From sequence record NZ_CP019224.1: a DNA stretch of 64,000 nt; one strand, written 5' to 3'. This document shows, one piece after another, positions 1 to 64,000 of this stretch; the first letter of the stretch is position 1, and the number at the start of each line of letters is the position of its first letter. A program made the position numbers and the translations under genes. Origin of the DNA: a plasmid. The notes under the pieces were generated by a model. It was not told where the DNA came from, did not search any database, and saw only the letters and a list, made by a program, of their open reading frames with translations.

Positions 1-682
1 CGGTGTGTTGGGCGGCGGCGATCATGGCGTCACGCACGGCGACGTCGGCGGTGATGGCGATGCCGGCGCGGGTCGGTAGCGTGCGACTGATCTGGTGTCC
101 CTCGAGTGCGGCGGCGATCTCTGCTGCGGCACCGATGACAAGCTCGCCGTGGTCGCCGAGGGCGATCGGCGGGGCTGGCGGCAGGGGCGCGAATTCGGCT
201 TGGATGTCGCTGCGCGCCGGGCTGACTCGTTCACCGCCGAGCACCCGGTGCGCGGTGACCAGAGAGTCGGTGTAGGGGTAGGTGGGCCCGGTTGCGCCGG
301 TGTCGGGGTCGTACCACTGGCCTTCGGTGGTGACATCACGAGTCATCAGGCGGCGCAGCACTGGAATCCCGGCGGCGCGCAGCGCGTCGCTCAGGGCGTC
401 GAGGACGGTGACGGCATGCCATTCGTAGCTTTCGTCGCACACGGCCAGGAGCACGGCGGCGTGGTTAGTTTCGGGCCGCAGGTTGCATGTGGCCGGGAAG
501 TTGGTGGCTTGTTCGGCGCTGATCGTGACATCGAAGCGAATTGCGCTGCGGACCACCAGGTCGCTGGTGTGGGTGTCACGGTGCAGCATGTAGGCGACGA
601 CGCTGTTGGTGGGTGCGAAGCCCAGGAATGCTGCTGCGGCGGCAACGATGTCGGCTTCGGTGCGCAAGGCGGTGGTGGGCAT
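1..682 (-). CDS. hypothetical protein, N-terminal part only; C-terminus lies beyond the window start
   Basis: ATG at 682-680 sits at the same position relative to repeat A1 as the other cassette genes, with a GGAGAA RBS 8 nt upstream on the minus strand. The in-frame translation MPTTALRTEADIVAAAAFLGFAPTNSVVAYMLHRDTHTSDLVVRSAIRFDVTISAEQ... is protein-like and stays open to the window edge. It is absent from the ORF track because no stop codon falls in the window. Confidence 0.5.
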   Translation of the reverse strand, partial: MPTTALRTEADIVAAAAAFLGFAPTNSVVAYMLHRDTHTSDLVVRSAIRFDVTISAEQATNFPATCNLRPETNHAAVLLAVCDESYEWHAVTVLDALSDALRAAGIPVLRRLMTRDVTTEGQWYDPDTGATGPTYPYTDSLVTAHRVLGGERVSPARSDIQAEFAPLPPAPPIALGDHGELVIGAAAEIAAALEGHQISRTLPTRAGIAITADVAVRDAMIAAAQHT

Positions 683-1093
683 AGTGTTGTTCTCCGTTCT
701 GTGCGGTGAGTGGTGCGCCGGTCAGCGCTGGGGGAGTGGGCTAATCGGGTGAGGGTGGGCGGTCAACCCCGAAGAGTCCCGCGCCGAACGCAGCAGGGTT
801 TTCGGCCCGCGCTCGCCTGGCGCGATAGCGCCATCGGGCGAGCTGGCATAGGGCCGAAAAGGTCACTCGGCCTGCGTAGTTCGGTGTGGGCGTGGGTTGA
901 CCGGTCGGGCCCCCGGCCGATTAGACTGCGACCCCAGCTGACGGCAAACAAGGTGAGGGGCTACGGATTTGGTGGCCACCGGCAGGTGGCCAGTCCGGGC
1001 GCGCGGGGCGCGCCGGCACCTCAGCGGACCGGAAGAAAAAGGGGGGCCCGGCCAACCCCTCACGATGGGAGAAGTGGCCGGGCCCCGGGAATG
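683..1093 (-). repeat. structured intergenic cassette-boundary repeat, subtype A, copy A1 (about 411 bp)
   Basis: About 95% identical to 3038-3447 and 6181-6584. Same module order as the other copies: terminator, GC hairpins, covarying rod, RBS and start codon. Confidence 0.9.
1035..1088 (-). terminator. rho-independent terminator inside repeat A1 (minus strand)
   Basis: On the minus strand an 11-bp perfect stem gggcccggcca/tggccgggccc is followed by cccTTTTTcTT. It lies about 15-20 nt after the stop of gene 1104-1277. Confidence 0.55.
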
Positions 1094-1103
1094 GTGATAC
1101 GTG

Positions 1104-1277
1104 TCAGTCGATGTCGCAGGCGGCGTCGCGCAACGCCTCAAGTAGATCGACGTTCTCACCGAGAGTCATGGTGTCGTGCCCCCACTGGCTGTACGTGCCG
1201 GTGAGGGTGTCGATGTAGAACGGGATCTCAACGGTGCGGTTTTCGACACCGCGCGTGATGGTGCCCTCGATGATCAT
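1104..1277 (-). CDS. hypothetical small protein (57 aa)
   Basis: Start MIIEGTITRG at 1277 is preceded by an AAAGGAGA RBS. The upstream part of ORF 1104-1622 is Pro/Thr-rich junk. Confidence 0.5.
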   Translation of the reverse strand: MIIEGTITRGVENRTVEIPFYIDTLTGTYSQWGHDTMTLGENVDLLEALRDAACDID

Positions 1278-1311
1278 CGCGTATCTCCTTTCAGGGTGGG
1301 CGACTGCGGGT

Positions 1312-1770
1312 TTAGGCGCTCCGCCGATGGGCGGCGGGCAGGCTGATGCGGGTAATGCCCCACGGGGCGCGGTCGTAGCCAGAGAGCGCCTGGACCAACA
1401 TGTTCTGCAGCTCGCGGCAGAATGCGTAGGCCTCGGTGTGCTGCCAGTCCTTGGGTTCGCAGGCCTGATATTCGAAGCACTGCAACGCCTTGAGTACTTC
1501 GATGACCGACCAGCTGGTGTGCAGGGGCCGGGTGTAGCGGTACTCGTAGGGCTCGTGGATGGGGTTGTTGAAGTAGCAATAGTTGACCGAGGCGGTGTTG
1601 GCGTCGACGAGCATCTGGCCAACCTGGTCGAGGTTGTCGTCGGTGAGCTGGTTGACGCGGATCGGGTTGTCGAAGACCCAGGTCAGGTTGCCCAGCGGCC
1701 GGTGGAATCCTTGGTGGCCGGCCCACAGCAGGACGTTGATGTGTTCGGCTTCGACGACGTATGCGCTCAT
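1312..1770 (-). CDS. hypothetical protein (152 aa)
   Basis: ATG at 1770 lies immediately after repeat B1, with a GGAGAA RBS inside the repeat. Sequence MSAYVVEAEHINVLLWAGHQGFH.... The 55-aa N-terminal extension in the ORF track is a read-through of the repeat. Confidence 0.55.
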   Translation of the reverse strand: MSAYVVEAEHINVLLWAGHQGFHRPLGNLTWVFDNPIRVNQLTDDNLDQVGQMLVDANTASVNYCYFNNPIHEPYEYRYTRPLHTSWSVIEVLKALQCFEYQACEPKDWQHTEAYAFCRELQNMLVQALSGYDRAPWGITRISLPAAHRRSA

Positions 1771-2193
1771 TGGTGTGTTCTCCGTTTCGGATGGTGATGT
1801 GGTGCGCTGGTCAGCGCTGGGGTGCGGGTAAGCGGGTGAGGGTGGGCGGTCCACCCCGACGAGTCCCGCGGCGGGTGTTCGCCGGGTTTTGGGTCCGCGC
1901 TCGCCGGCGCGAAGCGCCCTTCGGCGAGCTGGCATTAGGACCCAAAACAGTCACTCGGCACGGCGAGGCCCGGTGTGGGCGTGGGTGGACCGGTCGGGGT
2001 CCCCACCCGCTTACCATGAGCGCCCCGCTGACGGCTTAAAAGGGTGAGGGGCTACGGATTTGGTGGCCACCGGCAGGTGGCCAGTCCGGTCGCGCGGGGC
2101 GCGCCGGCACCTCAGCGGACCGGAAGAAAAGGGGGGCCCGGCCACCCCCTCGTGGTGGGAGAGGCGGCCGGGCCCGGAGAGGTCCTTGGGTTA
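1771..2193 (-). repeat. structured intergenic cassette-boundary repeat, subtype B, copy B1 (about 423 bp)
   Basis: About 97% identical to 4920-5344 and to 7128-7444. It includes the stop codon and last two codons of the upstream gene at one end and the RBS at the other. Confidence 0.9.
2125..2178 (-). terminator. rho-independent terminator inside repeat B1
   Basis: GC stem ggcccggcc..ggccgggcc followed by a T-run on the minus strand, directly after the stop of gene 2191-2493. Confidence 0.5.
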
Positions 2194-2493
2194 GGTCAGG
2201 CCTGCCGCGCGGATGCGGTCGCGGATCAGCGCCAGGTCGACGCTCCGTTTTATTGGACTCACATAGTGACTGGCCCAATTTTCAAATCCGTTTATCGCGG
2301 CTTCCACTTCGCTTATTTGGACCTCAGGGCGGGTGATCGCGATTTCGTCCCCGTTCTCGCGGTCGTAGGCCTTGGCCACGACGGCGACAAGTTGTCCGAT
2401 TCCGTCGACAGTTTGTCGGAACCGCATCTTGCGGCGCTTGCCGTCGGCGGGGTCAATGAAGTACCAGCCTTGGCAGTAGTCGATGTCGGTCAT
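2191..2493 (-). CDS. hypothetical protein (100 aa)
   Basis: Internal start MTDIDYCQGWYFIDPADGKRRK at 2493 with an AAAGGA RBS 8 nt upstream. The upstream ORF portion is Pro-rich junk. Confidence 0.5.
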   Translation of the reverse strand: MTDIDYCQGWYFIDPADGKRRKMRFRQTVDGIGQLVAVVAKAYDRENGDEIAITRPEVQISEVEAAINGFENWASHYVSPIKRSVDLALIRDRIRAAGLT

Positions 2494-2575
2494 GTCGATC
2501 AGTCCTTTCTGGTCGGGATGGTACGCGGCCGGGCCGACGTTCACGTGTGACGCTGGCCCGGCCGCGAAAGTGGGG

Positions 2576-3037
2576 TTAGGCCGCCAGCAGGGCGGCGGCG
2601 GCAATGTGGTCGAGGGCGGTGTCGAGGTCCTCGTGGACGACGGAGGGTTGGTTGTCGACGGTGACGGTCCACATCGGCTGGTCGCCGATTCCGGCGGTCA
2701 GAGTGCAGGTGTGGCCGGCGTGGGCGGCGCGGTAGGACCAGTCGTGGCCGGGGACGGCGTGAAAGGTGAGTTCACTGGCGCGGACCTTGAGGATTCGGGT
2801 GTGCGGCTCGGTGTTGAGGTCAGGTGCGGTCGCCTCGACGGCGGCCATCTGACCGTGGGCATCGGTGGCGAACAGGACCAGGCGGTGCCCACTTTCGCGG
2901 GTGTAGTCATGCACGGTGGTGAGCCCGATGTCGCCGTGGTTGTGAAAGAGAATTCGGGTGATGCCGTACTGCTGGTCCTGGATGCGTCCTGCGGCCTCGT
3001 CGACGAGGTTGAAGGCGAGCTCGAATTCGTGATCCAT
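2576..3037 (-). CDS. hypothetical protein (153 aa)
   Basis: ATG at 3037 abuts repeat A2. Sequence MDHEFELAFNLVDEAAGRIQDQQYG.... Confidence 0.55.
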   Translation of the reverse strand: MDHEFELAFNLVDEAAGRIQDQQYGITRILFHNHGDIGLTTVHDYTRESGHRLVLFATDAHGQMAAVEATAPDLNTEPHTRILKVRASELTFHAVPGHDWSYRAAHAGHTCTLTAGIGDQPMWTVTVDNQPSVVHEDLDTALDHIAAAALLAA

Positions 3038-3447
3038 GATGTTTGTCCGTTCTGTGCGGTGAGTGGTGCGCCGGTCAGCGCTGGGGGAGTGGGCTAATCG
3101 GGTGAGGGTGGGCGGTCAACCCCGAAGAGTCCCGCGCCGAACGCAGCAGGGTTTTCGGCCCGCGCTCGCCTGGCGCGAAGCGCCATGGGGCGAGCTGGCA
3201 TAGGGCCGAAAAGGTCACTCGGCCTGCGTAGTTCGGTGTGGGCGTGGGTTGACCGGTCGGGGCCCCCGGCCGATTAGACTGCGACCCCAGCTGACGGCAA
3301 ACAAGGTGAGGGGCTACGGATTTGGTGGCCACCGCCAGGTGGCCAGTCCGGTCGCGCGGGGCGCGCCGGCACCTCAGCGGACCGGAAGAAAAAGGGGGGC
3401 CCGGCCAACCCCTCACGATGGGAGAAGTGGCCGGGCCCCGGGAATGA
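3038..3447 (-). repeat. structured intergenic cassette-boundary repeat, subtype A, copy A2
   Basis: Near-identical to A1 and A3. Rod closing helix 3074-3086 / 3285-3295. Confidence 0.9.
3387..3440 (-). terminator. rho-independent terminator inside repeat A2
   Basis: Stem gggcccggcca/tggccgggccc plus T-run on the minus strand, 20 nt after the TAA stop of 3459-4436. Confidence 0.55.
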
Positions 3448-3458
3448 TCTGAATGCCG

Positions 3459-4436
3459 TTATCCGTCAGTCATGGTGGTATCGCCGGCGGGGCGATGGCC
3501 GGAGATCTCGTGGTAGCCGATCCTGTCGGTCCACGAGGCCAGCTCGTGCCGGCGGACCGACACGGTTTTGGAGTTGACCCGAACCACGGGGTACCAGTGG
3601 CCGCGATACTTGATGAGGTCACCTTTGGTGATGCTGTCGCGGCTGTGCGGGTTGGCGGCGCCGGATGCTTGCAGATCCGCGTAAACCGCTTTCCAGTAGG
3701 CGATTTGATCGCCACGTTGGGCCATGCGCGCGATCACCTGTTCACGGTAGGACCCGGAGGCGGGGGCGAACTCGTCGACGTATTCGTAGGTGGCCGTGCG
3801 CGCGACGACGCGACGGTAACCATCGAGAATGCGTTGATCGCCACGTTGCTCGGCTTCCAACTTCTCGATGCGGTTCTTCACCGTCACCGGGTTGTAGCGG
3901 TGAGCGGTGGTGGTCGCGGCGGCCTGTGCGCGGCCCTGTGCCTGGTGGGCGAGATCGGTCGCGTCAATCGCGCGGCGGGTTGCGTCGTGGGCGCGGGTGA
4001 TCGCGTTACGGTGGCGGCTCTCGCTGTGATGGCCGATCTTGATCGGCTCTCCACCGGGAGGCAGGGCCTCTACGGCGCGCTGCTCGGATTCCCAGGCGGC
4101 CGAGGCGGCGGCGGCTTTGCGGTCGGCTTTGGCGGCCAGGGCGTCGGCGCGCTGCGCCTGGCGGTGAGCGCGGTCGGCTTCGGCCTCGGCTGTGGGGCGA
4201 TGAGTGTCGTCGACGTCGACAGTTACCGTGTGGCCGGCGGCGCGCAGCGATTCGGCGGCACGCTCGATTTTGTATCGGTTGGGTTGACGATCGCGGCTGC
4301 CGGCGATACCCCATACACCGAGTGTGCGAAACCAACGGAATCCGGCGGCTTTGAGGATGGTGTTGGTGCCGTCTCCGCGGGCGGTGCCGTGTACGAGGGT
4401 TCCTTCAGCGGCGGTGTGGGTGATTTCGATAGTCAT
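3459..4436 (-). CDS. hypothetical protein (325 aa), DUF3560-like, common on actinobacterial plasmids and phages
   Basis: Intact ORF MTIEITHTAAEGTLVHGTARGDGT... with an Ala/Arg-rich coiled central region. The family assignment is from memory, not a search. Confidence 0.55.
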   Translation of the reverse strand: MTIEITHTAAEGTLVHGTARGDGTNTILKAAGFRWFRTLGVWGIAGSRDRQPNRYKIERAAESLRAAGHTVTVDVDDTHRPTAEAEADRAHRQAQRADALAAKADRKAAAASAAWESEQRAVEALPPGGEPIKIGHHSESRHRNAITRAHDATRRAIDATDLAHQAQGRAQAAATTTAHRYNPVTVKNRIEKLEAEQRGDQRILDGYRRVVARTATYEYVDEFAPASGSYREQVIARMAQRGDQIAYWKAVYADLQASGAANPHSRDSITKGDLIKYRGHWYPVVRVNSKTVSVRRHELASWTDRIGYHEISGHRPAGDTTMTDG

Positions 4437-4556
4437 TGGTGTTGTGCTCCTGGTCTTTTCGGGTTGAGGGGTGGGGTTGTTGGGATGAAAAGAGCCCGGC
4501 CGGCTTCTGAGTGATGCGGAAACAGGCCGGGCCCCGAGTTCGTGGTGAGGGCGTTG

Positions 4557-4919
4557 TCACGCTGTGACGAGTTGTCGGTGCACGTTTCGGCTGGCGTTGC
4601 CTTGGGTCAACCCGAGTCGCGAGGCGACGCGTGCCACGGTCCGCGAGGTTGTGTGAAGGCGCCAGGCGATGAGCTCTGGGTCGATTCGGCCATACATGCG
4701 TCGCACGGCTTCGTCACGGTCTTTGCCGCGCAGCGGCAGGCGTAACCCGTCGTTGGCGACTTGCAGGACAGCAAGCTCGTCGACGTCGGCCATTCGGTCG
4801 TCTTCACGGTGCCGCTCGTGCCTGTGTGGGTCGTGTGCTGACGTCTCGGGGGAGGACAGTGCTTGGGCTTCGTCTGGGCCGGTGATGGCCCATGGGTCTG
4901 GGGTGCTGATAGTGGTCAT
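4557..4919 (-). CDS. hypothetical protein with C-terminal HTH (120 aa)
   Basis: ATG at 4919 abuts repeat B2. The C-terminus WRLHTTSRTVARVASRLGL has an HTH-like pattern. Confidence 0.5.
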   Translation of the reverse strand: MTTISTPDPWAITGPDEAQALSSPETSAHDPHRHERHREDDRMADVDELAVLQVANDGLRLPLRGKDRDEAVRRMYGRIDPELIAWRLHTTSRTVARVASRLGLTQGNASRNVHRQLVTA

Positions 4920-5344
4920 TGGTGTGTTCTCCGTTTCGGATGGTGATGTGGTGCGCTGGTCAGCGCTGGGGTGCGGGTAAGCGGGTGAGGGTGGGCGGTC
5001 CACCCCGACGAGTCCCGCGGCGGGTGTTCGCCGGGTTTTGGGTCCGCGCTCGCCGGCGCGAAGCGCCCTTCGGCGAGCTGGCATTAGGACCCAAAACAGT
5101 CACTCGGCACGGCGAGGCCCGGTGTGGGCGTGGGTGGACCGGTCGGGGTCCCCACCCGCTTACCATGAGCGCCCCGCTGACGGCTTAAAAAGGGTGAGGG
5201 GCTACGGATTTGGTGGCCACCGGCAGGTGGCCAGTCCGGTCGCGCGGGGCGCGCCGGCACCGTGTGAGCTGGAAGAAAAAGGGGGGGCCCGGCCAACCCC
5301 TCGTGGTGGGAGAGGCGGCCGGGCCCGGAGAGGTCCTTGGGTTA
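4920..5344 (-). repeat. structured intergenic cassette-boundary repeat, subtype B, copy B2
   Basis: Near-identical to B1. Rod closing helix 4959-4971 / 5172-5181. Includes the stop codon of 5342-5755. Confidence 0.9.
5274..5330 (-). terminator. rho-independent terminator inside repeat B2
   Basis: GC stem plus T-run on the minus strand after the stop of 5342-5755. Confidence 0.5.
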
Positions 5345-5755
5345 GTACGGGTGCAGCTCGGCGTTGACTTCAGCGGCGGCCTCGGCGACGTCGTTGAGCA
5401 GGTCGACTTCCGCTTCGTCGAGTCGAGCGACGTCGCAGGTGCTGTAGTTAGCGTGATCGAGGACCGCGCTGCGTTCTTCTCGCAGCGTGTGCAGTCGTTT
5501 GAGGGCCTGGTCGAGCTCAAGGCGGGGATGGGTTTCGCGGCGCACGTGCGCGATGACGTGGCCGAGGTAGTCGAGGATTTCGCGGCGACTTCCTTGCAGG
5601 GCGAGACCGTCGCCGTTTCCGTTCCACAGTCCCAGGACGAAGGGCCCGCTGACTGCATCTTCGTCCTCGGGGTGGAATTTCTCGATTGCCCGCTCGCGCG
5701 GGTGCAGGGTGTAGAGGCTGTCCGCGGCGTGGCCCCATTCGATGTGATTACTCAT
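5342..5755 (-). CDS. hypothetical protein (137 aa)
   Basis: Internal ATG at 5755 gives MSNHIEWGHAADSLYTLHPRERAIEKF.... The upstream ORF part is Arg/Pro junk. Confidence 0.5.
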   Translation of the reverse strand: MSNHIEWGHAADSLYTLHPRERAIEKFHPEDEDAVSGPFVLGLWNGNGDGLALQGSRREILDYLGHVIAHVRRETHPRLELDQALKRLHTLREERSAVLDHANYSTCDVARLDEAEVDLLNDVAEAAAEVNAELHPY

Positions 5756-5784
5756 GGTGGATGCCTTGTGTGAGGTAGGTGGTT

Positions 5785-6180
5785 TCAGGCGACGACGTGG
5801 GTCAGGTGCGCTTGGATGCGGTGGTCGAGTTTGAGAATCTCGATCATTGCCGGCGTCTCGGTGTGCTCGCGGCGGACCGCGACGTCGACGCGGGTGATGA
5901 TCGTGGCCGCGATGCCGGGATTGCCACCTTTGAGGGCGAACGCAGCGGCCAGGGTGAGGGCTTCGATTCGGGCCTGTCCGCTGAGGTGATCGCCGATACG
6001 GCCCCACAGCAGTGCGGCCCGTAGCGGCCGGCGCTCGGCGATCTTGTAGAGCAGGGTCTTATAGCTGTCGTCGACCAGGAGTGGGGCGGCGAGCTCGGCG
6101 AGGCCTCGGCTGGGGTTGCAGGTCCCGTTGACGAGTTGGTTACGCAGATCAGCCAGGATCGCGATGCGGTTGTAGCACAT
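5785..6180 (-). CDS. hypothetical protein (131 aa)
   Basis: ATG at 6180 abuts repeat A3. Sequence MCYNRIAILADLRNQLVNG.... Confidence 0.5.
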   Translation of the reverse strand: MCYNRIAILADLRNQLVNGTCNPSRGLAELAAPLLVDDSYKTLLYKIAERRPLRAALLWGRIGDHLSGQARIEALTLAAAFALKGGNPGIAATIITRVDVAVRREHTETPAMIEILKLDHRIQAHLTHVVA

Positions 6181-6584
6181 GATGTTTGTCCGTTCTGTGC
6201 GGTGATGTGGTGCGCTGGTCAGCGCTGGGGGAGTGGGCTAATCGGGTGAGGGTGGGCGGTCAACCCCGAAGAGTCCCGCGCCGAACGCAGCAGGGTTTTC
6301 GGCCCGCGCTCGCCTGGCGCGAAGCGCCATGGGGCGAGCTGGCATAGGGCCGAAAAGGTCACTGGGCCTGCGTAGTTCGGTGTGGGCGTGGGTTGACCGG
6401 TCGGGGCCCCCGGCCGATTAGACTGCGACCCCTGCTGACGGCAAATAAGGTGAGGGGCTACGGATTTGGTGGCCACCGGCAGGTGGCCAGTCCGGTCGCG
6501 CGGGGCGCGCCGGCACCTCAGCGGACCGGAAGAAAAGGGGGGCCCGGCCACCCCCCGATGGGAGAGGCGGCCGGGCCCGGAATG
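6181..6584 (-). repeat. structured intergenic cassette-boundary repeat, subtype A, copy A3
   Basis: Near-identical to A1 and A2, with small variation in the terminator loop. Confidence 0.9.
6531..6580 (-). terminator. rho-independent terminator inside repeat A3
   Basis: GC stem ggcccggcc/ggccgggcc plus T-run on the minus strand after the stop of 6588-7127. Confidence 0.5.
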
Positions 6585-6587
6585 TGT

Positions 6588-7127
6588 TCAGGCCGCTCGA
6601 TAGTCGGCGTCGGTGGGATCGGCTTTGTAGCGCTCACCGTCTGCGAAGACCGCGATCGCCACTCGGTGGACCTGTCGAAACGCGTCGATCATCGACAGGA
6701 TCGCGGCGCGGTCACGCAATTGCCAGGTGATCGGGCCGGTGTAGAGCTCGACCCAGTGCAGTTTCGCGGTCTTGAGCTTGTTGAGCGCCGACTGTGCCAC
6801 GACAGCGTAAGCCGGTGCCCTCGTCCACTCGACGCCGAGCACTGCGCGGCCGGCGGGCTCCTCGGCCACGGCTCCAGCGGTGGGGATTTCCGCGGGGACA
6901 TGGATCATCTGAGTGCGCGCAGCGACGAAGGCCTCGAGCAGGCCCTGGGCTGTCTGGCAGTTCTGCAGGCTCATGTGCATGCCGCCGACCGTGATGCCGA
7001 TACGGGCGGACGGGGTGCGGGCGTGGTGCACGGTGATGTCGGGTTCGAGCTGGCCTTTGATGGACACGATGCTGTGAGTAATGACGCCGGCCGGCGTGAC
7101 GTAAATGGGTGTGGCGGATTTCGTCAT
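6588..7127 (-). CDS. hypothetical protein (179 aa)
   Basis: ATG at 7127 abuts repeat B3. Sequence MTKSATPIYVTPAGVITHSIVSIKGQ.... Confidence 0.5.
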   Translation of the reverse strand: MTKSATPIYVTPAGVITHSIVSIKGQLEPDITVHHARTPSARIGITVGGMHMSLQNCQTAQGLLEAFVAARTQMIHVPAEIPTAGAVAEEPAGRAVLGVEWTRAPAYAVVAQSALNKLKTAKLHWVELYTGPITWQLRDRAAILSMIDAFRQVHRVAIAVFADGERYKADPTDADYRAA

Positions 7128-7444
7128 TGGTGTGTTCTCCGTTTCGGATGGTGATGTGGTGCGCTGGTCAGCGCTGGGGTGCGGGTAAGCGGGTGAGGGT
7201 GGGCGGTCCACCCCGACGAGTCCCGCGGCGGGTGTTCGCCGGGTTTTGGGTCCGCGCTCGCCGGCGCGAAGCGCCCTTCGGCGAGCTGGCATTAGGACCC
7301 AAAACAGTCACTCGGCACGGCGAGGCCCGGTGTGGGCGTGGGTGGACCGGTCGGGGTCCCCACCCGCTTACCATGAGCGCCCCGCTGACGGCTTAAAAGG
7401 GTGAGGGGCTACGGATTTGGTGGCCACCGGCAGGTGGCCAGTCC
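7128..7444 (-). repeat. structured cassette-boundary repeat, subtype B, copy B3, truncated
   Basis: Homology to B1/B2 ends abruptly after the tggccaccggcaggtggcca hairpin at about 7444. The GC hairpin and terminator modules are missing. Confidence 0.85.
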
Positions 7445-7599
7445 CAGCGGCTGTACGCTGGTGTGATGTTTGAAGAGGCCTTCGCGCGTGACCTCATGAA
7501 GGGGCCGCAGGGTGTTGCGGTGCCGGCGATGACCTGGTTGGTGACCGGGCAGTGGCCGGTACCGGAGTTGAGCTTCGACGTGTCGTATCCGCGAGCTGA

Positions 7600-8328
7600 T
7601 TACTCGGGATTGCTGGCGTTTTGACCGGGTCGTTCGGGCGCGCTAAGTGCGCGAAGGCCACTGGATAGTGAGGCGAAGCGGCCGTACTGTTGGCCGGCGG
7701 CGGTGGTTTTTTCACCTAGCCAAATCCCGATGATTTGCGCGTAACCCTGTGAGGTTGGCGTCCACACCGGGCCTCCGGAGTCACCGGGGATGCTGGGCGG
7801 CATCCCTGTGGTCAGGTATTGGTCTCGGCCTTGGGCGGCCGCGATTTGTCCGCAGTGCTGTCCGCTGGAAACTCCGATGCGGCAGACAGTTTCGCCGACT
7901 TGGGGTTCGGGATGGTCGTCGGTAAAGAGCGTGTGGTTGGCGTCGATGAAGGCCGATGCCATGGAGTTGGTGTTGAAGTCGATCAGCGCGTAGTCGGCGC
8001 CGCCGCTGCGCGGCGACTCGAAAATGGTGCGCACGAACTTGCCGGTGAGTCCGCTTCGCTTGTCGCGCGCATAGCCTGACGCGGGGTCAGAGCGGCAGTG
8101 GGCGGCGGTGATGGCGTAGGTGTGCAGGTCCGCGCCGGTGTAGACGTAGCCGATGGTGCAGAACTGGTTGCCTCCGGTGGGGTTGATGTAGTCGACCTCT
8201 TCGCCGGGGCTGACCACGGCTAGCGCGGCGTGTGCCGAGGGTGGACCGGCTAGAGCCAGAGTTGCTGCGGTGAGCACCCCTGCGGCGGCGGCGAATCGGC
8301 GGGTGATGGCGTGCATGAGTGGGGTCAC
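7600..8328 (-). CDS. secreted trypsin-like (S1 family) serine protease
   Basis: Signal peptide MTPLMHAITRRFAAAAGVLTAATLALAGPPSAHA, catalytic His motif TAAHC, GDSGGPV serine motif, and conserved Cys pairs. Confidence 0.75.
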   Translation of the reverse strand: MTPLMHAITRRFAAAAGVLTAATLALAGPPSAHAALAVVSPGEEVDYINPTGGNQFCTIGYVYTGADLHTYAITAAHCRSDPASGYARDKRSGLTGKFVRTIFESPRSGGADYALIDFNTNSMASAFIDANHTLFTDDHPEPQVGETVCRIGVSSGQHCGQIAAAQGRDQYLTTGMPPSIPGDSGGPVWTPTSQGYAQIIGIWLGEKTTAAGQQYGRFASLSSGLRALSAPERPGQNASNPE

Positions 8329-8506
8329 CTTTCCGGGGGTTAGGCGGCGCGAGTGTGGCGCAGGCGACGCTCGGAGCGTAGTTGGGCGCGGGCGGTCATG
8401 CTGTCGATCCAGGCGCGGGCGGTGTTGGCGGCGGGCCCGGGCCGGCCCGGCGCTGCGGCGATGGCTGCGGCCGCGCGGTTGGTGATGGCGATCTCGAAAC
8501 GCGTTG

Positions 8507-9796
8507 TCATGCAGACTCCTTCAACCGATCATGGCCAGCGTGTATCGCTGGCCTGCGTGTGTTGTTCCGGTAGTCAGTGGTGAGCTGCTCGAGGAGGGCA
8601 TCAATGGCGGCCGCCTCGGCGCGCTGCCTGGGTGAGGGCTGCTCGCCGATGTCGTGGTGCAGGTCTTGGTGGGTGTGTTGCACTGTGCGCAGTTGTTCGG
8701 CGGCTTCGGCGAGCCATCGTGCGGCGTTGCGTGCGCTGCCGGGTACCAGGCCGCGACGGTCCTGGTGCGCGCGGGCTTCCTGCAGGGCGACGTCGAAACG
8801 CTCGGCGGCCACCCGGGCTTTGGCGGCCGCGGCCAAGGTGTGCAGTTCGGCGGGCGTGATGACGGAAAGGCCTCCGAAAAGCTCGGCGCGGTTCCACAGG
8901 CCGGCGTTGACGTGATCGGTGACGTCGGCTTTGTCGACGTCGAGGGCGGGTAAGAGCACCACGACTTGGGCAGTGATGCTGCGTAGGCGTGCATAGAGGT
9001 TGATCGCCCGCTGATAACCGGCGAGGTCTCGGTCGGCGACGATGGCGACCTTGAGTCCGGCGAAGTCGTCGACGAGTTCGGCGGGGAAGTTGGCGGCTCC
9101 TTGGGCGTTGGTGGTGGCCAGCCGGCCGAGTGCAGTCAGGGTGTCGGCGTCTTTTTCACCTTCGGTGACCCATATCCATGCGCCGCGTGTGGCTGCGGCC
9201 GCAATTGCGGCGGGCCGGTATAACACCGGGGTGAATCCGTACGGCTTGCGGTACACCCACTGGCCTCCGTCGCGGTAGCGCTGCCGGAACTGTTTGTGGG
9301 GTCGACCAGTGCATGCGCATTCTTCGCGGACGACCTGCTGCACCGGGGTTCCCGTGGGGGTCAGGTAGGTGTAGACCCGGGCCCGGCGCCAGTGGTGGTT
9401 GGTGTCTTCGCGCCCCGCGGTGATGCGTGCGGGTAACGGCCCTGGCCCAGGAGTTCGCCTGGCCCTGGGCTGCGTGACGCGAGGCCAGCGTTGCCCGGTT
9501 GCGGGGCTGGGGTTGTCGAACAGATCGGCCAGGCGCAGACCCAGTGCGGCCGCGATGGCGGCCGCGGGGGCTTGGCAGCTAAAGCAGTGCAGCAGGACCG
9601 CACCGCCAGTGCCGGCGCGGGTGTTTTCTCGCCACCCAACCGACAGCGAGGGGCAGTGGTCGGTGTGCAGGGGGCAGCTGGCCATGAAGGCCTCCGAACC
9701 ACGCGGGCGGATGGCGTGCCCCGCTGCTTGCAGGGCGTCCCGCACGTGGTCCAAAGCGGCTCCGGGACTGTGGAGTTGGTGTGCGCTCGCCATCAC
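8507..9796 (-). CDS. DNA primase, CHC2 zinc finger plus Toprim domain (plasmid/phage type)
   Basis: CPLHTDHCPSLSV...CFSC zinc-binding motif, then Toprim WVTEGEKDADTL and IVADRDLAG. Confidence 0.7.
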   Translation of the reverse strand: MMASAHQLHSPGAALDHVRDALQAAGHAIRPRGSEAFMASCPLHTDHCPSLSVGWRENTRAGTGGAVLLHCFSCQAPAAAIAAALGLRLADLFDNPSPATGQRWPRVTQPRARRTPGPGPLPARITAGREDTNHHWRRARVYTYLTPTGTPVQQVVREECACTGRPHKQFRQRYRDGGQWVYRKPYGFTPVLYRPAAIAAAATRGAWIWVTEGEKDADTLTALGRLATTNAQGAANFPAELVDDFAGLKVAIVADRDLAGYQRAINLYARLRSITAQVVVLLPALDVDKADVTDHVNAGLWNRAELFGGLSVITPAELHTLAAAAKARVAAERFDVALQEARAHQDRRGLVPGSARNAARWLAEAAEQLRTVQHTHQDLHHDIGEQPSPRQRAEAAAIDALLEQLTTDYRNNTRRPAIHAGHDRLKESA

Positions 9797-10086
9797 GGTG
9801 TCTCCTGATCGATAACGGTGTGCACCACCGCGTAGGCCGCACGGGTGTGGCGAATGCTCTCGTCGAGGAAGGTGGCAACATCGCGGCCATCGCGACCCTC
9901 CACAAACTCGACGTCGTAGACGCTGTTGCTGCGCAGCTGCGCCAAGGCGCCACTCGCGTCTTGCAGGGCCTTGACTGCCGTAGAGATGTGGGAAAGCAGA
10001 TGGCTTCGCGTTTCAGCGATTCGCTCGATGGCGTCGAGCTCGGTGAACTCGGCGACGGCTTGCTCAAGCGCGGTGTCGGTGTGCAT
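9793..10086 (-). CDS. hypothetical small protein (97 aa)
   Basis: ORF overlaps the primase start by 4 nt, suggesting translational coupling. No recognisable motif. Confidence 0.4.
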   Translation of the reverse strand: MHTDTALEQAVAEFTELDAIERIAETRSHLLSHISTAVKALQDASGALAQLRSNSVYDVEFVEGRDGRDVATFLDESIRHTRAAYAVVHTVIDQETP

Positions 10087-10119
10087 GGGTGTGAGTCCTT
10101 TCGGTCAGGGGTGCAGCTG

Positions 10120-10353
10120 TTAGGCGGCGGCCAGGCCGGCCAAGCGATCCGGGCGGAACCCCGACCAATGCACCGTGGGCGAGACATAGACGACGGGTGC
10201 GCCCAGATAGCCCAGACTCATGACGTATTCGCGGGCCTCTGGGTGCTCGGTCACGTCGACTTTCTGGTAACTGATTCCCTTTTTATCCAGCGCCCGGAAA
10301 GTCGCGTTGCACTGCACGCAGGCAGGTTTTGTATAAACAGTGATCGGGGACAT
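10120..10353 (-). CDS. nrdH: NrdH-like glutaredoxin/redoxin (77 aa)
   Basis: MSPITVYTKPACVQCNATFRALDKKGISYQKVDV has a CxxC motif in a thioredoxin-fold context. A strong RBS GAAGGAGG lies 6 nt upstream of ATG 10353. Confidence 0.65.
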   Translation of the reverse strand: MSPITVYTKPACVQCNATFRALDKKGISYQKVDVTEHPEAREYVMSLGYLGAPVVYVSPTVHWSGFRPDRLAGLAAA

Positions 10354-10785
10354 TACGAGCCTCCTTCGCAAATGGTTGGTGCTGCGATTGATAATTCAAT
10401 ATTACTGCCGTGATTGTCCTTATGCCATAGCCGGGAGAAAGAAATTCGACCACTTATCGACATTCTTTGGAGCTGCTTCCCGACACGTATGCGCCATTCT
10501 CTTGGGCGGTGAGCTCTGCTCAACATCGGTGAGGAGAAAGCGTGTACTACCAGCCTCGTTGAGGCGGCCAGCGCCGACTACGGCTCGCCTTTGAGCCAAC
10601 CGGAACCCTACATACAGATTCAGGCTGATTCTCGCCCAGGACGATCTGGCGGTAACCGTAGCGCGACAACATACTCGCCAGTGATGCCTATCCACGTTCG
10701 CCTTTCATTCACCATGCGCCAACCACAGATGTGACTCATTACCGTATTCCTTCGATAGCGCTTCCTGTTATTTGATGCCATTCTT

Positions 10786-10980
10786 TTGCCCTTCTGGCAT
10801 TGGGGATATAGACCGGCCCGCGGGTCGTGGAATGCAAGGCCCGGGCGCGAAGTTTTCCCAGTGAGCGCCAGCGAGCGGCTTGGGGAAAAGTTCGCGAGCC
10901 ACCGGCCCGCAGCAGCGCGGAGGCCGGCGCCTTGCAAGTAGCGACCCGGCCGGTCAGAATCGAAAGCCCAGAAGGCAGAA
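10786..10980. repeat. inverted-repeat-flanked element of about 195 bp, copy 1 (downstream of the parB-like gene)
   Basis: Termini ttgcccttctggca ... gcccagaaggcag are inverted. About 70% identical to 12814-13003. Confidence 0.7.
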
Positions 10981-11116
10981 CGTGTTTAGCCGCCAACGGC
11001 GGGCATCGTGATGCTGCTGCCGCCGCAGCGAACACGCAGCAGGGCATGACGGGGGCGGATCGCCATCGCCCAAGGTGGGGCCAGAGCCGCAGCCCTGACC
11101 CCACCCGAGCGGCGCG

Positions 11117-12763
11117 CTACTCCTTTACCGCATCAGCCAAGTACTGCTCATACACCTCGTCGGTGCTTTTGGCCTTGGTCACGACTTCCTCGACGGGAGC
11201 CAGCGGATAGTCGTTGTCGGCGAGCCAGCGCAGGTACTCAGCGCCGCCGACGTGATGGCCCCACCAGCCGCTGTTGTTGCGCCAAGCATCCTTGGGGGTG
11301 CGCGATTCGAGCGCACCGAGAATCAGGCCCAGCGTGATCACCTGCGCGCGTGCGTCGCCGTTGGCGGGTAGCTCGGCCACGAGCTTGGCCACGGCCTGGC
11401 CGCTGTCGAGTCCGAGCAGTTCGGCGGTGGTGTCCAGCGCGTTGTTGTTCGTGAGCAACGCACTGTCACGGGCCAAGCAGTCCGCCACGAAGAGACCGGC
11501 GCCCTTGGGAGGTGTCTTTCGCGCCAACAGCTTCTTGACGAAATCACGCCGCACGCCAAGGGCCGCATCACCGAGCTTGTTGAGCGCCAACACTTTACGG
11601 CGCTCACGCTTTTCGGTCTCGGCCCGCTCGATCGCCGCCTGCTGGCGTGCGGCTTCGCGGGCCTCGTCGTCCAGGTCGACTGCTTCGCCGGTGTCGGTGT
11701 CCACCAGCCCGGCTTGCCGCGCGAACCAGCTCTGCGGCGTCAGACCGGCGGCGCGGTAGTCGAGGCAGTAGTAATCGGGAGTGAACACCTGCGCCTCGGT
11801 GACCGTGTTGGCGTGGCGCATCCCCTCTGCGGGTGTGGCGTCCGGCTGATCCTCGGTCTCCCAGTCCACGCTCTCTTCGTCAATCACTTCACCGGTTTCC
11901 ACGTCGCACCATGCGGTGTCCTCAACGAGCAACACAGCCCAATGGGCGGGGTGCGTCACCGCGTCGTCGTCGGCTTCCTCCCCGTCAGCGGTCACCAGGT
12001 GATGCAGCGGGATGCAAGCCGGGTCCCACGAATCCGGGCGCTGCTCAAGGAGAGTGAACCCCTTGTCGGCGTAGGCCGGGGCCACTTGGGCGCGGGCCTC
12101 GTCAGTGGCACGTTGCTGGCGCAGTTGGGCGACCGTGTGCTCGAACCAGCCGCTGTCAGCCGCACTCATCAGCCGCTCAACGGCACCGGGCATGTCCTCA
12201 AACTCGGTGATCGCCGCCGCTTCGACCAGGCTCAGCTGGCCACTAGCCAGCGCATCCATGGCCGTCGCCGACCGCGAGGCCGTGTGGGCGGCCTTCACAG
12301 CGTCCTTGCCCACAGACAGCTTCTTGGCCACCTTGGTCACCGACATCCCCGCATCGATCATCTGCTGGATACCGCGCGCCCGTTGCGCGTCGGTGATGTC
12401 GAGCTTTTGATCGTTGGTGACGATCTGGTGCACGATGCGGTCGATGGTTTCCTGGGTGGCATCGGCAGCAGTGGACGGCAGCACATAGACGGGGACGCTG
12501 GATAATCCCGCTTCGCGGGCAGCAAGAGTGCGCCGCTGTCCGTTGCGGACACGGATGACCTCGGGCCGTTCCGCGTCGCGGACAGCCGTAATCGGCACCA
12601 GGACGCCATTTTCGGCGATGTTGGCGATGAACGCCTTGCTCAGCGCGGCATCGTCGCGAACATTGTCACCAATGTCGAGCAACGCCGGATCAAGGTGTTC
12701 CAAGGTGCCGATCGGCTGGTCAGTGGCATTGCCCGCAGTGTCGGTGCTGGTGATGTCGGTCAT
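11117..12763 (-). CDS. ParB/Srx-domain protein (548 aa), KorB/ParB-like
   Basis: N-terminal ParB box VRNGQRRTLAAREAGLSSVPVYVL, with a long acidic C-terminal extension. Confidence 0.7.
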   Translation of the reverse strand: MTDITSTDTAGNATDQPIGTLEHLDPALLDIGDNVRDDAALSKAFIANIAENGVLVPITAVRDAERPEVIRVRNGQRRTLAAREAGLSSVPVYVLPSTAADATQETIDRIVHQIVTNDQKLDITDAQRARGIQQMIDAGMSVTKVAKKLSVGKDAVKAAHTASRSATAMDALASGQLSLVEAAAITEFEDMPGAVERLMSAADSGWFEHTVAQLRQQRATDEARAQVAPAYADKGFTLLEQRPDSWDPACIPLHHLVTADGEEADDDAVTHPAHWAVLLVEDTAWCDVETGEVIDEESVDWETEDQPDATPAEGMRHANTVTEAQVFTPDYYCLDYRAAGLTPQSWFARQAGLVDTDTGEAVDLDDEAREAARQQAAIERAETEKRERRKVLALNKLGDAALGVRRDFVKKLLARKTPPKGAGLFVADCLARDSALLTNNNALDTTAELLGLDSGQAVAKLVAELPANGDARAQVITLGLILGALESRTPKDAWRNNSGWWGHHVGGAEYLRWLADNDYPLAPVEEVVTKAKSTDEVYEQYLADAVKE

Positions 12764-12813
12764 GGTTGAACCTTTCTGGGTGGGTCAGGCGTCCGCATGG
12801 CCGCCTGTTCTGT

Positions 12814-13003
12814 TTGCCTTCTGGCAATTGAGATTTGGGCCGGCATAGGGACGCGGAGTGCAAGGTCCGGGCGCACAGTTGGCCGCCGCGAGCGAAGCGA
12901 GCGTGCCGGGGAACTGTGCGAGCCTTGTGCCCGAAGCGAAGCGCAGGCCGTGGCCTTGACGCGAAGCGGACCGCCGGCATAATCGAAAGCCAGAAAGGCA
13001 AAC
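12814..13003. repeat. inverted-repeat-flanked element, copy 2 (immediately upstream of the parB-like gene)
   Basis: Termini ttgccttctggcaa ... gccagaaaggcaa. Carries internal cgaagcg iterations. Confidence 0.7.
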
Positions 13004-13339
13004 AAACATGGGCTTGGGCAAGGCCCAAGCCATTCAGCAGCGCCGCAGGCGCTTCAACTTCAATTCCCCGCTACCATCGCAAAAATGCGGCTTGTGCAGA
13101 CCCGGCGCGGGTGGGAAGAACACCGCCCGTCGCACTGTCCGGAATGCGGCGCGCAACTCGGAGCGCACCAGGTGCTCGTTGGCATAGCACACTGCCGTTG
13201 CGAACGACGAATGCACCGCTCACACCGTTGCCAGCACTGCCAGTACACGATTTACACGCCGTCCCTTGGTGATTCGTGCACGCTGCAAGCTCTTGATGGA
13301 CGTTAAAGGCGGCGCCGGAATGTCTTAATTGCCCAACGC

Positions 13340-13552
13340 TTATGAATGGAGCTGGGATAACAGGGGCATGAGGTACTTGCCGACAGGGTCGAAGATGAAC
13401 ATGGCGGCCCAGACCATGGCGTCCATCACGGCGGTGGCGATGAGAGCCGAGACCGGCGCCCGCATGATGCGCAGGATCAGCAACGGCGCCATGATGCCGG
13501 TGACGTTTATCAGGATTAGTACCAGAATCTGCATTCGCTCGGCCTTCACCAT
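13340..13552 (-). CDS. possible small hydrophobic membrane protein (70 aa)
   Basis: Two predicted TM segments, MVKAERMQILVLILINVTGIMAPLLILRIM.... It sits in a local low-GC patch next to the recombinase. Could be spurious. Confidence 0.3.
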   Translation of the reverse strand: MVKAERMQILVLILINVTGIMAPLLILRIMRAPVSALIATAVMDAMVWAAMFIFDPVGKYLMPLLSQLHS

Positions 13553-13670
13553 TTCAGCGCTGATTGCGGGTTCGCCTTAGATTACCGACCGGGTCTGACA
13601 CAAGCCGTCCTAGCCGCTGTTGGTCCAATTCTCCCAGCTGGCAGTGCGTTGTGCGATGGCCAGTGCGAGG

Positions 13671-14771
13671 TTATTGCGTCGAATCTGCGGGCGAGGCCGC
13701 TGGGCGATCGCCGTCGCCCTCGACTGTGGGAGCGAGTAGTTCATAGAGTGGGTTTTGCGCGGCGGCCGAGCGGGTTTCAGAGCCAGCGGCGGTGACGTAG
13801 CGTTGCGAGGTGGCCATGGATTCATGGCCTAGCAGCTTCATGAGGGTGTAGACGCTGATGTTGGCGCCGGCGAGCTCGGTGGCGTAGGTGTGCCGGAGCG
13901 CGTGAACCATCGCGCCGGGGGTGCGCTGGGCGTCGGGCCCGGCCAGGTTGAATGCGCGCAGCACACGGTATTGCAAAGCGCCGCGGGTGATTCGGGCGCC
14001 ATCGCGGCCGACGAACAGAGCCGCGCTGGCTGGCCACTGTGGCCGCGGATTTTGGCCCGATCGCCCGCGGGTGGTGGCGGGGAAGCGGGCCGCCCGGGTG
14101 GTGAGGTAGCTGTTGAGGACGTCGACGAGGGCTTGTTCGATAGGAACTGAACGGTGCTTGCCGCCTTTTCCGCGTACCCGAAGGACCCCACCGCCGTCGC
14201 TGAGACGTAGGTCGCCGATGTTGGCGCCCCGGAGCTCGGCCGCGCGCAGCCCGGCCAGCAGGGCCGTCAAGATGATGGCGCGGTCGCGCTCGGGCCAGTC
14301 GGTCGCGCGTTTGTTGGCCGCCGGCGCCTCTATCGCGGTGATGAGTGCTTCAGCGGCCTCGGCGGGAAGTGATCGGGGAAGGGCCTTGGCCGGTTTGGGT
14401 TGGCCGATCACCTGCATAGGATTTCCGGGGAGCAGTTCGGTGGTGTAGAGGTAGGTGCACAAGGTGTTCCATGTCGACCAGCAGCGGCGGATCGAGGCTG
14501 CTTCGTGGGAGCCAGCGTAGGCCGCAAAGGCTTGGCGCAGCGCATCTTTGGTGAGGTCAAGCGGGTCGAGCCTTGACAGGTCTTGTCCTGGGTCGGCGCC
14601 GGTGATGGCGCTGGCGATCGCGTCGAAGTCTTGTCGGTAGGCCTGCAGGGTGTGCGGCGATGGCTTGCGGGTAGCGCGGTCGGTGAGGAATGCGCGGAAC
14701 CAGCTAGGTCGTTGGGCATCAGTGCGTCCACGGCTCGGGCTCGGGGTCCGTGGACGTGTTTCACCCGCCAC
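13671..14771 (-). CDS. tyrosine recombinase/integrase (XerC/D-like)
   Basis: N-terminal SAM-like HTLQAYRQDFDAIA. Catalytic region has LRAAELRGANIGDL, GKGGKHRSVPI, HALRHTYATEL, and LLGHESMATSQRY with the catalytic Tyr. Confidence 0.85.
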   Translation of the reverse strand: MAGETRPRTPSPSRGRTDAQRPSWFRAFLTDRATRKPSPHTLQAYRQDFDAIASAITGADPGQDLSRLDPLDLTKDALRQAFAAYAGSHEAASIRRCWSTWNTLCTYLYTTELLPGNPMQVIGQPKPAKALPRSLPAEAAEALITAIEAPAANKRATDWPERDRAIILTALLAGLRAAELRGANIGDLRLSDGGGVLRVRGKGGKHRSVPIEQALVDVLNSYLTTRAARFPATTRGRSGQNPRPQWPASAALFVGRDGARITRGALQYRVLRAFNLAGPDAQRTPGAMVHALRHTYATELAGANISVYTLMKLLGHESMATSQRYVTAAGSETRSAAAQNPLYELLAPTVEGDGDRPAASPADSTQ

Positions 14772-15330
14772 GGCGAGCCGGTCCGGGCATGCGCCACTTG
14801 ATGAGGAATTCGGCCCACCCGTGGGTACGCCGCTGGGGCCGGCCGAGTGCTACCCAGTCGGCATGGGGTGCGTCGAAGGTCCAGCGGAATACGTCACGCC
14901 ATCGCGCCGTGCGGGTGCGGGTTGGAGTCACGTAGCCAGAAAGATAGCTATGGCCCGCTGAGACAAGCACTTTGGTGAATGTGGACCACTCGCCGTCATC
15001 CTCCCACCACAGCGCGGGAAGACGACCGGTGTTTTGCAGGGCGGTCAACTGTTCGGCTTCGGTGTGGGTGTCGACCGCGTGGACGAAGCGCATCCACGTG
15101 GGATCGTCTCGGCGAGGCTTACCGAGCTTCTCCCACAACGCATGTGCATTGTCCCAATCCCAGGGCTTTTCCCAGAACGCCCACGAATCACCCGACCACG
15201 CGACAGCGTTCGTGTCGGAAAGCACCTGCGCGAACTCGAACACGGGTCGGCTGAAATCACTCCAGCTCCACCCGTCCCTGGGAAGATCGTCGATTGACGC
15301 TGGTGGCGGCCACGTGGCCTGGCTGGTCAT
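14761..15330 (-). CDS. hypothetical Trp-rich protein (189 aa)
   Basis: Intact ORF overlapping the recombinase start by 11 nt. A perfect palindrome lies just upstream. Confidence 0.45.
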   Translation of the reverse strand: MTSQATWPPPASIDDLPRDGWSWSDFSRPVFEFAQVLSDTNAVAWSGDSWAFWEKPWDWDNAHALWEKLGKPRRDDPTWMRFVHAVDTHTEAEQLTALQNTGRLPALWWEDDGEWSTFTKVLVSAGHSYLSGYVTPTRTRTARWRDVFRWTFDAPHADWVALGRPQRRTHGWAEFLIKWRMPGPARRGG

Positions 15331-15384
15331 GTCTCACATTCCTTGGTGCGCGGGTGGGCGAGTGCGGCTGGTCGCCGACATTGT

Positions 15385-15410
15385 TCATGCATAATAGCTG
15401 TTATGCATGA
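15385..15410. promoter_or_regulatory. perfect 10-bp inverted repeat TCATGCATAA-TAGCTG-TTATGCATGA, putative operator
   Basis: AT-rich palindrome 55 bp upstream of the start of 14761-15330. Confidence 0.5.
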
Positions 15411-15726
15411 GAATGACGGCTGGTGTGGCAAATTTCGCGGTTTGGGTCGAGCCTGACCGCCGCCAGCGGGACTTGCCGTTTGCTATTTGAGGGTTGAGGC
15501 ACGAGCGTGGCGATGAGTTGGTGTCTCTGCAGCGGCTGCTGACATCGCCGAGCCGCCGGCATATGTTCCGGCGTTGCCAACTATTCACCCCGGGTGGCCG
15601 TAGGGGCCGTCGCCGCAGCTTTCGTCACAGTGACGGGGGGGTTTGGGCCGCGTCATCGGCGCGCAGGCACCGCGCGCCGCAGCAATCTGACCATCGCTGC
15701 CCGGCACACGCGTGTCCGGCGCGATC

Positions 15727-15770
15727 CGTTTCGTAGTTTCGTTTCGTATTTTCGTTTCGTTTCGTTGCGT
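15727..15770. repeat. tandem hexamer (TTTCGT)n, about 7 units
   Basis: cgtttcgtagtttcgtttcgtattttcgtttcgtttcgttgcg, 40 bp upstream of gene 15808. Confidence 0.8.
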
Positions 15771-15807
15771 CATTGCTCTGTGGCGACGAAAGCGGTAAAA
15801 TGACGGA

Positions 15808-17040
15808 ATGAGCGAAACTGCCCCGACGGACGACTCCGCGCCGCGGGATCGCTGTAACTACCCCGGCTGCACACGCACTAGCCGGCCGGACCCAGCCACG
15901 GGCCGTCCGTCGCGATACTGCGAACAGCCCGACAGCTCCGGCGGGCCGGTGCATAACCGCGCCAACGCGTGGCGGGCCCGCCGCGCGCAGCGTGGTTCGG
16001 TCGCGACGCAGGAGGACGCTGGGCTGGCCTCCGGGGTGTCCCTGGCCCGGGCCACCTTGGAGCAGCGGTTGGACGAATTACCGGAGAAGGTGGCGGACCT
16101 GCGCGTGTACCTCGATGACTTGGTGGTCCAGCTGCGGGCGGCCGGCGACGTCGAGGCTGCGGGCGCCGAGGTTGAAGATGCGCACCGGGACGCGCTCGCG
16201 AAGGTGACTGAGGCCGAGCGACGCAGCGCGGCCGCTGAGCGCGCCGCCCGGCAGGCTAACGAGCGCGAACAGACCGCCGAGCGTGAACGCGAAGAAGCCG
16301 ATGCGCTGGCCGAGGACGCGATCGCCGAAACGGCGCGTGTGCGCGAGGAGCTGCAAGCCGAGATAGCCCAGGTTCGCGCCGAGGCCCAGAGCGCGGTAGC
16401 AAGCGCGCAGGAGCAGTTGGCGGCAGCGCAGGCCGAACACCAAAACGAACTCGCGCACCGCAGCGCCGAACTTGACCAAGCGCGCCGCGACGCCAATGCC
16501 GCCCAACTTGAGGCCGCCTCGGCCCAGGCCGCCCAACAGGCCGCCGACGAGGCGGCCGAGCGTGAGCGCCACACCGCTGCCGCGGTGCGTCGTGAACTCG
16601 ACCAAACTCGCCGCGCGGCCGAAGAAGAACGTCAACGCCTCCAGGCCCAGGTCGACTCCGCACGCGAGGCCACGCAGCAGACCGCAGCCGAGTTAGCCGG
16701 TCTGCGCGCCGATCTCGCCACTGCGCGTGCTGAGGCCACGGCCGCACAGCGAACGATAGAAGCCGAACGGGAAGCCTTGGCATCGCTCAACCAAGAGCTC
16801 GAGCGACTACGCGACGACGCACGGGCAGAACGAGAAAGGCTTCGTATCGACCACACCGAACAGCTCACCCAAATGCAACGTAGCGCCGACGAACGGGTGC
16901 ACACCCTCACTGAGGCCTTGGCACTCGCCCGTGAAACCAGCGCCGCGTATCGCGCCCAACTCCCTCAAACAGCACCGCCGAGCAGCTCTCCCCGACCACC
17001 GTCGAAACGATCATCGCGTCCAGCCCCCGAGAAGAAATGA
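15808..17040 (+). CDS. coiled-coil protein with N-terminal Cys-rich (zinc-ribbon-like) motif (410 aa)
   Basis: CNYPGCTRTS...RYCEQP, then about 300 aa of Ala/Glu/Gln/Arg heptad-like sequence. Confidence 0.55.
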   Translation: MSETAPTDDSAPRDRCNYPGCTRTSRPDPATGRPSRYCEQPDSSGGPVHNRANAWRARRAQRGSVATQEDAGLASGVSLARATLEQRLDELPEKVADLRVYLDDLVVQLRAAGDVEAAGAEVEDAHRDALAKVTEAERRSAAAERAARQANEREQTAEREREEADALAEDAIAETARVREELQAEIAQVRAEAQSAVASAQEQLAAAQAEHQNELAHRSAELDQARRDANAAQLEAASAQAAQQAADEAAERERHTAAAVRRELDQTRRAAEEERQRLQAQVDSAREATQQTAAELAGLRADLATARAEATAAQRTIEAEREALASLNQELERLRDDARAERERLRIDHTEQLTQMQRSADERVHTLTEALALARETSAAYRAQLPQTAPPSSSPRPPSKRSSRPAPEKK

Positions 17041-17056
17041 TCCGAGGACCTCGACG

Positions 17057-17350
17057 ATGGTCCACCGATTCGTGATCCGCCGTCTGGGCTCGTTGCCTTG
17101 GCCTTCGGGCCTGGGCAAGAACGCAGGCCCGAACCATCCGTACAAGCAGCTCGAGCGCCAGCTGCGTGCCTACCTCGGCGACGACCGCCATTTCAGCGCC
17201 GCGGCCCACAAACGCGCCTACCTGACCGACGATCCTGAGTATCGACGGATCGTCTTGTACGCGCTCACTCAGACGTCGTGGAGCTCAGGCCTGCTCGATG
17301 ACGTGGAGGCCGCCACCGACCTGTCCCGATCAGCGCCCCTGCTTCAATGA
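17057..17350 (+). CDS. hypothetical protein (97 aa)
   Basis: ATG 17057 gives MVHRFVIRRLGSLPWPSGLGKNAG.... No motif. Confidence 0.35.
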   Translation: MVHRFVIRRLGSLPWPSGLGKNAGPNHPYKQLERQLRAYLGDDRHFSAAAHKRAYLTDDPEYRRIVLYALTQTSWSSGLLDDVEAATDLSRSAPLLQ

Positions 17351-17564
17351 GCCGCTGGCCTTCGATTCTGAGTGGGACGACTGGGCGCGGCCTCACTGCG
17401 GCGACGTCGGTCTCTCGCGTGCCTGGCTGGCAAGCCCGCTGCGCATCGCAGGCCAGGCGATCGTGGACGGCCGGCATCGCCTCACATACTTGCGATTTCA
17501 CCGCCCGCCCGAGTACGAGATCTTGGTACGCGTGGACACCTAGACCAGTCGAGTTTCAAGCTGG

Positions 17565-17822
17565 TCAGTAGTGGTATCGGGCTTTGAGGATCTTGATTTC
17601 GTGATCATCTGCGCGGTAGACGATCCGGTGTTCGTCGTCGATGCGCCGCGACCAGTACCCGGATAGTTCACCCTTGAGCGGTTCTGGTTTTCCAATCCCA
17701 GCAAACGGGTTGCGCTGGATTTCTGCGATGAGTCTGGTGATGCGCCGTGCTGTTTTGCGGTCGGAAGCCAGCCAAAATAGAAAGTCCTCCCACGCGGCGG
17801 GATCGAAGTTGATGCTTCTCAC
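17565..17822 (-). CDS. yoeB: YoeB/Txe-family type II toxin (85 aa)
   Basis: [67 protein letters not shown] is a classic YoeB. GTG start overlaps the yefM stop in GTGA. Confidence 0.8.
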
Positions 17823-18103
17823 TCCTGGCCGCCGGCCATCTCCTCGAGTTCGTCGATCGACTTGGTGTAGCTGCCGGGGGTGGGCCGGGTGGCGTTGTCT
17901 CGGGCGACGGCCTCCATGAGTCGGCGGGCATTCTCGGGGGAACGCAGGAGGTAGACCGTTTCTTGCCACGAATCGTAGTCAGCGGCCGACATGAGCACTG
18001 CATCTCCGGCCTTGGACGTAATTCGCACAGGCTCGTGGTCGGTGTTGACTTGTTCAAGCAGCGGAAAGAGGCGCTGCCGGGCCTCACTTGCACTGATAGC
18101 CAT
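17819..18103 (-). CDS. yefM: YefM/Phd-family antitoxin (94 aa)
   Basis: [53 protein letters not shown]. Confidence 0.8.
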
Positions 18104-18184
18104 GACCTCGGCCCTTCCAACCGTACCAATACCCAGTACCGTTATTGTACGGCATTATCGTACGGCGTTTGGGGTTCGTGTGCC

Positions 18185-18946
18185 TCAGGGCGAGGTCTTC
18201 TTGAGAGGCGGAAGAAAGACGTCCAAGGCAGCAGCGACCATTTCAGACCTGTTGGTTTCGCGTGTTCCGGGGCGCTGTTTGGCGATGCGAGCGCTGGCCC
18301 AGTCGGTAAGGGTCTTCATGACTGCAAGTTCGCCTTTGGTCGGGCGGATGCGTACCGGGAGGGGTGTGTCCTGGGACGTGCGGCCCGGGGCTTCACGGAA
18401 GGGGAAGAGGTCGCCGGGTTTTGGGCCGGGTCGGCGGTTGAGGATGAGCGTTGGAAGTTCCTGGGCATGTGCGCGGAGCGCATCGAGCACGAGGGCTGTG
18501 TGACTGGGGGCGTGGGCGCGGGCGCGTTCGAACCGTTTGACGATCGAGGCCGGGATGCTCAGGACAGTCGGCGAAACGATGTGGGCGGTGGGGTCGTCAG
18601 GATCGATGTCCAGTGTTGGCATCGCGCCGGGGTCACTGTCAGCCTTGTCGTGCGAGACATCTTCGATGGCGTCGTTTTCTGCCGTGGCGCGGTCGTGTGA
18701 TTCGGCCGCCGGCTGGGATTCTGCTGGCGCTGTGGCTTGCGGCTCGGCTGGGGGCGGTGAGGGCGTTGGTGCAGGCGGAGTCGCCGCCGTGGTGGTGGTG
18801 GTGTCGCTACGGCCGTCCTGGGCGGTGAGTGGTTGATCGAGCGCTTCGGCCGCCCCGAGCTTGGGGTGGCGCGGCTGGGGGGCTTGGCGGGTGCGGCGAG
18901 CGCGACGCTCGTGGAGTTGATGGATACCGCCGAGGTTGTCGCTCAT
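18185..18946 (-). CDS. ParA-partner protein, putative centromere-binding/adaptor (253 aa)
   Basis: ATG 18946 is 2 nt after the parA stop. It has an acidic/Pro-Thr-rich linker and a conserved C-terminal domain. No ParB box. Confidence 0.45.
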   Translation of the reverse strand: MSDNLGGIHQLHERRARRTRQAPQPRHPKLGAAEALDQPLTAQDGRSDTTTTTAATPPAPTPSPPPAEPQATAPAESQPAAESHDRATAENDAIEDVSHDKADSDPGAMPTLDIDPDDPTAHIVSPTVLSIPASIVKRFERARAHAPSHTALVLDALRAHAQELPTLILNRRPGPKPGDLFPFREAPGRTSQDTPLPVRIRPTKGELAVMKTLTDWASARIAKQRPGTRETNRSEMVAAALDVFLPPLKKTSP

Positions 18947-18948
18947 GG

Positions 18949-19782
18949 TCAGCCTTGGGCTTTCTGGGTGTAGGTGATTACCGCCCGGGCGACGTCGGTG
19001 ATCTCGTCGACGAATTGGCGGTTCTTGGCGGGCACGGGAGTGCGCGCTGCGACGGCCATACGTAGGGATCGGCGGCTGAGCCAGCCGTATTTGCCGATTG
19101 ATGGGCCTACGGGGACGTTGTAGGTCTCGCTGATGCGTTGTAGCCAGTCGACCATCTTGCGCGGAGCTGCGTCGACCATGTTGGGGATGATGAGCAGCGG
19201 GAAGGCGCGAAGTTCGTCGGCCATGCCTTCGAGGGCTTCCAGAGGCCGGGTTTCCAGGACGATCGGTACAACGATGACGTTGGCGGCAGCGATGGCTCCG
19301 GAGGCGCTGGGGTTGGCGTCGTCTCCCCCACCAGGGTGGGTATCGATGACGAGGGGTCGGCGCCATTCGGCGGACCATTTCTCAAGCTGGGTCGTGACGT
19401 GGTCTTGCGGGGGCTGGTTATTGCCCCAGTCGGGGTGGGATGGGACCAGATCAGCGCGGAAAGGGCCTCCGGTGAGCGGGCGGGGTGTTCGGCTGTTTTC
19501 CATGGCATCAAGCAGCGGCGCATTGGTGCGGGTTTCGTAGCGGTATCCCCAAGCACGGGAGGCGCCGCCGCGGTCCCAGTCGAAGTCGATGAGGATGCCG
19601 GCGAGCAGCCAGGCCAGCTCTTTGGCGATTTCGGTTTTACCCACTCCCCCTTTGTGCGCTGCGACCGCCACTATGAGGTCTTGCAAGGTCGCGAGGAGTT
19701 GCGGGTCCGGGTCACTGACAGCGAGGCGCCGGGCTGCCTCAAGGGTTGATGGATTAGACAAGGGAAACCTTCTCTCCTTCAC
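18949..19782 (-). CDS. parA: ParA/Soj-family partition ATPase
   Basis: Deviant Walker A VAVAAHKGGVGKTEIAKELAWLLA. Confidence 0.8.
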   Translation of the reverse strand: MKERRFPLSNPSTLEAARRLAVSDPDPQLLATLQDLIVAVAAHKGGVGKTEIAKELAWLLAGILIDFDWDRGGASRAWGYRYETRTNAPLLDAMENSRTPRPLTGGPFRADLVPSHPDWGNNQPPQDHVTTQLEKWSAEWRRPLVIDTHPGGGDDANPSASGAIAAANVIVVPIVLETRPLEALEGMADELRAFPLLIIPNMVDAAPRKMVDWLQRISETYNVPVGPSIGKYGWLSRRSLRMAVAARTPVPAKNRQFVDEITDVARAVITYTQKAQG

Positions 19783-19861
19783 AGGGGGGCCCTACCTGGG
19801 GGGGTCGTGCCGAGAAGCGGGGCCCGAAAAGGGGCCCTCCGCCCGCTACGTCCAACTCCCC

Positions 19862-19901
19862 CGCGTGCAGCTACGCGAAGCATAGCGCGTAGCTGCACGC
19901 G
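19862..19901. promoter_or_regulatory. perfect 16-bp inverted repeat CGCGTGCAGCTACGCG-(8 nt)-CGCGTAGCTGCACGCG upstream of parA
   Basis: Seen directly in the sequence. Probable ParA autoregulatory operator or centromere-like site. Confidence 0.55.
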
Positions 19902-20122
19902 CGCGCTACTGCACACGCTGCGGCGTGTCAGGATGCGTGAGGTAACGCGTGCGATGGGCCGCACCATCTGCCGTTGTCTATCCCGTGGCGCAATGCGTGT
20001 GCTGTTGTCTGCAATAAGTCACGCATGATCGCGTGCACTGATTCTCGCGTTATGTGCCATGATACCGCGCGCCCTGTCGTGCGCGACCCCTCTTGCGGTA
20101 CCTCGTACGATAGTACGACCGC

Positions 20123-20192
20123 TATCTCACGCACTATCGCACGCGATATGTCAGCTGTGCTCGCACGGGATGTCTCGCGGATTGTCTTGCGC
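20123..20192. repeat. degenerate tandem 12-bp repeats, about 6 units (TATCTCACGCAC / TATCGCACGCGA / TGTCTCGCGGAT ...)
   Basis: Periodic repeats in a 450-bp non-coding region between parA and the membrane-protein gene. Putative iterons or a centromere. Confidence 0.6.
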
Positions 20193-20334
20193 CACAGTTC
20201 GGGGTGCGCAGCGAAGGGCCCCAAATTGCATCGCCGCGAGCAGCGCGTAAGCGCTTTGGGGCCGGTAGGTTTCCCTGTGGAGCGTTTCTTGATCATTTAC
20301 CAGCTTAACGGCGCGGAGGGGGGGATATACCGAG

Positions 20335-21228
20335 GTGACGACCGTTGAAGCCCGCCGCAATGGCGCAGTGATCCCGGGCGACCGTGACCTCGAGACGAGC
20401 ACGGTCGGCAGTCCGATCGAACCGCGGCAACCAACCGGCAGTGGTGAGCTCCATACGGAATCGCGGTCGCCTATGCCTGCCTCCCGGAGGCGCGAAGAGG
20501 CGCACGACGACGCCGAGCGGACCTTGCGCCTCGTGATCCGAAGCCGCACCGCATCCGTGTGGCTCACGGTGTTTATCGCGACCATCAGCTTCGTCTTGTC
20601 GTTCAATTCGCTGCGAAGTCTTGCCGCGATGACGGCGTGGCCGGGCTGGCCGTCGTGGTTGTCGCCGCTGCTTGTTGACGGTGTGATCATTCTCGCGACC
20701 CTGGTAATCGTGTCGTTGGCGCCGTATCGCGCGCAGTTCTGGAACCGGGTTTTTCTGTGGACAGTGTTAGGTGTTGGGGCGTTGGTGAGTGTCGGCGGTA
20801 ATGGCTTGCACGCGTGGCTATCTACCGGGCATCTGGTGTCGTGGATGCGGTGGGGGTCAGCAGGGTTGGCGTGCGTCCCGCCGGTGGCGCTATTGGCGAC
20901 CACGCACATTCTGGGGATCTTGTGGCGGTTTGATCCGGTGCCACCGCCGGATGCGCGCTCGCAGGTGCGTGACCGGGCGCTGGAGCTGGCCGCGCAGCGA
21001 ATGGACCGGTGGGAGGCAGCGGCGGCCAAGCTGCACGAAGAGGGGTACTGCCCGAGTGTGCCTACCGACAAGATGGTGCAGGTGCTGCGGTACTTGTATG
21101 AGTCTCGGCCAGCGCTCTCTCTGCGCGCGATCGGGGCGAAGCCGGAGGTCGGGCTGCACCACGACACGGTGGGAAAGATTCGCGACGCTGCCGGTGCGGC
21201 GCTGGGCATGGCGACCGGCGAGGTGTAA
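20335..21228 (+). CDS. integral membrane protein (4 TM), plasmid-associated type (DUF2637-like)
   Basis: TM helices WLTVFIATISFVLSF, LLVDGVIILATLVIVSLA, VFLWTVLGVGALVSVGG, and LACVPPVALLATTHILGILW. Confidence 0.55.
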   Translation: MTTVEARRNGAVIPGDRDLETSTVGSPIEPRQPTGSGELHTESRSPMPASRRREEAHDDAERTLRLVIRSRTASVWLTVFIATISFVLSFNSLRSLAAMTAWPGWPSWLSPLLVDGVIILATLVIVSLAPYRAQFWNRVFLWTVLGVGALVSVGGNGLHAWLSTGHLVSWMRWGSAGLACVPPVALLATTHILGILWRFDPVPPPDARSQVRDRALELAAQRMDRWEAAAAKLHEEGYCPSVPTDKMVQVLRYLYESRPALSLRAIGAKPEVGLHHDTVGKIRDAAGAALGMATGEV

Positions 21229-21278
21229 GTCCGCACCTCAAACAGGGAAATTCCACGTTCGCAAGCTGGATGCCGCTA

Positions 21279-21326
21279 TGTCGTGCGCTATCTGCTGCGT
21301 TATCTCATGGAATATCTCACGCGCTT
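21279..21326. repeat. tandem 12-bp repeats, 4 units (TGTCGTGCGC / TATCTGCTGCGT / TATCTCATGGAA / TATCTCACGCGC)
   Basis: Same motif family as 20123-20192 and 25770-25815. Confidence 0.6.
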
Positions 21327-21449
21327 GCTGACCGGTCGGGGATGGGCGGCGAATCGATCCAAATCGGTGGGGCGCGACCGTCGCATAGTGCCGGCAGGCG
21401 GCGGTAGCGTTTTGCCCAACGACCTGCACTTAGAGGGGATTCGGCCGCG

Positions 21450-22970
21450 ATGGGCTTATTTGACGTCTTCGATGACCTGTTGGATGACCTGACGGGCATA
21501 TTCGACGGGGATGATGATGGCGGGGACGGCGGCGATGATGGGCCACCCGAGCAGTGGGGGCCGGGTCCGCTGCCCAACGCAGGCCCGCCGTGGGGGCCGG
21601 CGCCGCAAGTTCCCAACGGCCCCAGTGGTTTACAGCAGGGCGTCGATCAGGCCGGAACCACCTATCAGCAGGCGAGCGGGGCGGTGAATCAGACGGATGA
21701 CAAGCTATCTGACCTGCTGAAACAGATCTTCGCCGCCAATGATGCGGCCCGGTCGAAAATTAGTGGGATCGTGGGCAACATTGAGACAGCGCGCCGCGCG
21801 CTGGCGGCGAACCCACAGATGGCCAATGATCCGCACGCGATGGCGTTGTTCAACCAATTCTTGGATGGTCAGCTGGCCGAGATTCAACAGGTTCTGGACA
21901 GCTCGAAGGTCGATAGCAAAAAACAGGCTGAGTTGCTGGCCGCCCTGGGTGATGAGTACCGCGGTACCGCGGGTGGGGATCATCCGAAGAAAAAGGGCGC
22001 AGGTGGGGCGAACGGCGGCGGCGGTGATGGCGGCAACGGTGACACGGGCGGTAACACCACTGACGGCGGCGGTGGCGGTGGTGATGGCGGCAGCGGTGGT
22101 GGTGATGGCGGGGGCGCCGGTGGGGGCGGAACCCCTACGGGCAGTGGGGGATTGACCGACCCGTTGGCGGGCTTGGGGGGAGCGGGCATGGGTGATCCGC
22201 TGTCGATGTTGGGTCCTGCGATGGCGGGTCTGGGTTCGATTCCGGGCGCCTTGGGTGGGGCGGCAGGCTCACTGCCGATGGACGCCCTGGGCGGCCTGGG
22301 CGGCCTGAGTGGGCTTGCCGGTCAGGGCGGTGGAGACGGGTTTAAAGACACCGGCGCTCACGATCACGGCAAGTCCGACGATTTCGAAGACGGCCCGCAC
22401 GGCAAGGGTGACAGTGATGGCGGGAAAAACAATGACGGGGCGGCTGGTAAGGACGACACCGGCAGCAAGAACGGGCAGACTCAGCCCGCGGGGACGACGC
22501 AGCCTGCGCCGAGCACCCAGCCTGCCCCGCCGGCCGCGGTCCCGGCCAGTGCGGGTGGTGACCCAAGCCAGGTGGTGCAGATGCCGGACGGTTCTCCGGT
22601 GACGGCAACAACGGCCCAACACGCCGCGGCGGTGCGTGGGGTCCTCAACGGGCAGACCGTCACTGATGCCTGGAAGCAGGCTCATGTGGAGCTGCCGCCT
22701 CCAGGTACACCGGTGACCGCTCCGGCCGACCCGAGTCATTTGGTGCCCGGTGAAATCGCGCAATTTAAGAGTCGTGACCCGGTGATGTACATGGGTAATG
22801 GCAAAATCTGGCTGGATGGGCAGCTACAACCACAAAGTGCCCTGCCGACAGGTGATTTTTCGGGCTGGATCGACCCACCTGGGCTGGCGGGTACTCCCGC
22901 TGCGCCGCCTGCGCCGGGCAGCCCTGCTCCGGCGGGCCAGCCGACGACAACGAATACCAGCGGTACCTAA
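21450..22970 (+). CDS. Asp/Gly-rich protein with N-terminal helical (DUF4226-like) domain (506 aa); possible ESX-associated secreted protein
   Basis: MGLFDVFDDLLDDLTGIFDGDDDGGDGG..., then a helical region YQQASGAVNQTDDKLSDLLKQIFAANDAARSK... resembling the N-domains of 45863/46901/48090, then Gly-rich and Pro/Thr-rich regions. Confidence 0.55.
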   Translation: MGLFDVFDDLLDDLTGIFDGDDDGGDGGDDGPPEQWGPGPLPNAGPPWGPAPQVPNGPSGLQQGVDQAGTTYQQASGAVNQTDDKLSDLLKQIFAANDAARSKISGIVGNIETARRALAANPQMANDPHAMALFNQFLDGQLAEIQQVLDSSKVDSKKQAELLAALGDEYRGTAGGDHPKKKGAGGANGGGGDGGNGDTGGNTTDGGGGGGDGGSGGGDGGGAGGGGTPTGSGGLTDPLAGLGGAGMGDPLSMLGPAMAGLGSIPGALGGAAGSLPMDALGGLGGLSGLAGQGGGDGFKDTGAHDHGKSDDFEDGPHGKGDSDGGKNNDGAAGKDDTGSKNGQTQPAGTTQPAPSTQPAPPAAVPASAGGDPSQVVQMPDGSPVTATTAQHAAAVRGVLNGQTVTDAWKQAHVELPPPGTPVTAPADPSHLVPGEIAQFKSRDPVMYMGNGKIWLDGQLQPQSALPTGDFSGWIDPPGLAGTPAAPPAPGSPAPAGQPTTTNTSGT

Positions 22971-23312
22971 ATGTGGGGCCTTGATGCGGGAGTCGCGGTG
23001 ACCGACGAACAGCTGCCAGAGGAAGGTGCCATTCCCACTGTCGCGGAGTGGTCGGCCGACGGCGCCTTGATGGTCGCGGTCGACTGGCAAGGGGAGGGGC
23101 TGCAGGTCCAGCTCGAACCCGAGGTCACCCGGTCGTGGACCGCAGAGATACTGGCGGATCGGATTATGCGTCTGCACCGGTTGGCGTTGATGCGGGCCCG
23201 CGCCGAACAGCGCCAGCGTGTCATCGAGGAATACGGCACAGCGCTGCCGACGACCCCGGGGTGGCCCAGTTTGACCGACGTCGACGAATACCGGCACACG
23301 ATCGATTTTTAG
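22971..23312 (+). CDS. hypothetical protein (113 aa)
   Basis: ATG overlaps the upstream stop in TAAATG. No motif. Confidence 0.4.
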   Translation: MWGLDAGVAVTDEQLPEEGAIPTVAEWSADGALMVAVDWQGEGLQVQLEPEVTRSWTAEILADRIMRLHRLALMRARAEQRQRVIEEYGTALPTTPGWPSLTDVDEYRHTIDF

Positions 23313-23387
23313 CCAGCGCCGACCGATGCGTAGCCCGCTAAGTCGTTGTTAGGCTTAGCAAACAGCCAGTTCAATGGGAGGTATGCG

Positions 23388-23693
23388 GTGGCCGGCAATA
23401 GTGCGACGCTGGATTTCGACGAGTGGCATCAGCACGCGCAATGGTGGGATCAAGAGGGTCCGCGGGTGCGTGAGCGCCTCAGCGTCGACCCTGGCACAGC
23501 GCAAAGCGTGGGACAACGCTTCGGCGACATCGGATGGGAAGTGCGTCAGGCGTTGAACGAGACGCTGCAGGCACGTGCTGAGGCCGGTCAGGCGCTGGGA
23601 CAATACTGCGAGGGTGTGGCTGGCCATATTCGGTCCAGCCTGGCCTCCTACCAGCAGACCGAAGCCGACAACCAGCAAACCCTGCAAACCTAA
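23388..23693 (+). CDS. EspC/EspF-like (DUF2580-type) small ESX-associated protein (101 aa)
   Basis: GTG 23388 with RBS GGGAGG 6 nt upstream. Pattern GQYCEGVAGHIRSSLASYQQTEADNQ resembles EspC GPYCSQFNDTLN...KIYSEADEA. Recalled from memory. Confidence 0.4.
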   Translation: MAGNSATLDFDEWHQHAQWWDQEGPRVRERLSVDPGTAQSVGQRFGDIGWEVRQALNETLQARAEAGQALGQYCEGVAGHIRSSLASYQQTEADNQQTLQT

Positions 23694-23709
23694 CCATAGG
23701 GCTTGCGCG

Positions 23710-25416
23710 GTGGCGGATTCAGTACGGGTTGACACCGACGTTGTCCGCTCGGCGGGCCGTCAGGCCGACGCGGCGGGCGGGACCGCAACGCCCGGTTCGG
23801 GTCAGGTGCAGCCAAGCGCCGCGGACATGGTGTCGGTGGGCGCGAGCACCCGTTTCACCGCACAGGTGAGCTTGGCTCGCAAATACACCACGATGGCCAA
23901 CACGATGGCGCGCCAGTTCGGGGTGAAACTCGATGCCAGCGCCGGCGCTTACGACGAGCAGGAAGTGCAGTCCGCAGGGACGTTGGGCAGCGCGGGATCG
24001 GGTGGGGCTGTGCGGGCGGTGTCGGCTACGCGGTCCCTACCGGCCGCGCCTGTGGTGCCCGCGGATCTCGTGTCAGGCGGGGCAGGTGGCGGTCTGCCCG
24101 CCGGTGAAGTCCCCACCAGCCCGCGTGACATCGCCAGGTTGATTGAGACCGGCCGGGCCGGCACGGGCAAGCAGACCTGGCAGGCCATGGAAACCAGCCT
24201 GCGCGGCGAAGCCAAACAACTGCGTGAGGCTGCCGATCAACTGGGCACCGCGATCAGCACGGCCGGTGATGGATGGCAAGCAAAATCCGCCGATGCAGCC
24301 ACGACCAAGATGCGGGCACTTCAGACCTGGTATGAAGGCCATGCCCACTATGTCGACGGCCTGGCTGAGCAGGCCAAAGCCCACATTCAGAACTTCTCCA
24401 AAGTCGTCACTGATGTCCCGCCGTATCGCCACGTGCTGGACGCCGAGCGGGAGCTCAAAGCCGCGTTGCAGTCCAATGCCCGCGCCGGCGGCGCCCACCG
24501 GGTGGCCGTGGTCAATGCGCAAGTGAAGGTCAGCAAGCTCTACTCGGCCTCGACGGCCGGGTTCACCACGTACACGTTCTCCGAAGCGGCGCCACGACAG
24601 CCCGACGTACCCAAGCCGCCGCCGGGCCCAAGCCCAGATGTTGCGCCGGTTACCCCGCCGACCGGAGCCGGTGACGGCCCGGTGGGACCACGACAACCAC
24701 AGCATTCACCCAAGAGCGCACCGGTGGACCCGGTGCAGGGAGGTCCTGGTCTAGGAGAGAACCTGACACCGGGGCCGACATGGCCGCCCGGCGCCCCCGA
24801 CCCGGCGGCCCCCGCGGACCCACTGACCGATGCCCTACCGGCGACGGCAAGCTCACTGCCTTCGGAAGTCATCCCGGGAATCATGGGCGGCGTCGTCGGC
24901 GGCCTAGGTGGGGTTCTGGGCGGCCTGACCGGCGCGGGCCAAAAGGCACTACAGGGCTTAGAACAGGCGGCCGGGCCGGCGATGAGCGGTTTGGGCCAGC
25001 ATCCCGGCGGCGGTGAACCGCAGCACGGCGGCGACCAATCCCCCCAGTCACCGGAGCCTCCCTCGGCCGGCGATCTGTCACCACCCGATGATCTGGGCGC
25101 CGGCGGGGGTGGGGGTGACACCGAGCCCGCGGGCGGGGAGAGCCCTATGGCCGCACCCCCCGAAGTCGCTGCACCGGCGGCGGCCGCGCCGGCGTCGGCA
25201 CCCTCGGCGCCGGCGGCAGCCGAAGCACCGGCCCCGGCGATGGGCGCCATGGGCCCGATGATGCCACCCATGCGCGGCGGCGGTGAGGGATCGGGCCCGG
25301 ACAACAAGCAGCTCTACCAGGAGCGCAAGCTGAAAGTGGTGGCGCCGCCCAACAGCGAGCCGGTCAAAAACCGTCGAGAAGGCCGCGCCAGACCCGATGA
25401 TCGGAAGAAGCAGTGA
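23710..25416 (+). CDS. EspB-like T7SS substrate: PE/PPE-like helical N-terminus, then a Pro/Ala/Gly-rich C-terminal half
   Basis: PE-like segment AADMVSVGASTRFTAQVS...AGAYDEQE (YxxxE), PPE-like W-x-A/S GDGWQAKSADAA, and a long low-complexity tail. The GTG 23710 start is uncertain; the ORF track starts at 23575. Confidence 0.5.
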   Translation: MADSVRVDTDVVRSAGRQADAAGGTATPGSGQVQPSAADMVSVGASTRFTAQVSLARKYTTMANTMARQFGVKLDASAGAYDEQEVQSAGTLGSAGSGGAVRAVSATRSLPAAPVVPADLVSGGAGGGLPAGEVPTSPRDIARLIETGRAGTGKQTWQAMETSLRGEAKQLREAADQLGTAISTAGDGWQAKSADAATTKMRALQTWYEGHAHYVDGLAEQAKAHIQNFSKVVTDVPPYRHVLDAERELKAALQSNARAGGAHRVAVVNAQVKVSKLYSASTAGFTTYTFSEAAPRQPDVPKPPPGPSPDVAPVTPPTGAGDGPVGPRQPQHSPKSAPVDPVQGGPGLGENLTPGPTWPPGAPDPAAPADPLTDALPATASSLPSEVIPGIMGGVVGGLGGVLGGLTGAGQKALQGLEQAAGPAMSGLGQHPGGGEPQHGGDQSPQSPEPPSAGDLSPPDDLGAGGGGGDTEPAGGESPMAAPPEVAAPAAAAPASAPSAPAAAEAPAPAMGAMGPMMPPMRGGGEGSGPDNKQLYQERKLKVVAPPNSEPVKNRREGRARPDDRKKQ

Positions 25417-25754
25417 GCACCCCTCAGGAAAGAATCGCCGACGTCGACCAGGGGCTTCGCGTCACGCGAGCGTTGCTGGCCGAACTCAACGCTGCCGCCC
25501 ACAACATGCGCGAACGCGACCCGATCAGCGACGTGGTGATAGCGTCCTTCGACTCCGACGGGTATCTGAGCGACCTTTTCATCAAACCGACCGCACTGGC
25601 CGATTACACCCACACCGGGCTGGAAGATCTGATCACCGACGTGCTACGCGAAAGCTTCGATCGTTTATTCGAGGCCAGTAATGCAATCATCGACCGGTAC
25701 TGGGGCCCGGAATCATCCTGGCACGAGCTCAAGGCACTGCGCGACGACTGGTAG
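25413..25754 (+). CDS. EspL/YbaB-like small protein (113 aa)
   Basis: Start overlaps the upstream stop (ATGA). Size and position just downstream of an EspB-like gene match the espB-espL order of ESX-1. Confidence 0.4.
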   Translation: MSTPQERIADVDQGLRVTRALLAELNAAAHNMRERDPISDVVIASFDSDGYLSDLFIKPTALADYTHTGLEDLITDVLRESFDRLFEASNAIIDRYWGPESSWHELKALRDDW

Positions 25755-25769
25755 CCCACCACTCGGCGC

Positions 25770-25815
25770 GCTATCGCATCAAATATCTCGACGACTATCT
25801 CATCGCATGTCTTGC
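25770..25815. repeat. tandem 12-bp repeats, 4 units (TATCGCATCAAA / TATCTCGACGAC / TATCTCATCGCA / TGTCTTGCCGGT)
   Basis: Third locus of the TATCTCAyGC repeat family. Confidence 0.6.
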
Positions 25816-25866
25816 CGGTGTTCACCGCCGCGACGATGGGGAGGTACGGGCGCGCGTCACCGCAGG

Positions 25867-27246
25867 TTAGCGCCACAGGTCGTGTCGAGTCGCGTCCGGG
25901 GTGGGAGTGCCGGTGCGGCGGGCGCGGTCGATGAGCGCTTCGATGCGTGCCTGTTCGGCGGCAGCCTCAGCGGTTCGACGCTGCGCGGTGCGCTGTCGGG
26001 CGGCCGCCAGGGCGGCGAACACGTCAGCGTGGCCGGGACCAGACTGGGCGGCCTGGCCGGCGGCCCGGCCGGCCAGATGTGCGCGGTGCTCGGCCGCACT
26101 GTGGGCGCGGCGCCGTTCTTCGGCGGCGCGGGCTTGAGCTTCGCGGGCCTCGTCGAGAGCGGCCGGGCGTTCGGTCAGGTTGTCGGTGCCGTGCCAGGCC
26201 AGGATCGCCCCCAGCAGCCCTATCGGTCGTGTGGGGCTGTCGGGGATGCGCCGGCCGACGCCGAGCCAGTCGGTGATGAGCTGGTTGAGGTCACGTGGGG
26301 TCCAGCCGGCGGCCGCCGGCGCGGCGAGCATGGCCGCCCAGCTGGTCGGGGTGAAGCGGCGTGCCCACGGTGGGGCGTGCGAATCGGCTCGCCAGTCCGC
26401 CGCCAGCCGCCAGCCTGCCGCGTCTGGAGCTGGGCGGCGCGTAGCGACGCCGTGCCGGGCGCCCTTGTGGCGCCCGTGGGTAGTAACCAGTCGTTCTGAA
26501 GGTGAGGTGTGGGTGGTTACTGGGGACCGTTCCAGGTGGGGTGACACGGTGTGGATAACCCGGTTGACCTGGGCGTCGTCGTGCAGCGCCCACACCGAGG
26601 CCCAGCCGCGGTGGCGATCGCCCATCCGCCAGGACGCCATACGTTCGATGTAGGTGCGTTGGCGGCCGCGCAGGACCTCGGTGGCCACCCCAAGCAGGCG
26701 CAGGCATTCGCGGGCCCGCTGGACGGTGCGCTCGGTAAACCCGGTCGCGCGCTGCAACTGTTCGTTGGTCGGCCGGGCGTTGCGGCCGGTGTCGGCGTCG
26801 GCAGTGCGGGCGAAGGCGGCCGCGATCGCGACCAGGGTGCGTTTGGCGATGCCCCCTGAGGTCATCTGCGACCGGATCTCGGTGTAGCGCAGGTCGTAGG
26901 CCGCGGCCACGGTGACGTGCGCCCAGTAGGCGCCCCCACCGGACCAGCACGGCACGCCTGCGTAGGTGTCCTCGGCGAGCTCGAGGTTGACGAACACGCT
27001 CGCCGGCGGGGGATCGCCACCGTGCAGTCGGCGGCCGCGGCGGATCTGCAGCACCTCGGCTACCGGGGTTGTGCGCACGACACCGCGCCGCGGGCGAACA
27101 GCGCTACAACCGCGATACGTTCGGGGCCGCGTAGCAAACGGCCGACTAGGAGCTCGGCCGCGAGAAATGTCACGGTTTACACACCGTTCGCGCGGCGGAT
27201 CTGGAACCGCGGCAAGGTATGCGCTACCGTGAGACGAGCTGTCCAA
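25867..27246 (-). CDS. HTH-domain protein, possible replication initiator or relaxosome protein (true start probably internal)
   Basis: Winged-HTH-like segment PTNEQLQRATGFTERTVQRARECLRLLGV. The N-terminal 100 aa of the ORF are Arg/Pro-rich and probably not translated. Confidence 0.35.
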   Translation of the reverse strand: MDSSSHGSAYLAAVPDPPRERCVNRDISRGRAPSRPFATRPRTYRGCSAVRPRRGVVRTTPVAEVLQIRRGRRLHGGDPPPASVFVNLELAEDTYAGVPCWSGGGAYWAHVTVAAAYDLRYTEIRSQMTSGGIAKRTLVAIAAAFARTADADTGRNARPTNEQLQRATGFTERTVQRARECLRLLGVATEVLRGRQRTYIERMASWRMGDRHRGWASVWALHDDAQVNRVIHTVSPHLERSPVTTHTSPSERLVTTHGRHKGARHGVATRRPAPDAAGWRLAADWRADSHAPPWARRFTPTSWAAMLAAPAAAGWTPRDLNQLITDWLGVGRRIPDSPTRPIGLLGAILAWHGTDNLTERPAALDEAREAQARAAEERRRAHSAAEHRAHLAGRAAGQAAQSGPGHADVFAALAAARQRTAQRRTAEAAAEQARIEALIDRARRTGTPTPDATRHDLWR

Positions 27247-27439
27247 GCTACGTCCCTTTCAGGGGCAACGGGTGCGGACCCGGAACTGAGCTGCCAACTC
27301 GGTTTGAACCCTCTAGACAGAGGCCCCGTTAACGCGGGGCCTTCGTCATGTCAGCGGGTAGAGCCGCACCGCCTATTGAGATGTCATATCTGCCCGGCAA
27401 GAGTCAGCCAAGACGAAAGGGAGGCCGGGCTAGGGGGTT

Positions 27440-27856
27440 TCACATGGCCAGCGGCAAGCCCTCCTCAACGCAGGTGGGGGTTCGGGCATACTCGGGCAAC
27501 CCGACGTGGACCGCGAGGACGTCCGCGATATAGGGGGCCACTTGGCCGCGGTGCGAACCCGACTGGGCCGCCTGTCGAGCAAGCCGTTCAGAAACCTCGC
27601 GATGCGGCCGCGTCATGATCCTGTTGTCCCGCGAGTCACCCCGCAGGCCGTCCAACTTCCGGGTCGCCGCGATCGGCAGCTGATTGAACTCGCGAACATG
27701 CTCAGGTAGGCCGACATAGAGAGCCAGAACGTCAGCGATGTACTGAGACATCGACGACGAACCCGCCTCTTCTGCCATGGCGATGAGACGTTGCGTAACG
27801 GCTGGATGGTTTTTCACCATGTGCGCGCCGCGATCACCTTTGCTTGGAGGAGCCAT
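27440..27856 (-). CDS. small protein with an internal tandem duplication (YIADVLAxxVGLPE x2), possible RHH-type regulator
   Basis: QYIADVLALYVGLPEHVREF and PYIADVLAVHVGLPEYART. Confidence 0.4.
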   Translation of the reverse strand: MAPPSKGDRGAHMVKNHPAVTQRLIAMAEEAGSSSMSQYIADVLALYVGLPEHVREFNQLPIAATRKLDGLRGDSRDNRIMTRPHREVSERLARQAAQSGSHRGQVAPYIADVLAVHVGLPEYARTPTCVEEGLPLAM

Positions 27857-28016
27857 AGAAGTTCACCTTGCCAGGGGGTTCGGTTGCAGCAACCGTGACA
27901 CGCCGAAGGATCGACGATTTGTCAATAAGGTCTGGAGCAGGGAGTATCGGGAATTCCCGATTAGCAATGAATCAGCGAGAATTCGGGTGCGGGGGTCCGC
28001 GCCGTCGAACGCACGC

Positions 28017-29879
28017 TCACGCCGCATTGACCTGTCGGCCGGGGGCGTCGCTGTTCCAGACCCAACCGGGCAGCGCTTGCAGGCGTGCGGTTCGGCGCGG
28101 GTCCAGCGCGCCTTGCCGGTAGGTGTAGCGCTGCGTGTTGACCCATTGACCCAGCCGGAACCTGTCGGCGCTGATGTGGCCGTGCGGGACACGGGCGTGG
28201 CCGTGCTCGTCGACGAACTGGGTCAAGGCGGTGAAGCCACGTTCCCAGCGCTGCTCGCCGCTGGCGCCCCATACCCAACCCGGCAAGGCTTCCAGCCGTG
28301 CCGCACGGTCGGCGTCCAGCGCGCCTTGCCGATGGGTGTGGCGCTGTGCGTTGACCCATTGGCCTAGGCGAATGCCGTCACCGGTGATGTGTGCTGACGG
28401 GACGCGAGCGTGGCCGTGCTCGTCGACGAACTGGGTCAATGCGCGGAACCTGCCGTCCCAGCCGCAGTAAACGCCTGGGGTGCGGTCGCGCCGGCGCCAT
28501 ACCCAGCCTGGTAAGGCTTCCAGTCGTGCGGCGCGGCCGTCGTCGAGCTCGCCGCGGTGGTGCTTGCGGCGTTGGGCGGACACCCAGTCACCGAGGTGGA
28601 AGCTGTCGCTGCAGGTATGCCGTGACTCAACGTTGGCGTGGCCGTGCTCGTCGACGAACTGGGTGAGGGCGGTGAAGCCGCGTTCCCACTGCTCGTCGAG
28701 CCTGTCGCTCCAGGTCCAGCCGGGCGTGGCTTCTAGCCGTGCGACACGCTCGGCATTGACGCGGCCTTGGCGGTACTTGCGGCGCTGGTCACGCGCCCAC
28801 TGGCCAAGTTTGATCCCGTCGCTGGTGATGTAGTCGTTGGGGAAGCGGGCGTGACCGTGCTCGGCCACATACGCCCCTAACGTGGCGTAGAGCCGTTCCC
28901 ACAGGTCCTCGCGGCTTTCTCGCCATACCCAGCCCGGCAATGCTGCTAGCCGCGCGGCGCGAGCGGGGTTGAGCCGGTTGTCCTGATGGGAAGCGCGTTG
29001 GTTATCCACCCAGTCGCCGAGGCGAAAGTTGTCGGTGGTGATGTGAAGTCGAGCCACGTTGGCGTGGCCGTGTTCGGCAACGTACTGGGTGAGCGCGGTG
29101 AAGCCGTGTTCCCAGCGCTGCTCGAGCCACTGCTCGTGGCCCGCGTTCCCGTTCCAGGCCCAGCCCGGCAACGTTTCTAGACGTGCCGCGCGTGCGGGGT
29201 CGAGGCGGTTTTTGCGCTGGTCTCGCCGCTGGTCTGTTACCCATGCGCCGAGGCGGTGACCGTCATCGGTGATGTGGGAGCCCGGGACGCGGGCGTGGCC
29301 ATGTTGGGCGACGAACTGGGTCAGCGCGGCAAAGCCGCGTTCCCAGCGGTCTGCGCGGCTGTCGCGCCATACCCAGCCGGGCAACGTTTCTAGACGTGCC
29401 GCGCGTGCGGGGTCAAGGGTGTTTTGTTGGTGGCGGGAACGTTGGTTGCCCACCCATGTTCCGAGCGGGGTGCCGTCTCGAGAGACATGGTTTTGCGGGA
29501 CGCGCGCATGCCCGTGCTGAGCGACGAACTGGGTCAGCGCGGCGAACATGGCATCCCAATAGGCCTGGTGGGGTGTAGCCCAGCGCGGGCCGAGCAACGC
29601 GGCAAGCTGCGCTGCCCGCTCATCATCAAGTAGGTTGGTGCGGTGGGCTTTTCGCTGCTCATTAAGCCAGCGGCCCGGGAAGCGACCGTTTTCAGTTCGG
29701 TAGTCCTCGGGTATGCGGGCGTGGCCATGCTCGGCGATGAACGCGGTCAGTTCGTCCAGCATGTCAGCCCAGCGAGTCGGTGTGCGATGCTGCGGCCCAG
29801 CGTGCTGCGGTTCGGGGTGATCGCCGGCGGCCGGCGATGCGGGAGTTTGTGGTACCAAATCCTGTGTGGCCGTGGTCAT
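28017..29879 (-). CDS. helicase-associated (HA) domain repeat protein, about 9 tandem HA repeats, no helicase core
   Basis: Repeated about 66-aa units AEHGHARIPEDYRTENGRFPGRWLNEQRKAHRTNLLDDERAAQLAAL.... Start taken at MTTATQDL. Confidence 0.65.
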   Translation of the reverse strand: MTTATQDLVPQTPASPAAGDHPEPQHAGPQHRTPTRWADMLDELTAFIAEHGHARIPEDYRTENGRFPGRWLNEQRKAHRTNLLDDERAAQLAALLGPRWATPHQAYWDAMFAALTQFVAQHGHARVPQNHVSRDGTPLGTWVGNQRSRHQQNTLDPARAARLETLPGWVWRDSRADRWERGFAALTQFVAQHGHARVPGSHITDDGHRLGAWVTDQRRDQRKNRLDPARAARLETLPGWAWNGNAGHEQWLEQRWEHGFTALTQYVAEHGHANVARLHITTDNFRLGDWVDNQRASHQDNRLNPARAARLAALPGWVWRESREDLWERLYATLGAYVAEHGHARFPNDYITSDGIKLGQWARDQRRKYRQGRVNAERVARLEATPGWTWSDRLDEQWERGFTALTQFVDEHGHANVESRHTCSDSFHLGDWVSAQRRKHHRGELDDGRAARLEALPGWVWRRRDRTPGVYCGWDGRFRALTQFVDEHGHARVPSAHITGDGIRLGQWVNAQRHTHRQGALDADRAARLEALPGWVWGASGEQRWERGFTALTQFVDEHGHARVPHGHISADRFRLGQWVNTQRYTYRQGALDPRRTARLQALPGWVWNSDAPGRQVNAA

Positions 29880-30255
29880 TTGGTGTCCTTTCTGCGTCGG
29901 GTGATCCGTGATGTTTGTGCACATGTGTGAATCACAGGCTGGGAGAATGGGAGTCGCCCCTATTTAGGTGCGGGACGGCCCTGGGTGGGTGAATGGTGTT
30001 CGCCAGCTTGGACTCGTGGTCGTAGACAGCTCGGAATCAGGCCGGTGAAAGCGCCAGTGCGCGCGCCGTGGCGGTGGTGCGTGACGTTGTTGGCGGCCGA
30101 TGCTGGCACCGCAGGGCCGGCTGGCCGGCGCGGTTCGCGGCTGAGGTGGTCAAGCAGGCTCGCCTCGTCAATCGCCGAGGTGAACACTTCGTGGATGGTC
30201 ATCATGAAAGTCCTTGTGTATGTTGGGGATAAGGGTCCGGTCACCGGCCTCGGGC

Positions 30256-30540
30256 TTAGCTGCCCACGGCCGCAGGATGCGTGTAGAGGTGGGCGATGAG
30301 TTCAACCCACCGACACGCGTCCTCGCGGCGCGCAGCCAGTACATGCGGGGGTGGGATCTGGGGGGCCGGACAGCCGGCGCTGGCGACCGTCGCGGCCAGA
30401 TACAGCCGCCAGTAAAGGTGGCCGGCGGGCCGAAATGCCCCGCAGATCACCGACGTATCGTCATCGAAGACCGTGATGCGTTCCGTGCCGTTGTCGTCGA
30501 CGCTAGCGATGACGGGATGCTCTGCAACCGCTGAGCTCAT
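30256..30540 (-). CDS. hypothetical protein (94 aa)
   Basis: ORF co-oriented with its neighbours. No motif. Confidence 0.3.
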
Positions 30541-31085
30541 GGGAACCTCCGTGGTCTAGGAGTGCTGTGTCCACCAGATTGGCTGCGCAACGTTGACCCG
30601 AGCCGTGGTACCAACCGCCGATGTTGTCGTCGAAGTGTCTTGGGGTTCGCGCCCGGGCGATGTGATGAATCCCAAGGTGCACGTTCGCCGCACGTCCAAG
30701 GAACGCGGCCTTTTGGAGGACACTGTTCTGGATGTGGTCGCCGTCGCCGACCAGCACGAGCAGCGGTCGGAAATCAGAGCACGGCAGGCCGATACCGCGC
30801 TGCAGTCGTTGCTCCACGGTGGCGAGGACCGCGTGTATCGCACGCGAATCGCGTGGTCCAACAACAGCTGCCCCGAGGCCGAAGACCTTAGCGCGCGCGG
30901 TCTGCGTGATCGGACCGTTGGACGTGCTCTCGATCATGAGACAGTCCCACGCCTCACCGCGAACCTCGGCAACGATCGCCTCGACCCCGCCTGCGTACCA
31001 CCCTTCTATCCATGTGTGCGTCAGGCCAGCCGCGTGGGCCGTATGCGGCTGCCAGTCACCGCCTTTGAATGCCTCAGTCAACATG
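30503..31085 (-). CDS. hypothetical protein (about 194 aa)
   Basis: Start [14 protein letters not shown].... Preferred over the overlapping Arg-rich plus-strand ORF 30593-31213 because of its composition and co-orientation with neighbours. Confidence 0.35.
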
Positions 31086-31148
31086 CTTTCCACACCCCTC
31101 CTGATTCGTTCGACACCACGGCGCAACCGATTTCACGTGACGGCACAT

Positions 31149-31586
31149 CTAGGCGGCGCCGACCTGAAAGACCAGGGGATCGTCGTCGGCGTCGGTTTCC
31201 TCGTCGTCAATGAGCTCTGGTAGCGGCGCGACTCGAATATCGCCGAGCTCGGTGCGCCGGCGCTGTTCAAACTGGGCGGCCAGCCGGGCGTAGACGGGTT
31301 TGAGGGCCTTGGGCTGGGCGCCGGGCAGGATCACTCCGCCCCAGATTCCATGGGTGGCGCCGGTGGCCACGGCGTTGTAGCCGCAGCGGCCCCGAAAAGG
31401 GCAGTCGTTGCACCGCTTGATGGCGCGGTGCTTGGTGCGGGGGTTGAAGAACAACTCGGGGTCTTCTTGGCAGGCCAAATGCTGGGTGGTCTGGAAGAGA
31501 CGCACGTCGGCGCGCATCTGGAAGGACGCGAAGGGTCTGGCGCCAGCGGGGGGGTTATCGACCGAAGGGGTTAGGGCGGTGGTCAT
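31149..31586 (-). CDS. WhiB-family transcription factor (Fe-S)
   Basis: Four Cys in C-x(n)-C-x2-C-x5-C, then the GIWGG motif: LACQED...RCNDCPFRGRCGYNA...HGIWGGV. Confidence 0.75.
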   Translation of the reverse strand: MTTALTPSVDNPPAGARPFASFQMRADVRLFQTTQHLACQEDPELFFNPRTKHRAIKRCNDCPFRGRCGYNAVATGATHGIWGGVILPGAQPKALKPVYARLAAQFEQRRRTELGDIRVAPLPELIDDEETDADDDPLVFQVGAA

Positions 31587-31662
31587 GGGAGGCGTCCTTT
31601 CTGTAGGTCGTCGGTTCTTCAGCGGCTCGATCGCCCGTGAATTACCCGTAATCTAACAGAAT

Positions 31663-31875
31663 TTCTGACGCTTTTGACGGTTCTGACGGTTGTAACCGTC
31701 AGAACCGGGGGTGTCGGCGCATCGACGCAGAGATGGCAGGCGGACGCCGTGCGCACTGTTGCCGCATGTCATGCGCTGTTTCAGTGGTCGAGGTCCGCCC
31801 GGAAGGGCCCGTCAGATAATCAGCCACAAATTTGACGGTCTTGACGGCTAAGACAGGTGGATTTGACGGTTCGTC
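31663..31875. promoter_or_regulatory. array of TTGACGG/CTGACGG repeats (at least 6 copies, one as a palindrome CTGACGGTT-G-TAACCGTCAG) in the divergent whiB / XRE intergenic region
   Basis: Seen directly: tctgacgcttttgacggttctgacggttgtaaccgtcagaacc ... tttgacggtcttgacggctaagacagg ... atttgacggttcg. Confidence 0.6.
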
Positions 31876-31892
31876 GGGCAAGATAGCGAGTT

Positions 31893-32399
31893 ATGACCTC
31901 AGATCGGCTCGGCGTTGCGGTGCGGCTTCGCCGCAAGCAGCTGAAGCTGACCCAATCTGAGGTCGCCGAGCGGGGAGGGCTGTCGGAGTCAACCGTTCGC
32001 GGGGTGGAAAACAACCGGTTATCCCAACCACACGCCAGCACACAGCGTGCATTAGAGCGAGGCCTTGCGTGGCTGCCCGGCAGCGTCGAGGCAATCCTGA
32101 AAGGCGGCGCCCCTCGCATCCAGGAGACGGGCGCGCCGGCCGCCCCCGCGGACAGGGATACCGCTACGGCCGCCGGGGACCGCTTGGCCCTTGCTCAGCG
32201 CCTGATCAAGATGCGTCAGGCGTTCCTCGAGCACCGCGACACCATGCCCGAAGCCGCCCGCGCCCGGATGGACGAAGAGTTCAGCGCCGCGTCTCGTGAA
32301 ACTGAAGAGGCGTTGATCTGGATGTTGGCATGGCTACGGGAGGATGAGCGCGACGAAGCGATCCGAATTTTGGCTCAGCTCCGAGAGTTCCGGCCGTAA
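31893..32399 (+). CDS. XRE-family (Cro/C1-type) HTH transcriptional regulator
   Basis: LRRKQLKLTQSEVAERGGLSESTVRGVENNR. Confidence 0.7.
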   Translation: MTSDRLGVAVRLRRKQLKLTQSEVAERGGLSESTVRGVENNRLSQPHASTQRALERGLAWLPGSVEAILKGGAPRIQETGAPAAPADRDTATAAGDRLALAQRLIKMRQAFLEHRDTMPEAARARMDEEFSAASRETEEALIWMLAWLREDERDEAIRILAQLREFRP

Positions 32400-32504
32400 G
32401 CCGCCGCCGCGCTGATCATCTGGGCGGCCACCAGCATGCCGGTCATCCGCGACTATCAGGCACAACCCGTCCAGTCGAATACCAATTATTGGTATGATCG
32501 GCGG

Positions 32505-32756
32505 GTGGGTAAAAACACGTCCTTCAGTCTCGATGAGCATTACAGCGCCTTCATTGAGGCTGAGGTGGCTGCGGGACGTTACCGGTCGGCCAGTGATGTC
32601 GTGCGCTCCGCGTTGCGGTTACTCGAGGACCGTGAAATTCAGCTTCGGGCACTGCGCGAGGCGCTAGTGGCCGGTGAGCGCAGCGGCACTTCAACACCGT
32701 TTGACTTCGACGCCTTCCTCGACGGCAAACGCGCCGAAAAGCCGCAAGGCCGGTGA
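32505..32756 (+). CDS. parD: ParD-family antitoxin (RHH)
   Basis: VGKNTSFSLDEHYSAFIEAEVAAGRYRSASDVVRSALRLLEDRE. GTG start chosen by homology to the ParD N-terminus. Confidence 0.7.
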   Translation: MGKNTSFSLDEHYSAFIEAEVAAGRYRSASDVVRSALRLLEDREIQLRALREALVAGERSGTSTPFDFDAFLDGKRAEKPQGR

Positions 32757-33046
32757 GCGCATACGTCCTTTCACCCGCTGCGCAAGCAGATTTGGAACAG
32801 ATCTGGGACTACACGCACGAGCACTGGGGCCTGGATCAGGCTGAGCAGTACCTGCGAGAACTTCAACGCGCTATCGAGCGCGCAGCGGCGAACCCCCGGA
32901 TCGGGCGGGCCTGCGACGAGATCCGCCCGGGCTATCGCAAGCTGGCAGCCGGGTCGCACATGCTGTTTTATCGGGTGACAACCCAAGGCTTCCTCGATGT
33001 CGTGCGTGTCCTGCACCAACGCATGGACGTCGACCGCCACCTTTGA
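32753..33046 (+). CDS. parE: ParE/RelE-family toxin
   Basis: Overlaps the parD stop by 4 nt. Sequence LSPAAQADLEQIWDYTHEHWGLDQAEQYL...YRVTTQGFLDVVRVLHQRMD. Confidence 0.8.
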   Translation: MSAYVLSPAAQADLEQIWDYTHEHWGLDQAEQYLRELQRAIERAAANPRIGRACDEIRPGYRKLAAGSHMLFYRVTTQGFLDVVRVLHQRMDVDRHL

Positions 33047-33263
33047 CCTCAGAGAGCCCCGGTCTGATCTTTACGGGAGATGCGACCGGGGCCTCCGGGG
33101 GAGGCCCGCACAGACAGGCATCCGGCCTGTGTGTACGACCACCAACAAGGGTAGAACAGCCATCCTGGCGGCCGCGCCGCAGACACGGACACATTCGATT
33201 CGTGACAACCGGGGTGTCCGCTGATTCGGGGCCGGTGTCATATGCGAAAGCTATCCTGCGGCC

Positions 33264-33971
33264 ATGTTCGATATCCCGATGCCAGGAATGCCGCCACCGC
33301 AGCGGCATAACCTTCCGGTGAGCCGGGCCACGTCGACGCCGGCGCGCGCCCACGACAGCCCTGCTGGCGGGTCCAACCATGCGCGCCAACCCCAGACGGC
33401 ATGGCAGCCGCGCACCGCTGCCGAGCAGTGGTGGCACTACAGCCGCGGTTGCGCGGCAGCGCTGCGGGCCGGGCGCGCGCCAACTCCGGTCCAGGTGTAC
33501 GGGCCGGTTCTGGAACCGGGAGAACAGGCGTTGCTGAGCGCCGAGATCGACTACAGCCGCTTTTGTGGCGGCGACGGCCGATACTCACCGCTGCCGCTGA
33601 TGGTCGCGGGCCGCCCAGCGGTCATGTTCGGCGCGTTGGCTGTTCAAGGGGTGGTGAATCATCGGCGTAAGGTGGCCGCGGCCCAGCGCGCCGCGGCTCA
33701 GTGGCGGTTTCACCAAACCTGCCCGGTCATTGTGACGACCGACCGCCTGATCTGCACCACCGCGGCGCACGGCATGGTCAGTTTCTGGTTCGGAGCGTGC
33801 ACGGAGTTCTACCCGGATTTGCAGCAGTGGACGTTGACGTTGGGCTTTGACTCGACTTACCCGGTGCGGTTCAGCGGCGCGGCGGCCCCGGCGCTGAGCC
33901 TGTGGAGCGCCTACGGCGTCTTGGGCGATGGCTGGGTCGGCGATCCGCGCTTGGCGCTTCTGGTCAGTTGA
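33264..33971 (+). CDS. hypothetical protein (235 aa)
   Basis: Intact ORF. No motif. Confidence 0.4.
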   Translation: MFDIPMPGMPPPQRHNLPVSRATSTPARAHDSPAGGSNHARQPQTAWQPRTAAEQWWHYSRGCAAALRAGRAPTPVQVYGPVLEPGEQALLSAEIDYSRFCGGDGRYSPLPLMVAGRPAVMFGALAVQGVVNHRRKVAAAQRAAAQWRFHQTCPVIVTTDRLICTTAAHGMVSFWFGACTEFYPDLQQWTLTLGFDSTYPVRFSGAAAPALSLWSAYGVLGDGWVGDPRLALLVS

Positions 33972-33978
33972 TTAAGGG

Positions 33979-34683
33979 GTGGTGATGCCGAAATCTAAAG
34001 GGCGCAAAAAGAAGTCGTCGACTCGCCGACCAGTGAACGCTTTTGGCAGCACCTATTGGGACCGGCTGCTTACGAAATGGGCGCAGTCCCGCCTCGTCGG
34101 CACTGCTGAGGAAGTCGCCTTGGGCGGCGCGTTGGTGCTCTGGGCGGGCGGCGGTAACCCTGCTCGCTCGTGGGCCGGAATGCGGCAATGCTGGCCAGCC
34201 TGCTACTTCATCGGCGAGGCGTTATCGGCGCTGGGTGGCTTCAAGCCCGTCATCGTGCCCGTTTCAGTCGAAGTCAGGAAAAACGGCGCGGTCGTGGAAA
34301 CAATCGGTTCACCCACACCAGAACACCGCGGACAGTACTGGACCGGTCATGTCGCACTTCACATTCCAGAAATGGCGGCTATTTTGGACCCGACAATCGG
34401 GCAAGGCAGATTCGCAACGTCGGACCACCTGCGGGTCCCGGTGCTCATCCAAGATCCGCAGTTAACGAATCAACTGCCGCCCTCGGCACAATTTCAGGTG
34501 AACCGGGACCCGCAAACAACGCTGATCTACACCACGACCGCCGGAGCAGGCGAGCCGTTCGAAACGCACCCGGCCTATCCCCAACAGCGTGCGTCCGTGG
34601 ACGCAGCGGTCGCACGAGTACACGGGACGGTGGAAGCTGCGGTCGAGGAATGGCGAGCGATACAAGCCGGCGCCGGCCGATGA
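33979..34683 (+). CDS. hypothetical protein (234 aa), paralogue of 35978-36658
   Basis: Shares W(S/T)GHxxxHxP(E/D)xxAxxDPTIxQ and a Cys-rich N-terminal segment with 35978-36658. Confidence 0.45.
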   Translation: MVMPKSKGRKKKSSTRRPVNAFGSTYWDRLLTKWAQSRLVGTAEEVALGGALVLWAGGGNPARSWAGMRQCWPACYFIGEALSALGGFKPVIVPVSVEVRKNGAVVETIGSPTPEHRGQYWTGHVALHIPEMAAILDPTIGQGRFATSDHLRVPVLIQDPQLTNQLPPSAQFQVNRDPQTTLIYTTTAGAGEPFETHPAYPQQRASVDAAVARVHGTVEAAVEEWRAIQAGAGR

Positions 34684-34797
34684 AGCTCATTGAAATACTG
34701 CGTCTTCAACCGCTGCTCCGTCGTCACTAACCCGGGGTAGATGCGCTCTACGCAGAACCTGGCTCACTTCCGTGCGTGATGCGCGTATGTTGGCGAT

Positions 34798-35877
34798 ATG
34801 GAGCTGTGGACCGTCGACCAAGCAGCGCGGCACTGGAGCGTGACCCCTGGGCGGGCGCGCAGCATCTTGTCCAACCGCGGCATCCACCGCATTACTGGAT
34901 ATCCCGCTGCAGATGTTCGCGCAGTGCGCCGCCGCCAGGGCGCGCGCACGGACCTGGCAGCACCTACCCAGGCTCTTACCCTGTCGGACGCTGCCCAGGG
35001 AATCCGGGACGTCGCGGACGACCGCACCCGGCTGCGGATCTTCTTCGAATTCACCCGCGGCGCCGACGAATCGGGGCCAGCCGCCCTGTCTTTGATCAAC
35101 GACGACCCGCCTTTGACCGGCGACCCGCGCCATGACGCGTTACTGGCGGCGATCGCCGAACACCTCGCCGGCAGTTACGGGCTGCCGGGACCGCTGTGGA
35201 GCATCACAACTGAGCGCTTCCTGAACACCCCGTGGTGGATTTCCCCTCTGCCGTCTGCGCGCACCCGCGCGATGTTGTGGACCCCGGCCTCATTTCGTCG
35301 CCGCGGGATCTACCTGGACCGTTACGACCTCACCCACGATGGAGCGAGCAAAATGCCTGAGCCTCTATTCGATCAGACCGAGCTGCGGCGCGCCTTCATC
35401 TCCTTGGCGCAGAAGCTGGAACGTCGCCGTATTGTCGGGCATGTCCACGTGGTCGGCGGCGCCGCGATGATCTTGGCCTACGACGAAACCCGCACCGCAA
35501 CACGCGATATCGACGCTCTGTTTTCTCCTGACGGACCCATGCTCGCTGCGATCCGCGAAGTCGCTGCCGAACAGCGATGGCCCTCTAGCTGGCTGAACAA
35601 TCAGGCCGCAAGCTACGTCTCGCGAACTCCCGGGCAGGGGAGCGTCGTCTTCGACCATCCCTACCTGCAAGTCGCCGCGACACCACCGCAGCATCTGTTG
35701 GCGATGAAAGTCCTGGCCGCTCGGGCCGTCAGGGACGGCGATGACGTGCAATTCCTGCTCGGCCACCTCGATATCACGTCTCGCGCCGAGGTCTGGGCGA
35801 TCGTCGAACGGTACTTCCCAAATACAGAGATACCAACGCGCTCAAAAGAACTCATCAACGATCTCCTCCAACATTGA
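34798..35877 (+). CDS. nucleotidyltransferase (AbiEii/DUF1814-like) with N-terminal HTH (excisionase/MerR-like)
   Basis: MELWTVDQAARHWSVTPGRARSIL as the HTH. IVGHVHVVGGAAMILAYDETRTATRDIDALF matches the GGxAxxxxY...R..DID NTase motif. Confidence 0.45.
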   Translation: MELWTVDQAARHWSVTPGRARSILSNRGIHRITGYPAADVRAVRRRQGARTDLAAPTQALTLSDAAQGIRDVADDRTRLRIFFEFTRGADESGPAALSLINDDPPLTGDPRHDALLAAIAEHLAGSYGLPGPLWSITTERFLNTPWWISPLPSARTRAMLWTPASFRRRGIYLDRYDLTHDGASKMPEPLFDQTELRRAFISLAQKLERRRIVGHVHVVGGAAMILAYDETRTATRDIDALFSPDGPMLAAIREVAAEQRWPSSWLNNQAASYVSRTPGQGSVVFDHPYLQVAATPPQHLLAMKVLAARAVRDGDDVQFLLGHLDITSRAEVWAIVERYFPNTEIPTRSKELINDLLQH

Positions 35878-35977
35878 ACACTGGTGAGCAGCGATCCCAC
35901 CACGTGTCACAACATGGCTCTAAGGTCTCTGGGATAGCGACCGTGCGGTCTCGCGGCAGGCGCGAGCGGAGAACGAG

Positions 35978-36658
35978 GTGCAGGCTGTGATTGAGCTTTC
36001 CGATCAGCAACTAGAAGTGTTTTTCCAAGGATGGACCATGCAATTCGCACTTGGGAGATGGTCAGGATCAGTGCACTTCAGCGAGCGAGAACGGGCTGTC
36101 ATGGGTTTAGCTGCATGTTATTTCGCAGCCCGTTGTCCGCAGATTCGAATGCTGAACGCCGGGTTGTGCTTCGCGGCGTGCAAGGTTGTCCGGGTCATCG
36201 CGCGTGAAGAAGGAATACGGACCGAACCGCTGACGGTGACGGTGGAAGCCTCACACGAGGGCCACGAACTCTCGTTAGGGAGCCGACAGCCACGACTAAA
36301 GCGGCACGCATTGGCGCAGGGAACATTGCAGACGTGGTCGGGTCACGAAATCATTCACTTTCCCGATCACGGAGCCGTTTTCGACCCGACTATTACGCAA
36401 CTATCGACATGGGAGGCCACGGTGCTACCCGCAGTAGCAAAAGCCCCGGCGATACTGCGGGAAGGCGACCGCATTCCGGCTGTGCTGGAACCTCTTTCGA
36501 TCAACGCGACTTATACCGTTCAGCGGGCAAACTTCGACTACATGAGGATGTCTTCTTGGCCTGATATCGAGCAGATGGCCAACGATGGCGGCAAGATCGT
36601 GGGACCGGCAGCAGACCAGCTGGTGGCGACTATGCATAGCGGTTCATCGTCGTCATAG
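35978..36658 (+). CDS. hypothetical protein (226 aa), paralogue of 33979-34683
   Basis: TWSGHEIIHFPDHGAVFDPTITQ compared with QYWTGHVALHIPEMAAILDPTIGQ. Confidence 0.45.
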   Translation: MQAVIELSDQQLEVFFQGWTMQFALGRWSGSVHFSERERAVMGLAACYFAARCPQIRMLNAGLCFAACKVVRVIAREEGIRTEPLTVTVEASHEGHELSLGSRQPRLKRHALAQGTLQTWSGHEIIHFPDHGAVFDPTITQLSTWEATVLPAVAKAPAILREGDRIPAVLEPLSINATYTVQRANFDYMRMSSWPDIEQMANDGGKIVGPAADQLVATMHSGSSSS

Positions 36659-36745
36659 TTCGAGCTCACCCGTCCCTCAAGGCGTCCGCAAACCGCGCAA
36701 GCAGTCGTAGCATGCGGCGCTGGGCGAATCCGTGCTGGTTAGGCG

Positions 36746-37054
36746 ATGTGTAGCCGCGACACCGGCGGTAAGATGCGGTTTATGTCAGCAGGCAAGTTCA
36801 CGATGGATGTGGCGGAAACAGAGGCAGGCTTGTCTGCCGCGGACGCCGCTACCGCTCAGCAGCCCAGCGGCGACCTTCCAGGCCTGTGCGTCGGTGGCTA
36901 CATGACGTCCTTGATCGGGGCGGCCATTGGGGGACGTGCGATAGGTGAAGCCCAAGCAGTCGGCCGTGCGGCGGCGAACACCGCAAGTCGAGAGTTCAGC
37001 ATCGCGACAGTTCAAACCACTGAAGCGGGCAACTCAAGCATTCTCACGACGTAA
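36746..37054 (+). CDS. possible small protein (102 aa)
   Basis: ORF only. Ala/Gly-rich. Confidence 0.25.
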   Translation: MCSRDTGGKMRFMSAGKFTMDVAETEAGLSAADAATAQQPSGDLPGLCVGGYMTSLIGAAIGGRAIGEAQAVGRAAANTASREFSIATVQTTEAGNSSILTT

Positions 37055-37071
37055 CGACAGGGGAGCGGCGC

Positions 37072-37716
37072 ATGAGTTCATCACCTTGGTCGAGGACAGG
37101 GTCACCATCGGTGACGCTGCCGCCACCTCCAGCGCCTACACCTAGGCCTGGCGCGACCCCGCCGCCGACAGCAGTTCCGTTCCCAACAGGATTCCCGCAG
37201 AAGAGAACACGTCGTCGGGTTTGGCCCTGGGCCGCGCTCGGACTGCTATTCGCGATCGTGATCTCGGCTGCCACGGGATCGATAGTGACGCTCGCGGTAG
37301 CGCACAACGATGCCCGCTCCACCGACGGGCCGTCCGCTGCACCATCAGCATCAACGTCTGCGCCGCCCGCTCCGCAAGTCAGCGCGGCCGACGCGACGGC
37401 GACGAAAACTCATTTGTGTCAAGTTTTCGATACATCGGTTCAAGGTCAGCAAGGACAAGGCGGCCTCAGAGTAAATGGGACCGTCAATATCCCCGTCATG
37501 CTGCGCACAGTTAATAGTGCATTGGCGGTGCAAACAGCGCTCGTTCCGGCATTGCCTGCCGACGTCGCCTCAGCCGCACGGAACTACATTCAGACCACGC
37601 TCGAGGCCACGACGGCGGCGATGGGGAATACCCCAACTCCTGAAGTGAATCGCCTTAACGACATATCGAACGATGCGATCAATGCGCTTGTCGGTGTGTG
37701 CGGGCTGCCGAGGTAA
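37072..37716 (+). CDS. membrane-anchored protein: Pro-rich N-terminus, one TM, extracytoplasmic domain (214 aa)
   Basis: TM segment WAALGLLFAIVISAATGSIVTLAV. Two Cys in the C-terminal domain. Confidence 0.45.
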   Translation: MSSSPWSRTGSPSVTLPPPPAPTPRPGATPPPTAVPFPTGFPQKRTRRRVWPWAALGLLFAIVISAATGSIVTLAVAHNDARSTDGPSAAPSASTSAPPAPQVSAADATATKTHLCQVFDTSVQGQQGQGGLRVNGTVNIPVMLRTVNSALAVQTALVPALPADVASAARNYIQTTLEATTAAMGNTPTPEVNRLNDISNDAINALVGVCGLPR

Positions 37717-37725
37717 CCCGTTCGG

Positions 37726-40050
37726 ATGGCGGAGTTAACAAGTACGGGCGGGGACGAGTTTCCCGCGTGGTGGTCAGAACGCAATAACAAGCAGGCGGCG
37801 CGCCTGCTCAAGGCGGTCAACCGGGGGCCAGTGGGTAAAATTCAGCCGCCGTCACTACCGCATGTCGGCAGTGATCATCCGCGGCCGCAGGGAGCCTTCG
37901 TCCGGTTTCTGTTCCAACCGTATGTGTGGCCGGAAGACTCTGAGACCGCCATGAACGCCGGCGCCGACAAGTTTGCTGATGACTTCAAACTGCACGATGA
38001 CAGCGCGACGACAATCCGCCAGGCGGCGAACGGCGTCTTCGACGGCGGGTCATGGGTGGGCGAGAGCGCGGACGCTGCTCGCGCGGCCCACTTTGAAGCG
38101 GCGTCGATCAAGGATTTCCAGGCGGAGATCGCGCGCGTTGCCTCCGGTTTGATCAGGCGCGGCGCCGACGATGTGGCGAGCACCAAGAAGCACATGTTCG
38201 AGCAGAACACGCAGGCGCATCAAGAGGCCGAGGCCTTCCTAAAAAGCGGCTCGGGGCAGTCGCTGGCGCAGGTAGCGGTGATTCTCGGTGTGCACCGAAC
38301 GACGATCCAGGCCTATTCGACTGAGTTGCAGGGCTACGCCACCCAATACACCGTTCAGTTCACCAACCACTTTAAAGAGGGCGGCCCCGGCGGCCCAAAA
38401 TTCAAACAAGCTGGCAATGGTACAGACAATAAGGACCCGTCGACTGACGGTCCAGGGACGCCAGATCTGGGTCCCCCGAGACAGCCCGGGGGTGGGCGAG
38501 TTCATGCCTCATCAGACGGTCCCAACGACGGTGCAGCACCTCCTGCACCAGGCGGATCGGGACGCGTACACGCGCCCTCGTCGGATGCTCCGTTTGGATC
38601 ACCGCGTCATAACCCGTTGACGTCGTTGATGGGTAGTGGGTTGCCGAGTTTGCCGAGTATGCCTGGCGGGGGATCGGGTGGTGGGCTTCCTATGGGCCCG
38701 TTGCAGGGGTTGATGGGTAGTTTTGGCGGTCTGCCGGGCGGTATGGCCCCGCCCACGGGGCTGGGTGCGCCTGGGCTGCAGGGCTCGCCGATGCCGTCCT
38801 TGGGGATGGACTTCGGGCGAGGTTTAGCGGCGGGCGCGGCGGCGGCAGGGGGTGTTCCGCCGGTGACGTCGGCGCCGATGACGTCGTTGGCGGCGCCGAT
38901 CGAGTCGGCTCCGACGTCGGCTGCGCCAGCGGTGGCTCCTGTGTCTACTGCGCCGGCGGCGGCCGCTTCCGCCCCTGCACCGGCACCGGCGGCGGGTATG
39001 CCGGCAGGAGGCATGACTTCGTACGGTTCCGTTCTTCCTCCGCAGGGCCCGCCGCCGGCCGCTCCGTCGGCGGGCGGCTCGACGCCTGCCGCCCCATCAA
39101 TACCGGCTGAGCCCGGAGGTGGGTCGCCCGGGCCTGGGACCGGGTTGATGCCGGTGGCGGGTCGGCGTGATGTGGTGACGGTGCGCAAGGATGACGCATA
39201 TTCGGATTTGGAAACGGCCAAGGGCCTTGTCGCCGAACTCGCTGGGGCGGCGAAAGTAACTGATCCTGGATTGGATTGGGCTGTGGCCGTTGGCCGTAAC
39301 GCCTCGGGCATGCCGACGTACTGGGTTGCCACGAACGACGGCGCGACCTACATCCCGCCAGTGGTGTTCCTGCGCAAGACGATGCCCATCGCCGGTGGCC
39401 ACGATGCAGATTTTGACGCGCGCTGGTTCGGCTGGGTCAACCCGGCCGATAAAGCGGTGCGGGCGGCCCGGGAGTTCGGGGACACGGTGAGTGCGGTGGC
39501 CACGTCGTGGGCGCTGCCCTCTGAGTTTTTGAGGGAGCACCCGGCGCCGGAAGTGGCCACTGGCGTGAAACCCTCTGACGTGGCGGATAATGCGGCGGCG
39601 GAATTGTTGGCGTCGCGGGCCCATCGGCTGCAGACCGTGGACGCCGCCTTATATGCGGATCTGATGGGGGCCGATGAGTCGGTGGTGCGTGACTACTGCC
39701 GAGAGTTGATCCGCCAGTTGGCATTTGGTATTCCGGGTGAGGCGTTGTCGCCGGTTGCGCAGTCCGTGGCGCACTCACTCGTCGCTGAGCGCTGGCCCAC
39801 AGTCCAGGAGTGGGCGCTGCTCGGCGAGGAACACGAAGACGCTTTGGTTCAGATGGCGTGCCAGCGACCGGGACTGGACGGAATAGAAAACCCTGACCAG
39901 ACGGTCAGCTACACACGAGAATTCATCCGGTGCCGCCAGATAGAGGCTCTCTTGTGCTGGGACCGTTATGGGGGCGACCTACTCAACGTAGTGTATGCAG
40001 CATGGGTGGCCGGTATACGGGCGCCATTGAAGGAACCGGCACTGCGGTGA
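37726..40050 (+). CDS. EspK-like ESX-associated protein: WXG-like N-terminal helical domain, long Pro/Ala/Gly-rich linker, conserved C-terminal domain (774 aa)
   Basis: GGSWVGESADAARAAHFEAAS (W-x-G) and about 350 aa of low complexity. The C-terminal YWVATNDGATYIPPVVFLRK...WFGWVNPADKAV resembles the EspK C-terminal family. Recalled from memory. Confidence 0.45.
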   Translation: MAELTSTGGDEFPAWWSERNNKQAARLLKAVNRGPVGKIQPPSLPHVGSDHPRPQGAFVRFLFQPYVWPEDSETAMNAGADKFADDFKLHDDSATTIRQAANGVFDGGSWVGESADAARAAHFEAASIKDFQAEIARVASGLIRRGADDVASTKKHMFEQNTQAHQEAEAFLKSGSGQSLAQVAVILGVHRTTIQAYSTELQGYATQYTVQFTNHFKEGGPGGPKFKQAGNGTDNKDPSTDGPGTPDLGPPRQPGGGRVHASSDGPNDGAAPPAPGGSGRVHAPSSDAPFGSPRHNPLTSLMGSGLPSLPSMPGGGSGGGLPMGPLQGLMGSFGGLPGGMAPPTGLGAPGLQGSPMPSLGMDFGRGLAAGAAAAGGVPPVTSAPMTSLAAPIESAPTSAAPAVAPVSTAPAAAASAPAPAPAAGMPAGGMTSYGSVLPPQGPPPAAPSAGGSTPAAPSIPAEPGGGSPGPGTGLMPVAGRRDVVTVRKDDAYSDLETAKGLVAELAGAAKVTDPGLDWAVAVGRNASGMPTYWVATNDGATYIPPVVFLRKTMPIAGGHDADFDARWFGWVNPADKAVRAAREFGDTVSAVATSWALPSEFLREHPAPEVATGVKPSDVADNAAAELLASRAHRLQTVDAALYADLMGADESVVRDYCRELIRQLAFGIPGEALSPVAQSVAHSLVAERWPTVQEWALLGEEHEDALVQMACQRPGLDGIENPDQTVSYTREFIRCRQIEALLCWDRYGGDLLNVVYAAWVAGIRAPLKEPALR

Positions 40051-40769
40051 ACGAAAGCTATTCCGCAGCAGCGGATTTAGCGGACACCATAACCATGTTG
40101 ATGACGGAGCCGCGGCCTTTGCCGCGGCAGTTGAAGCGGCTAAAGAAACGTAGCGAGTGGCCGATCGATGAAGCGCTGCTAGTTTTCGAAGCGGCGGTGG
40201 AGTATGTCGCTATCCGCAATAACTATGACGCCGTGGCCGATTGGAAGAGGCGTCAGGCAAAGCTCAACGGTTGGTTAGGGGTTCTTCAACGTGAGCCGGC
40301 ACCGATGTCCGATGAGCAATTTGCTGCCAGCATAGTCGCGTGCGGGAGAGTGGACCCGACCGAGCTGGAAGCAGTTCTGGTCGGTACTAGGCACACGGCG
40401 GCCTTGTTGGACGACATTGCCGAGGTGATAGCCGAGCACCAGCGCGAGCACGAAGAAACTGAGCGGATGAACCGGGCGGTGGCGCGTGGGCGCGAGCGGG
40501 TGAGGATGATCATGAAGCGGTGCGTGGAGCGTCGCGCAGAAATCAGCGCGGCTACAGAAGAACGCCTACAACAAATTTCGCCGGAAGATGCCGCCTCCCA
40601 GAAGTTAGCTATTGAGGCCGCTTATCCGGATCTGATCGTGCTGAGCGAGACAGCGTGTGAACAGATCAACGCGCAGACGCGCCGCGTGTTGGACGCGCAT
40701 CGACGCACGGCAGCGATGCCGATTTGGCAGTTCTGGGAGATGGCCTACAAAGACCTAATCGAGGATTGA
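40047..40769 (+). CDS. hypothetical protein (240 aa)
   Basis: GTG overlaps the upstream stop (GTGA). Sequence VNESYSAAADLADTITMLMTEPRPLPRQLKRLKK.... Confidence 0.4.
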   Translation: MNESYSAAADLADTITMLMTEPRPLPRQLKRLKKRSEWPIDEALLVFEAAVEYVAIRNNYDAVADWKRRQAKLNGWLGVLQREPAPMSDEQFAASIVACGRVDPTELEAVLVGTRHTAALLDDIAEVIAEHQREHEETERMNRAVARGRERVRMIMKRCVERRAEISAATEERLQQISPEDAASQKLAIEAAYPDLIVLSETACEQINAQTRRVLDAHRRTAAMPIWQFWEMAYKDLIED

Positions 40770-40844
40770 ATACCGAGATCGTAGCCGTGATCGCCGCCTT
40801 TGGTGGACATCGTGGCCGTGGGGGCAGTGGTGCTAGGAGGGACC

Positions 40845-41089
40845 GTTAGGGCGTTGGCCAGTAGCCGACAACGCCGTTGAATTCGAGGTCAGTTTGGGTG
40901 AAGTCGTTGCCGAGTGGCGTAGGCCATGGTGTCGCCGTAGTTGACGGCTGCGGGGTGGCGTCCCTTCCCGTAGTGGAGGTAGGCGCTGTGGGCGTCGATC
41001 GCGTGTTCGAGGGTGAAGGGTTCGGGCGCGTGCGCGCGCGCGTCTTCCCGGCGGTATGACCGTTGCCGTTGAGTGTGTTTGAGTTGCAC
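40845..41089 (-). pseudogene. truncated vapC (PIN) remnant: C-terminal 66 aa only
   Basis: About 85% identical at DNA level to 45075-45330. Protein [34 protein letters not shown] matches the VapC C-terminus. The 5' part is missing at the IS607 boundary. Confidence 0.65.
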
Positions 41090-42740
41090 TCATGCGGCGT
41101 CCCCTTGCGGGGTTGGGGTTTTGGCCTCTCCGCGTCCGGCCCCGCGTGGGCGGGGTCTTACGGATGCTCCGCCGGCACCGGTTGATCCGGTGTCCGCGCC
41201 ATGGCCTGTACCAACCGATTCGGTTGGCCCGGGTACCGATGGGGCCGTGGTCCCGACTGGACCACAACTGGCGTAATCCGGCCAGTCACGGAGATTCAAA
41301 GCAGCATTTCTATCGCGGTCGACCATTTCACCTGTCTGCGGGCAGATGAGGTGCTTGTCGATCCGGCCCTTACCGACCAGGCGGCATGGGGTGCCGTTGG
41401 GGTGGGTGCAGCGGTGGTGGAGCTGGCTTGATGGGAACCAGCGATCCGCCACGATCAGGGTGCTGCCGTGCCGAGTGGTCTTGTAGGCCAGCATCGGCGC
41501 GACCAATCCCATTGCGGCATCAGAAACAGACCGGCGAAACGCCCGCCGGCCCATACTGCGTTTCATCGCGGCCACATCGAGATCTTCGATCACGACCTGG
41601 CCGTAGGTGCCCGCCAACTGCGTGGTGAGTTGGTGGGCTGCTTCCCGCCGCAGATGCACGCACCGACGATCCAATCGGGTCAGCTTGGCTTTCGCTGCCC
41701 GATGACCGTGCGATCCGGGGATACGGCGGGAAAGTTCACGACCAGCCCTGCGGCGGGCGGCAAGTGTCGCCTTGAGCGGGGCCGGATTCTTATACTCGAC
41801 AACGGTTTCGACGCCGGTGGCGGGGTCGATCGTGGCGACGGTGGCCAGCGTGCGCACCCCCAGATCCACCCCGGCGCGCACCGTGGGCTGAGTCGGCGTT
41901 CTTCCCGCGCTCGGGGTGCGCAGCGCATAGCCGACCGACACGAACAACCGGCCCCACCGCTGGGACAGGGTCATGTTCAGGATGCGGGCGCGCCCCGATG
42001 CGAGATGACGTTGCACGCGGCGGGTGTTCTCCTTGGACCGCAGCGCGCTGATGACCGGGACCGTGATGCTATGGCGGTCATCCTCTACCCGCATGGTGCC
42101 GGTGGTGAACCGGACCCGGCCGGGATCGCGTCGCGCCGTGGCGAACCGCGGGAAACCCACCCGCCGACCCTGGCGTCTCCCGTTCTTGCTGGCGCTCCAG
42201 TTGCTCAGTGCCTGGGCCAGATCGGCCAACCCTGCCGAGTAACACTCCTTGCTGTTAGTGGCCCACCACGGCGCCACCTCGTGCTTAGCGAGATTCCACG
42301 CTTTGCGTAGCGCGCCGAGGTCCCAGCCCAACGACTCATGTTCCGGATCAGCCGATTTCGCGTCGAGGTCGGCCTTCACCCGACCCAGACCCCAGTTGAA
42401 CGCCTTGCGGCGAGCACCGAAATGCGACCGCACCAACGCCGCCCGCTCGGGCTCCGCTGGCCATTCCACCTCGAACTTCGCCGCGGTCACCAGCCAACCA
42501 GAGGCCACTTCCGCACCCAGCGAACCGTTGACCGCATAACCGGCGGCGTCCCCGTCGTAGAGCTTGAACAAGACAGACACCGATTCCACCACCGCACGGT
42601 GCGACTCGAAATCCGCGCCCACATCGACATAACGTGACAATGTTTGGCTGCCATCGGGTTTCGGTTTCCCCGGCAACTGCACACCACCGGTCAGCCCGGC
42701 CACCTTCGCCGCCTGACCACAGGTGCGCATCCCGACGATC
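41090..42740 (-). CDS. tnpB: TnpB (OrfB) RNA-guided nuclease-like transposase accessory protein
   Basis: C-terminal zinc ribbon CTHPNGTPCRLVGKGRIDKHLICPQTGEMVDRDRNAALNL and a RuvC-like core. The ORF N-terminus (to 42829) overlaps tnpA and is probably not translated. Confidence 0.7.
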
Positions 42741-42741
42741 A

Positions 42742-43323
42742 TCACGCAGCCCCTGGCTCCCGCTTGGTGGCCGTCACCGCACGCATCGCCCGATTCCGCG
42801 CACCACGACGGCCGTAGAGCCGCGCACACATACTGGTCAGGACCTCGATCATGTCGCGCACCAGATCATCGGTGGTCTCACCCGGATCAGCGACCACGAT
42901 CCGGCGGCCCTGCGCCGACAACGCCGCTTCCAGGTGTTCCACCCCGAAACGCGCCAGCCGATCCCGATGCTCCACAACGATCACCCTCGCATCGGGGTCC
43001 GACAAGATGCGGCGCAGCTTGGGCCGCTTCCCATTCAGCCCGGAACCGACCTCGCACACCACCTGGCCCACCTCAAGATCACGCTCCGTGGCCCACGCGG
43101 TCACCCGCGCCACCTGACGGTCCAGATCCGAGCGCTGATCATGGCTGGACACCCGCGCATACACCACCACCGTCGCCGCCGCACCCGATACCGAGGCTGC
43201 CGCCTTGACCAGAATCAGCCGCCCAACCCGCTCCGCGGGCACCGGCAACGTCCCCTCCCGAAACCACCGATAAGCGGTATGCCGGTTCACACCAACCGAT
43301 TCCGCCCAATCCGCCAGATTCAC
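42742..43323 (-). CDS. tnpA: IS607-family TnpA: MerR-like HTH plus serine recombinase (resolvase) domain
   Basis: MNLADWAESVGVNRHTAYRWFREG as the HTH. VVYARVSSHDQRSDLDRQ as the catalytic Ser region. Confidence 0.75.
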   Translation of the reverse strand: MNLADWAESVGVNRHTAYRWFREGTLPVPAERVGRLILVKAAASVSGAAATVVVYARVSSHDQRSDLDRQVARVTAWATERDLEVGQVVCEVGSGLNGKRPKLRRILSDPDARVIVVEHRDRLARFGVEHLEAALSAQGRRIVVADPGETTDDLVRDMIEVLTSMCARLYGRRGARNRAMRAVTATKREPGAA

Positions 43324-43394
43324 AACACCAATTAGAAGACACTAACGCACACTTAAATGCACTCACTGCGCAACAGCTCGCAACCCCGCCCACG

Positions 43395-44825
43395 GGGCAG
43401 GGACTGTCGCAGTAAGGGTGTAAACGGCCTGATCGGCCCCGGTGTGTCGGGGCCGGAAAGGTCGCATGATGACCGAAACTGTCGTGGCTGTGGAGCCATC
43501 GCAGAATCTCGATGTTGAGGCCGCTGCGGCGGCCATTGAAGTCCCGGATAGCCGTGAGGTCGACGAGCTCGAGGTCGCCCGGGAGCTGGTACGCCAGGCC
43601 CGCGAGGCCGGCGTGGCGCTGACCGGCCCGGGCGGCCTGCTCAAGGCGATGACCAAGACGGTCATCGAGACCGCCCTGGACGAGGAATTATCCGAGCACC
43701 TGGGCTATGACCGCCACGATCCGGCCGGGTACGGCTCGGGCAACTCCCGCAACGGAACCAGGGCCAAGACCGTGCTCACCGATGCGTGCGGGCAGATCGA
43801 GATCGACGTCCCGCGCGACCGCGCCGGCAGCTTCGAACCCGAGATCGTCAAGAAGCGTCAACGCCGCTTGACCGATGTCGATGAGGTGGTGTTGTCGCTG
43901 TATGCCCGCGGGCTGACCACCGGTGAGATCAGCGCCCATTTCGCCCACATCTACGGCGCGGCAGTCTCCAAGGACACGATCAGTCGGATCACCGACCGCG
44001 TGGTCGAGGAGATGACCGCCTGGCACACCCGCCCGCTGGAACGCGTGTACGCCGCGGTGTTCATCGACGCCCTGCACGTCAAGATCCGCGACGGCCAGGT
44101 CGGCCCCAGGCCCATCTACGCCGCGATCGGGGTGGACCTGGCCGGGCATCGTGACGTGCTGGGCATGTGGGCCGGCGAGGGCGATGGCGAGTCGGCCAAA
44201 TACTGGCTGGCGGTGCTCACCGAGCTGAAGAACCGCGGGGTGGCCGACATCTTCTTCCTGGTCTGCGATGGGCTCAAAGGCTTACCGCAATCGGTGGGCG
44301 CGGTGTTCCCCGACACTGTGGTCCAGACGTGTGTCATCCATTTGATCCGTGGGACGTTCCGCTATGCCGGGCGCCAGCACCGCGACGCCATTGCCAAGGC
44401 GTTGCGGCCGATCTATACCGCGGTCAACGCTGAGGCTGCAGCGGCAGCGCTGGACGCGTTCGAGGCCGAGTGGGGTAATCGCTATCCGGCAGCAATTCGA
44501 TTGTGGCGCAACGCGTGGAGTGAGTTCATTCCGTTCCTGGACTACGACACTGAGATAAGGAAGGTGATCTGTTCGACCAATGCTATTGAATCGTTGAACG
44601 CCCGCTACCGCCGCGCCGTCCGGGCCCGCGGTCATTTTCCGACCGAGCAGGCAGCGCTGAAGTGCCTATACTTGGTCACCCGGTCGCTGGACCCGACCGG
44701 GACCGGACAGAAGCGATGGACCATGCGCTGGAAACCAGCCCTGAACGCCTTCGCGATCACCTTCGCCGACCGCATGCCCGGCAGCGAAACCACTTAACCG
44801 AAGATGCCGCTTACACCGTTAATCT
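43395..44825 (+). mobile_element. IS256-family insertion sequence (IS1081-like)
   Basis: Mutator-type transposase 43442-44797. Imperfect terminal inverted repeats around ggtgtaaacgg (left) and ccgcttacaccgtta (right). Confidence 0.7.
43442..44797 (+). CDS. IS256-family (mutator-type) transposase
   Basis: LSEHLGYDRHDPAGYGSGNSRNGTRAKTV...RAGSFEPEIVKKRQRRL...IFFLVCDGLKGL with DDE catalytic residues. Confidence 0.8.
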   Translation: MCRGRKGRMMTETVVAVEPSQNLDVEAAAAAIEVPDSREVDELEVARELVRQAREAGVALTGPGGLLKAMTKTVIETALDEELSEHLGYDRHDPAGYGSGNSRNGTRAKTVLTDACGQIEIDVPRDRAGSFEPEIVKKRQRRLTDVDEVVLSLYARGLTTGEISAHFAHIYGAAVSKDTISRITDRVVEEMTAWHTRPLERVYAAVFIDALHVKIRDGQVGPRPIYAAIGVDLAGHRDVLGMWAGEGDGESAKYWLAVLTELKNRGVADIFFLVCDGLKGLPQSVGAVFPDTVVQTCVIHLIRGTFRYAGRQHRDAIAKALRPIYTAVNAEAAAAALDAFEAEWGNRYPAAIRLWRNAWSEFIPFLDYDTEIRKVICSTNAIESLNARYRRAVRARGHFPTEQAALKCLYLVTRSLDPTGTGQKRWTMRWKPALNAFAITFADRMPGSETT

Positions 44826-44975
44826 GACGGACCCACGGGGCTGGGTGCGCCGGGTTGCAGGGCTCACCGATGCCATCGCTGGGGATGGACTTCGGGCGAG
44901 GTTTAGCGGCGGGTGCTGCGGCGGCAGCGGGTGTTCCGCCGGTGACATCGGCGCCGATGACGTCGTTGGCGAGAT
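44825..44975. other. duplicated internal fragment of about 150 bp from the EspK-like gene (about 38752-38900), abutting the IS256 right end
   Basis: cacggggctgggtgcgcc...ggatggacttcgggcgaggtttagcggcggg...ccgccggtgac is near-identical to the internal Pro-rich region of 37726-40050. Confidence 0.7.
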
Positions 44976-45078
44976 CCAAATAGAGACTCAACGAGTCTTG
45001 CTGTTACACAGGCGAACTGCCGAGGTTTCGACTCGCGAGCTGTACGAACACGCGGGGCAGATGAATTAGTTGGGACCG

Positions 45079-45501
45079 TTAGGGCGCTGGCCAGTAGCCG
45101 ATGACGCCGTTGAATTCGAGGTCGGTTTGGGTGAAGTCGTTGCCGATGGCGATGAGGGGTTCGTGTGCGAGTTTGGCGGTGGCGTAGGCCATGGTGTCGC
45201 CGTAGTTGAGGGCGGCGGGGTGGCGGCCTTTTCCGTAGTGGAGGTAGGCGCGGTGGGCGGCGATCGCGTGTTCGAGGGTGAAGGGCTGGAAGCCGAGGTT
45301 GATTTCGGATCGTAGGCGGTCGAAGACGGTGCGCGCGGTCGCGCCGTGTCGGTTGGTGAGAACGATGAGGCATTCGGCTGCGTTGGCCGTGGACATGACG
45401 GGGCTGGGATCGGCGGCGATGGCGGCCGCGATCTGTTCGGTGTAGGGGTCCTCGCCCTGGATGAGGGCGACGATCGCGGAAGAGTCGATGATCAGGATCA
45501 A
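45079..45501 (-). CDS. vapC: VapC (PIN-domain) toxin
   Basis: [20 protein letters not shown]...[10 protein letters not shown]. Start overlaps the vapB stop (ATGA). Confidence 0.8.
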
Positions 45502-45761
45502 ACTCCCGTTGCTGTGTCGTATCCGAGGGCTTGTTCGCGTTCGGTTTTGGTGATTGGGGATCGGTCGTCCAGTAGTGGCCAGATCTCGGTTTTGAGGACG
45601 TCGAGCAGTTCTGCGGAGCGGTTTGCGGTGCGGGATTGGGTGACTTCGATCTGGGCTCGCAGGGCGTAGCGGATGGCGTCGATGCGGCTGGGGAGGTGGA
45701 GGCGCGCGGCGAGCTCGTCTGCGAAGCGGATGACCTCTTCGTCTTTCACGTTGAAAGCCAT
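45498..45761 (-). CDS. vapB: VapB-type antitoxin (87 aa)
   Basis: [40 protein letters not shown].... The upstream ORF portion is Pro-rich junk. Confidence 0.65.
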
Positions 45762-45862
45762 GGGTACATGGTACCCCGTGGACGGTGTCCGGTACTTCGC
45801 GGGTGATCGCTTTGCCGGCGTGGGTGTGGCCCGGCTGGGTAGTGCCGGGTTAATTTTGTGGG

Positions 45863-46837
45863 GTGAGTGTTGCGGCGTTTGTGGCTGGGGTTGATCGGTT
45901 GCTGAGCCGTGCGCATGAGTTGTTTCCGGCCGGGGGTGCGGGCGGGGCACTGCCGAGCTCGGGTGATGTTGCGGTGCCGGGCTCTCCGGAGGGTGGCAGT
46001 GGTTTGCGGGCCGGGGTGGTACGCGCGGCCGGTTCTTATCAGCAGGCTCGCAGTGGGGCGGCGGGCCTGGATGGGGAGCTGGCGCAAAGCGCCGAGGAAG
46101 GCGCGCAGATCGGGGCCCAGGGCCGGGAGGCGTCGGGGTTGATTCGCGATCAGGCCCGTACCAGCGCGGCCGCGCTGTTGCCGATGGCTCGCACGCCAGC
46201 GGGTGCGCACCTGCTGATGGCGACGATGGATCAACATTTGGCGGCGATGCAGGACCAGCTGCAGACCACCAAAACCCAGTACCAGGCCATCTCGGCGGGA
46301 TTGCGCCAAACCGCCGCCGGCTATCACACCTTGACTGACGGCGCGAAGGACTCACCGCCGGCGGCGCCGCTGGACTCATCGGATAAGTGGAAGCCAGGCG
46401 ACAAGCATCATGAGCCTTACGGGGCTGGCGTGGGCGGGATGGGTCCGCCGAACTATCCCCATTCGCCGCCGTGGGTGGACATTTACGACAGGACGAAAGA
46501 TCCGGATCAGGTTCCGCACTATTTCGTCAGATCTGACGAGATTCCCGGCTACCAGGTCCTTCCGCCGGGGCGCTATGGTCCCGCGACGGTTTACGACGAG
46601 CACGGCAACCCTGATCCTTATGTCCAGTTGGGCCCGAATTCTGGTGTGTGGGTGCCGCAGTCGGCTTTCCCGGGGGCGAAGGTCTATCCGCCGGGTGGGG
46701 GTGAGTTGCCGCCGTATGGGTGGAGTGAGTATGTGCCGGGCTCGGGGATTTTCTTGTGGCACGGGGATTTGATGCCGGAGCCGTATAAGCCGTATGGCCC
46801 GTCCGGGCCGCCGACGATTCCGCAGGGCGGCCGCTAA
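45863..46837 (+). CDS. modular ESX-adjacent protein, paralogue 1: conserved helical N-domain plus Tyr/Pro/Gly-rich C-domain of unknown function
   Basis: N-domain [25 protein letters not shown]...[42 protein letters not shown]... is shared with 46901 and 48090. C-terminal [33 protein letters not shown].... Confidence 0.6.
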
Positions 46838-46900
46838 ACCGGCCCGAACTGGCGGTGCGTGGCTGTGGCCGGGGGGATTTGCTCGGGTTAATTTTGGTGG

Positions 46901-48004
46901 GTGAGTGTTGCGGCGTTCGTGGCTGGGGTTGATCGGCTGCTGAGTCGCGGTCATGAGTTGTTCCCGGCCGGGGGGCCGGGTGGTGGGCAGGTGTTCGCCG
47001 CTGGGGGTCGGGTGCCGGTGCCGGAGGCCCCGGATGGCCACAGCGGTTTGACGGGTGGGGCTCGGGCCGCCGGTGGGGCGTATCAGCAGGCGCAGGCCGG
47101 TGCGGATGGTCTTGACGGGGACTCGGGGCAGGCGGTAGCCCAAGGTGGTGAGGTTGGTGCGCAGGGCCGCGCCGGGTCGGGGTTGATTCGGGATCAGGCC
47201 CGCGCGGTGGGTGCTGCGACCGCGGGGATGGGTCGTTCGCCGGCGGGCGCGAAGTTGATCATGGCGGCCATGGATGATCATTTGGCCGCGATGCAGCGTC
47301 AGTTGGATCAGACCACGGCCGAAAACCGGCTGTTGGCGATGCGGATGCGTCAGCTGGCGGCGGGCTATCGCGGTCTGGGTGCAGGTGGGATGGGCGGCGG
47401 TATGCCCCTGTCCGGGCTGGGCGGCTTGATGTCGGGCGGCGGCGGTGGCGGCGGCCTGAGCGGGTTAAGCGGCTTGGGGAGCGTGCCTGGAGGGTGGAGC
47501 CGTTTGGTGGGATCGGTCCGCGGGGGCCGGGGGCCGCGGAGCGAGGAAGCGGCGCCGCGCGGCGATGTGGGGACTGCGCTGGGCGGGTTGACGCAGGATT
47601 CGTCTCCGCGTGAAGTGGCTGCAGCGATCATCCATGAGGCTCGCCGGCGCGGCTACTCGCCGCACCAGACGATCGCGATCTTGTCTACGGCGATGCAAGA
47701 AAGCGGGTTGCGTCCTCGGGCTGTGAGTCCGAATGGGTTGTGGAGAAGCATTTTCCAGCAAGACTCGGGTTATCCGGGCCGCAATAATCCCAACACGGCG
47801 ATTTCGGGATTTTTCGATCGGCTGGCCCACCATGGCGGTCCGTCGTCACCGGACATTTGGAAGTCGATCTTCTGGTTACAGCAGCGCCCGGGCGATTCGT
47901 CGGCTGAGGCGGCAGTGGCGCACGGACGTAGGGGCTATTTGAACGAGATCCAGAGTCAGTTGCCCAGGGCGACGGCGTTGTATCGCAGCATCGCCGGAGT
48001 TTGA
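46901..48004 (+). CDS. modular ESX-adjacent protein, paralogue 2: N-domain plus SLT-like lytic transglycosylase C-domain
   Basis: C-terminal AILSTAMQESGLRPRAVSPNGLWRSIFQQDSGY matches the SLT family-1 signature (ES catalytic Glu ... AVSxxGAxGLMQ-like). Confidence 0.6.
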   Translation: MSVAAFVAGVDRLLSRGHELFPAGGPGGGQVFAAGGRVPVPEAPDGHSGLTGGARAAGGAYQQAQAGADGLDGDSGQAVAQGGEVGAQGRAGSGLIRDQARAVGAATAGMGRSPAGAKLIMAAMDDHLAAMQRQLDQTTAENRLLAMRMRQLAAGYRGLGAGGMGGGMPLSGLGGLMSGGGGGGGLSGLSGLGSVPGGWSRLVGSVRGGRGPRSEEAAPRGDVGTALGGLTQDSSPREVAAAIIHEARRRGYSPHQTIAILSTAMQESGLRPRAVSPNGLWRSIFQQDSGYPGRNNPNTAISGFFDRLAHHGGPSSPDIWKSIFWLQQRPGDSSAEAAVAHGRRGYLNEIQSQLPRATALYRSIAGV

Positions 48005-48089
48005 CCACCACCACCACAACGATGTACGAGGATGCTGCGAATTTTGCGTGGCTGTGGCCGGGGGGATTTGCTCGGGTTAATTTTGGTGG

Positions 48090-49130
48090 GTGAGTGTTGC
48101 GGCGTTCGTGGCTGGGGTTGATCGGCTGCTGAGTCGCGGTCATGAGTTGTTCCCGGCCGGGGGGCCGGGTGGTGGGCAGGTGTTCGCCGCTGGGGGTCGG
48201 GTGCCGGTGCCGGAGGCCCCGGATGGCGACAGCGGTTTGACGGGTGGGGCTCGGGCCGCCGGTGGGGCGTATCAGCAGGCGCAGGCCGGTGCGGATGGTC
48301 TTGACGGGGACTCGGGGCAGGCGGTGGCCCAAGGTGGTGAGGTTGGTGCGCAGGGCCGCGCCGGGTCGGGGTTGATTCGGGATCAGGCCCGCGCGGTGGG
48401 TGCTGCGACCGCGGGGATGGGTCGTTCGCCGGCGGGGGCGAAGTTGATTATGGCGGCCATGGATGATCATTTGGCCGCGATGCAGCGTCAGTTGGATCAG
48501 ACCACGGCCGAAAACCGGCTGTTGGCGATGCGGATGCGTCAGCTGGCGGCGGGCTATCGCGGTCTGGGTGCAGGTGGGATGGGCGGCGGTATGCCCCTGT
48601 CCGGGCTGGGCGGCTTGATGTCGGGCGGCGGCGGTGGCGGCGGCCTGAGCGGGTTGAGCGGCTTGGCGTCGGGGATACCGGCGTCACTGATGGGCAGCCT
48701 GAGTCGCGGCGGCGGTGAGAACGGGGGGCCGGGTGAGCAGTCGGGCGCTTCGCTTCTGGGCGGCGGTGGCAGTGGGACGGCGCTGCGGGCGGTGCAGTTC
48801 GCCGAGACCAAGTTGGGTGATCCGTACGTGTGGGGCGCGACAGGGCCGCGCCAATACGACTGCTCCGGGTTGGTGATGGACGCCTACCGGCACGCGGGGG
48901 TTCAGTTGCCGCGCATGACCTACGACATGATTCACAAAGGTATGACGGTGGATCGCGCTGAGGTGCGGGCCGGTGATCTGGTGTTTTCCAATTTCTCGAG
49001 CAGAGGGCCGGAGCATGTGCAGATGGCGGTGTCCTCGACGAAGGTCATTGAGGCGCCCACCCCGGGGGGCCACGTCCAGTATTCGGGCTTCCCGCGTGGG
49101 CATGTTGTCGTGAAAAGAATTGTCGGATAA
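48090..49130 (+). CDS. modular ESX-adjacent protein, paralogue 3: N-domain plus NlpC/P60 peptidase C-domain
   Basis: C-terminal YVWGATGPRQYDCSGLVMDAYRHAGVQLPR...GDLVFSNFSSRGPEHVQMAV with the NlpC/P60 Cys-His catalytic motifs. Confidence 0.7.
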   Translation: MSVAAFVAGVDRLLSRGHELFPAGGPGGGQVFAAGGRVPVPEAPDGDSGLTGGARAAGGAYQQAQAGADGLDGDSGQAVAQGGEVGAQGRAGSGLIRDQARAVGAATAGMGRSPAGAKLIMAAMDDHLAAMQRQLDQTTAENRLLAMRMRQLAAGYRGLGAGGMGGGMPLSGLGGLMSGGGGGGGLSGLSGLASGIPASLMGSLSRGGGENGGPGEQSGASLLGGGGSGTALRAVQFAETKLGDPYVWGATGPRQYDCSGLVMDAYRHAGVQLPRMTYDMIHKGMTVDRAEVRAGDLVFSNFSSRGPEHVQMAVSSTKVIEAPTPGGHVQYSGFPRGHVVVKRIVG

Positions 49131-49147
49131 CGATTTAACGGTGGGTA

Positions 49148-50689
49148 TTGACGGTGGTTGAGCCGGGAGTGGATAAGGACGACGAGTCGCGCTGGCGCGG
49201 GCGCGGTCTGGGGCTTTCGACGCGGGTACAGGTGTCGGGGCACATGTTTTTCGCCCGTCGCGCGGTGGCGGCGATGACTCGGCGGCGGGTGCGGATGGAG
49301 GCCGAGCCGGGCCGGCGCCAGTCGATGGCGATGTTGGCGGGTGTGACGCTGACCGCTGTGCTGTGTCTGGGGGCGTTGTTCTGGTCGTTTGTGCGCCCGG
49401 CCGGTTCGGCGGGGCAGGCGCGGATTGTGGCCGATCAGGATTCGGGGGCGCTGTATGTGCGGGTGGGCGAGAAGCTGTATCCGGCGTTGAATTTGTCCTC
49501 GGCGCGGTTGATCGCCGGGGAGGCGGCCAGCCCGGTTCGGGTGCGCCGCAGCGAGATTGACGCAGCGCCGCGCGGGCCGCTGGTCGGTATTGCCGGCGCC
49601 CCGCAGGATATGGTGGCGACGTCGCCGGGTCGCTCGTCGTGGTTGGTGTGTGATGAGATCACCAAGGCGTTCGGGGCGGCTGCGCCTGAGCCGGTGACGG
49701 TGACCGTCATCGACGGCCAGCCCGAGCTGGGTCCACGCCGCCACGTGCTGGGCCCTGATGATGCGATGGTGCGCCGCTATGGGGATGCGGTGTGGTTGAT
49801 CCGCGATGGGCGGCGCTCGTTGATCAATCAGGGTGCTCGGGCGGTGCTGTTGGCGTTGGGGCTGGGCGAGGATGCGGTGTTGGGGTCGCGCCCGATGAGC
49901 CGGGCCTTATTCGATGCGATCCCGGTGGGCCCGGAGTTGTCGGTGCCGGTGATCCCGAATGCGGGCTCGCCGGCACGGTTCGCGGGGGCGCCGGGCCCGG
50001 TGGGGACGGTGGTATCGACTCCGCAGGTGGGTGGGCAGACCGCGTATTCGGTGGTGCTCACCGATGGCGTGCAGCCGGTGTCGCCGGTGGTGGCTCAGGT
50101 GCTGCAAAATGCCGGGCCGGCCGGTGCGGTGATCCCGGTGGTGGCTGGCCCGGTGTTGGCGAAGTTGCCGGTGGTGCAAACCCTGGACTTGTCGGCGTTC
50201 CCGGCTACCCCGCCGCGGGTGATCGATAGCCAGGTCAACGCCGCGGCGTGCTGGCACTGGGAGAAGGTGAGCGGTGAGGCGCTGGCTAGCACGTCGGTCA
50301 TCGCCGGCCCGAGCATCCCGGTGGCCGAGGGCCAAGTGGACAAAGTGGTGGACTTGGTGAAAGCCCCGGGGCCACAGATGCAGGCCGACCGCGTGTATCT
50401 GGGCCCTGAGTACGCCAATTACGTGGTGTCCACCGGTAATTCGCCGTCAGCGGCCACGGTGGAGTCGTTGTGGTGGATATCCGAATCAGGGGTGCGGTTC
50501 GGGGTGCCGCGCCAGGAGGACACGATGAACGCTTTGGGTTTGAAGAAGCATTCCCCGAGCCCGGCGCCGTGGCTGGCGCTGCGGCTGCTGGCCGCCGGGC
50601 CGGCATTGTCGCGCTCTGATGCGCTGGTGCGTCACAACACGCTGCCTGTCGATGCCAACCCGGCCGAACTGGAGGTCCCGAAGTCATGA
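49148..50689 (+). CDS. eccB: ESX conserved component EccB
   Basis: GLSTRVQVSGHMFFARRAVAAMTRRRVRME and a TM segment. Immediately upstream of eccC, with stop overlapping the eccC ATG. Confidence 0.85.
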   Translation: MTVVEPGVDKDDESRWRGRGLGLSTRVQVSGHMFFARRAVAAMTRRRVRMEAEPGRRQSMAMLAGVTLTAVLCLGALFWSFVRPAGSAGQARIVADQDSGALYVRVGEKLYPALNLSSARLIAGEAASPVRVRRSEIDAAPRGPLVGIAGAPQDMVATSPGRSSWLVCDEITKAFGAAAPEPVTVTVIDGQPELGPRRHVLGPDDAMVRRYGDAVWLIRDGRRSLINQGARAVLLALGLGEDAVLGSRPMSRALFDAIPVGPELSVPVIPNAGSPARFAGAPGPVGTVVSTPQVGGQTAYSVVLTDGVQPVSPVVAQVLQNAGPAGAVIPVVAGPVLAKLPVVQTLDLSAFPATPPRVIDSQVNAAACWHWEKVSGEALASTSVIAGPSIPVAEGQVDKVVDLVKAPGPQMQADRVYLGPEYANYVVSTGNSPSAATVESLWWISESGVRFGVPRQEDTMNALGLKKHSPSPAPWLALRLLAAGPALSRSDALVRHNTLPVDANPAELEVPKS

Positions 50690-53600
50690 AGATTGGGTTC
50701 GCGCGCAAGCAAACTGCGCAGGCGCCGCCGTTTAAGCCTGAAACCCTTGACCTGCCGACTCCACTGAAAGTGCCGCCGCCACAAAGCAAACCGCTGTGGT
50801 CGGTGGCGTTGATCATCGGCCTGCTTGCGCTGTTCGGCGGAATGATGTGGATCAGCTTCGCCAGTGGTGCGCGCTCGTTTACCGGCGCGGGGTCATTTTT
50901 CCCGCTCCTGATGGTGGGCGGGCTGGTTGCGATGCTGTTCGGTGGCCGCGGCGGGTCGCAGGAGATGTCGCGCTCGAAGCTCGACGCGCTGCGGGCCCGG
51001 TTTTGCATGGTCATGGACGAGCTGCGAGGAACCACCTCAGAGTTGGCGGACCGGCTCGATCAGAATCACCGCTGGTATCACCCCGCACCGGGCACCCTGG
51101 AAGCGGCCGTGGGCAGTATGCGGATGTGGGAGCGCAAGCCCAACGGGTCTGATACATGGTTCGGGGTGGCCCGGGTCGGGGTGGGCATGACGGATCTGAT
51201 GGAATCCAATGCCGCCGTGTTCAACGAGCCGCAGGACGCGCCGACCGATATCGAGCTCGAACCGGTGACCGGCAAGGTCCTCCAAGAGTTCATGCAATAC
51301 CAGACGGTGGCCTACGGCACGCCGAAACTGGTGTCGCTGATGGTGGAGCCCGGCTATGAGCTACGCGGCCCGCGTGAGCGGGTGCTGGGCCTGATGCGCG
51401 CGATCCTGTGCGAATTGGTGTTTTTCCACGGCCCCGATCATCTGCGGCTGGTGGTGGTGACTTCTGATGCGGCCGAGTGGGATTGGGTGAAGTGGCTACC
51501 ACACGCCGGTGATCCGAAGCTCATTGACGGTGCGGGCCCGGTGCGCATGGTCTATGGGTCGGTCGCTGAGTTCCTTGACGCGCAAACTGAGGCAATGTCG
51601 CTGTCCACCCGCGGGGACTTCCGCTCGCGCCTGGGCGCGTCGAAGGACCCTATTGAGCCGTTGCCGCACACGGTGGTCGTGTGCGACACCGAAGCGGGAT
51701 GGGAGCGTCTCGGAAGCTCCGAAGGCGTCGCTGGGTTGACATTTTTCGACGTGCGCGGCCTAGGCCGCGTTCCGGCGTGCCGCGACGCGCGCCGGCGAGT
51801 GTTGTACATCGGTGAGAACGCTGTCATCTCGGCGGTGCCGCGCGACCCGATGACATGGGATCCGCAGGGGAACGATCCCCAGTTTTTCGCCTACGCCGAT
51901 CAGATGAGCCGCGATGAGGCCGAGACGTTCGCCGAGCGCATGGCGCGCTTCCGGCTCGCCGAGGCCTATGAGGCGATCGAAGTTGATTCCGGCAAGCAGG
52001 TGATGGCCCGAGACATCCTGTCGTACTACGGGATTGAGGACGCCGCCAATATTGATTTCGACAAGTTGTGGGGCCCGCGTAGTGACATCAACTCCCTGCA
52101 GCGGTTGAAGGTGCCACTGGGTAACCGGATGGACAACAATGAGCTGTTTTTCGTCGACATCAAGGAGGACTCGGAAGGGGGCCAGGGCCCGCACGGGGTG
52201 ATGGCCGGCACGACTGGCTCGGGCAAGACGACGATGCTGCGCGCCTTCATTGAGTCTCTGATGTTGGGGCACCCGCCGCAAAACCTGCAGTTCATGTTGG
52301 CCGACCTCAAGGGTGGCTCGGGTGTTCGGCCCTTTGCCGGGGTGCCTCACGTTTCGCAGATCATCACCGACCTCGAAGAGGACCAGGGTTTGATGACCCG
52401 TTTCATCGACGCGCTGGATGGCGAGATCGCGCGGCGCAAAGCCTTATGCGATGTGCCTGGCGCTGATGATGTGGGGGTATACAACAAGATCCGTGCCGAT
52501 CAGCTCGCAGCGGGGGCTGCTGAGGTGTTGCCGCCGCTGCCGGTACTGGTGGTGGTCATTGACGAGTTCGCCGAACTGTTTAAGTTGATGGGTCAAGAGA
52601 TTCAGGACTCGTTGTATCAGATCGCCCGCCAAGGCCGCGCGTATTGGATTCATCTGCTGATGGCCAGCCAGCAGATCGAAACTCGCGCTGAGAAGCTGCT
52701 AGAAAACGTGGGGTACCGGATGGCCCTGCAGACCAATACGACACAGTCAGCCACGGCGATCGGTGTGCCGAATGCGGTGAACCTCAAGGGTTCTGGGCAG
52801 TGCTATTTCTTGCAGGGCAGCCCCGCGAACGGCACGCTGACGAAATTTCAGGGCGAGTTCTTGTGGCGTGAGTACCGCAAGCCTGGCACGGAGGACCTCG
52901 ACGACGCGCCGCAAGTGAGCGCGGCGTCAGTGAGTTATTTTGCGCCGCAACTGTTCTCCACGGACTTCACACCGTTGCCGCCGCCTGATGAGCTCGACGA
53001 GTCGCCAGCTGTGGATGGGGAAGTGGCTGATGTCGACGAGGTGACCGACGCGGGCGATAGCGAGGACGCCGAGGAGCGCAATGCGTTGATGCGCCCACAG
53101 GTGGGGCGCATCATCATCGACCAGCTGCGCCGGATTGACTTTGAGCCTTACCGGTTGTGGAAGCCGCCGCTGGATGCGCCGTGGAGCATCGAGAAACTGG
53201 TGAACACCTATCTGGGGCGGCCCTGGGACAGCGACTATGCGCGCACCCCGAACCTGGTGTTCCCTGTGGGGCTGGTGGACCGGCCATTCAAGCATGACCA
53301 GCATCCGCTGACCATTGACGTGTCGGGCCCGGGCGGCAATGTGGTGATCGTGGGTGCTCAGGGCTCGGGCAAAACGACTGCGCTGCAAGACCTGATCTGC
53401 GCGGCGGCCATGACGCACACCCCTGAGCAGGTGCAGTTTTACTGCCTGGCGTTTTCGTCGGCGGCCCTCAGTAGTGTGTCGGGGCTACCGCATGTGGGTG
53501 GTGTGTCGATGTCGCTTGATAGTGACGGTGTGCGCCGCACCGTGGCGGAGATCGCGGCGTTGCTCGCCTCGCGCAAGCGCAGCTTCGAGGCGACCGGCGT

Positions 53601-54912
53601 GATGTCGATGGAGGTGTTTCGCCGCCGCAAGGCTGGGCGTGAGCCCGGGGCTGTGCCTGAGGACGGTTACGGCGATGTGTTCTTGGTGATCGACAACTAT
53701 GCGGCGATGGTTAGCGAATATGAGGCGCTCGTCGAAGACAAGGTGAACAGGATCATCAAAGAGGGGCCCACGTTCGGGATTCACGTGGTCGCCGCGGTGA
53801 CCAAGAACACCGATCTGCAGGTGACGGTGCGGGGTAACTTCGGGTCTCGGGTGGAGCTTCGTCTGGCCGACTTCAACGAAGCGACGCTGGTGGCTAAGGC
53901 GAGACTGGCCACGGCTGTGCCGGCGCGGCCAGGGCGCGGCATGATTGGGCAAAATTACGAACGCACCGGCGTAGACCCCGTGGGGTTGCACACGTTGATG
54001 GCGCGCCCGGCGCTGGAGTCCACCGCCGCGGAGGTGTTCGATTCACGCAGTGTCGCCGAGGCTGTCAGCCGCCAGGCCGGTAGGTTCAATCCTGCACGTA
54101 AGGTGCGCAGGCTGCCAGGGCGGGTTTCGCCGGCCGAGCTGGCGGCGACAGCCGCCACCGATGATCGCACCCCCACGTCGATCGTGTGGGCGCTCGACGA
54201 GACCGAACGGCCGGTGTTTTTGGCCAGTCAGCATCTGATCATCGCCGGGCAACCCAAGTGTGGGCGCACGACGGCGTGTGCAACATTGATGCGCGAGATT
54301 CGCAGGGTTTACGCCCCGGGCGCTGACGGCGCTACGGGGCCGGGGCTGGAAGAAACGGCCGACCGCCCCGCGGCCCAGGTGTGGCTCATTGATCCGCGCC
54401 GCCAGCTACTCAACGTGCTGGATAAGTCCTACGTGCAGCGTTTCGCCTCGACGCCGGACTCGGTCAAAGCGCGCATGGGCGAGCTGGCCGCGGTCCTTGC
54501 GCCGCGGCTGCCCAGCGACGATTTATCGGTCGATGACATCGGCCGGCGCCACTGGCAGGGTCCGGAAATCTTTTTGATCATCGACGATTCTGAGCGGTTG
54601 CCGGTCGGCTTCGACTCACCTCTGGGGGTGATCGAACGGTTCGTGCAGGCCGGCGACGACGTCGGGTTGCACATCATCTACACCCGCCAGTTCGCGGCGT
54701 TCATGGCGGGCCTGGGGGCCGACCCCGTGTTCAGGATGCTCAAGCAGGCCAGGGAGCCGGAGCTGATCATGGATTCCGACCCCGATCAAGGATTCGTGAA
54801 GGGCAAATGGAAAGGCCATTGGATGCCCAAGGGCCGCGGATTCTTGCTGAATACCGCCGAATCGGGCGAATCGGGAATTTATGTCCAAGTCGCTGACGCC
54901 GGCCTCGGATAG
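50686..54912 (+). CDS. eccC: ESX conserved component EccC: FtsK/SpoIIIE-type ATPase, single fused polypeptide with three ATPase domains (1408 aa)
   Basis: Two N-terminal TM helices. Walker A motifs GTTGSGKTT, GAQGSGKTT, and GQPKCGRTT. Confidence 0.9.
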   Translation: MKIGFARKQTAQAPPFKPETLDLPTPLKVPPPQSKPLWSVALIIGLLALFGGMMWISFASGARSFTGAGSFFPLLMVGGLVAMLFGGRGGSQEMSRSKLDALRARFCMVMDELRGTTSELADRLDQNHRWYHPAPGTLEAAVGSMRMWERKPNGSDTWFGVARVGVGMTDLMESNAAVFNEPQDAPTDIELEPVTGKVLQEFMQYQTVAYGTPKLVSLMVEPGYELRGPRERVLGLMRAILCELVFFHGPDHLRLVVVTSDAAEWDWVKWLPHAGDPKLIDGAGPVRMVYGSVAEFLDAQTEAMSLSTRGDFRSRLGASKDPIEPLPHTVVVCDTEAGWERLGSSEGVAGLTFFDVRGLGRVPACRDARRRVLYIGENAVISAVPRDPMTWDPQGNDPQFFAYADQMSRDEAETFAERMARFRLAEAYEAIEVDSGKQVMARDILSYYGIEDAANIDFDKLWGPRSDINSLQRLKVPLGNRMDNNELFFVDIKEDSEGGQGPHGVMAGTTGSGKTTMLRAFIESLMLGHPPQNLQFMLADLKGGSGVRPFAGVPHVSQIITDLEEDQGLMTRFIDALDGEIARRKALCDVPGADDVGVYNKIRADQLAAGAAEVLPPLPVLVVVIDEFAELFKLMGQEIQDSLYQIARQGRAYWIHLLMASQQIETRAEKLLENVGYRMALQTNTTQSATAIGVPNAVNLKGSGQCYFLQGSPANGTLTKFQGEFLWREYRKPGTEDLDDAPQVSAASVSYFAPQLFSTDFTPLPPPDELDESPAVDGEVADVDEVTDAGDSEDAEERNALMRPQVGRIIIDQLRRIDFEPYRLWKPPLDAPWSIEKLVNTYLGRPWDSDYARTPNLVFPVGLVDRPFKHDQHPLTIDVSGPGGNVVIVGAQGSGKTTALQDLICAAAMTHTPEQVQFYCLAFSSAALSSVSGLPHVGGVSMSLDSDGVRRTVAEIAALLASRKRSFEATGVMSMEVFRRRKAGREPGAVPEDGYGDVFLVIDNYAAMVSEYEALVEDKVNRIIKEGPTFGIHVVAAVTKNTDLQVTVRGNFGSRVELRLADFNEATLVAKARLATAVPARPGRGMIGQNYERTGVDPVGLHTLMARPALESTAAEVFDSRSVAEAVSRQAGRFNPARKVRRLPGRVSPAELAATAATDDRTPTSIVWALDETERPVFLASQHLIIAGQPKCGRTTACATLMREIRRVYAPGADGATGPGLEETADRPAAQVWLIDPRRQLLNVLDKSYVQRFASTPDSVKARMGELAAVLAPRLPSDDLSVDDIGRRHWQGPEIFLIIDDSERLPVGFDSPLGVIERFVQAGDDVGLHIIYTRQFAAFMAGLGADPVFRMLKQAREPELIMDSDPDQGFVKGKWKGHWMPKGRGFLLNTAESGESGIYVQVADAGLG

Positions 54913-55005
54913 ATCTGCGATGGGCCGCGCGTAAGCCCGCGGGCGTCGATACACTTTTGTCATCAGACCGGTCAATGTCCGGTCGGCTCTTTACGGGAGG
55001 GTTCC

Positions 55006-55302
55006 ATGTTTGTCGAGGCATTACCTGCGGGCATTGATGCATCCGCGTCCGGGTTGGCCGGGATCGGGGCGGCGGTAGCGGCGGGCAACGCCGCAGGAGC
55101 CGCACCCACACTGGGCGTGGTGCCGCCGGCGCCAGAGCCGGCGTCGGTTCTGTTGGCCGCGGCGTTCGGCACCCATGCCGGCGTGTATCAGGCCACCCAA
55201 GCCATCGGGGAGGTCGTCCACCAGATGTTCGTCTCGACCATGGGCATCAGCTCGGCCGACTACGCCGCCACCGAGGTCCTCAACACCGCTGCGATGGTCT
55301 AG
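55006..55302 (+). CDS. PE-family protein (98 aa)
   Basis: MFVEALPAGIDASASGLAGIG... with C-terminal YxxxE (ADYAATEV). Confidence 0.8.
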   Translation: MFVEALPAGIDASASGLAGIGAAVAAGNAAGAAPTLGVVPPAPEPASVLLAAAFGTHAGVYQATQAIGEVVHQMFVSTMGISSADYAATEVLNTAAMV

Positions 55303-55331
55303 GTCTAGCCCGCGGGTTAGCGCCCACAGCC

Positions 55332-56486
55332 ATGGATTACGAGCTGCCACCTGAGATCAACTCGGGCCGCATGTATGCCGGCCTGGGTTCAGCGTCTCTG
55401 ATGGAATCAGCCGCCGCATGGCAGGCACTGGCCGCGCAGCTCGGGTCCGCAGGAGCGGCGTTTGGGGCGGTGATCGAAGCGCTGACCAGCACGGCGTGGG
55501 CGGGGCCCTCGTCGATGTCGATGGCGCTGTCGGCAGCCCCGTACGTGGTGTGGATGATCGAGACGGCCGCGCAATGCCAGGAAGCCGCCGCGGCCGCGGC
55601 GGCGGCCGCGGCGGCGTTCGAGGCTGCCCGGGCCGGGGTGGTGCCCCCACCGGTGATCGCCGAGAACCGGGCGCAGCTGGCGGCCCTGGTGTCGACGAAC
55701 TTCATGGGGTTCAACACTCCGGCGATCATGGCCAACGAGGCTCACTACGGTCAGATGTGGTCCCAAGACACCGCGACGATGTACGACTTCGCCGGGAATG
55801 CCTCGGGGATCACCGGCGCGCTGGTCCCGTTCGTGCCGCCAGCGCCCAACTCGGACCCGATCGGGTTGGCCGCGCAAGCGGCCGCGTTGGGCCAGTCGGG
55901 CGGCACCGCCGCCGGGCAGCAGCCGTTCAATTTCGCCAGCAGCGCGGGAAGCATGCCGGCGGGTTTGGACGGCGAATCCATGTTGTCGATGGGCCCGCAG
56001 CTGGTGAGCACGATTCCCCAAGCGCTGCAAGGGCTCTCGTCACCGCTGAGCCAGGGGTTGGGGGGCAGCGGTCTGGGCCAATTCAATTCGCTGCTGAGCC
56101 CGTTTATGAGTTTTATGAATCCGGGCATGTTCGGTGGGGGCACTGCGTCGACCTTGACCAGTGCGACCGGGCCCGGACTTGCGGGGATGGGCGGGGCAGC
56201 CTCGGAGGTGGAGGCCGTGGCGGGCCGCGCGGGATCGCTGGGCGGGTTGTCGGTGCCGGCAACCTGGACGGCCGGCGCCAGCGGGGAGTCGGCTAGTACG
56301 GCGCGGGCGGTCGCACCGGTGGCCGCCTCGGGCGGGGGCACGTCGATGGGGGCTGCACCGGCCACCACCGGGGGCTCCGGCATGTATGGGGGCACGCCGA
56401 TGGCCGCGGGTATGCACGGGCGCGGCACGGACAGCGACGGCTCACCTCGCTATGGAAAACCCGTCAAAGTGCTACGCCGACGTTAG
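55332..56486 (+). CDS. PPE-family protein (384 aa)
   Basis: MDYELPPEINSGRMYAGLGSASLMESAAAWQALAAQLGSA and a Gly/Ala/Ser-rich C-terminus. Confidence 0.85.
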   Translation: MDYELPPEINSGRMYAGLGSASLMESAAAWQALAAQLGSAGAAFGAVIEALTSTAWAGPSSMSMALSAAPYVVWMIETAAQCQEAAAAAAAAAAAFEAARAGVVPPPVIAENRAQLAALVSTNFMGFNTPAIMANEAHYGQMWSQDTATMYDFAGNASGITGALVPFVPPAPNSDPIGLAAQAAALGQSGGTAAGQQPFNFASSAGSMPAGLDGESMLSMGPQLVSTIPQALQGLSSPLSQGLGGSGLGQFNSLLSPFMSFMNPGMFGGGTASTLTSATGPGLAGMGGAASEVEAVAGRAGSLGGLSVPATWTAGASGESASTARAVAPVAASGGGTSMGAAPATTGGSGMYGGTPMAAGMHGRGTDSDGSPRYGKPVKVLRRR

Positions 56487-56599
56487 CGCCGAATTGGTGA
56501 CATCATGTGCACGGAAAAATTCGTTCAAATAGCTTGCGCCGGCCGTTGCCCGGCGTTAGATCGGGCCAATAGACTGGCAACACAGCAACGCTGAAATAA

Positions 56600-56926
<327 letters not shown>

Positions 56927-56970
56927 CCGCCAGGTCCCTACCCACTTTTACGCCAAGGAGACGTACAACC

Positions 56971-57255
56971 ATGTCGATCAACTATCAGTTCGGCGACGTC
57001 GACGCCCACGGCGCCCTGATCCGCGCCCAGGCCGCTTCCCTGGAAGCCGAGCACCAAGCGATCGTGCGCGATGTGCTCGCGGCCGGGGATTTTTGGGGTG
57101 GCGCCGGGTCGGTCGCCTGCCAGGAGTTCATCACCCAGTTGGGCCGCAACTTCCAGGTGATCTACGAGCAGGCCAACGCTCACGGACAGAAGGTGCAGAC
57201 CGCCGGAAGCAACATGAACAGCACCGACAGCGCCGTCGGATCTTCGTGGGCCTAG
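56971..57255 (+). CDS. esxN: WXG100 protein, EsxN (Mtb9.9) family (94 aa)
   Basis: MSINYQFGDVDAHGALIRAQAASLEAEHQAIVRDVLAAGDFWGGAGSVACQEFITQLGRNFQVIYEQANAHGQKVQ...SAVGSSWA. RBS AAGGAGA. Confidence 0.85.
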   Translation: MSINYQFGDVDAHGALIRAQAASLEAEHQAIVRDVLAAGDFWGGAGSVACQEFITQLGRNFQVIYEQANAHGQKVQTAGSNMNSTDSAVGSSWA

Positions 57256-57333
57256 CCCGCACTGTTCCAGCCAACGACGTGGCGGCACCGGATTCGGTGC
57301 CGCCACGTCAGCGTTTGAGCAAGGAAACCTGCT

Positions 57334-58254
57334 ATGACGAGCGCCGAAATTCCGGCCACCCCGACTTCTGACATCACCGTCAACCTCGAGGGACTGTGGC
57401 TGCTGCAAGCCATGCTGGGCATTCCCCAGCTCGCCCCCGAACTGCGCGGACGCCCCTACGGACAACCACGAAACACCGACTGGCTCACCGCGCACCCGGG
57501 TTTGGCGGTGCTGGTCGACCAAGGCATCGCCGATGAGGATGCGATGGTGCGTGCTGATATCGCCGCGCGCATGAAGGTGCTGGCCGCGCCCGACGTTGAA
57601 GTCATCTTGCTGGTCTGCCGCGGGGCGATGAACGTGGTGACACCGGTGGTGATGGATGATCCCACTACCTGGCGCGCGATCCCCGATGAGCAGCTGCGCG
57701 TTGTGCTGGCCCGCCGCGACGGCCGGTGGGCCTCTGCGGTGCGCGCCGGGTCCTACGTCACCATTGACGACTGTCCGGGCACCGACCAGGAATGGGTGCA
57801 ACGCCTAGTCTTTGAAGCTCTGGACTCGGTGCACTGGGTGGAGCCGGCGCGGATCAGCGCGGTCAACGTGCCGCTGGATGACATGCGTACCGCGATCACG
57901 TTGCACGCCAAGGCGGGCTCGGCAGCAGCGAAAATGGCTGCGCTGCGCGCACTGGGGCTGCGCGGGGGTGCGCTGGCTGAGCTGGGCGCGGCGTTAGAAG
58001 ATCCCCAAGCTGAGGCGTTGGTTTATGCGCGCGCCCATGTGGATGCCGACACGGTGTGGAGCGAAACGGTGCTCAACCTGCGCGACACTGCCTCGGGGCG
58101 GGTGGCGCTGTACCGACTGAACCCGCCCGCGGGCAGCCAGCAGGAGTGGCTGGCCATCGCCCCGGCGGGTCCTGCCCAGCTGCATCACGCGCTGACGACG
58201 GTCTTCGACAGTGTCGGTGTGCGCGCCTGGGACAGTCATGAACGAATGGCCTGA
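57334..58254 (+). CDS. espG: EspG, ESX PE/PPE-specific chaperone (306 aa)
   Basis: Conserved position after the esx pair. N-terminal TSDITVNLEGLWLLQAMLGIPQLAPELRGRPYGQ is typical of EspG. Confidence 0.7.
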   Translation: MTSAEIPATPTSDITVNLEGLWLLQAMLGIPQLAPELRGRPYGQPRNTDWLTAHPGLAVLVDQGIADEDAMVRADIAARMKVLAAPDVEVILLVCRGAMNVVTPVVMDDPTTWRAIPDEQLRVVLARRDGRWASAVRAGSYVTIDDCPGTDQEWVQRLVFEALDSVHWVEPARISAVNVPLDDMRTAITLHAKAGSAAAKMAALRALGLRGGALAELGAALEDPQAEALVYARAHVDADTVWSETVLNLRDTASGRVALYRLNPPAGSQQEWLAIAPAGPAQLHHALTTVFDSVGVRAWDSHERMA

Positions 58255-58374
58255 CAAAAAGCGGTACCGCCGTGCCAGCAAAGTGTTCTCGATGAATACC
58301 GAGCGGGCGTGGTATAGCGAGAATTCTGCCTTTAGGATCGGACATAGTAACCGCCAGCCATATGGGGACTAGGA

Positions 58375-59847
58375 ATGACTGACAATTCGGACTTCATGTC
58401 GCGTTATCTGCCGCCGGAAAACAGCGAGCAACAGCGCGAGCATCCGGCGCCTGCCGAGGATGCCACCGAGGAGGTGTCGTTGGCTGATGTGCGGGTGCCC
58501 GAGCCGGGTGCGCCGCCGCCACCTCACATGCCGCCGGTGGGTGGCTACGAGTTCGGGCCACCGCCAGCCGAGGGGAACCGCCACGAGGCGTGGCCCGCGG
58601 CGCCGGGGGGCACTGAAGGTGCTCATGCTCAGGCCGAACCGGCACCACCGCCGCCGCCGGGTGCGGGGCCCTCGTTCGGGCCGCCGCCGCCGGGCGGGCA
58701 TCCCCATGCTGTGCCGCGGCCCCCGGCGCCTCGGGCACCGGACGCGGAGCCGTCAGTTGGGCGCGGCCCGGGAGGGCAGGCGCCCGACCCGATCCCGCCG
58801 CGCCCGCAGTTCGATCAGCGCAACCCGCCGCCGCCGCCGCGGTGGTCACCCCCGCGTGTGGACCCTAAGCAACGGTGGGCGCCGCGGCCAGACCTTCGCA
58901 CTCCCAGCTCGGCACCGACCCGGCATGTCCAGGTCGAGGAGGTCGTGAAACGGCGCCGCGAACCGGCGAAAATGGGGTGGCGCAAGGCGGTTCACGCCTG
59001 CACAGGTGGGCTGGTCAATCTGGGTGCGGGTGCTCATGAGCGTCAACTGATCGACTGGAAGTCTCGTGTGGCTTCCAACATTCCCGGCACGTATCAGATC
59101 GCGGCGATTTCGATCAAAGGCGGCGTCGGCAAGACGCGGGTGACTGCCGGTGTGGGCACCGTGTTCGCCTTTGAGCGTGGGCAGCCGGTCTTGGCGATCG
59201 ACGCCGACACCACCTACGGGGGCCTGGGTCGCTTCGTTGATCGCGAGGCGCTGAACTCGATTGGCGATCTGCTTGCGGCCAAGGAGGTGGTTGTCGACTA
59301 TCCCAAGGCTCGTCACTACACCGGGAAGAACCCCCAGGGCCTAGAAGTGTTGCCGGGCAACCAGAATGTGGCCAACCCGATGGACCTGGACAAGGACGTG
59401 TTCTACGACACCGCTGAGCTGACGCGGCGCTTTTACCAACTGACACTGGTGGATTGCGGCGCCGAAGTCGAGACCGAATTTTTCAAAACAGTGTTGTCGA
59501 ACACCGACGCGTTGATGATCATCGGCAGCTGCAACGCCGAGGGCGGACTGGCGATCGAGACCACGGTGGAGTGGCTGGCCGCACGCAACGGTCACGAACT
59601 GCTCAAGCGCTCGGTGATTGTGCTCAACGACATCCATGACTGCGCGTCCAAGGCGTTTATCTCCCATATCACCGAGACGCTGGGGCCGCGGGTGCGTTCG
59701 GTGAAGACGATCCCATGGGATGCGCATTTGCGCGACGCGGATACGCTCGATTTTCCGGCCTTGCACAAGCGCACTCGGTTGGCGTTTTTGGAGCTGGCGG
59801 CCGAGCTGGCCGAAGGGTTCCCGACCGCGGGGGCGCTGAGCGCGTGA
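58375..59847 (+). CDS. EspI-like ESX-associated protein: Pro-rich N-terminal half plus C-terminal ParA/MinD-like ATPase domain (490 aa)
   Basis: About 200 aa Pro-rich. Then IAAISIKGGVGKTRVTAGVG (deviant Walker A) ... LAIDADTTYGGL ... TLVDCGA. Confidence 0.6.
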   Translation: MTDNSDFMSRYLPPENSEQQREHPAPAEDATEEVSLADVRVPEPGAPPPPHMPPVGGYEFGPPPAEGNRHEAWPAAPGGTEGAHAQAEPAPPPPPGAGPSFGPPPPGGHPHAVPRPPAPRAPDAEPSVGRGPGGQAPDPIPPRPQFDQRNPPPPPRWSPPRVDPKQRWAPRPDLRTPSSAPTRHVQVEEVVKRRREPAKMGWRKAVHACTGGLVNLGAGAHERQLIDWKSRVASNIPGTYQIAAISIKGGVGKTRVTAGVGTVFAFERGQPVLAIDADTTYGGLGRFVDREALNSIGDLLAAKEVVVDYPKARHYTGKNPQGLEVLPGNQNVANPMDLDKDVFYDTAELTRRFYQLTLVDCGAEVETEFFKTVLSNTDALMIIGSCNAEGGLAIETTVEWLAARNGHELLKRSVIVLNDIHDCASKAFISHITETLGPRVRSVKTIPWDAHLRDADTLDFPALHKRTRLAFLELAAELAEGFPTAGALSA

Positions 59848-61358
59848 CCCTCGAGCGGCAGCACGACAACCCTGTCACGGCGGCGGCTGCGCCGGCCCTG
59901 CCTGATCGGGTGTTGGTGGCGGTCATCGCGGGGGCCACCAAGATCGGGGTGGTGTTGGATGCCACCGCCTCAGTGTCAGTGCAGTTGGCGGCGCTGGTGG
60001 ATCTGGTCAACACTCGACTCGGTGAACTGGGGGAGCCGGCGTTGACGGCAGGCCCGCGGGGCCGCTGGACACTGTGCTGGGTCGATGGCAGCCCCCTGAA
60101 GCCAGGCCTGTCTTTGGCCGCCCAAGGGGTCAGCGACGGCACCCGGTTGTGGCTGCGGTTCGCCGCCGACACCGAGGCCCGGATCAACGTCGTCGAACAC
60201 GTCACCTCGGCGGTGGCCGCTGAGCTGAGCAGACGCTGGCCTGCTGTCACGCCGGTGTGGGCGGCGCGCGTCGGCGCGGGCATGGTGGTGGCCGGCGTGC
60301 TGGCCGCCACGGCCCTGCTGGGGCGTTGGCGTTACGGGCATCTGGGCTGGGCGCCGGCCATCTATTGTGGCGGGCTGGCGGCGCTGCTGCTGGCGGCGGC
60401 GGCGATCATCTTGGCGCGCCAAGCCAGTCGGCTGGCGCGCGGCGTCGGTGACACGCTGTTGTTGACCGGATGCCTCCCGTTGGCGGTGGGGGCTGCTGCT
60501 GCGGTACCGGGGCCGATGGGTGCCCCGCACGCCGCGTTGGGATTGGCGAGCGCGTTGGTCGCCGCGGTGCTGGTAGTGCGGTTCACCGGCCGCCATATCG
60601 CGTTGGGCACGACGGTGATCGTCACTGCGGCAGTCGGTGTTGTGGTGGGTTCGGTGCGTATGGTGCTGGTGACCTCGGCGCCGATCCTGTTGGCGGTCGT
60701 GCTGCTGGTGTCGCTGATCGGGATGCATGTGTCGCCCACCGTGGCGCGCTGGGTGGCCGGGATTCGGCTGCCGGTCTTCCCTTCAGCGTCGGGCCAGTGG
60801 ATTTTTGAGGCGCGTCCGGATTTGCCGGCTGATCATGCGGTGGCCAGCGGTCAGGTGGCCACGTTCGCCGGGCCTGAGTCGGTGCGTGAGGTGACGGTGG
60901 CCACCGACCGGGCCCACTCCTATCTGACCGGGTTGCTGGTTGCGACAACAGGTTTGGTGGTGGTGTGCAGCGTCGGGTTGTGCGATCCGCATGCGCCGCG
61001 ACGCTGGCTGCCGCTGGTGTTGGCGGGGCTGGTGGCGGTCGCGGTGCTGCTGCGCGGCCGTTCGTTCACCGATCGCTGGCAGGCGACGATCTTCGCGCTG
61101 GCCGCCGTGGCATTGGTGATCGGGGTGGCCGGGCGCTATGTGTTGGGGTTGTGGACGATGCCGGCATTGCTGGCGGGGGTATCGGCGATGGTGGCCGTCC
61201 CGGTGGCTGGCTTGGTGGCCGGTGTGGTGGTGCCCAACCGCTTCTACACTCCGACGTTCCGCAAGATCGTCGAGTGGGTCGAATATGTCTGCCTGACAGG
61301 CATTTTCCCGTTGGCGTTTTGGCTGATGGGTGTGCTGGCCGCGATCCGGTACCGATAG
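59844..61358 (+). CDS. eccD: ESX conserved component EccD, polytopic membrane protein (about 11 TM)
   Basis: GTG 59844 overlaps the upstream stop. Ubiquitin-like N-terminus RVLVAVIAGATKIGVVLDA, then an Ala/Leu/Val-rich multi-TM region. Confidence 0.8.
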   Translation: MTLERQHDNPVTAAAAPALPDRVLVAVIAGATKIGVVLDATASVSVQLAALVDLVNTRLGELGEPALTAGPRGRWTLCWVDGSPLKPGLSLAAQGVSDGTRLWLRFAADTEARINVVEHVTSAVAAELSRRWPAVTPVWAARVGAGMVVAGVLAATALLGRWRYGHLGWAPAIYCGGLAALLLAAAAIILARQASRLARGVGDTLLLTGCLPLAVGAAAAVPGPMGAPHAALGLASALVAAVLVVRFTGRHIALGTTVIVTAAVGVVVGSVRMVLVTSAPILLAVVLLVSLIGMHVSPTVARWVAGIRLPVFPSASGQWIFEARPDLPADHAVASGQVATFAGPESVREVTVATDRAHSYLTGLLVATTGLVVVCSVGLCDPHAPRRWLPLVLAGLVAVAVLLRGRSFTDRWQATIFALAAVALVIGVAGRYVLGLWTMPALLAGVSAMVAVPVAGLVAGVVVPNRFYTPTFRKIVEWVEYVCLTGIFPLAFWLMGVLAAIRYR

Positions 61359-61374
61359 CGGGGGTGGTTGTTCG

Positions 61375-63075
61375 GTGAGTCGTGCACAAAAGGCCTGTGC
61401 GGCGGTATCGGCTGTCGCCGTGGTGGGGTTGACCGGGTTGTGGGGCGCCCCGGCTGCGGGGGCGGTGGAGCCCCCGCAGATTGATGTGGGCGCAACTCCG
61501 CCCGATGGGCCGCCGGGTCCGGATCAACCGATGCGCCAGGGCGCGTTTTGCCCGAAGGTGGGCACGCTGCCGGGTACGGACTATCGGGTGCAGCCGCATT
61601 ACATGGACATGCTGGATTTGGCTGAGGCGTGGCGGTTTGGGCGCGGGGCGGGGCAGAAGGTGGCTGTGATCGACACCGGCGTCACCCCGCATCCGCGGCT
61701 GACCGACCTTGTCGGTGGCGGCGACTATGTGATGCCCGGCGATGGCTTGTCCGACTGTGATGCTCACGGGATGATCGTGGCCTCACTGATCGCGGCCCAG
61801 CCCGCCGATGGCAAGACGCCGCTGCCCCCGCCGCGCCAGGCCCGCCGTCCTGAGACAGTGCCCACCACCGAGGCGCCGCCGCCCCCGCCGCCACCGCAGA
61901 CCGTGACGGTGCAGCTGCCGCCCCCGCCTCCGCCTCCACCCCCAGACGGGGCGAGCTGGCATCCTCGCGCGACTCCCACGGTGGTGGTGCCCGCCGGTCA
62001 CCCGAAACTATCCCCGCAGAGTCCCGCGCCTGGTCCTGATGATCCGGTGCCACCCGCGCCGCCTGGCCCGCCGGAGCCCCCGCCGCCGCCGGCGCCGGCT
62101 GCGGACGGGTTTTCTGGTGTGGCCCCTGATGTGCAGGTCATCTCCATCCGGCAAAGCTCAAAAGCGTTCTCTCCCAAGGACGCTTTCGCAGGCAACCAAG
62201 ACCCGGCGACCCGGCGCAAGGCGGGCGATATCCGCACGATGGCTCGTGCGATCGTGCATGCGGCCAACATGGGTGCCACGGTGATCAACATTTCGGAGGT
62301 GTCGTGTATGAGCGCGACCGACATGATTGATCAGCGCGACTTGGGCGCGGCGATTCACTACGCGGCCGTGGACCGCAACGCGGTGATCGTGGCCGCGGCC
62401 GGCAATGTCGGCAACGAAAGCGCTGCCATGGGCAACGACTGTAAACAGAATCCGATCTATAACCCGTTGAATCCCAACGATCCTCGCGATTGGGCGGGAG
62501 TGACCACGGTCGTTACTCCGGCGTGGTTTTCCGACTATGTGCTCACCGTCGGCGAGGTGGATGCCACCGGCGCTCCGCTGGACGGCAGCGTGGCCGGACC
62601 CTGGGTGTCGATCGCGGCGCCAGGCACTGACATCGAAAGCCTCTCACCGCGCGATGACGGGCTGATGAACGCGGTCGAGGGCAGCAAGAACACGCTGGTG
62701 CCGCAGTCGGGCACCTCGTTTTCGGCGGCGATCGTATCCGGCGTGGCCGCCCTGGTGCGCGCGAAGTATCCGCAGCTGACCGCCCATCAGGTGATCAACC
62801 GGCTGCTCTCAACCGCCCGGGCACCGGCGCGCGGGGTGGATAACCAGGTCGGGCACGGCATCGTCGACCCGGTAGCCGCCCTGACCTATGACCTGCCCCC
62901 CGGTGAACCTGTTGGGCCGCAACACCTGGCGGCACCCCTTGTGCTGGCCCCGCCCAAGGTGGGCCGCGACATGACCCCCGTGTGGGTAGCCGCCGCTGGT
63001 GTGGGCGGACTGGCGCTGGTGTGTTCGCTGGTGCTGGGCTCAGCAGCGCTGATGCGGCGACGAGGAGCGCGGTGA
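61375..63075 (+). CDS. mycP: mycosin MycP, subtilisin-like serine protease, membrane-anchored
   Basis: Signal peptide. Asp region VAVIDTGV, His region DCDAHGM, Ser region GTSFSAA. C-terminal TM anchor WVAAAGVGGLALVCSLVLG. Pro-rich insert. Confidence 0.85.
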   Translation: MSRAQKACAAVSAVAVVGLTGLWGAPAAGAVEPPQIDVGATPPDGPPGPDQPMRQGAFCPKVGTLPGTDYRVQPHYMDMLDLAEAWRFGRGAGQKVAVIDTGVTPHPRLTDLVGGGDYVMPGDGLSDCDAHGMIVASLIAAQPADGKTPLPPPRQARRPETVPTTEAPPPPPPPQTVTVQLPPPPPPPPPDGASWHPRATPTVVVPAGHPKLSPQSPAPGPDDPVPPAPPGPPEPPPPPAPAADGFSGVAPDVQVISIRQSSKAFSPKDAFAGNQDPATRRKAGDIRTMARAIVHAANMGATVINISEVSCMSATDMIDQRDLGAAIHYAAVDRNAVIVAAAGNVGNESAAMGNDCKQNPIYNPLNPNDPRDWAGVTTVVTPAWFSDYVLTVGEVDATGAPLDGSVAGPWVSIAAPGTDIESLSPRDDGLMNAVEGSKNTLVPQSGTSFSAAIVSGVAALVRAKYPQLTAHQVINRLLSTARAPARGVDNQVGHGIVDPVAALTYDLPPGEPVGPQHLAAPLVLAPPKVGRDMTPVWVAAAGVGGLALVCSLVLGSAALMRRRGAR

Positions 63076-64000
63076 TGAGGACGACCTTTCCGTTAAGCGT
63101 GGCGGCCGGCTGGCCGCGCCTGGTGGCGCTGTTCGTCGTCGACGTCGCATTAGTGGCCACCGGGGCGGCCGTGGCGGGCCGCCCGGGCTGGTGGGCCGGC
63201 GCCGCGCTCGCCCTTGTGGTGTCGCTGCTGGCGTTGCTGCGTTGGCGCGGTGCAGCACTGTTGACGCTGGCGTGGCGATCGGTGAGCAAACGGCACGTAG
63301 CTGATCTGCCGGGCGGTGAGCTGGCCGACTACGAGCGCCACTTCGGCTCAGGGCGGGTCGGAATCCGTGCTGTGGGGCCACATTTGGTAGCGGTGGTGGC
63401 CGTCGATGGGCCACCACACAGTCCCTCGGCGCTCGATTATTCCCGGGTCGAGTCGATGACGAAGCTGCCGCTTGAGGCGGTGGCCGCCGGGCTGGAGCAG
63501 TTCGATGTCACCTTAGAAGGCATCGACATCGTCAGCGCGGGGGTGCGCCGGGCATCCAAAAGCCACCACCCGTATGCCCCGGTGTATTCAGGGGCGGTGG
63601 GTGATCATCCCGCGGTCGGGCAGCGCCGCACCTGGCTGGTCGTGCGCCTGGACGCGCTGGCCAGTGCGCGGGCGATCGTGTGGCGCGAGTCGGTGGCGGC
63701 CACGATGAGCGCGGCCGCCGAATGGCTGGCCGCAGAACTGACCAGCCTGCGTATCCCGGCGCGGGTGTTGACCGCGGCCCAGATCCGCTCGGCCGATGAG
63801 GCGCTGCTGGCCGGGATCGACCCGAACGGATTGACGCCAGGGTGGAGCCGGCTGCGTCACGCCGGCGGTTACGTGCAGACCTATTGGATGTCGCCACGCG
63901 ACATTTCGAGCACCACGATTGACCGGCTGTGGGCGCCGGAGACCGCTGCCACGGTGGTGTCGATCCAGGTGCGCCGCGCCGATACCGGCGCTACGGCCGT
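63075..64000 (+). CDS. eccE: ESX conserved component EccE, N-terminal part; continues beyond the window
   Basis: ATG overlaps the mycP stop. Two N-terminal TM helices LVALFVVDVALVATGAAVAG and WAGAALALVVSLLALL. Position after mycP. Confidence 0.7.
   Translation, partial: MRTTFPLSVAAGWPRLVALFVVDVALVATGAAVAGRPGWWAGAALALVVSLLALLRWRGAALLTLAWRSVSKRHVADLPGGELADYERHFGSGRVGIRAVGPHLVAVVAVDGPPHSPSALDYSRVESMTKLPLEAVAAGLEQFDVTLEGIDIVSAGVRRASKSHHPYAPVYSGAVGDHPAVGQRRTWLVVRLDALASARAIVWRESVAATMSAAAEWLAAELTSLRIPARVLTAAQIRSADEALLAGIDPNGLTPGWSRLRHAGGYVQTYWMSPRDISSTTIDRLWAPETAATVVSIQVRRADTGATA

Follow-up and report, generated by a model that had tools for sequence, protein, structure and literature searches.

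The closest described systems are Frpo/ssi, the single-stranded-DNA promoters of the plasmids F and ColIb-P9 (Masai and Arai 1997, as described in PMC9849209 and PMC11541004). In the papers that we consulted, promoters of this kind are described for proteobacterial plasmids, and elsewhere there are tentative candidates only (PMC11541004, PMC9849209). Actinobacteria are not mentioned in these two papers, and a survey of leading regions for Frpo-like elements mentions neither actinobacteria nor mycobacteria. The repeats reported here are not described in the first description of pRAW (PMC4173767), and we found nothing relevant in the full-text literature on leading regions or single-stranded-DNA promoters combined with mycobacteria.

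A second system that works in the leading region is that of the conserved upstream repeats (CUP) of the IncN plasmids pKM101 and R46 (Delver and Belogurov 1997, as described in PMC6294495 and PMC6289460). The CUP repeats, of >400 bp, precede seven units of the pKM101 leading region, and in the accounts that we draw on zygotic induction is proposed for them; expression on entry in the absence of the repressor has been shown for Reg576 of p576 (PMC6294495, PMC6289460).

Two other kinds of folded element bear comparison. Integron attC sites are imperfect palindromes of 57-141 nt that lie between cassettes of the same orientation and act as one folded strand; they stand 3' of promoterless cassettes and need an adjacent integrase. 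The single-strand origins ssoA and ssoU of rolling-circle plasmids are orientation-specific hairpins of 150-300 nt that are active only as single-stranded DNA and are recognised by host RNA polymerase. They make short primers, occur once per plasmid and are uncoupled from RBS, gene and terminator, unlike the elements described below, whose copies form an array and are coupled to all three.

Repeat units and the edge of the array

The window (the whole stretch of DNA analysed, 64,000 nucleotides of the plasmid record NZ_CP019224.1) contains six copies of one intergenic repeat of ~400 bases, all of them upstream of − strand genes. Two subfamilies alternate along the window in the order A1, B1, A2, B2, A3, B3. 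In the sense of the genes, a unit begins with a terminator stem-loop and T-run straight after the preceding stop codon, followed by a GC hairpin and a 20-nt palindrome; then come the motif GTAGCCCCTCACC, an imperfect hairpin of ~224 nt that we call the rod, and a leader of ~40 nt with the RBS GGAGAA, which ends at the ATG. The five internal copies have both the GC hairpin (e.g. 2088-2107) and the terminator stem with its T-run (e.g. 2134-2175). In all five, a GC-rich stem-loop and T-run lie directly past the stop codon on the coding strand, as in intrinsic terminators, and a terminator scan placed minus-strand intrinsic terminators at 1059, 2149, 3412, 5300 and 6578, corresponding to these five copies and not to B3. 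The copies (located with nhmmer), the parts of A3 and B3 and the neighbouring genes are:

680-1092, − strand: copy A1, full unit, upstream of a DUF4192 gene that runs off the window
1768-2183, − strand: copy B1, full unit, identical to B3 across 1768-2087
3036-3446, − strand: copy A2, full unit
4917-5334, − strand: copy B2, full unit
6179-6585, − strand: copy A3, full unit, with terminator stem 6540-6578, GC hairpin 6494-6513, palindrome 6470-6489 and rod 6217-6439
6588-7127, − strand: first cassette gene, 179 aa, no family match, start codon at 7125-7127
7125-7444, − strand: copy B3, first in transcription order, with palindrome, motif, rod, leader, RBS and ATG
7128-7165, − strand: leader of B3, from the rod base to the start codon; the RBS GGAGAA reads TTCTCC at 7135-7140 on the + strand
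7166-7389, + strand: rod, imperfect hairpin of 224 nt, with its best fold on the + strand
7343-7348, + strand: −35-like hexamer TGGACC (TTGACC in A copies), in the loop-to-base direction along the 3' arm of the + strand hairpin
7369-7374, + strand: −10-like hexamer TACCAT (TAGACT in A copies), straddling a helix end and an internal loop
7400-7412: conserved motif between palindrome and rod, GGTGAGGGGCTAC on the + strand and GTAGCCCCTCACC in gene sense
7421-7440: palindrome TGGCCACCGGCAGGTGGCCA, 20 nt, present in 6/6 window copies
7445-7599, no strand assigned: non-repeat spacer from B3 to the protease gene, with a homologous flank in pMyong1, L091 and L093
7600-8328, − strand: secreted serine protease gene (Rv1815-like), last of an upstream nrdH-toprim-protease block

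The nhmmer match of B3 (7446-7125) covers positions 98-417 of the model. The palindrome reads TGGCCACC-GGCA-GGTGGCCA, with arms of 8 bp and a loop of 4 nt, and the GTAGCCCCTCACC motif is near-invariant among the copies examined. Inside the window, terminator types and rod types assort independently.

By megablast, this region of the window belongs to mycobacterial plasmids of the pMAH135, pMyong1 and pRAW type, with 27 matching records, every one from Mycobacterium, Mycolicibacterium or Mycobacteroides. With B3 as the query, a more sensitive search found 144 places in 30 plasmids, in Mycobacteriaceae only. A scan of a genome collection followed by nhmmer added 106 repeat copies in 39 contigs, and every multi-copy contig whose record title was seen is from Mycobacteriaceae; the pattern used for that scan was too permissive and gave many lone chance matches in unrelated phyla, so that only the loci confirmed by nhmmer were kept. 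A phage collection searched with B3 gave zero matches, the whole window matched no Rfam family at gathering thresholds, and nhmmer found no copies outside the array in the rest of the 64-kb window. Related plasmids carry 6-10 copies each, every copy ending at a start codon, and the content of the cassettes varies among plasmids while the repeats persist. A miniature inverted-repeat transposable element was rejected as an identity for the repeat, since the copies all have one orientation, are confined to the array and stand in register with start codons.

The copy at the far end of the array, B3, differs from the others at its 5' side. Its positions 7125-7444 are identical to 1768-2087 of B1 at 320 of 320 bases, which is exact homology and rules out a chance pattern, and the next base, 7445, is C in B3 and G in every other copy. 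Similarity to the other copies thus extends 4 nt (GTCC) past the palindrome, and by alignment and terminator scan B3 has neither the GC hairpin nor the terminator. These results confirm a preliminary description of this DNA, which had placed the end of the B3 homology at about 7444, after the palindrome and without a terminator, and had called the adjoining 155 bp, as far as the protease gene, unrelated. The 155 nt at 7445-7599 are unlike the other copies and are homologous to the flank of the protease gene in pMyong1 and two genome contigs.

The same description had offered two readings of this end, the leading edge of the array or a recombination junction of ancient date, and had named the palindrome a candidate crossover point, at which array ends might always fall. 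For nine annotated plasmids and further contigs, the first copy of each array was compared with the internal ones. Boundaries were taken from these within-array comparisons, because the start of the nhmmer model match is a misleading proxy for the start of a first copy: the sequence of the GC hairpin differs between plasmids and escapes local alignment even if the hairpin is present. In ~14 related arrays compared, no first copy has the terminator stem. The boundary lies upstream of the GC hairpin in L002, L003, L004, L005/L007, L008, L009, L106 and L114, and the first copy of L004 additionally retains part of the T-run. Only in the window and in L097/L091_3300 does the boundary coincide with the palindrome edge; in pMyong1 (L001) it falls within a degenerate palindrome, and in L093, where the palindrome is absent, it lies downstream of the palindrome site. 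The window, L001, L091_659 and L093 have a common protease flank and differ precisely at the boundary stretch, and some copies of L082 have lost the GC hairpin together with the palindrome.

The leading-edge reading is supported by these comparisons, as related first copies also lack the terminator stem and the terminator abuts the stop codon of the gene before it. Each terminator forms the 3' end of the cassette that comes before; B3 has no cassette upstream, hence no terminator, and so appears truncated. As such it is an ordinary array edge, and in the lineage of the window it has additionally lost the GC hairpin. The reading of the palindrome as a junction is not supported, because first-copy boundaries scatter over ~80 nt upstream of the invariant motif; nor do arrays always end there, the ends of the related arrays being, in a weak form, arbitrary. 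The palindrome is neither a universal array end nor indispensable. That B3 and B1 are 100% identical shows a recent gene conversion, and 7444 is then simply the position at which B3 ceases to share anything with its donors.

Strand preference of the rod fold

The rod folds far better than shuffled sequence on both strands, and the + strand, the template of the genes, is the better folder. With identical parameters the template strand gave the more stable fold in 65 of 65 distinct copies, and isolated 1x1 mismatches in Watson-Crick-only folds, a test independent of wobble energies, were G:T on the template strand in 40 cases and on the sense strand in 1; both counts overstate the number of independent events, since the copies are related by descent and gene conversion, which clustering corrects partly. 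When 122 rods were clustered at 90% identity, the template strand was more stable in all 34 clusters. On average the template strand was the more stable by 15 kcal/mol under DNA parameters and by 27 under RNA parameters, and the + strand used 587-630 G:T pairs against 84-160 on the sense strand. To allow for the richness of the + strand in G, dinucleotide shuffles were made for the two strands separately; they gave z = −5.1 for the template and −3.2 for the sense strand, the template value being the lower in 30/34 clusters (p=3e-7).

Compensatory changes occur in 14 of the 34 consensus pairs that RNAalifold found in a MAFFT alignment of 32 rods. Just 34 pairs were recovered because of indels, and the strand tests were therefore done on per-sequence folds. 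From these sequence comparisons the structure of the rod appears to be under selection. A partial alternative explanation for the wobble bias is C-to-T deamination of a strand that is often single-stranded, which would likewise enrich G:T there.

The same sliding comparison was applied to the leading region of F as a control. Frpo2, the structured intergenic region upstream of ssb, and Frpo1, upstream of ygeA/ygeB, favour the template strand by 5-9 kcal/mol, and the hok region, a known RNA structure, favours the sense strand. With this control, the template-strand preference makes a messenger RNA leader structure a poor explanation, and the view of the rod as an ordinary upstream mRNA element, taken in the preliminary description, gives way to one in which the opposite strand is the structured one. 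The rod is a structure of the template strand.

The small palindrome behaves differently. Its arms change in compensated fashion in related plasmids (GGCCCC/GGGGCC, GCCCGCC/GGCGGGC, GGCCGCC/GGCGGCC), so that symmetry is preserved across four sequence classes, as fits a hairpin or a dimer operator alike. Among its variants, eight broken Watson-Crick stems are rescued by G:T on the template strand and eight others lengthen the stem by G:T on the sense strand, which leaves its strand preference ambiguous.

Promoter-like hexamers and the plasmid setting

On the + strand hairpin, the 3' arm carries, in the direction from loop to base, GTGGGT-TGACC in every copy, with the variants TGGACC, TTGCGC, TTGACA and TTGAGC; TTG is conserved in this upstream hexamer. 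A second hexamer follows 19-20 nt onward and reads TAGACT, TACCAT, TAGGCT, TACGCT, CACACT, CATACT or CAGACT. It conforms to [T/C]ANNNT, in which A2 and T6 are invariant in 34 clusters, positions 3-5 are free and position 1 is C in about 40% of the clusters. A2 and T6 correspond to the pair of −10 positions that sigma recognises on the non-template strand. Within the folded rod this hexamer is paired over its first bases, and its last bases lie in an internal loop. Along their own arm the boxes stand 19-20 nt apart, a long spacing for a duplex promoter; because this arm has a bulge of 3-4 nt, the distance measured along the template arm is exactly 17 nt in either subfamily. For a polymerase heading to the rod base and then to the gene, the arm with the hexamers is the non-template strand, a geometry described for Frpo (PMC9849209, PMC11541004).

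The equivalent hexamers on the sense strand (TAGCCC, TACCCG, TGACCG, CCCCGC) are without T6, there is no conserved sense-strand TANNNT between terminator and RBS, and a promoter scan found no sigma-70-type promoter on either strand of 1-8400. With a terminator between cassettes, every repeat must supply its own promoter. The hexamers may instead form a double-stranded + strand promoter that drives an antisense RNA, but the 19-20-nt spacer is poor for duplex DNA, and no consistent + strand terminator was seen.

The gene order around the array is shared by the annotated plasmids. In the orientation of the window it begins with a MobF relaxase gene on the − strand and 0-2 small + strand genes; the array follows, with small − strand genes and one repeat ahead of each, and beyond it lie the protease, toprim and nrdH genes and then a gene with a ParB N-terminal domain. 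The array genes are upstream of the relaxase gene and co-directional with it in 8/8 annotated plasmids with a visible mobF. They include DUF932, DUF4192, DUF3560 and DUF3846 genes and, in M. chelonae, a cytosine methyltransferase, and many are unannotated; some arrays encode helix-turn-helix proteins. In searches of the cassette proteins against Pfam and NCBIfam, DUF4192, DUF3560 and the Rv1815-like protease were matched and the remainder gave no match. A primase-like gene (zinc-ribbon + toprim) lies just upstream of the array.

Next to mobF, a conserved inverted repeat followed by a tail is a + strand candidate for oriT. In L008 this block consists of GCACAAACTTGTGC then CAATGTGCCGGAAG, forming inverted repeat and tail, and we take it to resemble the nick regions of F and R388. 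The layout of F matches, in that its leading genes are co-directional with the tra genes and point at oriT. These genes encode a ParB-like protein, a methylase, an antirestriction protein, SSB and PsiB, with the DUF932 gene ygeB nearest oriT; in the mycobacterial arrays, too, the DUF932 gene is at the relaxase-side end among the shared gene types, and the ParB-like protein and, in L009, a methyltransferase are also shared with F. One element precedes the DUF932 gene in both systems, Frpo1 before ygeB in F (PMC9849209) and a rod immediately before the DUF932 gene in pMyong1. By analogy with F and R388 and from the candidate inverted repeat, we predict that the array makes up the leading region, the part transferred first, of a conjugative plasmid of the mycobacterial pRAW/pMAH135/pMyong1 type, and that the + strand is the one transferred as well as serving as template for the array genes.

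Candidate single-stranded promoters and their alternatives

We think it probable, by a modest degree, that the rods act in the leading region as single-stranded promoters like Frpo, with sequences unrelated to it. Like Frpo, they are long imperfect hairpins upstream of genes that, here as predicted, lie in a leading region, are early and have the transferred strand as template; there is more than one near-identical copy per plasmid, as with Frpo1 and Frpo2 at 92% identity; the stem re-forms −35 and −10 boxes along its non-template arm, reading toward the gene and judging here by sequence; and the template-strand fold is the more stable. They differ from Frpo in occurring in another phylum with a GC-rich host, in forming a regular array of 6-10 copies instead of 2-3, in being paired, unit by unit, with a terminator and two small hairpins, and in a −10-like element of the form TANNNT/CANNNT that is not TATAAT-like. 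Against the F leading region there was no nhmmer match and blastn gave only chance matches, and as there is no similarity to Frpo or to Rfam families we regard the relationship as analogy, not membership. The repeat family is a credible candidate for a new form of single-stranded promoter, in a phylum for which we found none described.

We infer the strand transferred, the activity of the promoter and its timing. The region itself is built of cassettes, each comprising, in gene sense, a GC hairpin, the small palindrome, the GTAGCCCCTCACC motif, the rod, the leader with its RBS, one or two small genes and an intrinsic terminator, and what passes for one repeat by sequence similarity is the terminator of cassette n−1 joined to the putative promoter module of cassette n. 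As the + strand enters the recipient single-stranded, the rod would fold, and its 3' arm would present the −35-like TTGACC/TGGACC and the partly unpaired −10-like [T/C]ANNNT as the non-template strand. Host RNA polymerase could then start near the rod base and transcribe leftward on the single-stranded template into the gene, and the terminator would halt it ahead of unwinding the next rod. Synthesis of the complementary strand would remove the hairpin and so turn the promoter off. Mycobacterial sigma-A is not known to use a hairpin promoter. The promoter model offers no account of the invariant GTAGCCCCTCACC motif, the GC hairpin or the palindrome.

The main rival is a CUP-like arrangement, which we consider unlikely, in which a plasmid repressor controls ordinary double-stranded promoters through the palindrome as a dimer operator and zygotic induction follows in a repressor-free recipient. 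There is precedent for conserved upstream repeats in a leading region (PMC6294495, PMC6289460), and by its description the CUP system shares with ours a repeat of ~400 bp or longer before each of several leading-region transcription units, carrying the expression signals of establishment genes. The perfect palindrome, with its symmetric changes between plasmids, is what an operator co-evolving with its repressor would look like, some arrays encode helix-turn-helix proteins, and first copies mostly keep the palindrome though they need no insulation from an upstream cassette. However, CUP repeats are described as double-stranded promoters with ArdK/ArdR operators, whereas here the hairpin is tuned to the template strand, and a conserved 224-nt hairpin with such tuning is left unaccounted for. 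No sense-strand promoter was seen in the window repeats, with neither a conserved TANNNT nor a hit in the promoter scan, the palindrome is wholly missing from some copies (L093, L082), and no ArdK/ArdR-like protein was identified. That the rods are instead priming sites, elements akin to single-strand initiation sites or single-strand origins on the transferred strand that yield primers rather than messenger RNA, made by RNA polymerase or by the plasmid's DnaG-like toprim protein, is in our estimate quite unlikely as their sole role. It would suit the preference of the fold for the transferred template strand and the primase-like gene just upstream, and several copies along the leading region would hasten conversion to double-stranded DNA; but the fixed register with RBS and start codon and the terminator after the gene are the design of an expression unit and needless for priming. 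A priming role is compatible with the promoter reading, as Frpo was first described as doing both.

Two further explanations we hold to be very improbable. If the rod were a structured 5' untranslated region, acting in stability, processing or translational control of messages that start further upstream, its place directly 5' of the RBS would be natural, and the sense strand does still beat its shuffles (z −3.2). Yet this strand is the worse folder in every one of the 65 copies, at the wobble positions the sense RNA would have A:C in 40 cases against G:U in 1, the opposite of the hok RNA region of F, and there is no evident promoter upstream of the rod. We rejected a messenger RNA structure on the grounds that the sense strand folds worse and the wobble bias is on the template strand. 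The least probable of all the readings is that the palindrome or the folded element is an integron-like site for site-specific crossover and cassette capture, with the boundary of B3 as a scar. Cassettes that differ between plasmids while the repeats persist speak for such a site, as does the independent assortment of terminator and rod types in the window; the boundaries of the window and L097/L091_3300 do lie at the palindrome edge, and pMyong1 has a tyrosine recombinase gene ~7 kb upstream. But the boundaries of ~14 arrays are spread over roughly 80 nt, mostly outside the palindrome, no conserved integrase was found in the annotated stretches shown of related plasmids, and in most plasmids other than pMyong1 no recombinase is annotated in the stretches shown. 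The IS110 copies in L005 are inserted elsewhere, and repeats of 400 bp that are 80-100% identical suffice for ordinary homologous recombination. Although attC sites resemble the rods as imperfect palindromes between cassettes of one orientation, the element here lies at the 5' side of the gene and includes the RBS, and each cassette has its terminator. On what defines membership of those classes, transposable elements and integrons were both rejected.

We return to the promoter reading for what it may mean. We put at about even the wider proposition that mycobacterial conjugative plasmids (of the pRAW, pMAH135 and pMyong1 type, with relatives in Mycolicibacterium and Mycobacteroides) have their own family of single-stranded-DNA promoters, arranged as a modular cassette array and firing before the entering strand is copied. 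It is through single-stranded promoters that F-like plasmids come to express genes for anti-defence and SOS inhibition within minutes of entering a recipient. If the mycobacterial rods are such promoters, they would be a general solution for conjugation instead of one peculiar to enterobacteria, and the small genes without annotation that follow the rods, dozens in number, would become candidate establishment or anti-defence genes for mycobacteria. Plasmids of the pRAW type move among slow-growing mycobacteria, M. tuberculosis included, in the laboratory. The repeat supplies a concrete 224-nt element with two invariant bases and a defined list of probable early genes, and the strand-asymmetry test, checked against F, could reveal such elements in other phyla.

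Alternation of rod subfamilies and exchange between repeat copies

The rods, imperfect hairpins read as Frpo-like single-stranded promoters, were assigned to subfamily A or B by their -10-like hexamer (TAGACT versus TACCAT/TACCGT). In the window, the two subfamilies alternate perfectly across 680-7444 (A,B,A,B,A,B), and the array of pMyong1 (L001 9424-17793) is perfectly alternating as well (A,B,A,B,A,B,A,B). Because these arrays are related, the two alternations do not count as independent observations. Two other related arrays (L003 and L006) show only partial alternation. An A/B order may reduce deletion between adjacent direct repeats.

The terminator modules of the window, which lie after the preceding stop codon, are covered by repeat families D4 and D8:

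947-1104, terminator module
2038-2194, terminator module
3300-3457, terminator module
5188-5345, terminator module
6444-6555, terminator module

Module type is not predicted by rod type: the module upstream of copy B1 is 98% identical to that of A3, and the A1 module matches the A2 module. Since module types are independent of rod types, exchange has occurred somewhere inside the stretch that the copies share, consisting of the motif, the palindrome and the GC hairpin.

The sequence TCTTCCGG lies 3' of the terminator stem (1030-1040, 2120-2130 and equivalents in the window) and is found in all related arrays. It persists in plasmids that have a wholly different terminator stem and no T-run, for example GGTGTGGTGTCTTCCGG in L005, L007 and L008.

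Additional elements in the rods and at the array edge

Every rod in the window carries a G-quadruplex pattern (GGGG-N3-GGG-N5-GGG-N3-GGG-N-GGG) on its + strand 5' arm:

730-759, +, pattern match
1819-1846, +, pattern match
3083-3112, +, pattern match
4968-4995, +, pattern match
6227-6256, +, pattern match
7176-7203, +, pattern match

On single-stranded DNA, a G-quadruplex could compete with the rod hairpin. GC-rich DNA often contains patterns of this type. In front of DUF4192/DUF932-side genes stands a rod subfamily with a perfect TTGACA and an additional internal hairpin of ~45 nt (GCCGGCCG...CGGCCGGC). At 260-270 nt it is the longest variant (L002 16894-17163, L004 19304-19570, L112 and L014).

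Immediately adjoining the end of B3, the first copy in transcription order, is a further hairpin:

7444-7461, +, terminator-like hairpin CCAGCGGCTGTACGCTGG followed by TGTGATGTTT

This hairpin would halt rightward (antisense) transcription out of the rod, and the internal repeat copies of the window have no counterpart of it.

Insertion sequences and unrelated repeats

Three identical IS110-family copies are present in the M. gilvum array:

L005 11653-12858, IS110-family copy
L005 17683-18888, IS110-family copy
L005 21801-23006, IS110-family copy

All are inserted at GTCCTT in the RBS region, just 5' of the start codons of genes within or adjoining the array; none of the three interrupts a repeat or a palindrome. 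Further repeat families occur elsewhere in the window (28054-29538; 45846-48391; 38773-45285). They comprise a 213-228-nt periodic repeat in seven copies, a duplicated segment of ~1.1 kb (99% identical) and 93-120-nt pairs spaced about 4-6 kb, and are not related to the rod array.

A second hairpin near nrdH and a candidate oriT

Upstream of the nrdH-toprim-protease block, the gap that separates nrdH from the ParB-like gene contains another hairpin:

10811-10955, 145-nt hairpin unrelated to the rods

Its centre (TTTTCCC/GGGGAAAA) recalls the rods, and its + strand 3' arm carries TTGCAA-17 nt-CAGAAT (10932-10960). The two strands differ little in folding energy (-51.3 versus -48.7 kcal/mol). 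This hairpin may represent a further type of single-stranded promoter.

A conserved block lies immediately 5' of the relaxase gene mobF (L001 about 7420-7470; equivalents in L002-L006, L008 and L009). It occurs in two versions, one containing ...ACCGAAYYGTGACCTGAGTGCAAGAGGTGTG... and the other GCACAAACTTGTGC followed by CAATGTGCCGGAAGTCTG. The latter forms an inverted repeat with a tail, similar to the nick regions of F and R388. The conserved block is a candidate oriT.

Follow-up and report, generated by a model that had tools for sequence, protein, structure and literature searches.

The three genes located directly upstream of the ESX-P1 locus in the 64-kb stretch of plasmid DNA analyzed here (the window) encode modular proteins, hereafter P1, P2 and P3, that we interpret with moderate confidence as a cassette of ESX-P1-associated cell-envelope proteins serving as peptidoglycan remodelers for conjugation. 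All three ORFs were found where the original prediction had placed them, on the + strand and with GTG starts throughout (Table 1). The intergenic gaps are of 63 nt (P1-P2), 85 nt (P2-P3) and 17 nt (P3-eccB), and no immunity-sized ORF lies beside these genes. The ESX-P1 locus is complete in the window and has the same gene order as those of pRAW and p20KCMC460_01. The window shows 93-95% identity with p20KCMC460_01 and pMyong1, which places it in a mycobacterial plasmid of the pRAW/pMyong1 type; these two plasmids are typed MOBF/MOBP, and neither a T4SS-like locus nor a relaxase is present within the 64-kb window itself. The conserved hairpin element found upstream of P1 also precedes P2 (46869-46886 onward) and P3 (48058-48075 onward); it scored terminator-like in a consensus scan. 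The cassette is bordered by a VapBC toxin-antitoxin pair that lies outside the system, yet recurs at this site.

Table 1. Coordinates of the cassette genes, of their sub-features and of neighboring or related genes in the window.
Feature	Position	Strand	Description
P4, more distant fourth paralog	21450-22970	+	Canonical DUF4226 head, very long Gly/Asp-rich linker, C-terminal domain without recognised fold
VapC	45079-45501	-	Pfam PIN, 3.6e-15
VapB	45498 to ~45785	-	Annotated as VapB in a 95%-identical plasmid
Conserved block upstream of P1	45818-45862	+	Hairpin 45827-45852, then TTAATTTTG, ends 6 nt before the GTG start; direct-repeat family D2
P1	45863-46837	+	324 aa; head aa 1-157 (45863-46333), short linker, Tyr/Pro-rich, beta-rich tail aa ~160-324 (46340-46837)
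Direct repeat copy A	46856-47477	+	45 nt upstream of P2, head and most of the linker
P2	46901-48004	+	367 aa; head aa 1-159 (46901-47377), disordered Gly-rich linker to ~aa 225, lysozyme-fold tail aa 226-367 (47576-48004)
P2 putative catalytic Glu267	47699-47701	+	Followed by Ser268
Direct repeat copy B	48045-48666	+	45 nt upstream of P3, head and most of the linker
P3	48090-49130	+	346 aa; head aa 1-159 (48090-48566), Gly-rich linker, NlpC/P60 tail aa ~221-346 (48750-49130)
P3 putative catalytic residues	Cys258 48861-48863, His309 49014-49016, Glu321 49050-49052	+	
eccB of ESX-P1	49148-50689	+	Pfam T7SS_ESX1_EccB, 2e-143
Remaining ESX-P1 locus	50686-63075	+	eccC, PE, PPE, two WXG100 genes, espG, MinD/ParA-like gene, eccD, mycP; a Pfam match for each gene

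P1, P2 and P3 have in common a head of ~157-159 aa and a Gly-rich linker. The shared N-terminal domain had originally been given as ~190 aa; its motifs and the common head were retrieved, but this length applies only to P2 and P3, whose proteins are identical over ~190 aa (head and most of the linker). Across the whole alignment, P1 displays 43-44% identity with P2 and P3; in the last 110 residues of the head, the value rises to ~54%. According to an AlphaFold model (pLDDT 78-87), the head would fold as a short helix followed by a long helix-turn-helix hairpin (helices 50-107 and 114-162 on either side of the turn). Comparison of profiles relates it to DUF4226 (PF10774; hhalign 97.6%, E 3e-12, 137 columns aligned), including when P4 of the window itself is left out (96.6%, E 6.7e-10). 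Single-sequence searches gave no match of P1, P2 or P3 to Pfam DUF4226 at E <= 0.1, and some of the proteins retrieved by the head profile are at or near the cut-off of 23.5 bits (23.1 bits for P0270). The related head noticed initially in the 21450-22970 protein (P4) was corroborated, as it exceeds the Pfam DUF4226 threshold (3.7e-8, 34.1 bits), whereas the heads of P1-P3 are related to this family at the profile level only and carry a Leu instead of the Trp of the WxG motif. P4 shares 30% identity with P1 over the whole alignment, and its tail has no PDB match, a faint YaeF-like match (E 0.11) being the only one found. Overall, the head of P1-P3 is, on the basis of these profile comparisons, a divergent DUF4226 domain. 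Some records label DUF4226 as "BssS" or "type VII secretion target", and we take the annotation "BssS" to be equivalent to DUF4226; a full-text literature search for DUF4226 retrieved no functional work, only an unrelated match.

Among the features expected of T7SS substrates, P1-P3 have the hairpin and the ESX-adjacent position and lack the WxG and YxxxD/E motifs. Canonical DUF4226 relatives harbor a WxG and show a faint similarity to EspA/EspE. In the heads of P1-P3, the hairpin turn reads G-R-S-P-A-G and an invariant Leu located ahead of the first long helix (SGLxxG) takes, in the alignment, the place of the Trp in the GWHG of canonical DUF4226 proteins. An invariant Tyr ends the second helix (AAGY-R/Q/H-x-L), and the position +4 from this Tyr is a Gly in P2 and P3 and a Thr in P1 (with an Asp at +5). 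No relationship to EspC heads was detectable (hhalign 0.3%). P1-P3 have neither signal-peptide-like or other Sec-type hydrophobic segments nor transmembrane segments (maximum Kyte-Doolittle value of 1.16 over 19 residues).

The tails of the three proteins differ. That of P3 had been proposed to be an NlpC/P60 endopeptidase, and the present results agree with this prediction: aa 243-332 match Pfam NLPC_P60 (PF00877) with 71.4 bits (cut-off of 23, E 7e-20), and a putative catalytic triad is in place, since C258 (DCSG), H309 (EHV) and E321 (IEA) align with the RipA positions, with the same His-Glu spacing of 12 residues. The best PDB match is 7cfl (2.8e-16), and other matches include RipA, RipC and Tn916-like conjugative hydrolases (4hpe, 9ubf); the matches to the NCBIfam models of RipC, RipB and RipA are below their cut-offs (70.7 versus 425 bits for RipC). 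The tail of P2 had been described as an SLT-like lytic transglycosylase. Its lysozyme-like helical fold and its putative catalytic Glu were found, E267-S268 being invariant across 17 sequences and aligned with the "ES" of 8b2h and 8b2e, but its assignment to SLT did not hold: P2 has no match to Pfam SLT (PF01464) and only two of the 17 family members match it weakly (best E 0.025). The closest Pfam model for this family is Phage_lysozyme2, at 15-17 bits for a cut-off of 28.2. By comparison, the middle gene of other plasmids (pS2a, P0184) reaches 21.7-22.6 bits with Pfam SLT (cut-off of 21.3), and its tail is unrelated in sequence to that of P2. P2 may be a hydrolytic enzyme or a lytic transglycosylase, two types that its sequence does not separate. 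The catalytic residues on which the original prediction depended are thus present in the C-terminal domains of both P2 and P3. The Tyr/Pro-rich beta tail of P1 has no PDB match; it also occurs behind heads of two other kinds, T7SS_ESX_EspC (34-37 bits) and DUF4226 (60-67 bits), so that heads of the T7SS-substrate type can stand in for one another in carrying it.

The near-identity of the P2 and P3 genes first noticed over ~617 bp corresponds to a direct repeat in which 617 of 622 positions are identical without any gap, far beyond chance (the mismatches are at positions 47039, 47137, 47248, 47260 and 47467 of copy A). It had been attributed to a recent duplication with a C-terminal domain swap. 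However, the same within-locus identity recurs independently in other plasmids: of eight other loci, seven have 5′ blocks that are 98.5-100% identical between the two eccB-proximal genes (the eighth, L030, has 87%), whereas the same heads compared between plasmids are only 73-87% identical in protein (13-27% different). A single recent duplication was rejected on these grounds. Furthermore, the identity of the heads within a locus is independent of the attached tails (lysozyme-like/NlpC, SLT/NlpC or SLT/LAS). Recurrent identity within loci together with divergence between plasmids reflects an ongoing process in which gene conversion homogenises tandem paralogs while their tails are replaced slot by slot; the 5′ block of the two eccB-proximal genes is under concerted evolution. 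Gene conversion keeps the head-coding block of ~620 nt, including 45 nt upstream, near-identical in both genes, and the same repeats permit deletion and exchange of the tail lying between them.

The search with the head profile retrieved 205 cluster representatives carrying at least 10 tail types; the proposed organization, a fixed head with swappable and mostly cell-wall-active tails, thus extends to a whole family. In all 16 loci that include eccB, head-bearing genes immediately precede it and share its strand; plasmids carry 2-5 copies of the head. The eccB-adjacent gene always encodes a stem-peptide peptidase domain, which is of the NlpC/P60 or of the LAS metallopeptidase type (the latter homologous to 9flh, E 5.9e-15). 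The gene ahead of it encodes a glycan cleaver, lysozyme-like or classical SLT, or is absent, as in pRAW and pMyong1. Across species, at 65-92% identity, the ORFs remain intact and their catalytic residues are kept. The replacement of domains by unrelated ones with conservation of the function argues for a required pair of muramidase and endopeptidase, as in CwlT. CwlT (ICEBs1), TraG (pIP501), PrgK (pCF10) and VirB1 are likewise glycan-cleaving and peptidase domains encoded with a conjugation machine. In these proteins, both activities are usually combined in a single polypeptide that starts with a signal or a membrane anchor. P2 and P3 differ from this class by having one gene per activity, their own T7SS-type head, no signal sequence and a location in a T7SS operon rather than in a T4SS-like one.

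If P1-P3 are remodelers of the wall, the DUF4226-type head would hand each protein to the ESX-P1 machine or dock it on this machine. With its lysozyme fold and Glu267, the tail of P2 would cut the glycan strand of peptidoglycan, and that of P3 the peptide stem (NlpC/P60, Cys258-His309-Glu321); jointly, they would open the wall locally for the assembly of the ESX-P1 and T4SS-like apparatus or for a mating channel, a task that falls to VirB1, CwlT, TraG and PrgK in other conjugation systems. Our guess for the tail of P1 is that it may bind the envelope or a partner cell. P1-P3 would be exported in an ESX-P1-dependent manner, be enzymatically active and play a role in conjugation. The lack of a classical export signal in proteins whose substrates lie outside the cytoplasm was counted in favor of targeting to ESX-P1. 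As expected for conjugation-associated peptidoglycan hydrolases, the plasmid is of a conjugative type and the active sites of P2 and P3 are intact. To our knowledge, chromosomal ESX systems function without dedicated hydrolases of the P2/P3 kind, which counts against this interpretation.

The prototype of the plasmid family, pRAW, was shown by experiment to be conjugative, and its conjugation requires both eccC-P1 and the virB4 homologue, these two genes being the only ones tested in that study; no VirB1 homologue was found among its T4SS genes, and its "NLP/P60" genes were suggested for that role (PMC4173767). The pRAW NLP/P60 genes were proposed to replace VirB1 and to link the T4SS and the T7SS, and were compared with CwlT (Ummels et al.; 2016, PMC4779608). 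We found that mmarE11p_00580 and mmarE11p_00590 of pRAW are orthologues of P1 and P3 (71-83% identity of the tails) located at the same spot, at the start of ESX-P1, P2 being extra in the window. Both genes are called NLP/P60 in these papers, but only one qualifies, the other one encoding the shared head followed by a different, unassigned tail. "NLP/P60" genes at this locus were already published in 2014 and 2016, but their modular architecture was not described there. Neither were the shared DUF4226-type head, the variable middle slot, the replacement of NlpC/P60 by LAS, the homogenisation of the 5′ block or the fusion of the P1 tail to EspC heads.

Other explanations have to be considered. 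P1-P3 could be antibacterial polymorphic effectors, the head being a T7SS trafficking domain and the tails being toxins that ESX-P1 would inject into, or place on, competing mycobacteria, similarly to the LXG toxins of Firmicutes or to the Tae/Tge effectors of T6SSs; we consider this rather unlikely. The head family does associate a conserved N-terminal domain with variable C-terminal domains, as polymorphic toxins do: the tail types found on this one head include four to five classes of peptidoglycan hydrolases, and some tails of the wider family are toxin-like rather than remodeler-like (a Pro-rich tail with a terminal Gly-zipper-like hydrophobic segment and an alpha/beta hydrolase, Abhydrolase_8). 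The head-coding repeat also provides the recombination potential typical of polymorphic toxin loci, and the number of head copies per plasmid fits as well. However, immunity-sized ORFs are lacking beside P1-P3, and, where the original prediction had looked to immunity-like genes in homologues, the inserts between cassette genes of other loci are VapBC, ParDE or IS elements, i.e., a cytoplasmic toxin-antitoxin pair or an IS element. Furthermore, the eccB-proximal slots keep two activities across plasmids instead of diversifying freely, and no orphan tail cassettes were seen downstream. No sequence relationship was established between P1-P3 and LXG toxins or their Lap partners from the T7SSb of firmicutes, and P1-P3 come without immunity genes; in contrast to LXG systems, the window harbors wall hydrolases in conserved slots, next to a mycobacterial ESX (T7SSa) on a conjugative plasmid. 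Since the slots are functionally conserved and leave no room for immunity genes, a role in wall remodeling and conjugation fits better.

A head acting as a regulatory or docking coiled coil, and not as an export signal, is also unlikely. Such a head would tether and gate the hydrolase on an extracytoplasmic part of a membrane machine, for example EccB or the T4SS-like channel, after export by another route, as modelled on RipA, RipC, EnvC and PcsB. P3 shares with RipA and RipC of Mycobacterium tuberculosis, both among its matches, the Cys-His-Glu spacing and the succession of coiled-coil hairpin, flexible linker and NlpC/P60 domain, and identical heads on two enzymes would fit competition for one docking site. 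However, the head and the genomic context of P3 are different, and it scores well under the curated thresholds of their models. Classical signal sequences are present in RipA and RipC, which are Sec/Tat-exported division enzymes under RpfB or FtsEX control, whereas P1-P3 have no signal sequence or transmembrane segment and would still need an export route. In addition, EspC-type heads, themselves T7SS substrates, carry the P1 tail as well. It should be emphasized that the head could do both jobs, so that docking is compatible with the remodeling function that we favor. Finally, decaying or selfish remnants, derived from mobile elements or phage lysins and devoid of any role in ESX-P1 or conjugation, are very improbable. 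In their favor, the tails are similar to domains of phage lysins and tail lysozymes, toxin-antitoxin modules and IS elements border or interrupt the cassette and the middle gene is missing from two plasmids. Against them, the ORFs and catalytic residues are conserved across species as described above, the cassette keeps its place and orientation before eccB wherever a locus includes that gene and the endopeptidase slot is never empty.

A broader scenario is possible, but we put it forward tentatively. The DUF4226-type head might represent a class of ESX (T7SSa) export domains, not recognised before, that carry folded enzymes, ESX-P1 delivering the matched muramidase/endopeptidase pair and an envelope-binding protein to breach the wall of the donor or of the recipient when the plasmid is transferred, and gene conversion keeping the heads of the two enzymes identical and thereby equalising their recognition or co-secretion. 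The wider family might then be the mycobacterial counterpart of LXG proteins, some of its members (those with Gly-zipper, alpha/beta hydrolase or 240-aa tails) being true toxins. The homogenised 5′ block is a clean natural case of concerted evolution that serves to exchange modules within a secretion operon. If P1-P3 are substrates of ESX-P1, the type VII system would gain a concrete job, the opening of peptidoglycan for the transfer channel. DUF4226 would then be a new domain that targets folded enzymes to ESX export; it could serve as a reporter handle and guide the search for further effectors in mycobacteria, possibly including genes located beside ESX-2.

The genes P1, P2 and P3, which share an N-terminal helical-hairpin domain (the head) and differ in their C-terminal domain (the tail) behind a Gly-rich linker, form a cassette directly upstream of eccB in ESX-P1, the type VII secretion (ESX) locus of the plasmid. 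P1 and P2 are 63 nt apart, P2 and P3 85 nt, and P3 and eccB 17 nt. The locus is complete and includes, further downstream, PE, PPE, two WXG100 genes, espG, a MinD/ParA-like gene, eccD and mycP. The window belongs to a mycobacterial plasmid of the pRAW/pMyong1 family. Its cassette region is 95% identical to that of p20KCMC460_01 (Mycobacterium sp.), which carries the same three genes, 94.8% identical to those of pMyong1 and of one M. avium plasmid, which carry only two of them, and 76-79% identical to those of pRAW and of plasmids from M. avium and M. chimaera. A TnpB/IS605-type gene (Pfam OrfB_IS605 1.4e-26) and a transposase-like ORF are located upstream of the cassette, and the closest plasmids cover only 72% of positions 20000-44900. 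The helicase-associated repeat protein is encoded by two separate ORFs in a related plasmid.

Features of the window, in order of position
Feature	Coordinates	Strand	Description
P4, distant paralog	21450-22970		DUF4226 head, about 200 aa Gly/Asp-rich linker, tail without assigned fold
YbaB-like ORF	22971-23312		113 aa
PE and PPE protein	23575-25416		613 aa, both domains
113-aa ORF	within 21450-25754		faint DUF2710 match
Helicase-associated repeat protein	28017-29924	-	635 aa, eight 'helicase-associated' (HA, PF03457) repeats, E 3e-154
774-aa protein, then overlapping ORF	37726-40769		no Pfam domain in the 774-aa protein; ORF of 240 aa
TnpB/IS605-type gene	41090-42829	-	just upstream of the cassette
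Transposase-like ORF	43442-44797	+	451 aa, IS256-like by appearance
VapBC	45079-45785	-	flanks P1
Element before P1	45818-45862
P1	45863-46837	+	324 aa, GTG start
Element before P2	46856-46900
P2	46901-48004	+	367 aa, GTG start
Element before P3	48045-48089
P3	48090-49130	+	346 aa, GTG start
eccB	49148-50689		Pfam 2e-143; followed by eccC

In the AlphaFold model of P2, a short helix (aa 3-20) is followed by a disordered Gly/Pro stretch, then by a hairpin of two long helices (aa 50-107 and 114-162) and finally by a disordered linker (aa 167-223). The heads of P1-P3 have no match in Pfam. An 11-sequence head profile aligned by hhalign with DUF4226-containing proteins over 137 columns (97.6% probability; 96.6%, E 6.7e-10, with P4 excluded), and P4 itself matches DUF4226 above the Pfam threshold, in agreement with the related head originally noticed in this protein. 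The first homology search retrieved mostly truncated or frameshifted metagenomic proteins, and the range of tails became visible from an exhaustive profile search. This search yielded 205 cluster representatives, essentially all mycobacterial, many of them head-only (~160 aa) and about 50 with tails of at least 60 aa. Their tails include: (i) NlpC/P60, (ii) the lysozyme fold of the P2 type, (iii) classical SLT (22.6 bits, cut-off 21.3), (iv) two more types that look lysozyme-like by eye only, (v) a LAS-type metallopeptidase homologous to PDB 9flh (E 5.9e-15), (vi) an Abhydrolase_8 domain, (vii) a 240-aa domain of no assigned family, (viii) two small Cys-containing domains, and (ix) Pro-rich tails ending in a Gly-zipper-like hydrophobic stretch. 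The predicted combination of a fixed N-domain with variable C-domains holds and extends beyond the window. The last type, found in P0180, P0189, P0194, P0186, P0241 and P0191 (proteins retrieved by the head profile) and terminating in Cys-Lys in the first three, looks membrane-active rather than like a wall hydrolase.

The head is a general carrier, and the tails are mobile too: the P1 tail is also found with EspC-type heads (PF10824, 34-37 bits) and with canonical DUF4226 heads (60-67 bits), and the P2 tail with canonical DUF4226 heads. Since hhalign found no relationship between the P1-P3 head and the EspC-type heads bearing the P1 tail (0.3%), the two head types are analogous carriers and not homologues detectable here. 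In a 228-kb contig of Mycobacterium sp. TKK-01-0059, an EspC-type head is fused to a P1-type tail (6001-6828 of locus L038) with no ESX genes nearby in the 12.8 kb shown. The surrounding island encodes Fic, PemK, PIN, GmrSD and a faint DUF87 (VirB4/HerA-like) ATPase, which suggests that mobile elements carry the P1 tail along even where no ESX locus is adjacent.

The tail of P3 is an NlpC/P60 domain, as predicted (71.4 bits), with Cys258, His309 and Glu321 on the catalytic positions of RipA; its PDB relatives include RipA, RipC and cell-wall hydrolases of Tn916-like conjugative transposons. The P2 tail, a 140-aa helical domain widespread in mycobacteria (111 matches), had been described as an SLT-like lytic transglycosylase. 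It is unmatched by Pfam SLT, so that membership of this family does not stand, but evidence for a lysozyme fold does: Glu267-Ser268 is invariant among family members, the best PDB sequences for the family profile are two fungal muramidases (E 0.0014), and 15 of 17 members had a sub-threshold match to Phage_lysozyme2. This tail is thus a putative glycan-cleaving domain, either hydrolase or lytic transglycosylase. P1 and P2, when searched by sequence directly against PDB, had chance matches only, and the P4 tail matched nothing there. An internal repeat in the P1 tail was weakly supported (z 3.2; 4 of 500 shuffles reached the observed score) and is not claimed.

Cassette forms upstream of eccB were surveyed in loci from plasmids and genomes; the genome scan yielded no locus of M. 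tuberculosis, and the papers retrieved on Rv3896c, beside ESX-2, describe no domains of this protein. They comprise P1tail-lysozyme-NlpC (the window, p20KCMC460_01, M. interjectum, M. arosiense), P1tail-SLT-NlpC (M. avium pS2a, M. chimaera, a metagenome-assembled genome (MAG), M. nebraskense, M. scrofulaceum), P1tail-NlpC (pRAW, pMyong1, Mycobacterium sp. E1214), LAS only (M. gordonae), P1tail...SLT-LAS (M. kyorinense) and SLT-headonly-LAS (a MAG). Judged by domain, the eccB-adjacent gene always encodes a predicted stem-peptide peptidase in the surveyed loci and the preceding gene, when present, a predicted glycan cleaver. The domains filling these slots are non-homologous between plasmids, and no similarity was detectable between the P2 tail of the window and the middle-gene tail of pS2a.

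The 5′ parts of P2 and P3 are identical without gaps at 617 of 622 positions (46856-47477 versus 48045-48666), in line with the near-identity over about 617 bp noticed originally. Each copy includes the 45 nt ahead of its start codon and runs into the Gly-rich linker, where it stops after GGLSGLSGL. The upstream ~45 nt and the head are also present in P1, at ~77-80% DNA identity to P2/P3. The original prediction of a recent duplication with a C-terminal domain swap was rejected as a single event, since other loci, with different tails, show this near-identity too. Between the two eccB-proximal genes, it reaches 572/577 in the window, 577/577 in p20KCMC460_01, 581/582 in pS2a, 577/578 in M. chimaera, 98.9% over 617 nt in M. 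interjectum, 98.5% in MAG L010, 99.1% in M. kyorinense (SLT versus LAS) and 87% in MAG L030, whereas the same heads share only 73-87% protein identity across plasmids. In every case the homogenised block extends from 43-60 nt 5′ of the start codon to a point in the linker. Such a pattern points to repeated gene conversion between tandem paralogs, i.e. concerted evolution of the head-coding block. Away from eccB, these plasmids or genomes also contain convergent pairs of head genes (3777-8663 of L013/L014, 3759-8657 of L017) with other tails, the above 240-aa domain without assigned family and a 50-aa Cys-containing domain. Since their heads share only 75% DNA identity (measured in L013), homogenisation seems specific to the tandem eccB-proximal pair.

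pMyong1, otherwise near-identical and with protein accessions in common with p20KCMC460_01, is missing precisely the segment unique to one repeat unit, which a deletion between the direct repeats would produce. The three-gene order of the window, with 92%-identical P2 tails, recurs in M. interjectum and M. arosiense. A deletion in pMyong1 by recombination between the two direct repeats is therefore more parsimonious than a recent insertion of P2 in the lineage of the window. Toxin-antitoxin modules and IS elements recur beside or within the cassette. Besides flanking P1 in the window, VapBC genes lie between the SLT and NlpC genes of pS2a (8308-8948 of L004), and a ParD/ParE-like pair, recognised from translations only, between the two head-identical genes of M. 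interjectum (9259-9803 of L007). TnpB-like and transposase-like ORFs, also from translations, occur at the cassette site of M. kyorinense (9052-11263 of L028). Speculatively, a toxin-antitoxin pair between two 600-nt direct repeats might protect the intervening tail from deletion.

The ~45-nt element preceding each gene lies within the homogenised block and consists of a GC-rich hairpin followed by TTAATTTTG, whose end lies 6 nt before the GTG start. It was terminator-like (hairpin and T-run) in a consensus scan, and a sigma-70 promoter scan gave no sites. Its TAATTT is also a candidate -10 box of the mycobacterial TANNNT type, spaced from the start codon as a leaderless transcript would require.

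Conjugation of pRAW needs both eccC-P1 and a virB4 homologue; its authors reported no VirB1 among the T4SS components that they identified, and in their view the 'NLP/P60' proteins might link the T4SS with the T7SS (PMC4173767). Dumas et al. (2016) compared the NLP/p60 gene to CwlT. Examination of hydropathy revealed no signal-peptide or membrane-anchor segment in the proteins, and the canonical T7SS motifs WxG and YxxxD/E were not recognised in P1-P3. Enzymes with an extracytoplasmic substrate and no classical export signal would need a dedicated route. ESX-P1 would provide it, given that the genes have a fixed position in its operon, that their helical-hairpin head belongs to a family associated with ESX loci and that EspC-type heads can take the place of this head on the same cargo. 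A muramidase-type enzyme and an endopeptidase kept through non-orthologous replacement are what the VirB1-like hypothesis predicts. This favours P1-P3 as ESX-P1-targeted peptidoglycan remodelers for conjugation or apparatus assembly, which we consider probable with modest confidence. The absent motifs and the functionally blank P1 tail are its weak points. The family-wide diversity of tails would suit antibacterial polymorphic effectors, but immunity genes are absent and the conserved slots do not fit, which makes this role unlikely. A coiled coil with a docking or regulatory function, like those of RipC and EnvC, would agree with the architecture and the identical heads; this explanation, quite unlikely by itself, still requires an export route and may be complementary to peptidoglycan remodeling rather than exclusive of it. 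Selfish or phage-derived remnants are highly improbable, being contradicted by conserved ORFs, active sites and position.

A second cluster (21450-25754), which includes P4, has the look of ESX substrates. Furthermore, the 774-aa protein may be, by its size and its position upstream of the cassette, the counterpart of a 769-aa pS2a protein (3235-5544 of L004) that RefSeq names 'WXG100 family type VII secretion target' (Pfam WXG100_2 only E 0.062). It may be another large ESX-P1 cargo.

Publications of 2014 and 2016 already describe 'two NLP/P60 genes' at the beginning of ESX-P1 and consider a VirB1-like role for them. In the literature searched, we found no description of: (i) only one of the two pRAW genes being NlpC/P60, (ii) the DUF4226-type head uniting these genes, (iii) this head as carrier of many tails, (iv) functionally conserved but domain-variable slots, (v) concerted evolution of the head-coding block, and (vi) swapping of the P1 tail between DUF4226 and EspC heads. 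The cassette falls within known kinds, conjugation-associated wall hydrolases and modular type VII effectors, and constitutes no new category. In M. interjectum, the full cassette and eccB are found on a chromosome-sized scaffold (954977-971459 of 4.99 Mb; L007), so that an ESX-P-type locus, together with its head-bearing hydrolases, may have integrated into a chromosome. If so, this would be relevant to the proposal that chromosomal ESX loci originated on plasmids.

Follow-up and report, generated by a model that had tools for sequence, protein, structure and literature searches.

A plasmid-borne ESX-P1-type secretion locus related to chromosomal ESX-5 yet outside it

The region described here, which runs to the end of a 64,000-nucleotide window (the whole stretch of DNA that was analysed), is almost certainly a type VII secretion locus carried by a plasmid of the pMyong1/pRAW family from slow-growing mycobacteria. 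Gene order, protein trees, and collinearity with a known plasmid support its classification as a plasmid-borne ESX-P system that is related to chromosomal ESX-5 yet lies outside it. The system has already been described: it is the ESX-P1 of Ummels 2014, the ESX-P cluster 1 of Dumas 2016, and the ESX-P5 of Newton-Foot 2016. ESX-P1 was defined with its MinD/ParA gene and P60 genes included (Ummels 2014, PMC4173767), ESX-P cluster 1 was placed at the root of ESX-5 (Dumas 2016, PMC4779608), and pMyong1 is listed under ESX-P5 (Newton-Foot 2016, PMC4791881). Plasmid pMyong1 itself was analysed in all three studies.

ESX-5 is the exporter of most PE/PPE proteins in pathogenic mycobacteria, and ESX-P1-type plasmids also transfer among clinical non-tuberculous species. 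The locus was correctly recognised as one of the plasmid ESX systems thought to have seeded chromosomal ESX-5. It adds little to that picture, since papers from 2014 to 2017 had already described and interpreted the cluster, with pMyong1 among the plasmids covered.

Organization of the locus

The locus consists of the following genes, all on the same strand.

46901..48004, + strand: first of two upstream accessory genes before eccB; 157-aa N-terminal module, C-terminal part without significant family match
48090..49130, + strand: NlpC/P60 (C40) peptidoglycan hydrolase gene, part of esx-P1; Pfam NLPC_P60, 71 bits
49148..50689, + strand: eccB, 513 aa; TIGR03919, 466 bits; PF05108, 479 bits
50686..54912, + strand: eccC, single 1408-aa FtsK/SpoIIIE-type ATPase; EccCa (627 bits) and EccCb (545 bits) in one ORF
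55006..55302, + strand: PE, 98 aa, sole PE of the locus; PF00934, 65 bits
55332..56486, + strand: PPE, 384 aa, PPE-SVP type, sole PPE of the locus; PF00823, 187 bits; PF12484
56630..56926, + strand: EsxM-type (QILSS family) WXG100 protein, 98 aa; PF06013, 71.5 bits
56971..57255, + strand: EsxN-type (Mtb9.9 family) WXG100 protein, 94 aa; PF06013, 58 bits
57334..58254, + strand: espG chaperone gene, 306 aa; PF14011, 90 bits
58375..59847, + strand: espI-type gene, 490 aa, Pro-rich half followed by a MinD/ParA ATPase domain; CbiA and MinD models
59844..61358, + strand: eccD, 504 aa, YukD-like and multi-pass membrane domains; TIGR03920, 299 bits; PF08817; PF19053
about 61420..63075, + strand: mycP mycosin, 551 aa, Pro-rich insertion of about 100 aa; TIGR03921, 363 bits
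63075..64000, + strand: eccE, first 308 codons, cut by the window end; PF11203, 68 bits

The genes named in the original prediction are all present at their expected places and intact, apart from the truncated eccE, and all of these genes pass curated NCBIfam or Pfam cut-offs. The Walker A and WxG motifs and the catalytic triad of the mycosin are likewise intact. An Rfam scan of the whole window gave no match. The original prediction had set the locus at 49148-64000. The gene places within this span stand, but its limits do not: the locus also takes in the cell-wall hydrolase genes at 46901-48004 and 48090-49130 and so starts further upstream, and its end lies past the window.

Two NlpC/P60-type genes are counted at the start of esx-P1 (Ummels 2014, PMC4173767). 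The gene at the position of 48090..49130 is annotated as a C40 family peptidase in both pMyong1 and pRAW. The N-terminal 157 aa of the 46901..48004 product are 99% identical to the product of the next gene. A Pfam search at E up to 1 of the first two upstream genes returned sub-threshold matches only, with phage tail lysozyme for 46901..48004. TnpB and IS256 transposase genes lie just upstream of the locus in the window, at a place occupied by a VapB gene in pMyong1.

The full ESX-P1 order is hydrolase genes, eccB, eccC, PE, PPE, esx, esx, espG, MinD/ParA, eccD, mycP, eccE, and eccA. The window follows this order up to the truncated eccE, and contigs 99.99-100% identical to it complete the order with a full eccE of 530 aa followed directly by eccA (610 aa). 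The absence of eccA from the window had been noted correctly.

Among solved structures, ESX-5 chains give the best score for every core part. EccB matches EccB5 at 595-639 bits, EccB3 at 324, and EccB1 at 161. EccC has two transmembrane-like segments at its N-terminus and two Walker A motifs (GTTGSGKT and GAQGSGKT), and its residues 1-1404 align to residues 1-1386 of the single-chain EccC5 in 7NP7 (1578 bits). EccD, whose start is taken as that of the pMyong1 annotation, matches EccD5 chains at 464-504 bits, and the only solved relatives found for EspG are EspG5 chains (about 247 bits). MycP aligns without interruption to Mycosin-5 of 7NP7 (639 bits) and contains the Asp/His/Ser triad and a C-terminal transmembrane segment; the 90 nt on the 5' side of 61420, its assigned start, do not show the dependence of GC on codon position that marks a coding frame. 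The PE protein carries the YxxxE motif as YAATE at residue 86. The EsxM-type protein has a WSG motif, a YEQQE motif, and a C-terminus that reads QQILSS. The family names QILSS and Mtb9.9 are taken from PMC3254194.

Plasmid origin and relationship to chromosomal ESX-5

All 64 kb of the window are collinear with plasmid pMyong1 of M. intracellulare subsp. yongonense 05-1390 (NC_020275.1/JQ657805), and the gene order is identical. The region is 98.4% identical to pMyong1 DNA with 100% of its length covered, a divergence of about 1.6% in the locus; in the backbone, 67-81% of the length matches, at 92% identity. Between the two plasmids, EccB is 99.4%, EccC about 100%, and both Esx proteins 100% identical. 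The pMyong1 stretch that matches the window includes annotated ParA, ParB, toprim, and toxin-antitoxin genes. NCBI contigs of 55-108 kb match the last 16.7 kb of the window at 99.99-100% identity. An exact copy of its EspG protein was found only on contigs of at most 200 kb, and the longest record examined, CP045076.1 (108,496 bp), is 99.95% identical to the tail of the window. Collinearity with pMyong1 and the size of these contigs both indicate that the locus is carried on a plasmid.

More distant plasmids share the same organization. DNA identity to pMAH135, pRAW, and their relatives is 80.7-82.6% over 98% of the region. The experimentally studied ESX-P1 of pRAW (M. marinum E11, HG917973) has the same order from the hydrolases to eccA, with about 81% DNA identity, and its EccB, EccD, and EsxM/N proteins are 88%, 87%, and 95/93% identical to those of the window. 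The backbone of pRAW is largely different: outside the locus it matches only 15-22% of the window. Two plasmids of fast growers, Mycolicibacterium crocinum CP092363 and M. rufum CP092428, also have the gene order of the window, including the MinD/ParA and NlpC/P60 genes. Their proteins are more diverged, at 59-62% identity for EccB, 49-51% for EccD, and 51-55% for the Esx pair.

Neighbour-joining trees with 200 bootstraps were built for EccB, EccD, EspG, and MycP. Chromosomal ESX-5 is monophyletic in all four (99-100% support). Its sister, with 82-96% support, is the plasmid clade to which the window belongs, in trees rooted on three other plasmid ESX types rather than on chromosomal ESX-1 to ESX-4. 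Within this clade, the window groups with pMyong1 at 100% support, and the pRAW-family group (pRAW/pMyong1/pMAH135) that includes the window also has 100% support. Window and pRAW fall in one clade in every tree. The fast-grower plasmids are sister to the slow-grower plasmid group. A homologue search with EccB returned ESX-5 or ESX-P1-like proteins for all of the best 120 matches. The original prediction of a plasmid-borne ESX-P system outside chromosomal ESX-5 therefore agrees with the four trees, the pMyong1 collinearity, and the contigs carrying the exact EspG. The outcome it had named as contrary, core components inside ESX-5 on a chromosomal window, did not occur in any of the four trees.

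Chromosomal ESX-5 (M. tuberculosis Rv1782-Rv1798; 7NP7, 7B9F) is nonetheless the closest chromosomal paralogue of every core part. The two loci share the single EccC, the Pro-rich loop of MycP, substrates of the EsxM/N type, and a downstream position of eccA. The original prediction treated the fused EccC as a mixed feature on the premise that chromosomal ESX-5 has a split EccCa/EccCb. Both points are wrong: EccC5 is a single chain of 1391 aa in M. tuberculosis and 1392 aa in M. xenopi (PDB 7NP7, 7B9F) that aligns end to end with the EccC of the window, and the fused EccC thus makes the locus resemble ESX-5.

In other respects the two loci differ. Machinery identity to chromosomal ESX-5 is only 33-70%, with 60-62% for EccB, 44-50% for EccD, and 43-46% for EspG. 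In chromosomal ESX-5, the stretch from eccC to esxM contains a cyp143-type P450 gene and several PE/PPE genes, whereas the window has one PE, one PPE, and no P450 gene; between espG and eccD, chromosomal ESX-5 has no espI-type gene, and the window has one. One chromosomal example has a P450 gene, two PE genes, and ORFs with PPE domains that would fit two PPE genes, and its gap from espG to eccD is shorter than 0.35 kb. None of the ESX-5-linked chromosomal loci compared contains a MinD/ParA ATPase. The single PE/PPE set without a P450 gene and the Pro-rich ParA-like ATPase between espG and eccD, both pointed out in the original prediction, hold up against the chromosomal loci, and both were already published.

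An origin of the region from the chromosome of a slow-growing mycobacterium, as its ESX-5 locus or a variant form of it, is extremely improbable. Such a reading could draw on the best scores of all core proteins against ESX-5 chains in the PDB, on the single-chain EccC, and on an Esx pair 89-98% identical to chromosomal EsxM/EsxN. It is refuted by the trees, which put the window outside the ESX-5 clade, and by the collinearity of the entire window with a plasmid; the low machinery identity, the gene content, and the restriction of exact matches to contigs of at most 108 kb also speak against it.

Integration of an ESX-P1 plasmid or fragment into a chromosome, as a plasmid-to-chromosome migration in progress, is very unlikely as well. 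The transposase genes just upstream and an ESX-P1-type locus in a 5-Mb M. interjectum scaffold would favour it, but plasmid backbone extends along the whole window with no chromosomal flank, and the exact copies are all on plasmid-sized contigs. The M. interjectum scaffold was rejected as evidence of integration. Its locus looks like a scaffolding artefact, with 550 nt of uninterrupted N and with PPE and EccE fragments that are wrongly joined.

The espI-type MinD/ParA gene

The 490-aa protein encoded between espG and eccD is 22% Pro in its first half, and the CbiA and MinD models match residues 242-479. Its Walker A motif, KGGVGKT, lies at residue 248, and its closest solved relatives are MinD proteins. 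It thus shows the EspI-type architecture of a Pro-rich N-terminus, a KGGxxK[ST] motif, and a gene directly upstream of eccD. The same architecture, with the domain and motifs before eccD, is found in eight plasmid ESX loci, including that of the window. The full-length form (497 aa) is annotated in pRAW, while the pMyong1 annotation covers the C-terminal 300 aa only. Assignment of the gene as espI or MinD/ParA rests on the naming in Ummels 2014, Newton-Foot 2016, and Mortimer 2017, and the last of these counts espI, virB4, and tcpC among the core genes of ESX plasmids (PMC5381665).

Chromosomal ESX-2 and ESX-1 also have a MinD/ParA-type gene directly before eccD (Rv3888c and EspI/Rv3876, respectively). 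The ESX-2 gene order equals that of esx-P1, and the sequence similarity of esx-P1 is highest to ESX-5 rather than to ESX-2 or ESX-1 (Ummels 2014, PMC4173767). More speculatively, the Pro-rich MinD/ParA protein could correspond to EspI on the plasmid side and might tune secretion to the ATP supply.

Conservation of the EsxM/EsxN pair

The Esx pair is EsxM/EsxN-type, as originally proposed from its likeness to the QILSS/Mtb9.9 family: EsxN is 95-98% and EsxM 89-96% identical to the chromosomal ESX-5 pairs of other slow growers. Identity to the M. tuberculosis proteins is presumably about 93% for EsxN and 87% for EsxM. The Esx tree disagrees with those of the machinery: it joins the slow-grower plasmid pairs to the chromosomal ESX-5 pairs (99% bootstrap, 86-94% identity). 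The Esx pair of the fast-grower plasmids is not considered EsxM/N-type because it is only 51-54% identical.

At the nucleotide level, high identity ends at the border of each esx coding sequence, and the esxM-esxN spacer is only 43-58% identical. Between plasmid and chromosomal pairs, dS is 0.6-1.0, close to that of neighbouring genes, and dN/dS is 0.03-0.13. A nucleotide tree separates the pRAW-family esx pairs from the chromosomal pairs. On these grounds (identity confined to the coding sequences, spacer, dS, and nucleotide tree), recent gene conversion is not supported as the source of the 95-98% identity to chromosomal EsxN. Because dS resembles that of the neighbours and dN/dS is low, the pattern fits strong purifying selection without any transfer.

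An older replacement is unlikely. The locus would then be a mosaic of ESX-P1 machinery with an esx pair replaced long ago by chromosomal ESX-5-type esxM/esxN, or the reverse. The Esx tree fits such a history, as do the low Esx identities (51-55%) of the fast-grower plasmids, which the machinery trees place as sister group. The effect is limited to the esxM and esxN coding sequences and does not extend to PE, PPE, or EspG. The sharp borders and diverged spacer, the neighbour-like dS with low dN/dS, and the separate nucleotide grouping of the pRAW-family pairs argue against it, and RDP4 found no recombination between chromosomal and plasmid ESX loci (Dumas 2016, PMC4779608).

The slow-grower ESX-P1 pair is near-frozen relative to the host ESX-5 substrates (86-97%). 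As a tentative and rather doubtful suggestion, the two pairs might be interchangeable and allow cross-talk, or they might reflect an early exchange between plasmid and chromosome in the slow-grower lineage. Neither functional interchange nor early exchange of the Esx pair is mentioned in the ESX-plasmid papers examined. If the former were true, plasmid and host Esx systems would cross-talk through functionally interchangeable pairs. The near-frozen state of EsxM/N on plasmid and chromosome, despite diverged machinery, may deserve a specialist's look.

Predicted function in secretion and conjugation

By homology to solved ESX-5 complexes, EccB, EccC, EccD, and EccE would build the inner-membrane translocon, which MycP would stabilise, and EspG would chaperone the PE/PPE pair. 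The single EccC ATPase is predicted to recognise the C-terminal tail of the EsxM-type partner in an EsxM/EsxN dimer. EccA, encoded just beyond the window, would be the cytosolic AAA+ partner.

In pRAW, conjugation requires eccC-P1 and virB4, as shown with mutants of that plasmid only (Ummels 2014, PMC4173767). By analogy with pRAW, whose DNA is about 81% identical, conjugal transfer of the present plasmid would need the ESX system together with adjacent VirB4/TcpC/VirD4 type IV-like genes, and the upstream NlpC/P60-type hydrolases probably open peptidoglycan. The window itself holds no eccA, type IV, or relaxase gene. In pMyong1, AAA_10 (VirB4-like), TcpC, and VirD4/TraG (T4SS-DNA_transf) genes directly follow eccA just past the point that corresponds to the window end, where the original prediction had proposed to look for eccA and type IV genes. 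Their presence on the same molecule as the window is suggested by pMyong1 and by the near-identical contigs, which extend only 10 kb further, up to a gene of 689-704 aa that precedes virB4 in pMyong1.

ESX-P1 gene content and extent

The type VII secretion cluster at 49148-64000 is almost identical to a plasmid locus already in the literature, ESX-P1 (also ESX-P cluster 1 or ESX-P5). The original prediction of a plasmid ESX-P system with mixed ESX-5, ESX-1, and ESX-2 features is correct except for its premise about EccC, and the interpretation is already published. The following genes make up the cluster in the window:

49148-50689, plus strand: eccB, 513 aa
50686-54912, plus strand: eccC, a single ORF, 1408 aa
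55006-55302, plus strand: PE, 98 aa
55332-56486, plus strand: PPE, 384 aa
56630-56926, plus strand: first WXG100 gene (EsxM-type), 98 aa, C-terminus QQILSS
56971-57255, plus strand: second WXG100 gene (EsxN-type), 94 aa
57334-58254, plus strand: espG, 306 aa
58375-59847, plus strand: MinD/ParA ATPase gene, 490 aa
59844-61358, plus strand: eccD, 504 aa
61420-63075, plus strand: mycP, 551 aa
63075 onward, plus strand: eccE, first 308 codons within the window

The gene set named in the original prediction is present, and every gene listed lies above the curated NCBIfam/Pfam thresholds that defined family assignment. One EccC chain matches both the EccCa and EccCb models. The EccC Walker A motifs and the mycosin Asp/His/Ser triad are intact, both Esx proteins carry a WxG motif, and YxxxE is found in the EsxM-type and PE proteins. 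The genes lie where they were placed, but the extent needs correcting at both ends: an upstream NlpC/P60 gene (48090-49130) and a related gene (46901-48004) are locus members by the literature definition (PMC4173767), and the locus runs past the window's end.

The mycosin contains a Pro-rich insertion of ~100 aa at residues ~130-235. Mycosin-5 of M. tuberculosis (585 aa, ESX-5 structure 7NP7) aligns through it without interruption, but the alignments of MycP1 and MycP3 fall into two segments, so ESX-5 and ESX-P1 have this long loop in common.

Plasmid origin and published relatives

The locus is 98.4% identical over 100% of the region to pMyong1 of M. intracellulare subsp. yongonense, and 80.7-82.6% identical over 98% of the region to pMAH135-type plasmids (M. 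avium, M. intracellulare) and pRAW-type plasmids (M. marinum). Collinearity with pMyong1 extends through the remaining 49 kb of the window, at ~92% identity over 67-81% of their length, and the matching pMyong1 stretch is annotated with ParA, ParB, toprim, integrase, and toxin-antitoxin genes. Where they overlap window 47334-64000, five NCBI contigs (55-108 kb, among them CP045076.1 of 108,496 bp) match it at 99.95-100% identity. Directly after the window's end, these contigs complete eccE (530 aa) and continue with eccA (610 aa). In pMyong1, eccA is followed by a 1005-aa AAA_10 (VirB4-like) ATPase, a TcpC protein, and a VirD4/TraG coupling protein, so the eccA and type IV genes anticipated beyond 64 kb do occur in the closest relatives.

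The exact EspG protein occurs in 601 blocks of public assemblies, always on contigs of at most 200 kb. A chromosomal integration was considered for M. interjectum, where an ESX-P1-type locus (L008; NZ_LT546237.1, 963895-984176) lies within a 5-Mb scaffold. This locus holds a 550-nt N-run, a PPE fragment within the ATPase gene, and an EccE fragment within mycP; a scaffolding artefact is the most likely explanation, rather than true integration.

The plasmid backbone is separated from the ESX locus by a 579-aa TnpB/OrfB_IS605-type gene (41090-42829, minus strand) and an IS256 (Mutator family) transposase gene (43442-44797, plus strand). The matching pMyong1 interval has a VapB antitoxin gene and no annotated transposase.

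ESX-P1 was defined on five pRAW-like plasmids including pMyong1, with similarity highest to ESX-5 and the gene order of ESX-2; pRAW cannot conjugate without eccC-P1, nor without a virB4 homologue (Ummels et al. 2014, PMC4173767). pMyong1 was assigned to ESX-P5, which is an outgroup to ESX-5 and was put forward as its progenitor. Plasmid clusters carry espG and espI, whereas ESX-5 has espG without espI, together with cyp143, a ferredoxin gene, and several PE/PPE genes (Newton-Foot et al. 2016, PMC4791881). With 100% bootstrap, ESX-P cluster 1, including the M. yongonense plasmid, lies at the root of ESX-5 (Dumas et al. 2016, PMC4779608). The core genes of ESX plasmids include virB4, tcpC, and espI, and ESX-5 is related to loci on plasmids from slow as well as fast growers (Mortimer et al. 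2017, PMC5381665).

Relation to chromosomal ESX-5

The best solved-structure matches of every core protein are ESX-5 chains.

Table. Best solved-structure matches of the core proteins
EccC: EccC5, 1578 bits
EccB: EccB5, 595-639 bits (EccB3 324, EccB1 161)
EccD: EccD5, 464-504 bits
MycP: Mycosin-5, 639 bits (MycP3 and MycP1 ~314-362)
EspG: EspG5, ~247 bits

The premise that chromosomal ESX-5 has a split EccC is wrong. EccC5 is a single chain of 1391 residues in M. tuberculosis (7NP7) and 1392 in M. xenopi (7B9F), aligning end to end with the window EccC; the fused EccC is therefore not a mixed feature. A split eccC is found in two other plasmid ESX types, those of an M. riyadhense plasmid (L089) and M. 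chelonae pMchErm55 (L090), as genes of ~390 aa and ~1000 aa. This break point differs from that of ESX-1, where EccC is split into 747 + 591 aa.

Species-representative genomes scanned for EsxN-type proteins yielded 80 loci. In ~30 of them espG and eccD follow the esx pair, and 19 pairs were counted as complete and ESX-5-linked. Four further loci (L008, L011, L012, L019) are of ESX-P1 type with the ATPase, which was found in none of the ESX-5-linked chromosomal loci of the scan.

Table. Identity of ESX-5-linked loci to the window
EsxN: 95-98%
EsxM: 89-96%
MycP: 53-70%
EccC (partial): ~48-53%
EccD: 44-50%
EspG: 43-46%
EccE: 33-40%

Among the matches listed, window EccB is 60-62% identical to chromosomal EccB5. 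In the chromosomal example L035, the stretch between eccC and esxM holds a P450 gene, two genes of the PE family, and PPE-domain ORFs that would fit two PPE genes, and the espG-eccD gap is below 0.35 kb.

Neighbour-joining trees (200 bootstraps) of EccD, EspG, EccB, and MycP were rooted with three other plasmid ESX types (L088-L090) as outgroups, rather than chromosomal ESX-1 to ESX-4. Chromosomal ESX-5 is monophyletic in all four (99-100% support), and its sister in each is a plasmid clade (82-96%) whose members are the pRAW family, a plasmid from M. paragordonae, and those of two fast growers, Mycolicibacterium crocinum and M. rufum. The window and pMyong1 group at 100% throughout. None of the four trees nests the window's protein within chromosomal ESX-5, the result that would have refuted the original prediction.

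Conservation of the Esx pair

Across loci L004-L090, the EsxM/EsxN-type pair (56630-57255) is 86-98% identical between slow-grower plasmids and chromosomal ESX-5, against 33-70% for the machinery genes. A concatenated EsxM+EsxN tree unites slow-grower plasmid and chromosomal ESX-5 pairs (99% bootstrap, 86-94% identity), while the pairs on the crocinum and rufum plasmids share only 51-55% identity with either group; this topology conflicts with the machinery trees. Recent gene conversion of the esx pair is disfavoured because nucleotide identity of 80-90% is confined to the two coding sequences (33-58% in the 44-nt spacer and flanks), dS is 0.6-1.0, near saturation and near that of neighbouring genes, and a nucleotide tree separates pRAW-family pairs from chromosomal ones. 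The conflict fits very strong purifying selection (dN/dS is 0.03-0.13 for the pair versus 0.24-0.78 for other genes); it also fits a pair swapped long ago, or machinery trees with a rooting problem.

The EspI-type ATPase

Proline makes up 22% of the first half of the 490-aa ATPase, and a MinD/ParA domain whose Walker A motif reads KGGVGKT forms its C-terminal part. The ATPase gene lies directly upstream of eccD in all eight aligned plasmid ESX loci, and the aligned proteins keep the Pro-rich N-terminal half, a GWRK motif, and Walker A, A', and B. This alignment agrees with published espI/MinD-ParA descriptions of ESX plasmids. An ATP-sensing regulatory role for the protein is speculative.

The pMyong1 RefSeq start of the MinD/ParA gene lies 570 nt downstream, omitting the Pro-rich N-terminal 190 aa (window 58375-58944; pMyong1 locus L001, 15228-15797). 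The long form (441-618 aa) is annotated in pRAW and other plasmids.

Proposed mechanism and accessory genes

By homology to solved ESX-5 complexes, EccB, EccC, EccD, and EccE would form the inner-membrane translocon with MycP attached. EccC would power export and recognise the C-terminal tail of the EsxM-type protein, EspG would chaperone the PE/PPE pair, and EccA would act in the cytosol. The pRAW experiments suggest that the system and the type IV-like genes jointly serve conjugal transfer; the system could provide adhesion or contact, or it could belong to the mating channel itself. Peptidoglycan might be opened by the upstream hydrolases (PMC4173767).

Three tandem plus-strand genes upstream of eccB (45863-46837, 46901-48004, 48090-49130) share an N-terminal module of ~157 aa, which is 99% identical between the second and third genes, including ~45 nt before the start codon, and ~79% in DNA for the first. 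The C-terminal parts are unlike: NlpC/P60 in the third gene, no more than a sub-threshold lysozyme-like match in the second, and no match in the first. Near-identical assemblies vary at these genes through deletions between the repeats. The three look like variable cell-wall enzymes, each joined to a common module for delivery or anchoring.

At 21450-25416 (plus strand) lies another small group of genes resembling type VII substrates. It encodes a 506-aa DUF4226 protein and a protein of 613 aa that matches PE and PPE domains weakly; the pMyong1 annotation has a small 'type VII secretion target' gene separating the DUF4226 and PE/PPE-like genes. On most of the ESX plasmids compared, DUF4226 and PPE-domain genes recur ahead of the ESX locus, on its upstream side.
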